From the NCBI GenBank assembly GCA_038087875.1, contig JAXLNO010003819.1:248001-312000 (forward strand): 64,000 nucleotides of DNA, read 5' to 3'. The position numbers were made by a program, and so were the translations under genes. Below are positions 1 through 64,000 of this stretch, piece after piece; the stretch's first letter is position 1, and every line of letters begins with the position of its first letter. A model generated the notes under the pieces. The model saw only the letters and a program-made list of their open reading frames with translations, had not been told where the DNA came from and did no database searches. This stretch comes from Malacoraja senta. Its lineage: Eukaryota.

Positions 1-468
1 TCCGCTCAAGGGTAATTTCACGGTTGTTCACAGCTCATTCTGATTTATTGGCCCCCACATCCTGCTGTACGTTCGGCTCCTCTCTCTTTCTCGCGCTCTT
101 TCCACCTCCGTCGACCCACCCACGGCCCCTCGGTCCAAACTGCAAACAATCTTTTTTATCTTGGATTCCAGCGGATATCACACTCTCAGAAAGGAAGCGG
201 TAAATAAACCTCGTGGCCTTCGTTCAAGCAGTCCGATGGAACGGTCTCCCTGGACATCGACATCCCAAATGTCCCATTGGCGGACAATGGACGATAGTGA
301 TAGGCCAAAGCGCCAATCTGACCATTTCAATGAAGGCGCTTATCTAAAATGGTCCCATATGGCTGTACTTGGCGCATGTTCTTCTAAATCTTTTCTAACC
401 ATTAATTAGCCCAAATGCATCTTAAGTGTTGTAACGTTGCCGACTACGAACACTTCCTTACACATATC

Positions 469-765
469 GGCACCGTGGCTTAGTGGTAAAGCTACAGCCT
501 TGGAGCGCCAGAGACCCGGGTTCGATCCTGACTACGGCTACTTGTCTGTACTGAGTTTGTCCATTCTACCCGTGACCTGCGTGTGTTTTCTTCGAGATCT
601 TCGATTTCACCCAACACGCCAAAAAAAGTCAAGTATGTAGGTTACAGGTTAATTGGCTTGGTGTAAATGTAAACATTGTCACTATGGCAGTTTTAAGTGA
701 TCACTGGTGGGTGCGGACCCGATTAGGCGAAGGGCCAGCATCCGCGTGGTATCTCTACATTAAAT
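469..765 (+). mobile_element. tRNA-headed SINE (V-SINE/HE1-like)
   Basis: A-box-like TGGCTTAGTGG (476-486) and B-box GGTTCGATCC (519-528), followed by the body gtgacctgcgtg...ttaattggcttggtgtaaatgtaaa that recurs throughout the window. Confidence 0.8.
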
Positions 766-869
766 ATCCACCGTGAGGGAACAAATGCGCTTCACGACGT
801 GTTTGAATGTTTCTCCTCCCTCCTTCGGCTTATGCACTCGTTTGGAGAACCGTGCCAAATATGAAACTC

Positions 870-1070
870 TTTATCTATTCTACTCGTGATACTATAAACC
901 ATGAAAGGTCACCTCACGAACCCGTACAGTGAAGGGATGAAGTTCTCAGATCAATCCAGTTTCGTTCTGAATGGAATCCTTCGGGTCCCGGCAACATCCC
1001 AGTAAATATTTTCTGCACGCACTCGAAGTTAACATCATCCTTCCTGAAGTATTGACAGAACTGTATTCGA
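870..1070 (-). mobile_element. Degenerate CR1 ORF2 C-terminal fragment
   Basis: The reverse strand resembles the QFW..YRKDV..LERVQ..FT.MLPG region of the intact CR1 copies in this window. Confidence 0.5.
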
Positions 1071-1879
1071 GAATGATATTCCAAGTGCAGAAAGAAGGAA
1101 CTGCATAAGCTACTTTAAAAAAAGATACATAACATTATGTAGACATTATTGGGTCAAACAACATCTCCGGAGAAAATGCACACTATGTTACACATTTAAT
1201 GCTACAAACCTGTAAATAAAAGTCGAACCTTACACTCCTTTCACCTCCAAAACATTATCGGGAAATCCATCGAGCAACAGGGATATTTTCACCTCTGTGG
1301 TCCTGGCGCTTTTCAGTAATCGCGACCAGATGTGAAGTCTGGTGACTTCACTTATAGCATGGATTTATATACCAAGAATGCCATTCTTCTGCCGTAACCA
1401 ACAGATAATAGTTGGCTATGATTTTGGAACTAGTCATTCTTCTTAGTGCTGGAAATGCATGTTATTTATTAATATCGTCCACCGAGCTAGCCTCAAATGT
1501 CTCTGAAATAGAGACGTTTACCTTTTCTCCATGCTAGGTGTCCTTGTTGCCGTGATTCAGAGGCCACGTGATTTCGTGGCAATTGTAAGTGAGCCCGAAT
1601 ATGTTTCCAAGCATCTAGAAGCGAACCTGCTTGCTTGACATGTGGTGCTGTTAGTAGACGACTCCATCTTAGTTGAAAACGTGTATACTCCTTTCATTAT
1701 AGAACTCACCATCGTCGTACACACATGTTCGTGTCCCATAGTGTCAACCACGGCTTACATTTTCTGTACATTATCAGCTCACCGGACTAAATGCGAAATT
1801 ACAGGTTGAATGGTCTAAAGCAAGCACACATCTGTGGGCGGCGCGACTCTCGTCGGCAGCGGCCTCTGCAGTCCGTCTG

Positions 1880-2720
1880 TCTTTTTATTATTTTTGTCTC
1901 GTTTTTATGTAGTTTTTTTTTTTTTTTTTGTCGGGGTATATGTGTGGGGGGTGGAGGGGGGGGGGGTGGGGGTGGGGGTGGGGGGGGGAGAACTTTAAAA
2001 TCTTTCCCCTGCACGGGTAACCCGACCTTTTCTTTGTCGGGTCTCCGTTGTCGTTGGGGCTGGGCAACGTGGAGCGGCCTCCACCAGGAACGACCTGGGG
2101 CTCCAGTTGCGGAGCTGCGGACTACTCACCGTGACGGGGCTGGCCGAGTCCGGAGCGGGTGGAGCTGTGGTGGAGACAAGCGCTGCTGCGACCCGACCCC
2201 CGGAGATTCGGAGGCTACAACCGCGGGTCTGGCGGACAGCAACACAGGAAGCCCGCGGGTCCCTGGGGGGATACCGCTTTTCGGGGCTTCCGCAGCGGCG
2301 ACTTCTACCGCCCGAGTTGCGGGGTTGAAGAGCACCTGGAGCGGGGCTTTACATCGTCGCCCCGCGCGGCTTGGAGTGGCCGCGGTTTTTTGCGATCGCG
2401 CGCCGGCGCTCTAACACCAAGACCCGGTGCGCGACCTTGCATTAACCGGCGTGGCTTTAATGGCCGCGGGATAAACACCATCGCCCGCCGGGGGCTTTGA
2501 CTTTGACTCTGACATCGGGGGGGGGGGGGGGGAGTGCAGTGGTGAGATACGTTTTTTTGCCTTCCATCACAGCGCTGTGATGGATGTATGTGTAAATTGT
2601 GTTGTGTCTCGGGTCTTCTTCGTTTTGTAATGTATGGCTGCAGAAACGATATTTCGTTTGGACCTCAACGGGGTCCAAATGACAAATTTATCCAAATGAC
2701 AAATAAAATAATAATAATAA
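1880..2720 (+). mobile_element. GC-rich 3' portion of an unclassified non-LTR retroelement
   Basis: Poly-T, G tracts (1945-1988, 2517-2532), a terminal stem-loop TTTGGACC...GGTCCAAA (2657-2679), then tgacaaataaa and a (TAA)n tail. Confidence 0.45.
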
Positions 2721-3067
2721 TCTGAAGACGAGTGGTCGAGACATAGGATGGCATGTCCATGCGCGTCGATTGGCTCTGTCTGCAAACTTTGTTAAGCGTG
2801 GGCAAAGTAAGGGTAAGGGCTTGCCTCCGTAGTTTATAACTCAATAAGCAAAGATTAGAGTTCTGCTGGAAATTAATTCAAACCACGCAGCCACGTTCTG
2901 CACGCTCTCTATCTGTTGTCCCTCAGAACTCTGTCATACCATGCCCAGCTGTTGAGCAGAACAAACATGCGACATCTTGCTCGCATTGCGTTGTGCGTGA
3001 CATCCGTTATTGGTAACAACGTTTATTTTTTAATGTTTTCATGTCCTTCAAGAGAGAATTGCAAATC

Positions 3068-3899
3068 TGTAGATTAATGACGCATGTGAACCAATCACAC
3101 TTAGCCAGCATCACTAACTCCACCCCACTATAACACTTATACTAAGGCCTATTCCCAGCAACGTCAGTCTGAGTAGCTAGGATGAACTGACTACACCTTG
3201 TCTTTAAATGCTGCCAAGTTACAGTGCTGATTATATATGTGTTTAAATCATATACTCTCAGGTGTCTGTCTACATGGTGTCAGAAGTGGCATTAATCCCA
3301 AAGAACTGAACACTGCCATTAAGCGCCCACACCATCCCACGAAGACAGTAGAGAATGTTGCGGCAAAGATCGGAACGGTCACCCTATTTTCTGTCGGAGA
3401 TGCAAAGAAACGGTCATACGACAGATCCAGCAGACCACTCCAGCCTCTACTGCCGGGCCAGGTCGTCCGTCTATGAACTTCAACTGGACATTCTCGTCTG
3501 GGCTCTGTTGTACGCCCGACTGATGAGCCGCGATCGTACCTTGTGGACTGTGAGGGAGCGGTATACCGGAGAAGTCGACAACACCTGCTTGCTGTGAAGG
3601 AGCCCCGACCACCGCTTGCTGATCCCTATGCTCCGCCGCTCCAGTTCCAGCCGCCTTTCGCAATGTCTCACGCCCGTGGCCGCATGCCTTGCACGCCCCC
3701 CTCCCACGTCCCTCGGTCTCCACTAACCACGGGGTTACACATACAGCATGTTTCCCCTCTCGGTCACCACAAGCCTCTCCCGTGCGATTTTCACCTTCAG
3801 CCTCTCCGCCTAATCCTTCAGTGGAGGGAGGGGATGGTTGGGTCTGATGCTGACTAAAGATGTGTTTAAATTATATACTGTCTCAGGTGTCTGTCTACA
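3068..3899 (+). mobile_element. Internally deleted Gypsy LTR retrotransposon (mini-element)
   Basis: LTR end ...tgtctgtctaCA at 3274 and 3899. PBS TGGTGTCAGAAGTGG at 3275-3289. RT fragment NPKELNTAIKRPHHPTKTVE fused to integrase C-terminus KRSYDRSSRPLQPLLPGQVVR...PRSYLV...YRRSRQHLL. PPT GGAGGGAGGGGA at 3823-3834. Confidence 0.85.
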
Positions 3900-3922
3900 A
3901 AATCGAAACGGTCGGGTTAAAC

Positions 3923-4095
3923 ATAGAAACATAAAAACATAGAAAATATGTGCAGGAATAGGCCATTCTGCCCTTCGAGCCTGAAACGCTATTCAATATG
4001 ATCATGGCTGATCATCCAACTCAGTATCCTGTACCTGCTTTCTCTCCATACCCCCTGATCCCATTAGCCACAAGGGCCACATCTAAATCCCTCTA
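3923..4095 (-). mobile_element. CR1 3' end
   Basis: (CATAGAAA)n-like tail and ggccattc-cccttcgagcc...atcatggctgatcatcc terminus matching the 3' end at 13560-13685. Confidence 0.85.
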
Positions 4096-6789
4096 ACTAA
4101 ATGTTGTGGTCTAGCATAACGGGTCCACAAATCAAGGAGGCACAAGGGAAGATACAAAACAAAATACACAAGGTATGCGTAGTCCTTGCCATCAGTAAAT
4201 GTCGTTTGGCATGTAAATGGCCATCGGGATGTTCCCGTTTTCAGTTTTAGAGATACAGCACAGAAACAGGCCCTTCGGCCCACCAATTTCACGTTGACCA
4301 GCGATCCCCGTACACTAACACTATGCTACACATTGGACACTTTAGTTTCATTCTTGGAACACAGATTCTTAGATTCATGGAACACATCGCAGAACAGCGT
4401 ATATTGACGTCGCAACACGTCTCATGCTTCCAGAAACCCACTGCACCGACGAGGTCCTCTCTCCAGCAGCCGGTCTCCTTACCGGCCCTATGTCGGCCTC
4501 CTCCCATTGTGGGCGGGCGAACCGGGACTTCCGGCTGAGTTCCCGCGCGAGGCGCTTGTGCTCCGTCCTCGGTCTGCGGCTGGCGAACCAGGCTGGTCCT
4601 CAGTTATTGGCGATTGAGGTCTGGTCTAGCCAGCGATACTCTGTCCGCGTTGAGCTGCCTACTGCTGGGTGTGGCCGCGGCTAGATCACATCTGGCCGCG
4701 CTTTGGCCACATTCGAGACACATGCAGGTTTGCCGTTTAATTGGTCTCTATAATTGTTCCTGTGTGCAGGAGAGAGGCTGTGTGCGGGTACTTGCTGGTC
4801 GGCGTGGACGTGATGGAGCGAAGGGACTGTTTTCACTCTGTAAACTAAACTAAAGAAAACACAAGCAATGTCTTATAGTTCACTCTATAATTCGTTCTCT
4901 TCAGAAACGGCACGAAGTTAGATTGTTTTCCTTTCAATGCTACATTATCGTGTAACTGAAATGTAACTAGCAGATGAAAGTGTTTTCACCGGAAGTAAAG
5001 ATAATGAAATGTTTCTGGCTTCTTCTTCGCATTTCTTTATTCTTCCATGTACTTTTTAGATAGAGAGAACAAAAGATGAAAAACTCTTTTGTTATTAACA
5101 TAAATCCTATTAAATCGTAGACAAAAATATCAGCGAGATTGATTCGAATTGATCGGAGAGCACCTTGGTTCGCATTGAATAATTACAATTGTCGAAACAG
5201 AATCTCTTGTTTGTTTCATATTGCTCATGTTGACAGTTGTTCAAAGAAGAAGAAAGATTCACTTGGTTAACTTGGTCAACACATTCCTATGTATTCATAA
5301 TTTGAATGTTTAGTAATAAATTGATCTTTGGCTAAATCGACTAAACCTGTTGTTTTTATTCCTGTGTTGAAAGAAGTTGCGCAACTTCTGGGGGCAGATA
5401 AATCTTCGGTAAACTCGTCATGGTCAATGTGTATCTGCAACATCAGAGGTGCAGCTGTAGAAACGCTGCAGAATATGACAGTGCCCCAATGCCTTAATTC
5501 ATCGAATCTGCTTTTTAACATTAGTACCGAACTCTCTCTTGAGTACATCAATTTTATTTTATTGCTAATATTATGCAATCTCCGGTCAGTCACCAATCAA
5601 ATACACTTTACTGATTGCACCTGGCGAATTCTATTTTGAAGAAAAATAAACAGCCTTTATCATTAACCTTCTTTTTCGCCTTCTAACTGCTGCTTTTCCG
5701 CTGGAGATTTCTTTTATTTTCTGTGCAATTGTACATGTTCAGTATCTGCGGTATTTTGTATTTTATTAAACTACGCCATATTGCAGCTGGTCCAAATTGG
5801 GCGCATCTTCTGCTGCATATGCCATACATGCAGGGTACAGCCATTGCCTGAAAATTAAAAAAAAAACTTCGTTTAACAGCAGGCACAATCACTGTTCACA
5901 ATCACTGCACCTCTTCGGACTTCCTGTGGCCATTGCGAAAATAATACCAAACTTCCTAAACCTGGACCAGACTCTGCCTGTTTTGGAACTTTGAAAAGAT
6001 TTTATTGCGTGCTATCCAGTCAGCAGAAAGACAATACTTGTTGTAATGGAGCCATTTGTAGTATTATAGATACATGATAATGGAACAACGTTTATTGCAA
6101 GGTGAAGCCAGCATAGCTCAATCAAACATAGTGCTAGGGTCAGCATTTAGGTAGATCAGTTGAGGAACAGATTTTTAGTTCACAATGTCGGTGTCGACCC
6201 GATACCAAGAGCAGCTCCGATCTACCTGCGCGTTACTGATATCCCTCCATTCCCTGCAGATTCATATCTCCATCCAAAACTATTTTAAATTCCACTATCG
6301 TATCCGCCTTAACCATCAGCCCTGGCAGCGCCTTACATGCACTCGCCACACTTTGTGTAAAACATTGCGCCGCACATGTTCGTTACATTTTGCCCTTCGT
6401 ACCATAAAGCTGTGACCTCTTGTATATAATGTTTTACATTCTGGGAAAATCAAAGTTCCGCCAGTCTACCGGGTCTCATAAGTTTACATAACTCGACCAG
6501 GTCTCCCCGCAATCTCCGACGTTCCAGAGGGATAAAAATCCAAATATGACCAATCTCTCCCTGTACCTAATACCCGCCAATCCAGCCACCGTGCGCAACT
6601 GGACAACTGCGGCTGTGAAACACGCTGTTCTTATTACGTTTCTCCATCTTGCTGAATTGACAAAGTCATTCACTAATGGCTTTGCTGCCGGTCACCAGTT
6701 TCTGCAGCGTGCTAGTTTAGTTAGTTTACATTAGTTTGGTGTAGTTAAAGTAAACTAAACAAATACAAGTATAAATATAAAGGTGTATA

Positions 6790-7545
6790 GTAAAAGCGTC
6801 TTTAGGTATGTGATGAGGAAAAAATAGTTAAGACCATAGTTGGACCCTTGAAGACTGAACAGGGTCAATTTATTACGGGGTACAAGGAAATGGCAAATGA
6901 GTTGGACAGGTACTTTGGATCCGTCTTCACTAAGGAGGACAGAAACAATCTTCCAGATGTACTAGCCGGATGATCTGGGGTGACGGAGTAACTGAAGGAA
7001 ATCGACAATTGGCAGGAAATGGTGTTGGGTAGACTGATGCGATTGAAGGCTGATAAATCCCCAGCGCCTGATGATCTGCATCCCAGGGTAGATAAGGAAG
7101 TGACTCTAGAAATCGTGGACGCATTGGTGATCATTTTCCAATGTTCTATAGATTCAGGATAGGTTCCTGTGGATTGGAGTGTAGCTGATGTTATCCCACT
7201 TTTTAAGAAAGGCGGGAGAGAGAAAACAGTGAATTATAGATCAGTTAGCTTGACATCGGTGGTAGGGAAGATGCTGGAGTCAACAATGTAAGATGAAATG
7301 GCGGCTCATTTGGAGAGAAGCAACAGGATCGGTCCGAATCAGCATGGATTTACGAAGGGGAAATCATGCTTGACTAATCTTCTGGAATTTTTTGAGGATT
7401 TAACTAGGAGAATGGACAAGGGAAAGCCAGAGGATGAAGTGCACCTGGACATTCAGAAAGCATTTGATAAAGTCCCACATTGGAGATTAGTGGGCAAAAT
7501 TAGGGCACATGGTATTGGGGGTAGAGTGCTGACATGGATAGCTAA
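6790..7545 (+). mobile_element. CR1 ORF2 (RT) fragment
   Basis: ORF 7298-7564 NQHGFTKGKSCLTNLLEFFED...DIQKAFDKVPH; upstream KADKSP.PD.LHPRV motif. Confidence 0.9.
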
Positions 7546-8390
7546 TTTGCTCATGTTACTTTGATTCCCTTCATCCAAATCATTTATGTATATTGTAAAT
7601 AGCTGCGGTCCCAGCACCGACCTTGCGGTACCCAACTTTTCACTGCTTGCCATTCCGAATGGGACCCGTTAATCCCTACTCTTTGTATCCTGTCTGCCAA
7701 ACAATTTTTCATCCATGTCAGCGCTCTACCACCAATACCATGTGGCCTAATTTTGCCCACTAATCTCCTGTGGGACCTTATCAAATGCTTTCTGAATGAC
7801 CAGGACACTACATCCACTGGCTCTACCTTGTCCATTTTCCTACTTCCATCCTTAAAAAAATTCCAGAAGATTAGTCAAGCATTCCATGCTGACTCGGACC
7901 GATCCTGTTACTGCTAACCAAATGTGCCGCTATTCTTTTATAATTGATTCCAGCATCTACCCAACCACCGATGTCAGGCAAACTGGTCTATAATTCCCTG
8001 TTTTCTCTCTGCCGCATTTCTTAGAAAGTGGGATAACATTAGCTACTCTCCAATCCACAGGAACTGATCCTGAATCTAGAGAACATTGGAAAATTATCAC
8101 CAATGCATCCACAATTTCTAAGCCACTTCCTTAAGTACCCTGGGATGCAGACTATCAGGCCTTGGGGATTTATCAGCCTTCAGTCCCATCAGTCTACAGA
8201 ACACCATTTCATGCTTAATGTGGATTTCCTTCAGTTCATTTGTCACCCCAGATCCCCTGGCCACATCAAGAACATTGTTTGTGTCCTCCATAGTGAAGAC
8301 GGATCCAAAGTACCTGTTCAACCCATCTGCCATTTCCTTGTTCCCAATAATAAATTCACTTTTTTCAATCTTCATGGTCCAATCTTCAAG
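7546..8390 (-). mobile_element. CR1 ORF2 (RT) fragment, opposite orientation
   Basis: ORFs 8118-8552, 7584-7835 and 7453-7653 (minus): KADKSPRPDSLHPRVLKEVA, SVLGPQLFTIYINDLDEG. Confidence 0.9.
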
Positions 8391-8397
8391 GATGTAG

Positions 8398-10150
8398 TTT
8401 AGGCAGGTATTGTCGCAACGTTTAAGAAATATTGCGACAGGTACATAGATAAGATATGTTAAGAGGAATATGGGCCATTCGTATGCAGGTGGGTGTGCAG
8501 ATGGGATACGTTGGTCATCGCGGGCAGTATGGGCCGGAGGACTATGTTTCACGCTGTATTACACTAGAACTCTATGCCAAGATCGAAGAACAAATCACCT
8601 TCCGCTTTTGCAAGCCACACGTTTCTGGAGTTAACATCCGAGTCTTCAACGTTACTATATCTCTCTTCCTCCTCATTTGGAAGAAAATACGGCATATCGA
8701 CGACTGTCTTGATTATATTGCCTCTCGTGATAACGTTCAAAACTTGAAATGTCTATTCACAACATCGTTCGCTCCAGAGAAATAAAATATCCTGCCCTAT
8801 ACAGTCTCTCTCGGAATTGAACGTCTCCAGTCCTGGCAAAAACGTTTTCATTAATACTCTGCCACTCCCCACATTAATGGTATCAATGCTAACATATTGC
8901 GATCTGAAGAACATCGCACGTGCTGTCTCGCCAACGTCCTATACCAGATGTTTGAACTCCACTTATACCCAACTGCGTGGGACTCCCGCAGTGAAATAAG
9001 GCCACACCTCATGCTGGCTGAGGGAAGAAAAAACCCTACCATCTACATTCAAATTTACTCGCATTGGTTATAAGCAGATTGTTCATGAACAAGATGGAGA
9101 AATGGCCCTCTTTCCGTGCTGTGTAACATGCAACTACCACTTACAGTGAGAGTTCGTTCAATATACCTGCCCCGCCCGCGAGGAAGAGTTGACGCTGCGT
9201 CCCTTTAAACATTTACCGTCTCATTTGGTACTTTTGCCCTCTTTTAGAGACGTATATCCGAGGAACAAAATAATATACCTCCACTGATCATCACCGTATC
9301 TTATTTTAACCCTCCATAACTCCTCATTGTTTTGTTCGCTGCAGAGGGAAAACGCTTCTGCATTATCCTGTCCATCTTACAATTCACTCCGCCCAATATT
9401 AGTACCAGTATTGTGAATAGAGTTGTATACTCCATAGTTTAAATGGATCCTTAATGAATTATTTCGAAAAATAATATCCCTCCTCCTGTGCTGTACTGCT
9501 CTGTGAAGTTTTTTTTCTGTGAATTGCTTAGTTTGAGTGCACAAAACATGACACTTCTTTCTTAGGACACGACTTTCTTCAGAATGATCTATTCCCAAAC
9601 ATGTACCGCCGGTCAGACTCCCCTTAACCGATTCAGTCGGCTCTATCATCTTGCACATCAACATTCTTGATATCTCCAACGGATCAATGCATTGAGATTA
9701 TTTCGCCCTAATATCTGAAACAACATCAAAATCAGTTCACCTCTCGTTTTATGAAATAACACATTTCTTTCAAGATAACCTGTAGATCAAGAACATTTCT
9801 TGTCGATATTTATTTCTGGTCAGTTTCCTCGTTACACATAATATTTGCATATTATTTACTTCAAGAAGTGCCAGCAGTTGAAAGATAGTAATGCTGCTGT
9901 TGTAGCTGAATTGTATAAGATGTCGTCTAGAAGGTTGCTGTGATTGACATCATTTGGACCCTGCCCAAGAATGATTCCCTTTTCTTTTGAAAAGGAGCTG
10001 CACGGGGAATCCAGGATCAAATTATTAATGGGTGCATGTTAAGTGAATGGAACGGTCTCTGGAAAATGCATTACAAATGCTACAAATAAAATACTGTATT
10101 ATATAGCAGCATATGTGGATAAATGGTATATGAGATGTATTTTGGTGCAT
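8398..10150. repeat. Segmental duplication block A, copy 1 (paralog 34851-37050); contains a CR1 3' end and an ancient minus-strand CR1 relic
   Basis: Colinear with 34851-37050 by direct comparison. Degenerate LPGLETF.../GGTCLGIDHSEE similarity to CR1 RT on the minus strand. Confidence 0.85.
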
Positions 10151-10214
10151 TAAAATTTTTAATTTTTTAATTTTTAATTTTTTTTTTAAATATTAATTTT
10201 ATTTTTAATTTACT

Positions 10215-10800
10215 TCCCCCTAGTCCTATCTACCTGCACTCAGACCACAATCCTTCATTCCTTTCCCTTTCATATACCCATCCAATCTATTTTTAAAGGA
10301 TAACATCGAACCTGCCTCCACCACTTCCACTGGAAGCTCATTCCACACAGCTACCAATCTATGAGTAAAGAAGTTCCCCCTAATGTTACCCCTAAACTTC
10401 TGTCCCTTAATTCTCAAGTCATGTTCCCTTGTTTGAATCTTCTCTACTCTCAATGGGAAAAGCTTATCCACGTCCACTCTGTCTAACGCGCTCATAATTT
10501 TAAAGACCTCTATCAAGTCCCCTCTTAACTTGTTCAACCTTTCTCTGTAACGTAGTTGCTGAAACCCAGGCAACATTCTAGTAAATCTCCTCTGTACTCT
10601 CTCTATTTTGTTGACATCCTTCCTATAATTAGGCGACCAAAATTGTACTCCATACACCAGAATTGGCCTCACCAATGCCTTGTACAATTTTAACATTACA
10701 TCCCAACTTCTATATTCAATGCTCTGATTTATAAAGGCCAGCACACCACAAGCTTTCTTTACCACCCTATCTACGTGAGATTCCACCTTCAGGGAACTAT
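10215..10800 (-). mobile_element. CR1 3' end; continuation of the element at 13685-16340
   Basis: ORF 10226-10813 SSLKVESHVDRVVKKA...; the reading frame joins ...RDLGITVHS (13685) exactly once the plus-strand insert is removed. Confidence 0.9.
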
Positions 10801-13685
10801 AGCAAGATAGCAATTAATGATTATGATATAACAGATAGCAATTAATGATTATGATATAGTTGGGATCACGGAGACATGGCTCCAGGGTGACCAAGGCTGG
10901 GAGCTGAACATCCAGGGATATTCAATATTCTGGAGGGATAGAGAGAAAGGAAAAGGAGGTGGGGTAGCGTTGCTGGTTAGAGAGGAGATTAACGCAGTGG
11001 AAAGGAAGGACATCAGCTTGGAGGATGTGGAATCGGTATGGGTAGAGCTGCGAAATACTAAGGGGCAGAAAACGCTGGTGGGTGTTGTGTACAGGCCACC
11101 TAGCAGTAGTAGTGAAGTTGGGGATGGCATCAAACAGGAAATTAGAAATGCGTGCAACAAAGGCAAAACAGTTATAATGGGTGACTTCAATCTACATATA
11201 GATTGGGTGAATCAAATTGGGAGGGGTGCTGAGGAAGAGGATTTCTTGGAATGTATGAGGGATAGTTATCTAAACCAACATGTAGAGGAACCAACGAGAG
11301 AGCAGGCTATTCTAGACTGGGTATTGAGTAATGAGGAAGGGTTAGTTAGCAGACTTGTTGTGCGTGCCCCCTTGGGCAAGAGTGACCATAATATGGTTGA
11401 GTTCTTCATTAGGATGGAGAGTGACATTGTTAATTCAGAAACAACGGTTCTGAACTTAAAGAAAGGTAACTTTGAGGGTATGAGACGTGAATTGGCCAAG
11501 ATTGACTGGCAATTAGTTCTAAAAGGGTTGACGGTGGATATGCAATGGAAGGCATTTAAAGACTGCATGGATGAACTACAAAAATTGTTCATCCCAGTTT
11601 GGCAAAAGAATAAATCAGGGAAGGTAGTGCATCCGTGGATAACAAGGGAAATCAGGGATAGTATCAAAGCAAAAGATGATGCGTACAAATTAGCCAGAAA
11701 AAGCAGCATACCAGAGGACTGGGAGAAATTCAGAGACCTGCAGAGGAGGACAAAGGGCTTAATTAGGAAAGGGAAAATAGATTATGAAAGGAAACTGGCA
11801 GGGAACATAAAAACTGACTGCAAAAGTTTTTATAGATATGTGAAGAGAAAGAGATTAGTTAAAACAAATGTAGGTCCCTTGCAGTCAGAAACAGGTGAAT
11901 TGATCATGGGGAACAAGGATATGGCGGACCAATTGAATAACTACTTTGGTTCCGTCTTCACTAAGGAAGACATAAATAATCTGCCGGAAATAGCAGGGGG
12001 CCGCGGGTCAAAGGAGATGGAGGAACTGAGTGAAATCCAGGTTAGTCGGGAAGTGGTGTTGGGTAAATTGAATGGATTAAAGGCCGATAAATCACCAGGG
12101 CCAGATAGGCTGCATCCCAGAGTACTTAAGGAAGTAGCTCCAGAAATAGTGGATGCATTAGTGATAATTTTTCAAAATTCTTTAAATTCTGGAGTAGTTC
12201 CTGAGGATTGGAGGGTAGCAAACGTAACCCCACTTTTTAAGAAGGGAGGGAGAGAGAAAACGGGGAATTACAGACCAGTTAGTCTAACATCGGTAGTGGG
12301 GAAACTGCTAGAGTCAGTTATTAAAGATGGGATAGCAGCACATTTGGAAAGTGGTGAAATCATTCGACAAAGTCAGCATGGATTTACGAAAGGTAAATCG
12401 TGTCTGACGAATCTTATAGAATTTTTCGAGGATGTAACTAGTAGAGTGGATAGGGGAGAACCAGTGGATGTGTTGTATCTGGACTTTCAGAAGGCTTTCG
12501 ACAAGGTACCACATAAGAGATTAGGATACAAACTTAAATCACACGGTATTGGGGGTTCAGTATTGATGTGGATAGAGAACTGGCTGGCAAACAGGAAGCA
12601 AAGAGTAGGAGTAAACGGGTCCTTTTCACAATGGCAGGCAGTGACTAGTGGGGTACCGCAAGGCTCAGTGCTGGGACCCCAGCTATTTACAATTTATATT
12701 AATGATCTGGACGAGGGAATTGAAAGCAACATCTCCAAGTTTGCGGATGACACTAAGCTGGGGGGCAGTGTTAGCTGTGAGAATGATGCTAGGAGACTGC
12801 AAGGTGACTTGGATAGGCTGGGTGAGTGGGCAAATGTTTGGCAGATGCAGTATAATGTGGATAAATGTGAGGTTATCCACTTTGGTGGCAAAAACGGGTA
12901 GGCAGACTATTATCTAAATGGTGGCCGATTAGGAAATGGGGAGGTGCAGCGAGACCTGGGTGTCATGGTACACCAGTCATTGAAAGTAGGCATGCAGGGG
13001 CAGCAGGCAGTGAAGAAAGCGAATGGTATGTTGGCCTTCATAGCAAGAGGATTTGAGTATAGGAGCAGGGAGGTTCTACTGCAGTTGTACAGGGTCTTGG
13101 TGAGACCACACCTGGAGTATTGCGTACAGTTTTGGTCTCCAAATCTGAGGAAGGACATTATAGCCATAGAGGGAGTGCAGAGAAGGTTCACCAGACTGAT
13201 TCCTGGGATGTCAGGACTTTCATATGAAGAAAGACTGGATAGACTTGGCTTATACTCGCTAGAATTTAGGAGATTGAGAGGGGATCTTATAGAAACGTAC
13301 AAAATTCTTATGGGGTTGGACAGGCTAGATGCAGGAAGATTGTTCCCGATGTTGGGGAAGTCCAGGACAAGGGGTCACAGCTTAAGGATAAGGGGGAAAT
13401 CCTTTAAGACCGAGATGAGGAAAAACTTTTTCACACAGAGAGTGGTGAATCTCTGGAACTCTCTGCCACAGAGGGTAGTTGACGCCAGTTCATTGGATAT
13501 ATTTAAGAGGGAGTTAGATGTGGCCCTTGTGGCTAAAGGGATCAGGGGGTATGGAGAGAAGGCAGGTACGGGATACTGAGTTGGATGATCAGCCATGATC
13601 ATATTGAATGGCGGTGCAGGCTCGAAGGGCCGAATGGCCTACTCCTGCACCTATTTTCTATGTTTCTATGTTTCTATGTTTCTAT
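10801..13685 (+). mobile_element. Young 5'-truncated CR1 LINE (APE + RT ORF2) with a single in-frame stop
   Basis: ORFs 10970-12901 and 12944-13579 are in the same frame, separated by TAG at 12899-12901. Motifs GITETWL, GDFN, SDH, QGSVLGP, FADD; tail (TTTCTATG)n. Confidence 0.97.
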
Positions 13686-16340
13686 GCACAGTTATTCCTA
13701 GATCCCTCTGTTCAACTGCATTCCTCAATTCGCTACCATTTACCATGTACGTCCTATTTTGATTTGTCCTGCCGTGATGCAGCACCTCACATTTGTCAGC
13801 ATTAAACTCCATCTGCCATCTTTCAGCCCAGTCTTACAAATGGCCTAAATCTCTCTGTAGACTTTGAAAATCTACTTCATTATCCACAACACCACCTATC
13901 TTAGTATCATCTGCATACTTACTAATCCAATTTTCCACACCATAGATGTACATGACAAACAACAGTGGACCCAACTCAGACCCCTGAGGCACCCCACTAG
14001 TCACCGGCCTCCAACCTGACAAACAGCCATCCACCATCACTCTCTGGCATCTCCCATTCAGCCACTGTTGAATCCATCTTGCTACTCCACCATTAATACC
14101 CAACAATTGAATCTTCTTAACCAACCTTCCATGAGGAACCTTGCCAAAGGCCTTACTGAATTCCATATAGACAACATCCACTGCTTTACCCTCATCAATT
14201 TCCCTAGTAACCTCTTCGAAAAATTCAAGAAGATTAGTCAAGCATGACCTTCCACGCACAAATCCATGTTGACTGTTCCTAATCAGACCCTGGTTATCCA
14301 GATGCTTATATATATTATCTTTAAGTATCCTTTCTATTAATTTGCCCACCACTGACGTCAAACTAACAGGTCTATAATTGCTAGGTTTACTCTTCGAACC
14401 CTTTTTAAACAACGGAACAACATGCGCAGTACGCCAATCCTCCGGCACTTTTCCCGTTTCTAATGACATTTGAAATATTTCTGTCATAGCCCCTGCTATT
14501 TCTACACTAACTTCCCTCAATGTCCTAGGGAATATCCTGTCAGGACCTGGCGACTTATCCGTTTTCATATTTTTCAAAAGTGTCCGCACCTCCTCTTCTT
14601 TGAATCTCACAGTTTCCATTGATACTCTGCTTGTTTCCCTTACCTCACATAATTCCATATCCTTCTCCTTGGTGAATACCGAAGAAAAGAAATTGTTCAA
14701 TATCTCCCCCATCTCTTTTGGCTCTGCAGATAGCTGTCCACTCTGACTCTCTAATGGACACATTTTATTCCTTATTATCCCTTTGCTATTAATATAGCTG
14801 TAGAAACCCTTTCGATTTACTTTCACCTTACTTGCCAAAGCAACCTCATATCTTCTTTTAGCTTTTCTTGTTTCTTTCTTAATATACTTTTTGCATTCTT
14901 TATACTCCCCAAGCGCCTCATTTACTCCATTCTGCCTATAATTATTGTAGATCTCTCTCTTTTTCCGAACCAAGTGTCCAATTTCCCTTGAAAACCATGG
15001 ATCTTTCCAATTTTTACTATTTCCTTTCAACCGAACAGGTACATAAAGATTCTGTACTCCTAAAATTTCACCCTTAAATGTCCTCCATTTCTCTTCTACA
15101 TCCTTCCCATAAAACAACATGTCCCACTTCACTCCTTTTAAATCCTTTCGCATCTCCTCAAAGTTAGCCTTTCTCCAATCAAAAATCTCAATCCTAGGTC
15201 CAGTTCTGACCCTCTCCATAATTGTATTGAAACTAATGGTATTGTGATCACTGGACCGGAAGCGCTCCCCGACGCATACCTCTGCCACCTGCCCTGACTC
15301 ATTTCCTAACAGGAGGTCGAGCACTGCCCGTTCTCTAGTAGGTACCTCTATGTATTGCTGCAAAAAAGTATCCTGCACACATTTTACAAACTCCAAACCA
15401 TCCAGCCCTTTTACAGAATGTGTTTCCCAGTCTATGTGTGGAAAATTGAAATCTCCCACAATCACTACCTTGTGCTTACTACTAATATCTGCCATCTCCT
15501 TACATATTTGCTCTTCCAATTCTCGCTCCCCATTTGGCGGTCTATAATACACCCCTATAAGTGTTGCTACACCTTTCCCATTTCTCAGTTCCACCCAAAT
15601 AGCCTCCCTAGACGAGCCCTCTAATCTATCCTGCCAAAGCACTGCTGTAATAACTTCCTTGACAAGCAATGCAACACCCCCACCTCTTGCCCCTCCAATT
15701 CTGTCACTCCTGAAGCAACGAAATCCTGGAATATTTAGTTTCCAATCACAGCCCTCCTGCAACCATGTTTCACTGATCGCCACAACATCAAACTTCCAGG
15801 TGTCAATCCAGGCTCTAAGCTCATCCACCTTTCTTACAATGCTCCTAGCATTAAAATATACACATTTAAGAAACCCATCACCACTTATTCTCTGTTTATT
15901 ATCTTTTTCTTCTTTCTCCCCTACATTTTGGGTCCGAGTGCTTCCCTTCTCTGCCTCCTGCCTCCCACATTTTCCACTAGCTCTATTTGAGTCCCTCCCC
16001 CCAACCGTTCTAGTTTAAAGTCTCCCCAGTAGCCTTTGCAAATCTGCCCGCCAGGATATTGGTCCCCCTCGGGTTCAAGTGCAACCCGTCCTTTCTGTAC
16101 AGGTCACACCTTCCCCAAAAGAGGTCCCAATGATCCAGAAATTTGAATCCCTGCCCGCTGCACCAGTTCCTCAGCCACGCATTTATCCCCCGCCTCATTC
16201 CATTCCTACTCTCACCGTCGCGTGGCACAGGTAGTAATCCTGAGATTGTTACCTTTGCGGTCCTTCTCCTTAACTCTCCTCCTAACTCCCTAAATTCTCC
16301 TTTCAGGACCTCTTCTCTTTTTCTACCTATGTCGTAACAT
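13685..16340 (-). mobile_element. CR1 LINE: ORF1 SGNH-esterase C-terminus plus ORF2 (APE + RT)
   Basis: ORF 16010-16360 (ISGLLPVPR...FLDHW...DGLHLN) and ORF 13834-15828 (AISETWL, GDFN, YADD). One premature TAA at 13834-13836, after which the frame continues. Confidence 0.95.
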
Positions 16341-16807
16341 ATGTTATCACTAATTCTCACTGATTAAGGTATGTTCATTAGAAAGTCGTGTATCCAATCG
16401 CAAGCTGGAGTGCTGATCGCTAGGCTCGGGAGTTTATCAATGTGTTTGGAAGGGAGTAGTGTAGACGGCAAGTGCTCCAGCGGAGAAATGGGAATCTAAC
16501 GTTCGACTCCTTCCTGCCTGGCTGTTGGAGAGACGGGTTTAGGTCCAGGACGATGGCGTCTGATGCGGAACTGCTGCTGCAATATGCAGTCTGCGGTTCA
16601 TCAAAGGCGGCTGGGGAGGGCTCACGCTACCTGCGTATACCGCTGATAGCTAATGCGCACATCTCCTTAGCACGCACTGAGGGATTGCAAGTAGCGCAGT
16701 CGTTTTCGACCAAATAAACAAAGCGTACCAAAAATTTACCCCCACCCCAAATTAGCATCGCGTTTCCCTTTCATGTAACGAGAGTTTCCTCTTTTCTACT
16801 CCCCCAG

Positions 16808-17696
16808 TGAACTTGTTGGCGATTGTGATCCTGTCCCGCAGAAATTGTGGTCTCTCAAAATGCACCACTCGTTACCTGGTGGCCATGGCGGCGGTGGACC
16901 TCTCAGTGATTGGCTGCGAAGTGATATTACATCGGATTGCCGACGTTTACTGGTGGCGCACATTCTTATTCCACAATACTGTGTGCAGGTGCATTATGTT
17001 CCTCGCTCCCGCCGCCGTTGCCTGTTCGGTTTGGCTCACGGTCGCTTTCACATTTGATCGCTTTGTGGCCATTTCCACTCAGAATCTGAGAACCAGATAC
17101 TGCACCGAAAGAACCGCGGTGGTGGTTATAGTGACCCTAACTGCGTTGTTCTGTTTACAGAACGCTCCCTGGCCGTTTGCGTACACTTATTATCTCAGAG
17201 ATCAGCAGGGTATACAGTGGGGTTGCCGAATACCATATCACTTTTATGTCCTGCCCTATCAACAGCTGCTAATCCCAGTCATTCCATTTTGTTTGATTAT
17301 GCTGATGAACGTGCTCACAGTCAGACGCATTTTAGTGGCCAGTCGTGTCCGCAGAAAACTCCGCGATCTCAGTAGTGAGGACCCCGAGATCCCAAACCGC
17401 AGACGGTCCGTAATTTTACTCCTTGCAATTTCCAGCTGTTTTATGCTGCTCTGGGGCACAAATGTGGCATTTTTCGTTTTCTATCGATGTACGCATTTTG
17501 GTTCAGGGGGTTGAAGAACCGATTTGCAACATTTGAACAAACTGGAATTATGCTACAACTGTTGAACACCTGCACAAACACGCTCATTTCCACCGTGACC
17601 CAGAGGAGGTTCAGAGAGCAGCTGCTCCAGGTACTCAAATGCCCCTTCACCCTAACTGTAAGCTTATTAAAATCGAGAAAACATGGCGTAAAATAA
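16808..17696 (+). pseudogene. GPR139-like class A GPCR, exon 2 only (pseudogene)
   Basis: Acceptor cccccag|TG at 16807; VNLLAIVILSRRNCGLSKCTTRYLVAMA, FTFDRF. Relative to the 38961 copy: 21-nt deletion near 17250 and 4-nt deletion near 17491 (frameshift). No exon 1 found upstream. Confidence 0.85.
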
Positions 17697-18834
17697 AATT
17701 ACAATACTAATCCCTTCCAGAGTGCAAAAACTAGGTAATGAAGCAGTTTCCTCTAAAATCTTTCCTCATCAATTTTCATAAAAATAGCTGGGAAATACAA
17801 TCTGAACCCGTCCCCTGCACTGCAATGCATATTTGGCCATCTATTTAACATGCGAAACGGGCGCGTTGTTCAAAATGTCCAGTGGGGAGGGCGGCCCTGT
17901 GGAACCGAGTGCTATGTTGTACTGGAGCAGACCTCCAATGATTCCGGAATTGAGCCTCGCCGTTAACTGTTTTCACCTTCCTTTGAATCCAGCGGCAACG
18001 TCTCCAGCACGCAATGAAAACAGACATAGAGTTATGGTCCTAAACAGTGCATGCTCCATTGCTCTACAATTCTTTAAGACGTTCCATGGTTACGTATGTA
18101 AGTGCCCAGTGTACAAATGTATTTAATAAAACTCTTGCTGCAACATTTACGTTAATGAGAGTTCGATTTTATTTTTGCTTCTCGCACTGAATGTAACGCC
18201 TCATTGCTTCTTACAGAGGCTTTCGGTTTTCATTACAATTATTAACTCTGCACCAGATGCACCAAAGGTAGTGGGTGCTATTCATACAAGTTGGCATTAC
18301 TAATAATATTTTTAATTCAAGCAGAGTGTAACAAGCGAGTGTCCAGTAGAGGGCGGTAAAGTGAGTACGTTCACCTGTGTGGTAAAGAGATTCTGAATCG
18401 ATTTGCATTAATGTCCCACCTCCATTGAAGCTGCGCCGTCGCTGGAGATCTGCCAATTTGAGATTCGAGGGAGTGCTCAGAGAGTAGGATTTAACTCCGC
18501 CTGCAGGGCAAGGAAATGTGAGAAATCCATTAATTTATTTCCTCCACCGATGGCGGCTGAGATTTTGTATAGCTCTAAATTTGGGTTGAGTACTCTCTCC
18601 CCACATCCTCCGCTCCCGACGCGGTAACGATTACATTTTTACATATTCTGATTGACATTTTCCCCTCGAGGCCGAAAACACCTTCACTGAACATTTTATG
18701 CTTTATTTCTTGACTTATTAACGATTAAAGGTAAGTAAGAAGTTTAAAAACATCAAAAGGCTTTGAATTTAAAACGACCAGCTGCAACTGATGACGTCAC
18801 AATGGCTCGGCTAGCAGTGGTCAGCTTCACTTAC

Positions 18835-19600
18835 TGTTGTGGGACGTATCACTGATGGGGACGACAGAGTATAGAAGAGAGATCGAACGACTGTCCATAT
18901 GGTGCCAACACAATAACCTGGCCCTCAACGCCAGCAAAACCAAGGAACTGATTGTGGAATTTGGAAAGATTAGGATGGGGACCCACAATCCCGTTAATGT
19001 CAACGGGTCGATAGTTGAAAGGGTCAAGAGCTTCAAATTCCTGGGTGTGCTCATCTCTGAAGACCTTTCCTGGTCCGAGAACACTGATGCAATTAATAAT
19101 AAAGCACATCAGCGCCTCTACTTCCTGAGAAGATTACGGGCAGTCAGTTTGTCAAGGAGGACTCTCCCTTACTACTACAGGTGAACAGTAGGGAGCATGC
19201 TGACCGGTTGCATCGTGGCTTGGTTCGGCAACTTGAGCGTACTGGAGCGGAAAAGAGTACAAAACGTAGTAAATACTGCCCAGTCCATCATCGGCTCCCT
19301 TCCATCGAGGGGATCCATCGCAGTCGCTGCCGCAAAAAGGCTGGCAGCATCATCAAGGACCCACACTATCCGGGCCACACACTCATCTCCCCGCTACCTT
19401 CAGGTAGAAGGTACAGGAGCCTGAAGACTGCAACAACCAGGTTCAGCAAAAGCTACTTCCGCACAGCCATCAGGCTATTAAACTCGGCTCGGACAAAACT
19501 CTGAACATTAATAGCCCATTACCTGTTTATTTGCACTTTATCAGTTTACTTATTCATGTGTGTATACATTTATATAATGCTATATGGACACACTGATAGA
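18835..19600 (+). mobile_element. Rex/Babar-like (L2-related) non-LTR RT C-terminal fragment
   Basis: YRREIERLSIWCQHNNLALNASKTKELIVEF...FKFLGV...QRLYFLRRL; LPSGRRYRSL. Confidence 0.85.
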
Positions 19601-19605
19601 CATAG

Positions 19606-21470
19606 TAATATAGAAACATAGAAAATAGGTGGAGGAGGAGGCCATTCGGCCCTTCGAGCCATCACCGCCATTCATTGTGTTCATGGCTGATCGTCCCCTA
19701 TCAATAACCCGTGCCTGCCTTTTCCCATATCCCTTGACTCCATTAGCCCCTAGAGCTCTATCCAACTCTCTATTAAATCCATCCAGTGATTTGGCCTCCA
19801 CTGCCCTCTGTGGCAGGGAATTCAATAAATTCACAACTCTCTGGGTGAAAACGGTTTTTCTCACCTCAGTCTTAAATGACCTCCCCTTTATTCTGAGACT
19901 GTGGCCCCTGGTTCTGGACTCGCCCAACATTGGTAATATTTTTCCTGCATCTAGCTTGTCCAGTCCTTTCATAATTTTACATGTTTCTATAAGATGCCGC
20001 CTCATCCTTCGAAACTCCAGTGAATACAAGCCTAGTCTTTTCAATCTTTCCTCATATAACAGTCCCGCCATCCCAGGGATCAATCTGGTGAACCTACGCT
20101 GCACTGCCTCAATCACAAGGATGTCCTTCCTCAAATTTGGAGACCAAAACTGTGCACAATACTCCAGATGTGGTCTCACCAGACCCTATACAACTGCAGA
20201 TGAACCTCTTTACTCCTATACAGAAATCCTCTTGTTATGAATGCCAACATTCCATTAGCTTTCTTCACTGCCTGCTGTACCTGCACGTCAACTTTCAGTG
20301 ACCGGTGCACAAGGACGCCCAGGTCTTGCTGTACCACCCTCTTACCTAACCTAACCCCATTGAGATGATAATCTGCCTCCTTGTTTTTGCCGCCAAAGTG
20401 GATAACATCACATTTATCTATATTATACTGCATCTGCCACGCCTCTGCCCACTCACTCAACCTGTCCATGTCACCCTGCATCCTCCTAACATCCTCTTTA
20501 TAGTTCACACTGCCAACCAGCTTTGTGTCATCCGCAAACTTACTACGTTGCTCCTAATTCCGTCTTCCAAATCATTAATATATATGGTAAACAGTTGCGG
20601 CCCCAACACCGAGTCTTGCCGCACTCCACTCGCCACTGCCTGCCATTATGAAAAGGACCCGGTCACTCCTACTCTTTGCTTCCGGTCTGCCAACCAATTT
20701 TCTATCCATGTCAACACCCTACCCCCAAACCATGTGCTCTAATCTTAGTCACCAGTCTCCCATGCGGGGCCGTATCAAAGGCTTTCTGAAAGTCTAGATA
20801 CACTACATCCAGTTGGATCCCTTCATCCATTTTACTTGCCACATCCTCAAAAAATTCCAGAAGATTAGTCAAGCATGATTTCCCTTTCATAAATCTATTT
20901 TCACTAGGACTAATCCTTTTACTGCTGTCCAAATGCCCCATTATTACCTCTTTAATAATTGACTCCAGCATCTTTCCCACCACCGAAGTCAGGCTAACTG
21001 GTCTGTAATTCCCCGTATTCTCTCTCGCTCTTTTCTTGAAAAGTGGGATAACATTAGCTATCCTCCAATCCACAGGAACTGATCCTGAATCTATTGATCA
21101 TTGGAAAATGATCACCAATGCGTCCACTATTTCTAGAGCCACCTCCCTGAGGACCCTGGGAAGCAGACCATCAGGCCCAGGGGATTTATCTTCCTTCAGT
21201 CCCATTAGCCAACCCAATACTATTTCACGCCTAATGAATATTTCTTTCAGTTGCTCTACCCCCTTAGATCCTCTGTCCTCCAGTACATCTGGGAGATTGT
21301 TTCTGTCTTCCTTAGTAAAGACAAATCCAAAGTACCTGTTCAACTCTTCTTCCATTTCCTTGTGCCCATAATAATTTCACCCGTGTCTGCCTTCAAGGGA
21401 CCCACATTTGACTTTGCTACTATTTTCCCCTTAACATATCTTAAGAAGCTTTTTTTACTGTCCTTCTGTA
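19606..21470 (-). mobile_element. CR1, 3' part of a near-full-length element (19606-~26200)
   Basis: Minus-strand ORFs 19580-20179, 20176-20508, 20711-21073 and 21098-21355 are consecutive ORF2 pieces; (CATAGAAA) tail near 19610. Confidence 0.92.
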
Positions 21471-21474
21471 TATT

Positions 21475-22195
21475 CCTTTTTTTTTGGATTAATATTTTTA
21501 TTAGAAGCAAACATCTTATAAAGTATAGTAACATATTATAATAGAAAATAAACTTTTCATATACATCAATCATACATTATTAAAATTGTCAATTGTCGAT
21601 TAATTCTGCTTCTAGTGTTTTTTTTATATAGATAGAAAAAGAGAGGTAGAAAGAAAAAAGCATTACAAATATCGAAAAAAAGAGGTGGAATAAGTTACTT
21701 ATAATACGTCATTGGAGATAAGTTCGTAGTTATGAACTATAATTTTACATCTAATCCTGAGTTCAAGCTTCTGTTGGGTTTTCGTGCTGGGCCCATCTAT
21801 CCCTTCAAATAGTTAATGAATGGAGCCCATATTTTAACAAAAAGTTCTTGTTTGTCCATTAAGACAAGTCTAATTCTTTCTAGATGTAGGGTCTCCGACA
21901 TTTCCACAATCCACATTTTAATTGTGGGGGTTATAGGACCTTTCCAAAATTTTAATATGAATTTTCTCCCAGTTATTATACTGTAGTCAAGGAAGTTTCT
22001 TTGGCTTGTTGTGAGTGTTAAACTTTGTTCTGATATCCCAAGTATTATTAATTTTGAGTCTGGATCCAATTTAGTATTAACAATTTCAGAAATTATTTCA
22101 AAAACATCAATCCAGAAATTTTTGATTTTTATACAATTTGCAAAAGTATGTGTTAAATTGGCCTCTAGATGTAGGCATTTATCCTATATAATGAT
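21475..22195 (-). mobile_element. L1-clade LINE 3' fragment nested in CR1
   Basis: Minus strand DKCLHLEANLTHTFANCIKIKNFW (ORF2 CCHC knuckle), then ORF 21797-22069 ...FVKIWAPFINYL; AT-rich 3' UTR and poly(A) (T run at 21477-21487). Confidence 0.85.
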
Positions 22196-23372
22196 AAATA
22201 CCTTCCGGCTACTCTTTGCTGTGTTATACATCTTTTCTTTTAGTTATATTCTATCTCTAACTTCTTTTGTCAACCACGGTTGCCTCCTAACCCCCTTAGA
22301 ATCGTTCTGCCTTTATGGAATGAAATGATCCTGCGTCTTCCGGATTATGCCCAGAAATTCCTACCATTGCTGTTCCACCGTCATTCCTGCTAGGATCCCC
22401 ATCCTGTCTACTTTGGTCAGCTCTCCTCTCATGCCTTCATAGTCCCCTTTGTTCAACTGCATCACTGCCACTTCCGATTTTACGTTCTCCTTCTCAAATT
22501 GCAGATTAAAACTAATCATATTATGATCACTACCACCAAGCGGTTCCTTTACCTCGAGTTCTCTTATCATAACTGGTTCACTGGACAGCACTAAATCCAG
22601 AATTGCCTTTTCTCTGGTGGGCTCCATTACAAGCTGCTCTAAGAATCCATCTCGGAGGCATTCTACAAACATCTATTTCTTGGGGTCCTGAACCAACCTG
22701 ATTTTACCAGTCTACCTGCATATTGAAATCCCCCATCACCACAGTGGAATTACCTTTGTTACATGCCAGTTTTAACTCCTGCTGCAACTTACACCCTGCA
22801 TCCGGGCTACTATTTGGGGATCTGTAAATAACACCAATTCGTGTCTTCTTGCCTTTGCAATTCATCAACTCAATCCACAGTGACTCTACCTCGTCAGTCT
22901 ATATGTGTTCCCTCGCAAGGGTCTGAATTCCCTCCCTCACCAGCAAAGCTACCCCCCTCCTCTGCCCACCTGCTACCCCCCTCCTCTGCCCACCTGCCTG
23001 TCCTTTCTATAGGATGTATAACCCTGAATATTAAGTTCCCAGGCCCTATCCTCCTGCAGCCATGTCTCAATAATCCCCACAATGTCATATCTACCAACCC
23101 CTAACTGAGCCTCAAGCTCATCTACTGTACTTCTTATACTTCGCGCATTCATATACAATACTTTTAATTCCTTACGCATCTCACCTTTCACATCGATCCC
23201 TATTACAATTGGCCATACTCTCCTATCCCTTTGTGAGCTTTCCTTCCCGTTAATTCTGGGGTCATTAACCATCCCTTTACTCTCTTTCCCTTTAACTCCA
23301 TCCTCGACTATCCCATTTGACACCCCACCCACCTTATTCAGTTTAAAACCACCCGTGTAGCAGTGGCAAACT
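22196..23372 (-). mobile_element. CR1 ORF2 APE domain part (same element)
   Basis: ORFs 22361-22672 and 22973-23527: LYMNARSI, DIVGIIETWL, GGSDHN. Confidence 0.9.
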
Positions 23373-25128
23373 GCTTTCAACAGATTTGACTGCCCCACAC
23401 CACCCCAGTCTCCCCCACCTGGTCTGCTGACCATTGCTGCTTCCTCTCCACCTCCCCTCCCTCTCTCCATCGTCTCCATCACTCCTGAGATGTCACCTGT
23501 GCGGAATCCCCTCTTTCCACCTCCCATTCCACCAGCAGCCCCACCTATGACTCTTCATACTGCTCAGGTCAAGATGATGCTGGACAGACTGAAGCCAGGG
23601 AAAGCAGTGGGGCCTGATGACACCAGCCGAAGACTACTGAAGACCTGCTCTTCAGAGCTGTGTGGTATTGTAACACACCTGTTCAACCTGAGCTTGCGTC
23701 TACAGAAGGTTCCAAGGCTGTGGAAAACATCTTGCCTGGTACCTGTCCCAAAGAAGACCCATCCCACTCACCACAATGACTACAGACCAGTAGCGCTCAC
23801 TTCACGTATTATGAGACATTTGAGAGATTTGTCCTTTCCTACATCAGGACTAGTGTGTCAAATCAAATGGATCCTTTACAGTTTGCATATCAGCCTAACA
23901 ACAGTGTCGATGATGCCCTCATTTACATGCTGCAGAGGGTGTACACACATTTGGACACTACTGATGCATCTGTAAGGATTACGTTTTTTGACTTCTCAAG
24001 CGCCTTCAACACAATTCATCCCCGACTGCTAGTGGAGAAGATGGAGAAGATGAAAGTGGATCCATCACTGGTACTGTGGTGTTTGGATTACCTTTCCCTC
24101 AGACCACAGTACGTGCGCCTACAGAACAACAATGTCTCAAGCACCATCTTGAGCAGCACAGGGGCTCCACAAGGAACTGTGCTGGTTCCATTCCTGTTTA
24201 CCATCTACACAGCGGATCTCCGATATAATACCAACAGCTGCTTTTTGCAGAAATTTTCGGATGACACAGCTGTTGTCGGCCTCATTAAAGGGGGCAATGA
24301 GGAGGAGTATAGAGACATGATAAGTAACTTTGTGGAGTGGAGTGCACCCAATTACCTCCTTCTTAACACCACAAAAACCAAGGAGATAGTTGTGGACTTC
24401 AGGAGGGGAAGGAGAAGGACTCAAGCAACACCAATCACCATTAAGGGCACTGAGGTGGAGGTGGTCGCTAACCACAGGTACCTTGGTGTGCAGCTTGACA
24501 GTGAGCTGGACTGGAAGTGTAATATGGAGGCGGTGTACAGGAAGGGACAAAGCCGACTGTATTTTTTAAGGAGGCTGAGGGCATTTAACATCTGCCAACC
24601 CCTACTGTGCAGTGTCTACCATTCAGTGGTGGCCAGTGCTCTGTTTTTTGCGGTGGCCTGTTGGGGAGATGGCGCCCGCATAGCGGACAAAAACAGGCTG
24701 GACAAGCTGATCAGGAAGGCCGGCTCAGTGGTCGGGGCTGAGCAACGAACGGTCCAGCAGGTGGCAGAGGCCAGAACTCTCAACAAACTGGGTTCTATAA
24801 TGACCAACCCCACTCACCCACTCCATGCCCTGAAGGTGATCAAGAGCAGCATCTTCAGTCAGAGACTGATTGCACCAATGTGCAAAACTGACAGACATAG
24901 GAAGTCCTGTTTACCAGCTGCTATAAGGTTATATAATGCGCATAAATAACTGCACTTTTTTATTCTTTAATTGTATTTTAACTTGTATGTTAACTTGCAT
25001 TTTAACTTGTTAAGTATGGCAGCTATTTGAGGAAATGTGTGGTGTTATGTCTGTCTTGAAGCTGTCGTGGCACTGTAATTTCCTGCAAAGGATTATTAAA
25101 GGTATAATCAATCAATCAATCAATCAAT
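23373..25128 (+). mobile_element. Rex/Babar-like non-LTR element nested in CR1
   Basis: ORFs 23490-23975 and 23855-24949 (frameshift near 23815): KAVGPD, DYRPVALTS, FDFSSAFNTI, GAPQGTVL, FSDD; tail (AATC)n at 25107-25128. Confidence 0.92.
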
Positions 25129-26200
25129 CGAACCTGCCTGCCAGAATGCGGATCCCTCACCTGTTAAGATGCAATCCGTTCCTTTTGTACAGCCCCCCTT
25201 ACTCCAAAACAGATCCCAGTGATCTAAGAATCTAAATCCCTGCCCCCTGCACCAGTTCCTCAGCCACACATTCAGGTCCCGTACCTCCCTGTTTCTGCTC
25301 TCGCCAGCACGAGGAAGTGGAAGCAAACCGGAGATAACAACTCTGGATGTCCTGCTTTTCAGCATTTTTCCGAGCTCTCTAAAGTGACGCTGCAGAATAT
25401 TCATCCCCTTCTTTCCGAGGTCGTTTGTGCTGACATGCACTACCACTTCCGGCTGTTCACCTTCGCCCTTGAGGATTTTCTGCACTCTGTCCGTGACATC
25501 CTGCATCCTGGCACCAGGAAGGCAGCACACCATCCTCGAATCCCGTCTATTGCCGCAGAAACCCCTGTCCGTACCTCTCACAATGGAGTCTCCAACTACA
25601 ATGGCGTTGTCTGACGTTGGCCTCTTTGGATTTGGCTCAACAGCCCTTTTTGCTTCGCAAGCCAGCGCGCCGCTCAGTGTGATAACGTATTCTGTCCCGA
25701 CAGCTTCTAAGTGGGTGAACCTGTTCACAAGATGTACAACACCCGGGGACGTTTGCATTCCATGTTTACCTCCCTTTCTCACCGTCACCCACCTTCTCTC
25801 TTCCAGTACCTTACATGTAACAATCGTACTGTAGGAAAAGGAACGACTCAGTTTCTCGGACGAACCTGAGGTCATCCACTTGCTTCTCCAGTTCCCCAAC
25901 ACTGTCCTTCACGAGCTGTACCTGGATGTACTTCTCACATTTGTAGCAGCGGTGTCCTTGACCTCCCACATACTGAAAGCATCACACTGAATCAGCTTAC
26001 CTGATGTGTCCTTATTTCGTCTCTCCCTCTCCAGCGTTTTGCGTAGCCTCCTCTCCTCAGCCTGCTCGCCGAAGACTCTCGAGGCAAAGACTCACACATT
26101 TCTCACAGGGCACTTCACTCACAAGGCCGCTCACTCACTGCCGCTCCCTAAGAGCCGTCTTGCTTATATTGACTGATAAATTATCTTTGTTGCAGTTGCT
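25129..26200 (-). mobile_element. CR1 ORF1 (zinc-finger/zipper relic + SGNH esterase) and 5' region
   Basis: ORF 25120-25902: IVVGDSIVR, VCCLPGAR, HVSTND, FLDHW; joins 23372 (cagtggcaaac|ctgcctgccag). Confidence 0.9.
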
Positions 26201-26669
26201 TCAAAATCCACGGGAGCTCTGAGTAAAGTCTGCCTGTGCTTTGCCTCTCCTTTTCAACTCTTTTCCCCCTCTGACTCACTTCTACCTCTCCTCCCACTCG
26301 GGCTAGAGCCAATCAGTGTTTTCTCCTGATCTGTTCTGTAGTCATGTCTACTATGTTCTGATGTGCTGAAGAAAAGCAAGAATGTCATTGTCCTATCAGG
26401 GACACATGACAATAAATTCTCTTGAATGTTGAATCTTGAATGATCACATTGAATGGCGGTGTTGGCTCGAAGGGCCGAATGGCCTACTCCTTCGCCGATT
26501 GACTATTGAAAAGGAGCTAATCAGCCACTCTCCAACTCCGTCTTATATGCAGGACCTTCTCTCTCTGCTTCCAGACCCATAAACTAATTTACTGCACAAA
26601 CACATGTGTTACTTTTTAAGCTAGGGGTCTAGACTGTTGCAAGTAAATTAACAGGCACAATCCTCGGCA

Positions 26670-26815
26670 ACGTGCAGGCTCAGCTATCGTTTCGTTGAAC
26701 ACCTCCGCTCAATTCGCCTAAAATTGCTTGATCTCCCGCTTACTAAACACTTTAACTCCCCCTTCCATTCCACACTGACCTCTCTGTGCTGGGTCTCCTG
26801 CATTGTTGGAGGAGT
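26670..26815 (+). mobile_element. Penelope-like element fragment (GIY-YIG end)
   Basis: Translates YRFVEHLRSIRLKLLDLPLTKHFNSPFHSHTDLSVLGLLHC. Confidence 0.75.
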
Positions 26816-28542
26816 CAAAATTGTCCCCTCTTACTTTTTGCTCGAATCTGCTTGACAACGTAACCTGCTTCTGCAAAGTATTTTACACTTCAACCGCGTG
26901 GAGAGTTTACGAATAGCCACGGCGTTTTTAAAACCCTTGCCTCCCGGTTCCTCCTCATTCTGTTGCTCAAACTGCAGACGGTCACACAAACCCTGGCGGT
27001 CAGTTAAGCCCGCGGGAGACTGCGGGGTGAGAACAATGGAGCAAACAGTGAGCTAGCAATGAAGAACAGAGGAATGTACTGGTGGCAATCTAGTGAAGCT
27101 GTATCCTGTTGCGTTCGCCTTACCTTGTAAATGTTATTGTTGTAAAAGTTACAAGCATTAGCTGTGCTAGCCGGTTTAATGCCACTGGTCCAATGTTTAT
27201 CCTCCAAGAAAGTGGATGCATGCTGGTGCTTCTGAACTCCTGCACCAACTCGTGCATTTATGAAGGGCGCAGACCAAATTCCGAGAGTAGTTGAAGAATA
27301 CGGCTAAATACCCGCTGGGTCTATTTAGACGAATGTTTACATATTGTGAACGTCTCTAAAGTAAGCGGGTAATTTACATTTTATTTTCACTATCACAGTT
27401 AATGCGAGTGAACTCATAAGGGAGGGTGTTATATGGTGATATGGTTATGTCATTGGGGCAGTCAAGAAGACCTGTAGAATATTGCGAGCTAAATTTCCAT
27501 CAAAGTTTACCTATATATCCTGTTCACTCTTTTAAGCGAATGTTGACGATATAGGGCAGAAATAATTTGTTTGGGGGCACAAATAGTTAGTGAATCTAAT
27601 AGGATGCTGTGTTGCTTCAGTGGGGAAGGAGGGAGCTAGTTGCAGTTCTATACGTGACCGCGCGAGGGCGCGTTCCTTTTAGAACTGGTACTTCACAGTT
27701 GCATCCGATGAAATCAGTGCTTCGTTGTATTGTCTTCGAGTAACACATCTAGTACCTGTTCTTTTACACAAAGACCCCCTATAGAAATTTAAATCTCTGG
27801 TAAAATAAAATTTTAATGGCATAAATCAAGGCCACTAAGCAAGTCATTCTGCTGTCTATTAAATTGGACATAGAGATTCCTGTTTTATACCAATGTCATT
27901 AGAATCGACGTCTGAGATTTTCTTCATTTTAGTCCATGTTACATTGTGCAGCTTACACTGAGTGATGCAATGAAGCCCGGGTAACTGATCGTATAGATGT
28001 AGACCCTATTTTCTTAGAAGAACGCTGTCCACGTGCTGGTCGTACATTGTTGGAACAAACTCATCTCGTTTGTGGTTGCAAATAAAATGTGACAGCCCAG
28101 ATATTTAACTTTCTATTAATTTAATTGGGACAATGGAATGAGGCAGGAATATACAGTGGACTGCGCCTTGTTTCACACCACGCCGTGAGCTTTTCTGGTA
28201 TTTCTGTTCCAGGCACTCCCAGTACTATGTCCCATAATACACTGTCAGGACTGGTCCCATGTGAAGCCCGGCTCCTTCTGTGCAGCCTCATCAAAAACAT
28301 TCCCATTCAATTCCCCCATGGATCACATTCAGCGACTTTGTTTCAAGTCATAAAATGATATAGCACGTAAACAGACCCTTCGGTCGAACGTCCATGCCGA
28401 TCAAAATGTCCCATTCCAGGTAATCCCATTTGCCCGCGGTCCCCGTTAAATCAATCCTATCCATTTGCCCGCTCAAATGTATTTCAAATAGTATTATACA
28501 TCCTGTCTCCACTATCTCCTCTGGCAGTTAGTTCCTTGTCGA

Positions 28543-29230
28543 CAATAGACTAAAGACAATAGACAATAGGTGCAGGAGGAGGACATTCGGTTATTTGAGC
28601 CAGCACCGCCATTCACTGTGATCATGGCTGATCATCCACGTTCAGTGCCCCGTTCCTGCCTTCTCACCATATCCGCTGACCCCGCTATCTTTAAGAGCTC
28701 CATCTAACTATCTCTTGAAAACATCCAGAGAATTGGCCTCCACTGCTTTCTCAGGCAGCGAATTCCACAGATTCACAACACTCTGAGTGAAAATGGTTTC
28801 CCTCATCTACGTTCGAAATAGCCTACACATTCTTAAACTGTGGCCCCTAGTTCTGGGCTCTCTCAACATCGGGAACATGGTTCCTACCTCCAGCGTGTCC
28901 AATCCTTTAATAATATTTTATGTTTCAATAAGATCCCCTCTCATCTTACTAAATTCCAGCGTATACAAGCCCATCCGCTCGATTCTATCCACATATGACA
29001 GTCCCGCCATCTCTGGAATTAACCTCGTGAACGTACGGTGCACTCCTTCAATAGCAAGAATGCCGTTCCTCAAACCTGGAGACCAAAACTGCACACATTA
29101 CTCCAGGTGTGGTCTCATTAGGGCTCTGAACAACTGCAGAAGGACCTCTTGCTCCTATACTCACTTCCTCTTGTTATGATGGCCAACGTGCAATTAGCTT
29201 TCTGCACTGCTCCTGTACCTGCATGCTTAC
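28543..29230 (-). mobile_element. CR1 3' fragment
   Basis: (TAGACAA)n tail at 28543-28567; the plus-strand ORF 28787-29179 is antisense to the CR1 RT C-terminus. Confidence 0.88.
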
Positions 29231-29444
29231 TTTCAGTGAGTGATGAACAAGAATCCCCAGGTGATACCCATCACCTTCTCAAGTGCAAAGGTTTCCTTCC
29301 CGTTCCTGTTAAATATTTCCCCTCTCTCCTTTAACCTAATTCCTCTGGTTCTTTATTCTCCAACTCTGGGTAAAGGACAATGTGCATTCACGTTCTCCAA
29401 TCCGCTAATGATTTCATACACTCAGCCTCCAGCGCTCAAGATAT

Positions 29445-29739
29445 CAGAGATCCGCCGTGGAAACAGGCCCTTCGTCCCACAGAATCCGCGCTTACCAACG
29501 ATCACCAACAGTAGCACTATCCTGCAAGCTAGAGACAAGTTACAATTTGCAGACGTTAAGAATAAACTATATTTCTGTACGTATTTCTAGTCTGGGAGGT
29601 AATCGGAACACCCGGAGAAAACCTAGGCAGTCATCGGGAGAACTCGCAAAATCGCTACTGACAGCACCGTACTCAGGTTCTAATCCGGGTGTCTGACACT
29701 GGAAGGGAGCAACTCTACCGCTACGACACGATGCCGCCT
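29445..29739 (-). mobile_element. tRNA-headed SINE
   Basis: Same body as 469-765 in reverse; head ...ctaccgctacgacacg. Confidence 0.75.
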
Positions 29740-30656
29740 AATTTAGTCCTACCCAGCTCAACCGATCCTTTTTGCGTAATCGCTCGAGGGAGAATAGTAG
29801 AGCTGTGATCTACAACACCCTTCTAGTGAAGGGGTTGTTATGTTGCTGTTGTGGGGAATTCCCAGACTATAGCGATGCAGAGAAGTAATTCAGTACCGGC
29901 TCATTGAGCAAAAACAGTAATTACTGCTTTAAGGTATTTGCATATATGTGCAGTCGCCCATTGGGAAAGGCGCCAGGCGTATTTAAAGTGTTTAATTTTA
30001 CTGCCCTCACGTGACTATCCATCAAGGGATTTACTTTAGCAGTTGCTGTAGCTACGCATCTGGTGTCCAGTGATATATCCAGCGACTCAGATCTGGATTA
30101 CTCAGTAGGGCCCAATGGTGAACTACCCACCTATATTACTGGTAATCCGCCATATACGTTAGTATATTTTGGTTTATAGACTTCCTATTCTTCCCGAGTC
30201 CCGGACGATTTTGCTGCTATTAGTAAAGGTCAATCACTACCTGAAATTAGAAAGTCTGTCAGGGTGTCGGTAAAGTGGAATTGGTTAACGTAATTCTGAC
30301 AATTCCGGGCCAGCCCATCCTCCATCCAGTGACACCCACGGTTCTATAACTAAAACATATAATTCTGCAGTTATTAAACAGGTTATCCAGGACCGAGAGA
30401 AGGTGAGACAGAACAAACGTTTCAGATCTCTGGTCACATTTCCTATCCCGCTGCCAAGTGTCGTAAGAGCTCTTGTAATTATCTGCAGCTATTGGCTAAT
30501 GATATGGAAACGGATTCCGGAGAAGCAGCTCGCAGTTGGAAACAATCAAACCACCAGGACACCTGCACAGAATGAAAGCAAACCGACAACTGAGAGAGAA
30601 GAGTAAATCAGGCACATCCAACCGCATCAGCGGAGCAGAGAGCAAGACAACGGCGA

Positions 30657-30694
30657 TGTTTTTGTAAGGGTCTTAACTTGTTTCCATCACTGTG
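30657..30694 (-). other. RSS of V1 (22-nt spacer)
   Basis: CACAGTG (30694-30688) + ATGGAAACAAGTTAAGACCCTT + ACAAAAACA (30665-30657). Confidence 0.95.
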
Positions 30695-31160
30695 AGCCAC
30701 AGTGCGCAGTAATAGACTGCAGAGTCGCTGAGATCCAGCCCTGAGATACTCAAACTGGTGAACTTAGTCGCTGTATTGAGCTCAATAGAGAAACGAGTAT
30801 CAGCGTATTGGGCCTTATCTTCATTGTCGTTGGTGTCTCTCCACATAGTAAACTCGGGCTGCATGCCTGGATATTGTCGGTACCATAATAAAGTATATCC
30901 ACTCCATGTGGTATCATAGTTACAGGTTAAAGTCACCGCTTCTCCTTTTGTCTTCTTCGCCGTGTGCAGTGGCTGTGTGACAGATTCTCCGTGAATCATG
31001 ACTGTAAAATAAATATATTGAGATAGTAACAGACACCGGAGTCTCATGAGATTGCACTTCTCAAAACCTGAATGAGAAAGGCGAGGGGAACTGAAAAATT
31101 TGATCCCGAATTACCTGTCAGAAACGCTCCCCACCCAACACAGATGCCGAGGAAACGCAT
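30695..31160 (-). CDS. TRAV/DV: TCR alpha/delta V segment V1, intact (leader exon 31160-31115, V exon 31001-30695)
   Basis: Leader MRFLGICVGWGAFLT G|gtaatt; 113-nt intron; ...tttacag|. V exon ESVTQP...VTLTC...LLWYRQYPG...RFSIE...LSDSAVYYCALW with Cys23, Trp41 and Cys104 present; RSS follows. Confidence 0.95.
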
Positions 31161-31484
31161 TTTACCCGTTCACTCTGTACCAGCAGCGTTCCAAACTTGA
31201 AGCGACACAAACTGATGCGTTTTCTCAGTCAAAGCGCGGCTCCTGGTCACCGGATGTTCGCTGTCACTGCCCTGTGCCCCCAGTGATGGAGTCAGAGATG
31301 TGGGTGGGCAGCGGGGTCTCAGCCAATTGAAATACACGTAGCCGGAGTCCAGCTTTGCCCCCGAGAGTAGTCGCATCCGCTTGAACAAACCGTGGTTGAG
31401 GAAGACATATTTGTTCTTGTAACCGGTAGTGAAGGTGCGAAGCCTGAGATTGTTAAACGGAACAATAATAATGTGCATATTCAC

Positions 31485-31835
31485 AAATGGAATAGATCGG
31501 GTAAACTCACAGAGTCTCTTGGCCAGATTAGGGTGATAGAGAAACAGAGAAAATAGATTTAAGGTCAGTGGGGAGGAAGATTTAATAGAGACCAGAAGGG
31601 TAACGTTTTAATACAAAGGGGGCTTATGGAACGAGCTGCCGGAGGTAGTAGTTAAGGCAGGCACAATCGCAAAGTTTAAGAAGAACGTTGACATGTGCAT
31701 GGATAGAACATATGTTGAGGGATAGGGGCGAAACACATGCAGGTAGGACTAGTGTAGATGGAACATGTTGGCCGGTGTGGGCAAGTTGGGTCGAAAGGTG
31801 TGTTTGCGCGCTGTAAGACCCTATGATGCCATGAT
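31485..31835 (+). mobile_element. CR1 3' fragment
   Basis: atagatcgggtaaactcacagag...ggaacgagctgccggagg...gcaagttgggtcgaaagg, a typical CR1 terminus. Confidence 0.8.
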
Positions 31836-31849
31836 ACTAAAAAACACAA

Positions 31850-31977
31850 CAGTATTAACGGCATCCGTCCAAAGGCGACAGTTGTACAGTCGTTTCGGCA
31901 GTGTCGAGAAAACATCAGTATTAACGGCATCGTCCAAAGGCGACAGTTGTACAGTCGCTTCGGCAGTGTCGAGAAAA
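31850..31977. repeat. Two-copy tandem repeat, period 66 nt
   Basis: cagtattaacggcatc(c)gtccaaaggcgacagttgtacagtcg(t/c)ttcggcagtgtcgagaaaa at 31850 and 31916. Confidence 0.9.
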
Positions 31978-33504
31978 GGGGAGTTAGTACGATGTTTTGA
32001 TGTTTTAATTGAGAAATGCACGTGATTTCGATATGAAGTATATTACAAGCAAAGCCAGAAGGATGTACAAGGAGACATTTTCAATCAATGTTTCCAGTTC
32101 CACTCTCCCTTCATCTGCCATGTTTTGGCATATGAAATTCATTCCTGAGGACCTCATCACACCGAGTCCACGCCGACCACCGATGATCAGATAAGTTTCG
32201 TTCCGTGTTATTTCACTTTTCCATCTATTCCTTTCACACTTGGTGTATGATTACAGAGGCCAATTAACCTAAAACATCACACCTATTTGGGATACGGGAG
32301 GAAATCAGAGCACCTGGACGATACCGACACGGTCACAGCGAGACGGGAAAACTCCACTCAGACATCACCCGAGTACAGGATTGATCCCGGGTCTCTGAAG
32401 CTTTGAGGCAGCAGCTGCGCCACTGTGCCGACAAAATGTGTGAATTGTTTTTATAAAGAGTGCAGCTGGGTGATTGTTGAACTTTAACCACAGCTAGCCG
32501 GCAATATAGGTTTGGAATTTCCATGAGTTGCAGCAGTATATCGAGTGGTCTGGTGATCTGCATTCTGCGCACAGACCGCTGCTGCCTGGATTCGGTTCGT
32601 GGTCAGGGGTTATGGCGGGTTTTTTCTATCTCCTGTGGAAACACTATTAGACCGCGCAACGTTCACTCTGTGTAGTATCAGCGTCGCCGCCACCACGTGA
32701 ACAGTCAGCAGCTCACTAACATTTAAAATGATATACTTAAGCAAAATACACAAACATTATTGCGATTATTAACATAATCGCGATAGGTTCAGGCGGCCAG
32801 GGGTTTCAGAGTCAAATTAATATTGAGATTAACATTCAAAATATATCTCCAAAATCAAAGAAAATATAAGCTAACAAGGGCCCACAAATCATCTTTTCCA
32901 ATATGCTAACTATACAACGTGTTGTCCGTCATGTAAACAAACCACTGGGTATTGGAAGATAATTCAAATGCACTCTCGCTCACTTGCTCGCGGAGTGGCG
33001 TGGATATCAGGGCAGTTGTGGAGGAGCAGCCATGAATTGAGAAATCGCAAGATTTGACTGGGTCTTTACATGGAAATGGTTCCCCCTTCACAGACCTCGA
33101 CTATGGGAAAAACAACTGCGATTATTGTGAATTGTAGGAACAGTCATAGTGCGTCAAGGTTTTGTATTTTCAATATATATACTTTATTCGAGAAATAAAT
33201 ATATATAATACATGATCCTTACAAAACCCCATCCGACACTCTCGGAGGCTAAACATACATTCAATACTGTTTACACAAATTACACAATTTTACCTCCCAC
33301 CTAAGGGGTCACAAGTAACATTAGCAAATTTGCAGATGACACAAAGCTGGGTGGCAGTGTGAACTGTGAGGAGGATGCTATGAGAATGACTTCGACAGGT
33401 TAGGTGAGTGGGCAGATGCGTGACAGAAGCAATTTAATGTGGGTAAATGTGAGGCTAGCCACATCATTAATGTGAGGTTAGCCAAGTAATTCCACATCAA
33501 TGTA

Positions 33505-33945
33505 TTTTCAATGCATTCCGATGATTGCGCCCTAATATCTGGAATAACGTCACAAGCGGTCCCCCTGACTGTTTTATTGATAAAAACATCGCTCAAAATA
33601 TAACTATTTGATCAAGGTCATTTCTTGCTGATATTTATTTCTCGTCAATTGGCACGTTATACGTTAAAATTTCTTATGATTCTCTTCATGAAGTGCCAAT
33701 AGGTGAAAGATATTAATGCCGCTGCTGTATCCAATTATATTCGCTCCCACCTAGACAGGTCCATGTGATTTACATCATTTAGACCGCTGCACAGGAACCA
33801 TTCTCGTTTGTTTTGAAGAGAAGCTCCAAGCGAAATCCAGGAAAATATTATTATTGGGAACATGTCAAGTGAATTCAACAGTGTCTGGGAAGAGCAGTAG
33901 AAAGGTAGCAAATACAATATTACATCGCAGCATGTGTTGATAAGT
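33505..33945 (+). repeat. Third, more diverged copy of the GPCR upstream segment
   Basis: Colinear with about 9684-10120 and 36136-37035 (caatgcatt...ccctaatatctg, gaagtgcc...gaaagata, gaaatccagg, cgcagcatgtg.ggataa). Confidence 0.7.
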
Positions 33946-33959
33946 GATCAGAAGTTCAT

Positions 33960-34830
33960 AAATGATAGGTGCAGAATTAGGCCACTAGGCCCATCAAGCC
34001 TACTTCGCCATTTAATCATGGATGATCCATCTCTCCCCCCCAACCCCATCTTCCTACCTTCTCCCCATAACCCCTGACACTCGTACTAATCAATAATCCA
34101 TCTATCTCTGCCTTAAATATATAAATTGACGGCTTCCACAGCCTGATGTGGCAAATAACTCCACAGATTCACCACCCTTTAATTAAATTAATTCTTCCTC
34201 CTTCTTCCCAAAGGAACGCCATTCCATTTTGAGGCTATGGCCCATGGTCGAAGACTCTCCCTCTAGTGGAATCATCCTCTCCACGTCCACTCTATGCAAA
34301 CCTTTCACTATTCGATAAGTTTCAATGTGGACCCCCATGATGCTTCCAAACTCCCGCGAATGTCGTGAAACGCTCATCATATTTTAACCGACTCATTTGC
34401 TGGGATCGTTGTTGTAAACGTACTCTGGACCCTATCAGGAACTGGCACATCCTTCCACAGATATGGTACCCACAATTGCTCACATTACTCCAAAAGCGAC
34501 CTGACCAGTGCCTGATAGTGCTTCAGTATTGCATACCTATATTTGTATTCTTGCCCTATTGAAATAAATGTTAGCATTTCGTTTGCCTTCCTTACTACCA
34601 ATTCGATTTGCAAATTACCTGGTTTGGGAATCCTGCACTAGCACTCTTAAGTCCCTTTGCACCTTCGATTTCTGGATTCTCTCTCCATTTTGGAAATGGT
34701 CTACGCCTTTAGGCCTACTACCAAAATACATGGCTCCACACTTTGCTACTCAATATTCCATCTGCCACTTCTCTGCCCACTCTCCCAACCTATCCAAGTC
34801 CTTATGTAAAATCCCAGCTTCTGTATGGAG
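33960..34830 (-). mobile_element. CR1 fragments
   Basis: ORF 34183-34380 (ETYRIVKGLHRVDVERM) and adjacent RT remnants. Confidence 0.75.
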
Positions 34831-36307
34831 CATACTGCCGGAGGAGGTAATTGAGGCAGGTACTGTCGCAACGTTTAAGAAATATTGCTACAGTTACATG
34901 GATAATATATGTTAAGAGGAATATGGGCCAATCGTAGGCAGGTGGGGTGTGCAAATGGGGTACGTTGGGCATCGTGGGCAGGTTGGGCCGGAGGACTATT
35001 TTTCACGCTGCATGACACTAGACCTCTTTGCCAAGATCGAAGAACAAGTCACTTTCCCCTTGTGCAAGGCGCAAGTTTCTGGAGTTAACATCCGAGTCTT
35101 CAACTTTACTCGATCTCTCTTCCTCTTCGTTTGGAAGACAATTCGGCATATCGACGCCTGTCTTGGTTATATTGGCTCTCGCGATAACGTTCAAAATTTT
35201 AAATGTCAACTCACAACATCATTCGCTCCAGAGAAATAATAAATCCTGACCTATACAGTCTCTATCGGAATTGAACGTCTCCAGTCCTGGCAAATTCTTT
35301 GTCATTAATAATCTGCCACTCTCCAGAGTAATGGTATCATTGCTAACATATTGCGATCTGAACAACATTGCACGTGCTGTCTCGCCAACGTCCCAGACCA
35401 GATGGTTATACTCCACTTATATCCAACTGCATGCGACTCCGGAAGTGAAATAAGTCCACACCTTAAGATGGCTGAGGGAAACAATATCCTACAATCCCCA
35501 TACAAATTGAATCGCATTGCATGCAATTCGATTGCTCATGAACAAGATGGAGAAAAAGCCTTGTTTCCGTGCCTTATAACACACAACTACCACGTACAGT
35601 GAGAGTTCGTTCAATATACCTGCCCCTCCCGTGAGGAAGGATTGGCGCTGCGTCCCCTTTAAATATTTACCGTCTCATTTTAAACTCCTGCCCTCTTTTA
35701 GAGACCTAAATCCGAGGAACAAAATTAAATACCTCCACTGATCATCACCTTGTCTTATTTTAACCCTCCATAACTCCCCGTGGTCTTGTTCGTTGCAGAG
35801 GGAAACCTCTGCATTATCAAGTCCATCTCACAATTTACACCGTCCAATATTAGTATCATTCTTGTGAATAGAGTTACATACCGCCTAGTTTAAATGGATC
35901 CTTAATGAATTATTTCGAAAGTAATATCTCTGTTCCTGTGCTGTACTGCTCTGTGAAGTTTTTTTTCAGTGAATTGCTTGGTTTGAGTGCAGCAGACATG
36001 ACACTTCTTTCTTGGGTCAAGACTTTCTTCAGAATGATCTATCCCCAAACATGTACCGCCGGTCAGAGTCTCCTTAACCCAATCAATTAGTTCTATAATC
36101 TTGCACATCAACATTCGTGATATCTCCAAAGGACCAATGCATTGAGAAGATGTCACCCTAATATCTGGAATAACATCAAAAGCTGTTCACCTCTGTGTTT
36201 TATTAATTAACACATTTTTTAAAGATAATCTGTGGATCAAGATTATTTCTAGCCGATGTTTATTTCCAGTCAGTTGTCATGATACACATTATATTTGCCT
36301 ATTCTTT

Positions 36308-36757
36308 CGTATGAAGAAAGACTGGATAGACTCGGCTTATACTCGCTAGAATTTAGGAGATTGAGAGGGGATCTTATAGAAACTTACAAAATTCTAATCG
36401 GGTTGGACAGGCTAGATGCAGGAAGATTGTTCACGATATTGAGGAAGTCCAGGGCAAGGGGTCACATCTTAAGGATAAGGGGGAAATCCTTTAAGACCGA
36501 GATGAGAAAAACATTTTTCACACAGAGAGTGGTGAATCTCTGGAACTCTCTGCCACAGAGGGTAGTTGAGGCCAGTTCACTGGCTATATTTATGAGGGAG
36601 TTAGATGTGGCCCTTGTGGCTAAAGGGATCAGGGGGTATGGAGAGAAGGCAGGTACGGGATACTGAGTTGGATGATCAGCCATGATCATATTGAATGGCG
36701 GTGCAGGCTCGAAGGACCGAATGGCCTACTCCTGCACCTATTTTCTATGTATCTATG
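36308..36757 (+). mobile_element. 5'-truncated young CR1 with 8-nt TSD
   Basis: Near-identical to 13215-13680; TATTCTTT at 36300-36307 and 36758-36765; absent from duplicate copy 1. Confidence 0.92.
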
Positions 36758-37355
36758 TATTCTTTACTTCTTGAAGTGCCAACAGTTGAAAGATATCAAT
36801 GCTGCTGTTGTAACTGAATTGTGTACGATGTCGTCTAGAAGGTTCCCTGTGACTTACATAATTTAGACCCTGCCCAAGAATGATTATCTTTCCTTTTGAA
36901 TGGGAGCTGCACAGAAAATCCAAGATCTAATTATTAATGGTTGCATGTTAAGTGAATGGAACGGTGTCTGGAAAATGCATTACAAATGCTACAAATAAAA
37001 TACTGCATTACATCGCAGCATGTGTGGATAAATGCTAAATGACACGTATTTTGCTGCATCTTCGTGTCAAGCGTTTAAATTTAAAAATAGAATGTGCAGT
37101 CGTATCTTACATTTCCCTTGTGCGGTTGGTACTCAGCTGGTGCCTGAGTAGCGAGCGATCGCATAATGAGTTTGATCGCTTTGCATCACCTGGGAGCAAC
37201 CTATTTGTTCAACGGTCCACAACGGATGTCCGCGGGGAGGTGAACGCACGCTGTCCTTCACTTTTTTCCAGGAATATAAATATATAGCGGTTTGACTTCT
37301 CACTTTGACTTCTGTAAGTTTTGAACGGCATAACTGGGGACGGCTTGACGGAGAA

Positions 37356-39874
37356 ATGAGTTGGAAGTGGCACTTGGACGTTGAATATTATTATTATCAA
37401 ATTCTAGCAGCAATCGGAGTACCCGGTAGGTCAAGGGAACGCTGTATGTGGGACTGAGATGTGGGATGCTGTGTTGATAAAGTCAATGGTAAAGGTAAAG
37501 TGAAAATAGTGTGCGAAAAACGGGAAGGCTCGACTGCATCCTTCGGGTTACGGCGGTATTAACTAGAAAATGTTAATCTCCTTGATCGTTGGTCGTTCAT
37601 TGGATCTGGTACAGGTTGATTCTCTTCAGATTCAGGTTTAAGTGCATTGTTGTCTTGTCTCCCTGGGAGTTGCAAAAAAAAGCTTTGGTTTGCAAGCAAT
37701 CCAATCAGATCAAATATTATTATATACCAATATAAACAATTCAATATCAGCAAAAGGTAGTGTAAAAGGAGAAATCGGAGTGCAGAGCATAGTTCAAGTT
37801 TGGTAGCGCATAAACTCCAATGTCCGCAAGGGGATATAGGTGAATCGGCAACACCCTAGTATATGAATAAACGGCTCAGAAGCCTGACAACAGAGGGGAT
37901 GATGCAGTTCTGGAGTCTGGTGGTGCGAGCTTTCAACCTTCTGTATCTTCTGCCCGACGGGAGTTGGAAATAGAAGGAATGCTCGGGGTGACACATGTCT
38001 TTGCACATGTCGCCTCCGTATCCCAGGCATTGTGAAGTGCAAATGCAGTCAACAGTACGGAGTCAACATCGTGATATGGGACACGGCTTCATCCAGAACT
38101 ACCTGCAATGAATTGTTTATAAGGCAGAGATGTCCCCACAACAAGCTGTGATACACCCAACAGTATGCTTTCAATGCTAATCTGTAGCAGAATGTTTGAG
38201 TCATTAGATGCAGGTCAGAGTTCCTCAGTCTTCTCAGTAAAGGTGTTGGTCTGGATATCGGAGAGAGATATTAATGAGATATTAACTGCGATGAACTTGA
38301 GGTCCTCAACCACTTCCACTTGAGCACCATTGATGGTGACCGGTGATCCACCGCTTTTCCGGAAATCGATAACAAACTCCTTCGTCTTGTTGACACTGAC
38401 GTTGAGATTGTTATTATCTGGAAACTTGTGGGAGCAGAAACAGACGAATTTGGCCGCGGGGTCGTGAGTGTAGAGGGTGTAGACGGGTACGGAGCAAACA
38501 TCTTTATATGGCACAGTTGTAAGAATTATTGTGGAAGGGGTGTTATCACAAATTCTCGCTGGTGTACTGATCGCTAGGTTCGGGAGTTTATCAATGGGTT
38601 TGAATGGGAGTAGTATCGAAGGCAAGTTCTCCAGCGGAGAAATGGGAATCTAACTTTCGACTCCTTCCTGCCTGGCTGTTCCAGAGAAGAGGTTAGGTCC
38701 AGGACGATGGTGTCTGATGCGGACATGTTGCTGCAATATGCAGTCTGTGGTGCATCAAGGGTGGCTGGGAGACAGCTCACGCTGCCTGCGTATACCGCCG
38801 CTAGCTAATCCGCACAGCTCCTTAGCACGCACCCAGGTTTGCAAGTGGGCCAGCTGTTTTCGAACAAATAAGCAAAGCGTACCTATAATTGACCCCGCCT
38901 CCAAATTAGCATCGCGTTTCCTTACATGTAACGACAGTTTCCTCTTTTCTACTCACCCAGTGAACTTGCTGGCGATTGTGATCCTGTCCCGCAGAAATTG
39001 TGGTCTCTCCAAATGCACCACTCGTTACCTGGTGGCCATGGCGACGGCGGACCTCTCAGTGATAGTCTGCGAAGTGATATTACATCGGATTGCCGACCTT
39101 TACTGGGTGGACACATTCCTCTTCCACAATACTGTGTGCAGGTGCATTATGTTCCTCGCCCCCGCGGCCGTAGCCTGTTCGGTTTGGCTCACGGTCGCTT
39201 TCACATTTGATCGCTTTGTGGCCATTTCCACTCAGAATCTGAGAACCAGATACTGCACCGAAAGAACCGCGGTGGTGGTTATAGTGACCCTAACTGCATT
39301 CTTCTGTATACAGAACGCGCCCTGGCCGTTTGCGTACACTTATTATCTCAGGGATCAGCAGGGTATACTGTGGGGTTGCCGAATACGATTTCACTTTTAT
39401 ATCCTATCCTCGTGGATAGCATTTTCCTGGACTCAACAGCTGCTAATCCCAGTCATTCCGTTTTGTTTGATTATGCTGATGAACGTGCTCACTGTCAGAC
39501 GCATTTTAGTGGCCAGTCGTGTCCGCAGAATACTCCGCGATCTCAGTAGTGAGGACCCCGAGATCGCAAACCGCAGACGGTCCGTAATTTTACTCCTTGC
39601 AATCTCCAGCAGTTTTATGCTGCTCTGGGGCACAAATGTGGCATATTTCGTTTACTATCGATGTACGAACGCATTTTGGTTCAGGGGGTTGAAGAACCGA
39701 TTTGCAACATTTGAACAAACTGGAATTATGCTACAATTGTTGAACACCTGCACAAACACGCTCATTTACACCGTGACCCAGAGGAGGTTCAGAGAGCAGC
39801 TGCTCCAGGTACTCAAGTGCCCCTTCACCCTAACTGTAAGTTTAATAAAATCTAGAAAACCTGGTGTAAAATAA
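37356..39874 (+). CDS. GPR139-like class A GPCR, intact two-exon gene (37356-37425, 38961-39874; 327 aa)
   Basis: Exon 1 MSWKWHLDVEYYYYQILAAIGVP G|gtaggt; acceptor cacccag|TG gives V-N-L in frame. Seven hydrophobic segments, DRF, NTLIY; phase-1 intron in TM1 as in GPR139. The start codon may lie further upstream. Confidence 0.88.
37780..38500 (-). mobile_element. Rex/Babar-like fragments in the GPCR intron
   Basis: ORF 38215-38625: NNNLNVSVNKTKEFVIDFRK...VEVVEDLKF. Confidence 0.75.
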
Positions 39875-41859
39875 CATTACAATACTAATCCTTTCGTGAG
39901 TGAGTGCAAAAACTAGATAATGAAGAAGTTTAATCTGAAATCTTTCCGCATCAATTAAAAAAAATAGCTGAGAAATACAATCTGAACGCGTCCCCTGCGC
40001 TGGAATGCACATTTGGCCATCTATTTAACATGCGACACGGGCGCGTTGTTCAAAGTGTCCAGTGGGGAGGGCGGCCATGTGGAACCGAGTGCTATGTTGT
40101 ACTGGAGCAGACCTCCAATGATTCCGGAATTGAACCTCGCCGTTTACTGTTTCCACCTTCCTTTAAATCCAGCGGCAACGTCTCCAGCACCTAATGAAAA
40201 CAGACATAGAGTTATGGTCCTAAACATTGCATCCTCCATTAATCTACTCTTTTTGAGACGTTCCATGGTTACGTATGTAAGTGCCCAGTGCACAAATGTG
40301 TTTAATAAAATTCTTGCTGCAACATTTACGTTAATGAGAGTTCGATTTTATTTTTGCTTCTCGCACTGAATGTAATGCCTCATTGCTTCTTACAGAGGCT
40401 TTCGGTTTTCATCACAATTATTAACTCTGGACTAGATGCAGCCAAAGGTAGTGGGTGCTATTCATACAAGTTGGCATTACTAATTGTATTTTTAATGGAA
40501 GCAGAGTGTAACAAGCGAGTTCCAGTAGAGGGCGGTAAAGTGAGTAAATCACCTGTGTGGTCAAGAGATTCTGAATCGATTTGCATTAATGTCCCACCTC
40601 CATTGATGCAGCGCCGACGCTGGAGCTCTGCCGAGGCGAAGTAGCTAAATTCGGCGTACAAGTACATATCTGTTTCGAGCAGTTGCATCGTATGCATCAT
40701 TTACAGCTCTCATTGTAAGCATCACGGAGAGGAAGTAGTTCAAAGGATTGCTTCTCCGGCTCGAGAGCATTTCTTGTCGGGTAGGCGACGTATCGGCTGT
40801 TTAGTTATCTGCAGCACAAAAAATGGAGAATGATGAACTAACATTTTATCGAAATATAAACTGATAACTAAAGTATTTTTGGGACAAAATTAGTTTTCCT
40901 TCAGTTGTTTGTGCCAGTTTTGATATCAATTGGGATCAGTATCCATTTGTGACGTGGCGCCACCTTCCATAGCAATCTTTTCTGAACTTGATTGGCCAAC
41001 AAACCCTCCATCCGTTGAATCCAGCCGCCACGCCTCCAACTGAATGGCAATTGCTCTACTCTTCCGGTCCTCGTCTCTTCCCCCTCATCAAACCATTCTT
41101 CTCTAAAACCATCTCTGATTGCTCATGTAAGTACTCAGGTTACAAATCTGCTTGATATAATGAGATTACAATGTACATTAAAGATTCAGTCTTCACCCGT
41201 TGCATCCAACGGTAGCGGATGGTGTTTATTCAAGCAAGGGAAACATTTTTTTTGGAAGCAGACTCCAGTAGTCGGGGCGGTAAAGCGAGAAGGTTCGCTT
41301 TTCTGATTGGTCAAAGTTGCAAATTGGTCTGACATGTATCTCCCAAGCCACTACCAAAGCGCAGACGCTGCAACTCCGCAGTGGCAAAGAGAGTAGAATT
41401 AAAACAAGAGGAAAACGCTCGAAAGGAAGCTTCTCAGATACGAGTGCATCTCGGGTAGGACTCCGCAGTTGGGCAGACATTGAGAAAAATGGAGAAGGCT
41501 TCCAATTAAAATGTAACTGATTACGAAAAATAAGGGAACTTTCAGCTGTTTTTGCCAGCTAAGATACTCATGAGGATCAAGGTTGATTGGTGACTTTTGA
41601 CTTGGCGGCAACTTCGGCACAAATCTTTCCATAACATAATTTACAATCCTCCATACTTTGAATGCAACAGCCAAGCCTTCAGCTCTCAATGCCAATAGGT
41701 CCACAATTCCGTTCTTCAACCGTTCCATGCCCATCACTCTTTTCTTTTTGATGCCATCCATGATTTTATATGTAAGTACCCAGACCACAATACTTGATAA
41801 CCTACTTTTAGACTGCTTCTCCCACATTCGTGCAATAATATGTATATACGCACATATAT

Positions 41860-43220
41860 TTCATTTGGAGATACAGCGCGGAAACAGGCTCCTCGGCACA
41901 CGGAGTCCGCGTTGACCAGCGATTCCCGCACACTAACACTATCATACACACTGGGGATAATTTAGCATTTTTACCGAAACCAATTAACCTACAAACCGAT
42001 ACGTCTTTGGGGTATTCGAGGAAACCGGAGCACCCGCATAAAAACCTACGGGGAGAATGGACAACGGGTCACGCGGATAACGGACATACTCCGTGCAGGT
42101 AACTACTAGGTATGTTACAAAACTTACCTTCAGTCGTGCTGTAATTCTGCCACTGGCCGTGTGCGCGATTTTGGCGCCTTTAAGGGGGGGCGGGGATAAA
42201 ACGCTGGTTTCTCCTCCCTTGTCCTGGTTAATATTTTGTTGGAGTGCAAGCGTTGGCTGAACAATCGTTCCTAGTGGCCTTTTGTGTATTTTTTATTTTT
42301 ATTAAATCGTCAATGTCAGCGCTAGAGTAATTTTAAAATCAGCTCCTGAAGCGTCAACGCCGATAACGGGGACGGATTTCACACACGGGACAGGTAAACG
42401 AAAGTGGTTTCTTTAAATGTATAAAAGTGCTTCTTAAGAAGCCTTTAATTCACATTTTTTCATGCGACACGGTGATTTTATTCCCCGAATTAACGGCAGT
42501 ATTTTTCATGCCAATACGGGGTTAAATTCACCGCAAATGAACGTTCCAAAAGATCGCGTTCCAGAAATCCTCCCTAACAAGATTATTTAAATCTGTATTA
42601 ATTTACAGGTATTAAACATTCAATTCCTTCCATTTGGCCTGTAAATTCATGAAAATGAGATTTACAAATTATGTTATATTGTGAATTATTGTGTGAATGT
42701 TATTTGGACACTTAGGCTATTTAAAAATGTTAATCTATTCTTAAGAAATTGATAGATGTTTAGATCTAGTAATTGAATTTTGTAATTAGCTACAATTAGG
42801 TAACTAACTAATTATATGCTTTACTTTCATGTCTTCTAAGTAAGATTGTTTCATATTTGTTTCAGAATGCTTCAATCTATAATAACTGAAAATTTCTTTC
42901 AGTTATCTTAATATTTAAGAAAGTTATGGGCTTTTAACTGTCCTCGATCACAGCTTTTGTGTTAAGTCAATGGAAAAGCAATAGGGAACAAGATGCTAAT
43001 TTCCGAGTATGAAAATGGCAATAATTTCTGTAATACTGAAGATATGAAAGTGAATTAGGTGTCAAATTAAACTTTTTTTTATGCTTTATCTGATGGGATA
43101 AATTGCAGACTTTATTTTTAAAATCTCAAAATTTTGTAACATTGCTACAACTACAGTGGTCAGGATCAAATCCGGCTCTCTGGCGGTTTAGGACAGCATC
43201 ACTACCGCTGCGGCACCTCT
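41860..43220 (-). mobile_element. SINE split by a DNA element (SINE parts 41860-42100 and 43149-43220)
   Basis: gatacagcgcggaaacagg...actccgtgcag on the left resumes as ...gtggtcaggatcaaatccggctctctggcg on the right. Confidence 0.7.
42107..43148. mobile_element. Non-autonomous TIR DNA transposon, ~1.04 kb
   Basis: Inverted termini ATGTTACAAAA (42112-42122) and TTTTGTAACAT (43132-43142); AACTAC flanks both sides (42101-42106, 43149-43154); no ORF. Confidence 0.7.
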
Positions 43221-43299
43221 GCGGGTTTGATAGTAAACAATGTTATCGAAAGATTTGTGCAGAAGGTGATGCCAAGTGACAAGTCATAAATCAACCCTG

Positions 43300-43460
43300 A
43301 TCGTAAATACTAATATATATAAACATAAATATTAAAATATATGAATACATATAAAAATAATTGTTATAATAATATATACAAATATTATGATATATACAAC
43401 TAATGTTATAATTTGTATATTATTATTATATTTACTTTAATATATATATATTTAAATGGA
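43300..43460. repeat. AT-rich low-complexity (TA)n region
   Basis: Almost pure A/T sequence. Confidence 0.8.
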
Positions 43461-44044
43461 TAGAGAGATTAACAGAGGACATTGCATCAGGCGTTAAACA
43501 GATTTGAATGCGCTTGGCGGAATGTCACAATTCTAGAATCGCTTTGGCATTACGAGAACGCACAGAAGGAAGAGCAGTTCTCACCAAAGTATGTGGAGGC
43601 TTCTCAGAACCGCTGACAAGAGATCACTTCAAAAACTTCCAGTAGACTCAGTAGATGTTTTTCTCGCATAGAAGGCGGAATGTTGCTCGAAAGTAAATAT
43701 CTGAATTGCTCTCTGGGTATTACTTTCCCAGATTTAAACCAATCCCTGCTTGCTTTGGTTTGCAATTGCAAAACAACTCACTTCCCAAATGATCTTCCGT
43801 TGCCCATGGACCGACCCTTTACCCAACCGTCCATTTACTGTTCTCTATTGAGTCCTCCCTATATCTTTGCAATTTCTGAGCATAACGCTTTTCCTACAAT
43901 GTACGCTCTATTCGTTAACAATTTCAACCAAAGACTTAATTTTAAGCACACAAATCACACGAGATGACCGTTAGTGGGAATAGGCGTAACTGTACGTTCT
44001 CAGCAATGGTCTCTCCAACGTGCATCACTTTCCAATGAGGACGA

Positions 44045-44700
44045 TAGAAACATAGAAAATAGGTGCAGGAAGAGGGCAATCGGCCCTTCGAGCCAACACC
44101 GCCATTCATTGTGATCATGGCTGATCGTCCCCTATCAATAACCCGTGCCTGCCTTCTCCCCATATCCCTTGATTCCACCAGCCCCAAGAGCTCTCTCTAA
44201 CTCTCTCATAAATCCATCCAGTGACTTGGCCTCCACTACCCTCTGTGGTAGGGAATTCCACAAATTCACAACTCTCTGGGTGAAAAAGTTTTTTCTCACC
44301 TCAGTCTTAAATGACTTCCCCTTTATTCTGAGACTGTGGCCCCTGGTTCTGGACTCGCCCAACATTGGGAACATTTTTCCTGCATCTAGCTTATCCAGTC
44401 CTTTTATGATTTTATATGTTTCTATAAGATCCTCTCTCATCCTTCTAAACTACAGTGAATACAAGCCTGGTATTTTCAATCTGTCCTCATATGACTGTCA
44501 CGCCATCCCAGGGATCAATCTCGTGAACCTACGCTGCACTACCTCAATCACAAGGAAGTCCATCCCCAAATTTGGCGACCAAAACTGGACACAATACTCC
44601 GGACGTGGTCTCACCAGAACCCTATACAACTGCAGGAGAACCTCTTTACTCCTATACTGAAATCCTCTTGTTATGAAGGCCAACATTCCATTAGCTTTCT
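44045..44700 (-). mobile_element. CR1 3' fragment
   Basis: ORFs 44135-44440 and 44498-44719 (minus); (CATAGAAA) tail. Confidence 0.9.
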
Positions 44701-45405
44701 TGTAATTGTAAAGCAGCATATCCGGTTCCTTGTTGCTGCAGATGCAACAGCTGATTTTACACCTGCTCTATTCCCACAATTCATGCCAATTCAAATATGT
44801 TGGGAACCATACGAGGTTGGGGGCGATGAACGGGCAAGGAGAACGTACATACATTTAATATTTCAGGTAAAGGATGTGGGGTACTTCATGTTGGGAGAAT
44901 GGTTCCACAGTGGATAGAAACTAGGGAGGGATTTGGATGAGGAGGGGCGGGTGGGAGTTACGTGGAAACAGCCCCATCGAGTCAACACCGCCACCGATTA
45001 CCCGTTCACAACCATTTCCATGTTATCTCAGTTTCGCACGACTCTCTACAAACGAGGGGGAATTTACAGAGGGCTGATCAACCTACAAACCCGCATGCCT
45101 TTAGGACGTGTGCGCAAACCGGGACACCCGGAGTTAACATACGCATTCTCCTGGAGATTGCCCAGCAGCACCCGAGTTCAGGATCACACACGTGTATCTG
45201 GAGCTGTCAGGTAGCAGCTCTACCAGCCGCGCCACTGTGCCTCATCTTGTGTATTCCACTAATAGTGGGCGATTTCCTTCGGCTGCTCCAGTGTCTTCCC
45301 AAGTAGGCGATAATCTATCTGACATTGCCGGATGGAAAGTAGGATCATCAGTAGGAGTTGATTACCAGTTGAAAGATAGAGAGTTACAAAAGTAAGTGAC
45401 AAGTA

Positions 45406-46232
45406 GCCTGCAAAATCGGCTTTCTCCTCGTTTCCTATTGAATATTTCTTCCATATGAACTCGGGCCTTGAGACCTGATGATGCCGGTAACAATATAAGT
45501 AGTAGCGCGTTTCTGCGGTCTCATAGGTGCAGCTGAAAGTCACCGACTCTCCTTCTACCTTCTGTGCTGACGGCAGCGATTGTGTGACGATATCTCCATG
45601 ATTGGGATCTGAAAAAATATATGGATTATGTTTAGGTTTGTCATGCGTGCACGAAAATACGCGGAAGGCCTTTGTATTATATGCTAGCAAACAGATCAAC
45701 TGATAACATACATAAATACAATCAAGTCAAACGCACGTTCAACAGATAGATAAAGGGAAGATAGAGAGTGCAAAATAAAGTTAATATTATTGTAGCCAAT
45801 CAGTCCCAGAGACAAAGGCCAATGTCGACACTGGGGTAGATATGCATCGCATAGCTCCCTTGCATATCGAAGAGAATCGAACATTGCCGCGGCTTATAGG
45901 TAGGAAGGAACTGGAGATGCTGACTTAAACCGAAGTTAGACACGAAAAGCTGGAGTAACTCAGCGGGACAGCCAGCCTCACTTGACAAAAGGAATAGGTG
46001 ACCTGAAGAAGGGTCTCGACCCGAAACATTACCTATACCAATTCATTTTCTCCATGGCACATGGATGGCAATTAGATAGGACCGGCTTTCCATTTACATA
46101 TAGGGAAAGATTAGAGCGGTTCGCATTCACAATGATGGTCGACGTTCCGTCGGAGCAAGTAGCCGGATTAACTGCTGCGACTTTACCTATCAGGCATGCT
46201 CCCCACACAATCCAAATGGTAAATACGCGCAT
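45406..46232 (-). pseudogene. TRAV/DV: TCR alpha/delta V segment V2, 3'-truncated pseudogene (leader 46232-46187, V exon from 45608)
   Basis: Leader MRVFTIWIVWGACLI G|gtaaag; DIVTQSLP...VTFSC; Trp41 replaced by Cys (YLYCYRH). Homology to V4 stops after KADFAG at 45406; no Cys104 and no RSS. Confidence 0.9.
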
Positions 46233-46789
46233 TTTCCCTGTGAAAAACCCTTTGTGAATGTCCCTCCTCGACCAGGTTCTGTACGGCTTTCGGATGTTCT
46301 CGCCTCTACTGTTGGTGCTGGTGGCGCAGTGGTGACGCTGGGCAGGAAGTGACTGACTTCCGCCTACCACAACCTCCTCCCCAGTTGGGACTCGGTCAGC
46401 GTTCTTTCAGGTTAGGTATGTAGTGACTGGGTGGGGAATGAAACGTCCTGCTGTAACAGGGGATACGCGGCTCTACCTTATGAGGAACTCTTAGATATCA
46501 TAATGTAAAGGAACTGTGAGGAACGGGTGAATGCGGGATTAATAGGTTGCGTTGATTGCTGGCGAAATGTACTTTCTGTTTAAATTTAATTCCGAGTTAG
46601 AAGTGATTCCCATTCCCACATCGAACCGCATGGAACGTATTAGAAGCAAGAGGGATGCAAGTTAGGACGCGAGGCCACCTTCAGAGCATTGCATTCAGTT
46701 TTGGGCACGTGTCATATGAAATATGTTGTAAAGCAGGAAAGGGTGCAGAGAAGACTGGCGATGATGTGGCCAGCACCAAAGGGACTGAG

Positions 46790-47128
46790 TTTTGTTTAGT
46801 GTAGTTCAGATATACTGCGCGGAATCTGGCCCTTCGGCCCACTGAGTCCGCACGTACCAGTGATCCCCGCACATCAACAATACCCGACACACATGGGACA
46901 ATTTATCATTTTATAACAAGCCAATTAACTTACAAACATGTACCTTTTTGGAGTGTGGGCGGAAACCCAAGATCTCAGAGAAAAACCCACGTAAGTCACG
47001 GGGAGAGCGCACAAACTGTGTACATACAAGCACCCGGAGCCTCCCCCCGCAGTCTCTCCGTAGTCATGTTACACGGATCTGTGGCGCAGTAAGGAAGTAG
47101 CTATACCGCTACGCCACTGTGCCGCCGT
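46790..47128 (-). mobile_element. SINE (paralog 55200-55518)
   Basis: Same family as 469-765; present at the same position in both V-pair duplicates. Confidence 0.75.
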
Positions 47129-48062
47129 GCCACTGAGCTATATGGTGAGGATGAGGTGGCTAGGACTTTATTCCATGATGCGCATGGTGATGAAGGGTGT
47201 ACAAAATCATGAGAGGAGTAGATCGGGAAAACGTACAGAGTCACTTGCCCCGTATAGGGGAATAGAGAATCAGATGATACATGTTTAAAGTGTGTGTGTG
47301 TGTGTGGTGGGAATTTCATAGGAACCAGAGGGGTAAATTGTTTACACAAACGGTGGTGGGTGTCTGGATCGAGCTGCCGGTGTAGGTAGTTGAGGCAGGT
47401 ACTATCGTAACATTTAGACAGGTACATGGAAAGGATAGACATGGAGGAATATGGGCCAAGCGCAGCCTGGTGGGATTAATGTAGATGGGACATATTGGTC
47501 GGTGTGGGCAGGTTGGGCCGAAGAGCCCGTTCCCATGCTGTATGACTCTCTGAGTCTGACTTGGAGAAATCCGCCCTACCATCCCCCTGTTTCCCCTTCC
47601 CATTCCCCGCTTAGGTACCATCGCATTCTCTCACCATCTTGTACCCGAATTCCCTTTGTCCATTAAAATAATGCTTTATTTTACTGTTTCTCTTCATACC
47701 TGACAATAATAAACCAAACTAAAGTAAACTTGACTTAACGGAACTGAACTGAATTGAATTAAACTAAACTTAATGAAATTCACAGACATGATCTGGGAAA
47801 CGTTCAATGTACAATCACTTTCAGGTATATACGTGTCGTAACGTTAGCTCATCATTTAACACCAAGCTCCTTGGGTAACACTATTTTGCTTTTATTGCTT
47901 CAGATTTTCCCTTATAAGTGCAGTGACTCCATCGCAGCTGATCCGTCAACAGATGGGACCCACCCCGCTCACCGCTATTGGAGAGCCAACGGAGGCACGG
48001 GGCAACAACGAGGGAGCGCTCTGTTTGCCGACGGCATATCGACAACTCAGCTGATAGACACC

Positions 48063-48528
48063 ATGTGGTTCCTCATTAACTGGATGGCGTGGGGAACATT
48101 TTTGATAAGTAATAGTGACACACATGCATTTCTTTTCTCTTTTACTTGTGAAACAGGGTATGAATCTCAGACTTTAAATCTCGCAGGTCTGATCATTTTT
48201 TTCCGTTTGGATCTATTTTTACAGATCACGGCCGTGGAGATTCTGTCACTCAGTCGCCGCCATTAGCAGTGAAGACAGAAGGAGAAGCAGTGACGTTGGA
48301 ATGCAGATACAAAACCACGGGTTCCTACAGTATATAATGGTATCGACAGATGCCCGGCTCAGAGTCCGAGTACACTTTACGGAAAGACAGCGATGGCAAT
48401 GAATGGAAGGCGGACTTTGCTATTGGTCATTTCTCTGTCGAACACCGCACCGGGAGTAAATTCATCAGTTAGACCATCTCAGATCTGGAGCTGAGCGATT
48501 CTGCAGTTTATCACTGCACGTTGAGCCG
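48063..48528 (+). pseudogene. TRAV/DV: TCR alpha/delta V segment V3, pseudogene (leader 48063-48108, V exon 48225-48528)
   Basis: Paralog of V5; TAA at 48335-48337 and TAG at 48470-48472; YYC changed to YHC. Confidence 0.93.
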
Positions 48529-48566
48529 CACAATGGTGGGAGTCAGTATACACCCGTACAGAAACA
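48529..48566 (+). other. RSS of V3 (22-nt spacer, variant heptamer)
   Basis: CACAATG + GTGGGAGTCAGTATACACCCGT + ACAGAAACA. Confidence 0.85.
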
Positions 48567-48892
48567 CAAGGCGCCTTGTGGTTCGGGTTGGAATCAAATG
48601 CAAGCCTCACACGGGTTCCTGTTCGCGGTTTCCTGTCATTCTGAGAATTGTTTCTAAAGTCGTTTTTGGTACGATTTGCGCAGGTGCGACGGTGTCTTGC
48701 TGAGATCTGTCATCCCTGTATCTCTTCCTTCCGTTAGTGGTCCCTGTTCTTTTCTATTCTTTGCTCCGTCTCTCACTCTCTTTACCACAGCTTCGAAATC
48801 AAAGTCTCGCAGCTTCCCAGCTTCTCAAAAAACGCGGTATTTGGAATGTTCCTTGTTCTGTTCGGATTCCGAATTTCTTCATCAAAGTCTCG

Positions 48893-51800
48893 CAGCAATA
48901 TGAAGTGTCACATATCGTTCTTCAAGTAGAGGAGCGTCTTGGCGTTCAAATCTTCATCTCAATCTCGGATTCCATGCCTTTCTCTTAACATCTCCTCTGT
49001 GCCATTTTACAAAGCTCTTGCCCACATATCGCTCCTACTCGTGCCTTGGCCCTTATCTCCGTTCAGCCCCTGACAAAGCTCGATTGTTATAATATTATTA
49101 TCAGTGGCATTAGTTGTATGAATGTTGCAAGATAATTCATTGAATTAATTGTGAAATTCTTGTCACTGTTATTTTGAAGAGCGCGCGCCGGTGTGGAAAT
49201 CTTTGGCGAATTGATGCCGATCTTTATCATTCTCGCAGAACATTCTTGTTCCCGATATTCAACCCGACGTTGTTCACCCCAAGCTCTGCCTCAACGATTA
49301 CTGTATTCAGATAAATTATACCGCACATCCAACAGTAGCAGTGCCCCCAATCTCGACTCTGTAGATGTGGGATTAGACGGAGTATTTGGCAAATAAGCTT
49401 GCAGTGTAGTTACCCGATTGACCAACTAACCGGGATACACGCCTGTGTACACTGTGATTGACGATCCATTCCATCTAAAACAATAAAATACCAGGTTATT
49501 CTGCCGATCACTTATTTTCGCAGCTGAGTCCAGGCAGATCAATAATATTCGAACATTTTAAGACACGCCCTCAATTTCCAGAAATATGTCCAATTTAACG
49601 AAGAGGTTTTTATGTAGCAACGTGTCTTTATTTGAACTAAAGATAATTTTCATCTTGCTTGTTTCGCTTCGTTATGTCGGAATTAGGATCGTGCTAAGCG
49701 ATTATTCCGTATATATTACCCTTTCTACCAGAACAGCCTTCCACTCTTGAAAGCAATCAGAAATTGATACAATTCCGTGTAAATCGGGCCAAACTTTATT
49801 TATTCCAGGGAAGAGAACACGGCTGACAATTTCGCAATGCGTTCTTCATTTTCTGGTTTCCTTATGATGCAGCAGCTATTACATTTGCCTTGCGCTAATG
49901 AAAACATTGTATTGCATTAGAGGCAAGTCACAAATGACTAGAGATGCTGGAATGTGCAGCAAAAATAAAATGATGTGTTGGAGGAACTCAACGGCGATTG
50001 CCAGACAATGTACAAAAAAATGGAATGCGTGAGACGAGATGTAATACACGAACGGTGAATCCCCACCTGCGGATTAGTGGATGGACTCTCGTGAGGGGGA
50101 GACGGATGTAGATAATGGCAGGGCTTGGTAGGATGCCTGTTTCTTCGTTGTCCATATGGAGCATCCTTTGTTCCAAAAACATTCTCGCAAATTTCCCCAT
50201 TCGGCATCCCCATTTAGTTCATTCGAAAAATAAATTGAATTTAGTTTAGTTTAGAGATACAGCGCAGAAACAGGTCCCTCGGCCCATCGAGACCGCACCG
50301 ACCAGCGAGCCCCCACACACACGAGCGACAATTCACACTTACACTAAGGCAATTAACCTACATGCCTGAACGCCACAGATCTCGGAGAAAACCCACGAGG
50401 TCACGGCGAGAACGTACAAACTCCGTACACACTGCACCCGTAGTCGGGATCGAACTCGGGTCTACGGCACCCGAAGTGCTGTTAGGCAGCAACTCTACTG
50501 CTGCGCCACCGTGGCCGCCCGGAATTTAATTTGGTTGGATTGGAATGGTGGGCAGGATAAATAATTCACGCGAATGCTTTGCGGTTTGGGAGCACACAGT
50601 GAATGCTGGTATATGAACGCAACGCATTTTTCGCGGGGAATAATAAAGATAGGCACCAAGTCACCAACGATTTCCACGGTAAAACAAAACCATCAAAATA
50701 ACAAAATGGCCTTCTCCTCCTTCAATAAACTGTGATCTGGTAAATGTTTGATGAAGCGAGGAGAGGAGCTCATCATTGAAACTGGAGATGAACAACCATT
50801 GAAACAATTTGCAGCAATATGAAGTGTGACATTTCGTTGTTCAAGTAGAGGAGCGTCTTGGCGTTCAAATCTTCATCTCAATCTCGGATTCCATGCCTTT
50901 CTCTTAACATCTCCTCTGTGCCATTTTACAAAGCTCTTGCCCACATATCGCTCCAACTCGTGCCTTGGCCCTTATCTCCGTTCAGTCCCTGATAAAGCTC
51001 GATTGTTATAATATTATTATCAGTGGCATTAGTTTTATGAATGTTGCAAGATAATTCATTGAATTAATTGTGGAATTCTTGTCACTGTTATTTTGAAGAG
51101 CGCGCGCCGGTGTGGAAATATTTGGCGACTTGATGCCGATCTTTATCATTCTCGCAGAACATTCTTGTTCCCGATATTCAACCCGACGTTGTTCACCCCA
51201 AGCTCTGCCTCGACGATTACTGTATTCAGGTAAATTATACCGCACATCCAACAGTAGCAGTGCCCCCAAGCTCGACTGTGTAGATCTGTGATCAGTCGGA
51301 GTATTTGGCAAATAAGCTTGCAGTGTAGTTACCCGATTGACCAAATAACCGGGATACACGCCTGTGTACACTATGATTGACGATCCATTCCATCTATAAC
51401 AATAAAATATCAGGTTATTCTGCCGATCACTTATTTTCGCAGCTGAGTCCAGGCAGATCAATAACATTCGAACATTTTATGACACGCCTACAATTTCCAG
51501 AAAGATATCCAATTTAACGAAGAGATTTTTATGTAGCAACGTGTTTTTATTTGAAATAAAGATAATTTTCATCTTGCTTGTTTCGCTTCGTTATGTCGGA
51601 ATTAGGATCGTGCTAAGCGTTTATTCCGTATATGTTACCCTTTCTACCAGAACAGCCTTCTACTCTTGAAAGCAATCAGAAATTGATCCAATTAAGTGTA
51701 AATCAGGCCAAACTTTATTTATTCCAGGGAGGAGAACACGGCTGACAATTTCGCAATGCGTTGTTCATTTTCTGGTTTCCTTATGATGCAGCAGATATTA

Positions 51801-52130
51801 CATTTGCCTTGCGCTAATGAAAACATTGTATTGCATTAGAGGCAAATTACAAATGACTAGAGATGCTGGAATGTGCAGCAAAAATAAAATTATGTGTTGG
51901 AGGAACTCAACGCCGTCTGCCAGACATTGTACAAAAAATGGAATGCGTGAGACGAGATGTAATACACGAACGGTGAATCCCCACCTGCGGATTAGTGGAT
52001 GGACTCTGGTGAGGGGGAGACGGATATAGATAATGGCAGGGCTTGGTAGGATGTCTGTTTCTTCATTGTCCATATGGAGCATCCTTTGTTCCAAAAACAT
52101 TCTCGCATATTTCCCCATTCGGCATCCCCT
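48893..52130. repeat. Local tandem duplication, period ~1918 nt (C1 48893-50210, D 50211-50810, C2 50811-52130); further copy at 60410-62340
   Basis: gcagcaatatgaagtg...ccccattcggc occurs at 48893, 50811 and 61021; repeated ORFs 49988, 51798 and 62115 (MGK.ARM.LEQRMLHMDNEET). Confidence 0.9.
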
Positions 52131-53319
52131 GCGCGGGCTACGGCTTGTGGACTGCCTCTTGGAACCATGCAGTACAGGCTAATATTATTAACTTCGCCAC
52201 TTACGTCCGCCCTGGCCTCAAATTGACTTGAACCACTTTGCCCGTCCTATTTCCTAATCGTTTTGTCTCTCACTCACCCGGTGCTTACACCGAATCAACA
52301 GATGAGGAGTGAATTAATCAGCGGCAAAAACATAAAACCATTTGCTGGAGCTGTGTCCACTTGAACCCTGTTGGGACCAGTATCCTGGCAAACTGCACAA
52401 CGAGGGCGGTAGGAAGTGTCAATATGAGTTTTTGCAAACAAATAGAGGAGGCACGCAGGATCACGTGATGTGTTGTAGGTTACACAGTCTCACTTCGTCA
52501 TCGTTTCCGCTCATTGAGCCCTTTCCTTTTGACGACCACGGATGGATTCGGGGGCCGGTGTTGTTGCATGGTTGACCCCACCTCAGAAATAGGAGCCGCG
52601 CCAGGCTTCCGCGGTGCTATCAATGAGCAAGTGTGGAATCGCTCTCCTATTGTCCGCGGCTGCGATGACGTTGGCAATAACGCACTGGATGTACTGCGCT
52701 CAGCTGCAATGAGCAAACATTGCATTCCCCAATCGAGCAGAATATCGCCAATGCAGGGAGCACACAGATGAAGAAGATTATGTTTATCCTCGTCGCCAAT
52801 CAGCGATACATTTTCATTCTCGGTATCATTCAAAATCGCACTAAAGTTTCTGTTTGTTAACTCCCCCCAGCTAAAAATGATATTCGACATTTCCTTGATC
52901 TATCGTTTTCACACCTTACCCTTCCATATCTCTAGTCTCCCTCTCCCCTGACTCCCAATATCGACCCGTAACGTCACCCATCTTCTCTCCGTAAATGCCT
53001 CCTGTCCCGATGTTACACCAGCATTTTGTTTCTATCTTCGGCAGGGTACGACAAGATTTAACTCCATAGGGCAGAGTACAGGCCGGTGCACATCTGCCGC
53101 ATTGTGGACATTGGGATTTGATTCTGGAATTGATGCGCTACAATGTGGAGAACTTTATCCTGCACTCTGTATCTTTCCCTTTGCTCTATCTATTGCACTT
53201 CGGTTTGAATGGGTTGTATTTATGGACCGTTATCTGATCTGCTGGCTAGTATGCAAAGCATAATTTATCACTGTATCTCTGACCATTATAAATCTAAACC
53301 CAACCCATGTGTTTTCCAG

Positions 53320-53420
53320 ACACCAGACATGGCGATTCTGTTCACACAGATGCCGCCCTCAGCACAGAGCACAGAAAGGGAGTCGGTGGGTTTCAGCTGC
53401 GCCGATGACACCGCAAGCCG
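53320..53420 (+). pseudogene. TRAV/DV: TCR V exon 5' fragment (V6 relic)
   Basis: Acceptor gtgttttccag|; (D)TRHGDSV[+1 nt]TQMPPSAQSTERESVGFSCADDTAS, homologous to V2/V4 FR1; ends just after Cys23. Confidence 0.8.
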
Positions 53421-53529
53421 CCCCAGAGAGAAACTGAGTGAGTTGGGAAGAATTCTCAGGCGGCGGGAAACCACAACCACCAAGCGCGGTGCAGACGTAT
53501 CTCGCTGCAGCAGGCAAAGCAGAGGCTGA

Positions 53530-53568
53530 TGTTTTTGTAGGAAGGTTCCACTTGTTTCCATCACTGTG
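53530..53568 (-). other. RSS of V4 (23-nt spacer)
   Basis: CACAGTG (53568-53562) + ATGGAAACAAGTGGAACCTTCCT + ACAAAAACA (53538-53530). Confidence 0.95.
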
Positions 53569-54499
53569 AGGCTCAGGGCGCAGTAATAAACTGCAGAGTC
53601 GCTCAGCTCCAGCCCCGATAGGGTTAAACTGACTAATTTTCTATCGGTCTGGAGCTGGGCAGAGAAGCGAGCGCCTGCAAAATCGGCTTTCTCCTCGGTT
53701 CCACTATAATATTTATACAGTATGAACTCGGGCCTTGAGTCCCGATGATGCCGGTACCAAAATAAGAAGTAGCTCGTTTCTGCGGTATCATAGGTGCAGC
53801 TGAAAGTCATCGACTGTCCTTCTACCTTCTGTGCTGACGGCAGCGATTGTGTGACGGTATCTCCATGATTGGGATCTGAAAAAAAAGGATTAGATTTAGG
53901 TTTGTTATGCGTGCATCAAATATACGCAAAAGACCTTTGTATTACATGCTACCCAAACAGATCAACTGATAATATACTTCAATACAATCAAACCAAACGC
54001 GCGTTCAATAGGTAGATAAAGGGGAAATAGCAAGTGCAGAATAAAGTTCATATTATTGTAGCGAATCAGTTCCAGAGACAAAGGCTAATGTCGACACTGG
54101 GGTAGATATGCATCGCATAACTCCCTTGCATATCGAGGTGAATCTAGCATTGCCGCGGCTGAGAGGTAGTAAGGAACTTCAGATTCTGACTTAAACCGAA
54201 GTTAGACACGGAAAGCTGGAGTAACTCAGTGGGTCACCCTGCTTCTCTTGGCAAAAGGAATAGGTGACCTGAAGAAGGGTATCGACCCGAAACATGACCT
54301 ATTTCAATTCATTTTCTCCATGGCATGTGGATGTCGATTAAATAGTACCCGGCTTTCCATTTACATATAGGGAAATATTAGTCCGGTTCGCATTCACAAT
54401 GATGGTCGATGACCGGTCGGAGTAAGTAGTATGATTAACTGCTGCGACTTTACCTATCAGGCATGCTCCCCACACAATCCAAATGGCAAATATGCACAT
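53569..54499 (-). CDS. TRAV/DV: TCR alpha/delta V segment V4, intact (leader 54499-54454, V exon 53875-53569)
   Basis: MCIFAIWIVWGACLI G|gtaaag; DTVTQSLP...MTFSC...LFWYRH...RFSAQL...LELSDSAVYYCALS; RSS follows. Confidence 0.95.
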
Positions 54500-54623
54500 T
54501 TTCCCTGTGAAAACCCCTTTGTGAAATTCCCTTCCTCGACCTGGTGCTGTGCGGCTTTCGAATGTTCTCGCCTCTACTGTTGGTGCTGGTGGCGCTGTTG
54601 TAACGATGGGCGGGAACTGACAG

Positions 54624-54630
54624 ACTTCCG
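54624..54630 (-). promoter_or_regulatory. Candidate ETS site in the V4 promoter (paralog 46356-46362 in V2)
   Basis: ACTTCCG (CGGAAGT on the coding strand) about 125 nt upstream of the ATG in both paralogs. Confidence 0.4.
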
Positions 54631-54771
54631 CCTACCCCAGTTTACTCCAGAATTGGGACTCCGTCAGCGTTTTTTCAGGTTAGGCATGTAGTGAGTGGGT
54701 GGCGAAGGAAACGTCGTCATAGCTGTAACAGGGGAAACGCGGCTCCGCCGCGTGAGGAACACTAAGGTATC

Positions 54772-54914
54772 ATATAACATATAACATATAACAATTACAG
54801 CACGGAAACAGGCCATCTCGATCCTTCTAGTCCGTGCCGAACACGTATTCTCCCCTAGTCCCATATACCTGCGCTCAGACCATAACCCATATAATAACAT
54901 ATTATATGGGTTAT
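54772..54914 (-). mobile_element. Short CR1-type 3' end insertion with 5' foldback and GGTATC TSD
   Basis: (CATATAA)n tail; GGTATC at 54766-54771 and 54915-54920; absent upstream of V2. Confidence 0.75.
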
Positions 54915-56831
54915 GGTATCGTAATGTAAAGGAACTGTGAGCAGCGTCTCAATGATGGATTTATATGTTACGTTGATTGCCTTTTCCGTTTAAATGTATC
55001 TGTTAGAATTTAAGAGGTCCCAGATCCCATTCCCAGATCGAACCGCGAGGAATGGATTCGATGCGAGCGAGATGCGCGTTAGGATGGGAGGCCTCCTTTA
55101 GTATATTGCGTTCCGTTTTGCGCAGTCATATGAAAGATGTTGTCAAGCAGGAAAGGGTGCAGAGAAGATTTGAGATTATGTTGCCAGCCCCCAAGGGACT
55201 GAGTTTTGTTTCGTGGCGTAGTTCAGAGATACTGCGCGAAAACGGGCCCTTCGGCCCACGAGTCCGCACCTACCAGTGATCCCCGCACATCAACAATACC
55301 CTACACACGTGTGGGACAATTTTACATTGATAACAAGCCAATTAACCTACAAACATGTACGTCTTTGGAGTGTGGGCGGAAACATAAGATCTCGGAGAAA
55401 ACCCACGCAAGTCACGGGGAGAGCGTACAAACTGTGTACATACAAGCAGCCGGAGCCAGGATACCCAGGTCTCTGGCGCAGTAAGGAAGTAGCTATACCG
55501 CTACGCCACCGTGCCGCCATGCCACTGAGCTACATGGTGAGGATGAGTTGGCTAGGAGTTTATTCCTTGATGCGCAGGGGAAGGAAGGGTGATCTTACAG
55601 AGGTGTACAAAATCACGAGAGGAAAAGATCGGGAAACGCACAGAGTGACATGCCCCATATAGGGGAATAGCGTACCAGAGGATACAGGGTTAAGGTGTGT
55701 GTGTGTGTGGTGGGGATTTAATAGGAACCAGAGGGGAAACCTTTTTTACACAAATGGTGGTGGTTGTTTGGATCGAACTGCCGGGATAGGTAGTGCAACG
55801 CTTTAAACAGGTACACGGAAAGGATCACTTGGGGGCTGGTAACATGGAGGTATATGGGCCAAGCACAGGCTGGTGGGATTAGTGTAGATGGGACATATCG
55901 GTCGGTGGTTGTGTGTGTGTGAATGTGTGTGTCTGTGTGTGTGAGAGAGAAAGGGGGAGTGGTAGCCACTGTTCGCTGCCCTTGGCACCATGCACACGCT
56001 GCTCATTATTTTTTGGTGGCAGAGGTAATTGATTTGAGAGGTGTTGTTGGATTGGGAACTATATGTAGTACATCATCAGCTGTGCAGTCGATTTGCCGAG
56101 TCATGGCAGTATACAGCATGGAAATAGCCCTTCCGCTCAATCCGCCCACATCGAAGAAAATGCCGCATCTACACTAGTCCAATCTGCCTGCGTTTGGCCC
56201 ATATTCCTCTAAACCTTTCCACTTCATGTACCTAATCGAAATGTCTTTTAAATGTTGAGATAGTGACTGGCCCAACAACCTCCACTGCCAGCTCGTTCCA
56301 TACACCCTCCACCCATTGAGTGAAAAAGCTTTTCCTCAAGTTCCTATTAATTGTCTCTCCGTCTCACCTTAAACGGTTGTCCTCAGGCCCTTGATTCGAA
56401 AGACCCAACTCTGTGTAAAAGACTCTGTGAATTCACGCTGTTTATTCCCCTCGTGATCGCTTGCACCTCTACAGAATCATTTACGTAGTCTATTCCTGGA
56501 ATGTAGTGTAAACGTTAGCAGTGATGACGGATTGCGTTGTAAAATTTGGAGTAGATCTGAGAAGAGCAGTTGGTCGGGCGATAGACGCAACACGGCGATG
56601 TAGGCCCTGCCCAATAACCAGTTGGGATTGAACCAACTTTGCTGGCCGCATTTGTGCTTCAGGAGACAGGTAGTTGGCAGTGACGACCGTGATACAACGG
56701 GCAACAGGTAACTTAGTAATTGTACCGCATTGATTTTCTCACGTAATTCACGGGTAACTTAACAGGAAATTCATGATGGACAGTAAGCAGACAGTATCAA
56801 AGGGGAGATAAGCAGATTTATCTCTTCTGTC

Positions 56832-57325
56832 AATAGACAGTAGACAATAGACAATAGGTGCAGGAGTAGGCCATTCGAGCCAGCACCGCCATTCAATGTT
56901 ATCATGGCTTATCATCCACAATCAGTACCCCGTTCCTGTCTTCTCCCCATATCCCCTGACTCCGCTGACTTTAAGAGCCCTATCTAGCTATCTCTTGAAA
57001 GTATCCAGAAAACCAGCCTCCACCGCCTTCCGAGGGAGAGAATTCCACAGACTCTCAACTCTCTGTGAGAAAAAGTGTTTCCTCGTCTCCGTTCTAAATG
57101 GCTTACCCCCTACTCTTAAACCGTCGCCCATGGTTCTGGACTCCCCCAACATCGGGAACATGTTTCCAGCCTCTAACGTGTCCAAACCCTTAACAATCTC
57201 ATATGTTTCAATAAGATCTCCTCTCATCCTTCTAAACTCCAGAGTGTACAAGCCCAGCCGCTCTATTCTCTCGGCATATGACAGTCCCGCCACCCCGGGA
57301 ATTAACCTTGTAAACCTACGCTGTA
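56832..57325 (-). mobile_element. CR1 3' fragment
   Basis: ORF 56988-57293 MAGLSYAERIERLGLYTLEFRRMRGDLIETY; (TAGACAA) tail. Confidence 0.9.
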
Positions 57326-58112
57326 GTTCGATATCCTTGTATAAAAATTCGCATATACTGAACCACCGACAGTAAAACGTATAGCACCGGATTGCTCAGC
57401 AGGTCGCGTAGCATCCGGGAAGGGAATGGATAGGGCGACGTTTCGAGTCGGAACCCTTCGTTGGTCTGATTCTGGGCTATTGATCCTAAACATCGCCTAT
57501 CTATTTTCCTGTACAGATGAAGCCTGAGATACTGAGATTCTCCGCTACTTTCAATGCTGCTCAACATTTCAACCTCCGTCAGTTTCACCGCCGAAAGAAG
57601 GTCAACTCTGGAGAGAACTCGTGTAGGCAGCAGGACAGTATGGAAAAGGGCGGTATACAGGAATGATGCTATGAACAACGGTTTATTGTGCCAGGTACAA
57701 CAATATAGCAACGGGACAAGCAGAGACAAATATAGACCGTGACGCTATGAGGATAAACGGGGAAAAGGTGCATTGGACACGTGTGATTGCAGCATTACGT
57801 GCAGAGGTGAGGATGCACGGCATTCACTCGGGGGACATGCAGTCCTTCGCAGAGGTTTGGAAGTAACTCATTGGAACTGTGGCGAATTTGGAGGATTCCA
57901 AGGGGCGGTATATCCCCATTGTCCCCTTTCAAGGAGTAAAGCCGCGCTGGTCCATAAGGGGCATTTATATGTCCAGCGTTCTTTCACTCTATCCCCCAGT
58001 CCCTAAGTGCACACACGAAGACATGTACAGTCTTTTCTTTGACTGCTTAGAACGCAAAAAATCCGCTTTATTTTACTATTTCTCATTATACGTGACATTA
58101 ATAAACTGATCT

Positions 58113-58279
58113 AAACCAAACTAAACTAAACTAAACAAAACTAAACTAAAATAAACCAAACTAAACTAAACTAAACTAAACTTAACTTAACTTGACTTAA
58201 CTGAACTGAATTGAACTCAATTAAACGAAATGAAACTAAACTAAACTGAATTGAACTAAGCTAAACTAAACTGAACTTA
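58113..58279. repeat. (AACTA/AACTG)n pentamer microsatellite
   Basis: Direct reading; a shorter paralogous tract lies at about 47713-47775. Confidence 0.9.
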
Positions 58280-58574
58280 ATGAAAATCACAGACATGATT
58301 TAGGAGCCGTTCAATGCACAATGACTTTCAGGTATATACTGTACGTGTTGTTACGTTTGCTCATCATATAACACCGAGCTCCTTGGGTAATACTATTTTG
58401 ATTTTATTGCTTCAGATTTTCCCTTATAAGTGCAGTGACTCCAGCGCAGCTGTTCCGACAACAGATAGAAGCCACCTCGGTCACCGCTATTGGAGAGCCA
58501 ACGGACACACGTCGCAACAACGAGGAAACGCTCTGTTTGCCGACGACACATCAACAACTCAGCTGATAGACACC

Positions 58575-59038
58575 ATGTGGTTCCTCATTATCTGGATGGC
58601 GTGGGGAACATTTTTGATAAGTAATAGTGACACACATGCATTTCTTTTCCCTTTTACTTGTGAAACGGTATGAATCTCAGACTTTAAATCTCGCAGGTCC
58701 CATCATTTTTTCACGTTTGGGTCTATTTTTACAGATCACGGCCGTGCAGATTCGGTCACTCAGTCGCCGCCATTAGCAGTGAAGACAGAAGGAGAAGCAG
58801 TGACGTTGGAATGCACATACAAAACGCCGGGTGCCTACAGTATATACTGGTATCGACAGATGCCCGGCTCAGAGCCCGAGTACACTTTACGGAAAGACAG
58901 CGATGGCTATGAACGGAAAGCGGAGTTTGCTAAAAGTCGTTTCTCTGTCGAACACCGCACCGGGAGTAAATTCATCAGTTTGACCATCTCAGATCTGGAG
59001 CTGAGCGACTCTGCAGTTTATTACTGCACGTTGAGCCG
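58575..59038 (+). CDS. TRAV/DV: TCR alpha/delta V segment V5, intact (leader 58575-58620, V exon 58735-59038)
   Basis: MWFLIIWMAWGTFLI A|gtaata; 114-nt intron; ttttacag|; DSVTQSPP...VTLEC...IYWYRQMPG...RFSVEH...LELSDSAVYYCTLS. Confidence 0.95.
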
Positions 59039-59076
59039 CACAGTGATGGGAATCAGTATACACCCGCACAGAAACA
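59039..59076 (+). other. RSS of V5 (22-nt spacer)
   Basis: CACAGTG + ATGGGAATCAGTATACACCCGC + ACAGAAACA. Confidence 0.93.
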
Positions 59077-60419
59077 CGAGGCGCCTCGTGGCTCTGGTTG
59101 GAATCCAATGCAAGCCTCATACGGGTTCCTGTTCGCGGTTTCCTGTCATTCTGAGAATTGATTCCAACGTCGTTTTTGGTACGATTTGCCCAGGTGCGCC
59201 GGTGACTTGCTTCCTATTCGCTGTGATCTGTCAACCCTGTGTCTCTTCCTTCCGTTAGTGGTCCCTGTTCTTTTCTATTCTTTGCTCCGTCTCTCTCTCT
59301 CTCTGTACCACAGCTTCGAAATGAAAGTATGGCAGCTTCCCAGCTTCTCATAAAACGCGGTATTAGGAATGTTCTTTGTTTTATTCGGATTCCGAATTTC
59401 TTTATCCAAAGTCTCCCATGAGTTGTGATCATTTCCCGCCGATTATAATGATCACAATGCCATTAATAATCTATTTTAGACCTGGCTGCTAAAGAGGGTT
59501 AGTCCACTGCTCCGACAGCACCAGAGACACGGATGTGAACCTGACCTCGCAGTTGTCGGTGTGAAGTTTGCACGTTCTCTTGTTCATCCAATAGATCGTA
59601 ATTTATCGGGTAGGCGCAGAATATCTTACTCAGAATAGGGGAAGCAAGAACCCGAGGACATGGGTATAAGGTGGAGGGGGGGGAGGGGAGTGCGGGGTGT
59701 GTGTGCGTGTGTGTGTGTGTGGGCGGGGTTGTTAATGGCAACACGAGGGGTAACTTTTCCCACACATACTGGGCGGTGTATGGAACGAGCTGCCCGAGGA
59801 GGCAGGGACAATCGCAACGTTGAAGAAACATTTAGACAAGGACATGGATTGGACAGGTTTAGAGGGATATGGGCAACACGCAGGCAGGCGGGTGTACTAA
59901 ATGCTGGAGTAACTCAGCGGGACATGGAGCATTTCTGGAGAGAAGTAATGATTGACGTTTCGGGTCGAGACCCTTCTTCAGACGTCTTCAGATGGGGCAT
60001 GTTGGTCGTCGTGGGCAAGTTCGGCCGAAGGACCTGTTTCCATGGTGTATGACTTTATGACTCTATAATTAATTTATTCTTCAATCCCCGACACCATCAA
60101 TTGTTTGGTGTTAAGATGCAACATGGAAACAGGCCCTTAATTCAACGTCGACCATCTCTCACCCGTACACACTAGTTCTTACTTTCGCATCTGCTCCCTA
60201 CGCATGAAGGCAAATTGATCTACAATCTCGCAAGACATTCGAGATATGGGGGGAAACCGGGGGAAAGATAAGCGGTCGCATGGATAACCTGCAGACACCA
60301 CATAGCCAGCACCTCAGGTGAAAACCCCCCAGAAATCTTCACCACTGTGCCATAGTAGAGGGGTGAGAGGTATTTGAGGGATGGGGCATCAACGGTTATA
60401 ATACAATTTAGTTCATTCG

Positions 60420-60729
60420 ACAAGTAAATTTAATTCAGTTTAGTTTAGAGATACAAAGGAGAAACAGGTCCCTCGGCCCACCGAGACCGCACCGATCAGC
60501 GACCCCCACACATTAACATTATTCAACACACACTAGGGACAATTTACACTTACACCAAGGCAATTAACCTACATACCTGTACGCCACGGATCTCGGAGAA
60601 AACCCACGAGGTCACGGCGAGAACCTACAAACTCCGTACGGACAGCACCCGTATTCGGGATCGATCTCGTGACTCCGGCGCTGCAAGTGCTGTAAGGCAG
60701 CAACTCTACCGCTGCGCCACCGTGGCCGC
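60420..60729 (-). mobile_element. tRNA-headed SINE (paralog 50225-50520)
   Basis: gatac...aaacaggtccctcggccca...ctaccgctgcgccaccgtg. Confidence 0.8.
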
Positions 60730-63120
60730 TCGGAATTTAATTTGGTTGGGTTGGAATGGTGGGCAGGATAAATAATTCACGCGAATGCTTTGCGGTTTGG
60801 GAGCACACCGTGAATGTTGGTATATGAACAGAGCGCATTTTCGCTGAGAATAATAAAGATAGGCACAAAGTCAAAAAAGATTTGCATACGCTAAAAATAC
60901 CTTCAAAATAACAAAATAGCCTTCTCCTCCTTTAATGAATAGTGATCTGGTAAATGTTTGATGAAGCGAGGAGTGGATCTCATAATTGAAACTGGAGATG
61001 AACAGCCAACAAAACAATTTGCAGCAATATGAAGTGTGACATACTGTTGTTCAAGTACAGGAGCGTTTTTGGCGTTCAAATCTTCATCTCAATCTCTGAT
61101 TCCATGCCTTTCTCTTAACGTCTCCTCTGTGCCATTTTACAAAGCCATTGCCCACATATCGCCACTACTCGTGCCTTTGCCGTTATCTCCTTTCAGCCCC
61201 TGACAAAGCTCGATTGTTTTAATATTGTTATCAGTGGCATTAGTTTTATGTATGTTGTAAGATAATTCATTGAATTAATTGAGAAATTCTTGTCGCTTTA
61301 TTTTGAAGAGCACGTGCCGGTGTGGAAATCTTTCGCGACTTGATGCCTATCTTTATAATTCTCTTAGAAAATTCTTGTTACCGATATTCACCCGACGTTG
61401 TTCACCCCAAGCTCTGCCTCAACGATTACAGTATTCAGATAAAATATACCGTGGCAGTAGCAGTGCCCCAAAGTTCGACTCTGTAGATATGTGATTAGTC
61501 GGAGTATTTGGCAAATAAGCTTGCAGTGTAGTTACCCGATTGACCAACTAACCGGGATACACACTTGTGTACACTGCAATTGACGATCCATTCCCTCTAT
61601 TACAATAATATACCAGGTTATTCTGCCGATCACTTATTTTCGCAGCTGAGTCCAGGCAGATCAATAACATTCGAACATTTTAAGACACGCCTACAATTTC
61701 CAGAAAGATATCCAATTCAACGAAGACATTTTTATGTAGCAACGTTTCTTTATTTGAAATAAAGATAATTTTCATCTTGCTTGTTTCGCTTCCTTATGCA
61801 GGAATTAGGTTCGTGCTAAGCGTTTATTCCGTATATGTTACCCTTTCTACCAGAACAGCCTTCCAGTCCATTCTTGAAAGCAATCAGAAATTGATCCAAT
61901 TCCGTGTAAATCAGGCCAAAGTATATTTATTCCAGGGAAGAGAACACGGTTGGCAATTTCGCAATGCGTTGTTCATTTTCTGGTTTCCTTATGATGCAGC
62001 AGCTATTACATTTGCCTTGCGCAAATGAAAACATTGTATTGCATTAGAGGCAAGTCACAAATGACTAGAGGTGCTGGAATGTGCAGGAAAAATAAAATTA
62101 TGTGTTGGAGGAACTTAGCGGCGTCTGCCAGACATTGTACAAAAAAATGAAATGCGTGAGACGAGATGTAGTACACGAACGGTGAATCCCCACCTGCGGA
62201 TTAGTGGATGGACTCTGGTGAATGGGAGACGGGTGTAGATAATGGCAGGGCTTGGTACGATGCCTGTTTCTTCGTTGTCCATATGGAGCATCCTTTGTTC
62301 CAAACACATTCTCGCAAATTTCCCCATTCGGCCTCCCCTGCGCGGACTACGGCTTGTGGGCTGCCTCTTGGAACCATGCAGTACAGGCTAATATTATTAA
62401 CTTCGCCACTAACGTCCGCTCTGGCCTCCAAGTGACTGGAACCACGTTGCCCCTCCTATTTCCTAATCGTTTTGTCTCTCACTCACCCTGTGGTTACACC
62501 GAAACAACAGATGAGGAGTGATGTAATCTGCAGCAAAAACATAAAACCATTTGCTGGAAATGTGTTCACTTGAACCCTGTTGGGACCAGTATCCTGGCAT
62601 ACGGCAGAAAGAGGGTGGCAGATAGGGCTTCCTGCTGCAAGTAGGAAGTGTCAATATGAGTTTTTGCAAACACATAGAGGAGGCAAGCAGGATCACGTGA
62701 TGTGTTGAAGGTTACACAGACTCACTTCGTCATCGTTTCCGCTCATCGAGCCCTTTTCTTTTGACGACCACGGATGGATTCGGGGGCCGGTGTTGATGCA
62801 TGGTTGACACCAACTCAGAAATAGGAGCCGCGCCATGCTTCCGCGGTGCTATCAATGAGCAAGTGTGGTATCGCTCTCCTCTTGTCCGCGTCTGCGATGA
62901 CGTTGCAATAAAGGACTCGATGTACTGCGCTCAGCTGCAGTGAGCAACATTGTATTCCCCAATCGAGCCTAATATCGCCAATGAAGGGAGCACACAGATG
63001 AAGAAGATTATGTTTATCCTCGTCGCCAATAAGCGATATATTTTCAATCTCGGTATCGTTCATAATCGCACTAAAGTTTCTGTTTGTATGCCAGTTTTTT
63101 TTATCTTCCCTCCTGCTAAT

Positions 63121-63320
63121 GGCCCTGTCACACTGTGCGAGCTGACCCACGAGGTACCCCGAGCGAAAGACTCGTGGTTGTGCACGAGATTCCAAGTGTA
63201 TGATCAAGAGTTAAACCGAGTTCCCACGGGTATGACTCAAGTTTGCCGTTACCTGTCATTTCTGCGATGTTCCAAGTTCGTCACCCGAGTTATCAAGTTC
63301 CTCTCCCGAGGTACTCTTGA
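63121..63320. mobile_element. Possible DNA-transposon (MITE) fragment
   Basis: Starts GGCCCTGTCACACTGTGCGAG and contains internal repeated cccgag/ctcgtgg motifs; second terminus not identified. Confidence 0.35.
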
Positions 63321-64000
63321 GCCAAGCGTGAATGAAGGTCTGTTTTAATAAGCAACAGTGACCGAAGAAGTGTTTCGACCCGAAACGTCGCATATCTCTT
63401 CTCTCCGTAGGTGCTGCCTCACCCGCTGAGTTTCTCCTGCATTTTTTGTCTGCCTTTGCATAATTACAAGCCTTGTTACCACCGTTTTTAAACACAACAA
63501 TATTCATGCTCAACATTATGTTTATCCAAGTACGTTCACTGTACTTCCTTTACTGTAATAGACGTTGGAACCTCCTGAGTTTGTGATGGGCGCTATTTAA
63601 ATACAGGGATGTCTTTTCATTGCTGGCCATCAATGTTTTTCCCTGTAACATATTTAATAGAATTTACACTTTATAATTAATCTATTCGCATCCGCATATA
63701 AAATCTGAATTAAGCCGAATTACTCATTGAACTGGCAATCGTGACATGAAAGCCATAAAGACGGAAATGGCAGACACAGACGCAGAATATTTGTATCTGC
63801 ATTACATTTACGTGCAGTTCATTTGGACCACAGTCTATGGCCCTTCCGCTGCAGGATATTGAAATGGGGACCCGTCAGACAAGGGTAGGGATATCACCCC
63901 AAGGGGCACATAGCGACAAGAGAGTTTTGTTTAAATATAGATGGAAACAGTCCTGACACTATTGAATGTATAGACACTGATAATGCATTGCACTGTTTTT

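Follow-up and report, generated by a model that had tools for sequence, protein, structure and literature searches.

The 64-kb stretch of Malacoraja senta DNA analysed here (the window) raises the question of how a receptor gene came to stand among antigen-receptor V segments, and of what kind of receptor it encodes. An earlier note made from the letters of the window alone had described a complete 327-aa GPCR gene within a TCR alpha/delta V array, and our analysis confirmed that an intact class A GPCR gene lies inside the TCR alpha/delta V array of this species. A similar arrangement is known from mammals. In the TRA/TRD locus of human, mouse and sheep, genes for olfactory receptors lie scattered among TRAV1/TRAV2 (PMC4574546), and the parallel drawn in the earlier note is thus documented. 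In both cases unrelated class A GPCRs stand between alpha/delta V segments. However, in mammals only two or three olfactory receptor genes are involved, all of them at the 5' edge of the locus, whereas in the skate a different GPCR family duplicates and decays with the array. Hence the presence of unrelated GPCR genes in such an array is no peculiarity of mammals, and rays and skates carry a different family there. When we searched the literature for GPR139 in shark, cartilaginous or elasmobranch species, no searchable paper on the family or on its location in a TCR array was returned, and a 2025 paper on elasmobranch TCR alpha-delta and IgH does not mention GPCRs. The reading that we favour, at a probability of about three in four, is that the gene is a working member of a clade within a GPR139-related subtype, that it is a passenger of the TCR array, and that its product senses a ligand other than L-Trp or L-Phe. 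This reading builds on the integrity, kinship, linkage and constraint observed for the gene, and it would add to them transcription, the class of ligand and independence from TCR regulation. The wider interpretation of the earlier note was partly supported.

The gene lies on the plus strand, and its two exons (37356-37425 and 38961-39874) are spliced to 984 nt encoding 327 aa, with no stop codon or frameshift. Its features are as follows.

37275..37281, plus strand: TATAAAT box, putative core promoter, about 75 nt 5' of the start codon
37356..37425, plus strand: GPCR exon 1, with the ATG at 37356; 23 codons and 1 nt, which code for the N-terminus and the front half of TM1
37426..38960, plus strand: GPCR intron, 1535 nt
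38961..39874, plus strand: GPCR exon 2, encoding the remainder of TM1 through helix 8, with the stop codon
39954..40309, plus strand: candidate polyadenylation signals from a pattern scan, ATTAAA at 39954 and AATAAA at 40304

The donor GT of exon 1 at 37426 reads GTAGGT, and the acceptor AG of exon 2 at 38959-38960 is preceded by a pyrimidine-rich tract. A single-exon ORF of 385 aa (38717-39874) was set aside in favour of the two-exon model for three reasons. First, the 23-residue exon-1 peptide (MSWKWHLDVEYYYY...GVP) recurs together with its donor and the position of the intron in Leucoraja and Amblyraja relatives; the peptide is 70-91% identical in the copies at Amblyraja locus L001 and Leucoraja locus L002. 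Second, exon 1 contributes the half of TM1 that is absent otherwise. Third, the sequence ahead of the acceptor is poorly kept between the two copies in the window, at 87.6% identity vs 95.1% for the exon. The intron also holds a minus-strand retroelement fragment (ORF 38215-38625). A Logan contig behind the protein P0001 was considered as an mRNA and rejected, as it follows the genomic DNA colinearly and contains intron sequence.

The TATAAAT box shows no change among five skate copies (the window, two Leucoraja and two Amblyraja copies), despite a coding dS of about 0.5 against Amblyraja. Blocks further 5' of the box are likewise conserved among the skate copies, and the splice sites are also conserved, down to Amblyraja. 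The gene would most likely be transcribed from a conserved TATA promoter of its own.

The product is a class A receptor by profile match and modelled fold. It matches Pfam 7tm_1 with E=7.9e-15 and 55.5 bits (cutoff 30.5) over profile positions 2-260 of 260. The AlphaFold2 model of the exon-2 product is a seven-helix bundle with a mean pLDDT of 81.4 and a pTM of 0.77, and when it was compared with solved structures using Foldseek, TM scores of 0.65-0.76 were obtained to CCKAR, GHSR, GALR and GPR139; in these fold searches GPR139 does not stand apart from the other class A receptors of peptide type. The microswitches N1.50, D2.50, DRF, both cysteines of the C3.25-ECL2 pair, P5.50, W6.48, N7.49 and Y7.53 are all present. 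P6.50 and P7.50 are each replaced by T; both replacements occur throughout the family, and the one in TM7 is also found in GPR139.

The surroundings of the gene contain five V-set exons, three of them intact with a 23-RSS and two dead.

30657..31160, minus strand: functional-looking V segment; leader 31160-31115, V exon 31001-30695, RSS 30694-30657
45406..45561, minus strand: V pseudogene, 5' half only, without RSS; a copy of the 53.6-kb V, cut at 45406
48269..48538, plus strand: V pseudogene with two stops and the mutated heptamer CACAATG
53556..53828, minus strand: intact V exon with CACAGTG, a 23-nt spacer and ACAAAAACA; Pfam V-set E=4.6e-17
58779..59048, plus strand: intact V exon and RSS, oppositely oriented; Pfam V-set E=3.6e-18

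A split leader, a V-set exon ending in YYC and a 23-type RSS occur together at 30.7, 53.6 and 58.8 kb, and this combination is broken at 45.4 and 48.3 kb. The RSS of the 30.7-kb V consists of CACAGTG, a 22/23-nt spacer and ACAAAAACA, and this V shares 88.7% aa identity with a V in the Leucoraja contig L002. The earlier note had named the V segments at 31 kb and 45 kb as the flanks of the GPCR gene. The first of these is functional-looking, but the second is a truncated pseudogene without RSS; the V segments at 30.7 and 53.6 kb, both of functional appearance, flank the open two-exon frame, and its position within the array therefore stands.

The type of the array was less easily read from the V segments themselves. 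When a V exon alone was compared with PDB and Atlas, TCR V and Ig light-chain V were not separable, and a named-protein search with the 30.7-kb V returned mostly unnamed Ig-like proteins. A region-restricted search reaching full-length chains identified P0315, a rearranged chain of 282 aa whose V is 90% identical to the 53.6-kb V. After this V come a long CDR3, a J-like FGGGTKL motif and a C region. The C region matches human TCR delta C along its entire length, and alpha C in the transmembrane part only. Since P0315 joins this V family to delta C, assignment of the array to the TCR alpha/delta type, as originally proposed, is supported. Short V domains were also found beside the same GPCR clade at the loci of relatives, and their full-length solved matches are shark VNAR only. 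These short domains presumably correspond to NAR-TCR V domains, which are peculiar to the TCR delta of cartilaginous fish.

Because V segments of both orientations are present, the RSS topology would have a consequence for the GPCR gene in T cells. If the J-C cluster lies in cis, joining of a V beyond the gene in the same orientation would excise the GPCR gene on a circle, and joining of a V in the opposite orientation would invert it. That V(D)J joining would delete or invert the gene, depending on the V used, had been suggested before and would indeed follow from the mixed V orientations.

The window contains a second, dead copy of the gene within a segmental duplication, and comparison of the two copies bears on whether the intact one is functional.

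8389..20265, plus strand: duplication unit A, which holds the dead sister GPCR and is broken by LINE insertions at about 10.2-16.4 kb
16804..17693, plus strand: GPCR pseudogene (copy A), exon 2 only, with a 21-nt deletion and a frameshifting 4-nt deletion
34842..44701, plus strand: duplication unit B, which holds the intact GPCR (copy B); 86-91% identity to unit A in the window self-BLAST

No exon 1 of copy A was found; it was lost to the LINE insertions. According to the self-BLAST, the A/B duplication in the window includes no V segment. Identity between copies A and B is 95.1% in exon 2, 87.6% in the intron and 93.1% in the 3' flank. When the changes since the A/B split were assigned to the two branches, the intact copy had acquired 3 synonymous and 1 nonsynonymous changes, and the dead copy 6 synonymous and 10 nonsynonymous changes plus the two deletions. 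The terminal branch of the intact copy thus comprises four substitutions only, and therefore its open frame alone says little. This short branch, together with a sister copy that is already dead, suits the view that the gene is a young duplicate, unexpressed and functionless, which is intact merely for want of time to decay. However, the two copies are equally old, and the difference of 1 vs 10 nonsynonymous changes has a one-sided binomial P of about 0.006 by our own arithmetic, with two deletions in the dead copy in addition. The coding sequence is also better kept than the intron, and conservation of the promoter and of the splice sites reaches as far as Amblyraja. Finally, pairwise dN/dS of the intact gene was 0.36 against the Amblyraja orthologue (dS 0.51) and 0.39-0.53 against closer copies, and this whole range of 0.36-0.53 disagrees with decay without constraint. 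Based on these observations, we consider the young-duplicate explanation unlikely, although it is the least unlikely of the alternatives weighed here. As the dead sister took ten times more amino-acid changes, the intact copy appears to be under moderate purifying selection, of a kind seen in receptor families with rapid turnover. Slow evolution could also be mimicked by gene conversion between copies.

We then consider whether the neighbourhood of GPCR gene and V segments extends beyond the window. In the maximum-likelihood tree of 71 proteins, the window GPCR falls in a batoid clade (SH-aLRT 99) that is nested in an elasmobranch clade (99), and the elasmobranch clade shows separate bursts of duplication in each lineage. 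These bursts, the dead sister copy in the window and the more than 1200 protein matches described below agree with the earlier view of a duplicating family. The DNA around eleven relatives was inspected for V segments within 10 kb. V segments were found at this distance from clade members in Leucoraja (L002, L008), in Amblyraja (L005 at about 102.97 Mb of CM021368.1 and L007 at about 58.3 Mb of CM021380.1) and in the sawfish Pristis (L006). No V was found within 10 kb at Amblyraja L001, which lies about 66 kb from L005 (nearest ends), at Leucoraja L009, a family member outside the clade with 51% identity, or at the Heptranchias shark loci L004 and L010, which belong to the wider clade. Synteny in other chondrichthyans, which the earlier note had put forward as a check, is thus present in Leucoraja, Amblyraja and Pristis, and V segments are absent within 10 kb at the two Heptranchias loci. 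That note had also held that genes scattered over the genome without enrichment at TCR loci would speak against its view. The family is indeed scattered over many chromosomes; one clade of it, however, is linked to V segments. One subfamily, and not the whole family, resides in the V array. This residence dates back at least to the divergence of skates and sawfish, with the linkage seen in batoids only.

The same loci bear on whether the embedding might be an assembly artefact that fused GPCR repeats to V repeats. The region is rich in repeats, and the scaffolds that carry many of the relatives are small and unplaced, both of which would fit such an error. On the other hand, the window contains no N runs, and Leucoraja erinacea L002 (GCA_028641065.1) is colinear with window positions 29.8-40.6 kb. 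Identity there is 84-91%, and both stretches have the order GPCR unit - V - GPCR unit. V segments also adjoin relatives in the chromosome-level assemblies of Amblyraja and Pristis. Misassembly, against which the earlier note had cautioned, is hardly credible when GPCR genes stand beside V segments in assemblies of other species.

The persistence of the linkage allows another explanation, namely that it is kept by selection for a functional connection with the TCR locus, either co-regulation in thymocytes or T cells, or shaping of V accessibility by the GPCR promoter. Linkage of the clade with V segments across Leucoraja, Amblyraja and Pristis and the conserved promoter-proximal sequence would both fit this explanation. 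If such coupling were true, the receptors might alternatively act in T cells, where V(D)J deletion and inversion could give the clones differing complements of receptor genes. However, inertia in a tandemly duplicating array predicts conserved linkage anyway, the GPCR gene has a TATA promoter of its own, GPCR and V copies decay independently in the window, and the majority of the family resides elsewhere in the genome. We therefore regard a functional link as quite improbable, more so than the young-duplicate explanation. We suggest instead that the gene is a passenger: the GPCR clade would multiply in the V array through segmental duplications and decay that also turn over the V segments, and its position would be a historical accident kept by co-duplication, with two duplicating families on common ground. 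In rays and skates, the GPCR family would accordingly have ridden the duplications of the array for a long time, which bears on annotation of the locus and on models of V-array expansion.

Next, we compared the window GPCR with its relatives. More than 1200 proteins match it at E<=1e-5 in a word-index search, and an exhaustive search at E<=1e-30 gave 97 clusters at 50% identity. Skates, rays, sharks and a chimaera are the sources of the 120 listed matches, nearly all of which are labelled 'probable G-protein coupled receptor 139'. Among the matches listed, the family is spread over many chromosomes and scaffolds, with many members on scaffolds that are small and unplaced. Identity of the window GPCR to the annotated members of the batoid clade (P0002-P0004, P0013, P0014) is 63-85%. 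Among solved receptors, its best relative as a single sequence is human GPR139, with E=7e-7, 32 bits and about 25% identity. When a profile of 38 family members was compared with solved class A receptors, a set outside which GPR142 lies, GPR139 scored 71.5 bits (6e-19) and the next receptor, CCR5, 48.5 bits (5.6e-12). The profile score of GPR139 is well above those of the other solved receptors, which places the chondrichthyan family in the GPR139 neighbourhood in a broad sense.

Outside cartilaginous fish, the nearest kin (29-31% identity, 80-101 bits) occur in coelacanth, salamanders and a teleost. Those of coelacanth and salamander, the two groups tested, score only 53-70 bits against human GPR139. 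These closest non-chondrichthyan kin (coelacanth XP_005988539.1, salamander genes such as XP_069092602.1, and those of one teleost) differ from the chondrichthyan family in being single- or few-copy. We read this as a separate GPR139-related subtype, apparently of low copy number in bony vertebrates and greatly expanded in cartilaginous fish. On the basis of genes from coelacanth, gar and fish, subtypes named 'GPR210A/B' have been put forward (PMC6504862), and the GPR139-related subtype of coelacanth, salamander and cartilaginous fish may be identical with them.

The ligand-binding residues of GPR139 allow a closer comparison. Mutagenesis has shown that GPR139 depends on F109, H187, W241 and N271 for activation by L-Trp, L-Phe and surrogate agonists. 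R244 is predicted to lie in the pocket, and its mutants were no longer expressed at the surface and could not be assayed (PMC5430874). In a low-identity HMMER alignment that has DRY, P5.50, W6.48 and the motif in TM7 as anchors, the window GPCR has P in place of F109, Q in place of H187, I in place of N271 and N in place of R244, while W241, the generic W6.48, is kept. Since three of the four activation residues of GPR139 are replaced, L-Trp or L-Phe is not expected as a ligand of the window GPCR; the earlier note had proposed an assay with amino-acid ligands. The name 'GPR139-like' used in that note likewise overstates the kinship, given about 25% identity, 32 bits and the replacement of F109, H187 and N271.

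These results also weigh on the view that the gene is the true counterpart of GPR139 and senses aromatic amino acids. Human GPR139 is the top solved match, and it shares with the window GPCR the class A fold (PDB 7vug, 9m42) and a TM7 motif, LLNTxxNxxxY, that lacks proline. Against this stand the identity of about 25% at only 32 bits, the four replacements that leave the generic W6.48 alone, and the closest non-chondrichthyan kin, which form a distinct subtype. The P6.50 of GPR139 is furthermore replaced by T in the window GPCR. In addition, GPR139 is one conserved brain gene, whereas the window GPCR is one among hundreds of fast-turning-over copies. Orthology with GPR139 was accordingly rejected, and we consider a GPR139 counterpart in this sense very improbable, less probable than a functional link with the TCR locus and somewhat more probable than an assembly artefact.

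The product of the gene would thus most likely be a seven-helix sensor of an extracellular ligand other than L-Trp or L-Phe. From the birth-and-death dynamics of the family, which are the sole basis for the proposal, our best guess is a diversified sensory role resembling that of chemoreceptors. Cartilaginous fishes have very small repertoires of classical odorant receptors. The presence of hundreds of copies of an undescribed receptor family in these fishes makes a survey of expression and ligands across tissues worthwhile. Finally, an intron that splits TM1 just past 'G(L/V)P' is presumably common to the GPR139 gene and the window GPCR gene.

When we examined the assembly of the thorny skate (Amblyraja radiata), V segments and GPCRs of the window clade were found together on two separate chromosomes:

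CM021368.1, ~102.87-102.98 Mb: V segments and clade GPCRs (loci L001 and L005)
CM021380.1, ~58.33 Mb: V segments and clade GPCRs (locus L007; also P0316)

The nearest Amblyraja orthologues of the window GPCR map to CM021368.1, and the Amblyraja V most similar to the window 53.6 kb segment is carried by CM021380.1. That window segment (53556-53828) is 90% identical to the V of P0315 (UniParc UPI000011ADDF), a 282-aa rearranged TCR delta-type chain. Same-clade GPCRs in Amblyraja and Leucoraja (contig L008) are also adjoined by short V domains whose sole full-length solved matches are shark VNAR:

L007:22907-23140, -: short V domain
L007:7083-7289, -: short V domain
L008:1262-1468, -: short V domain
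L005:6647-6850, +: short V domain with a stop

We take these to be probably NAR-TCR V domains; the 64,000-nt window contains no VNAR-like short V domain.

Within the window, a unit of ~5 kb that bears a + strand V is duplicated (47716-52857 and 58223-63087) at ~90% identity and a spacing of roughly 10.2-10.5 kb, with one copy of its V intact and the other dead, and a 1.9-kb tandem repeat lies inside the unit at 48.9-52.1 kb. The sister GPCR copy (16804-17693, +), located in duplication unit 8389-20265, is dead: two deletions, of 21 nt and 4 nt, interrupt its exon 2, while its exon 1 was lost at the place where LINEs inserted (~10.2-16.4 kb). The LINE remnants of the window contain endonuclease and reverse-transcriptase domains, and one ORF among them has a GDSL-lipase/OSK-like domain, a type that occurs in some LINE ORF1 proteins:

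10970-12898, +: LINE remnant
13837-15828, -: LINE remnant
23855-24946, +: LINE remnant
25123-25902, -: LINE remnant

The intact Leucoraja copy P0002 (L002:9896-10834), a member of the window clade, has accumulated 19 nonsynonymous versus 6 synonymous lineage-specific changes, a ratio in the near-neutral or positively selected range.

The shark-ray family is nearer to genes of bony vertebrates annotated as 'probable GPR139' (P0261, P0272 and P0275, from coelacanth, Odontesthes and salamanders) than to GPR139 itself. Comparison with GPR139 covered the proteins from coelacanth and salamander and showed that they are not its orthologues; these bony-vertebrate genes represent a GPR139-related subtype that is apparently missing from amniotes.
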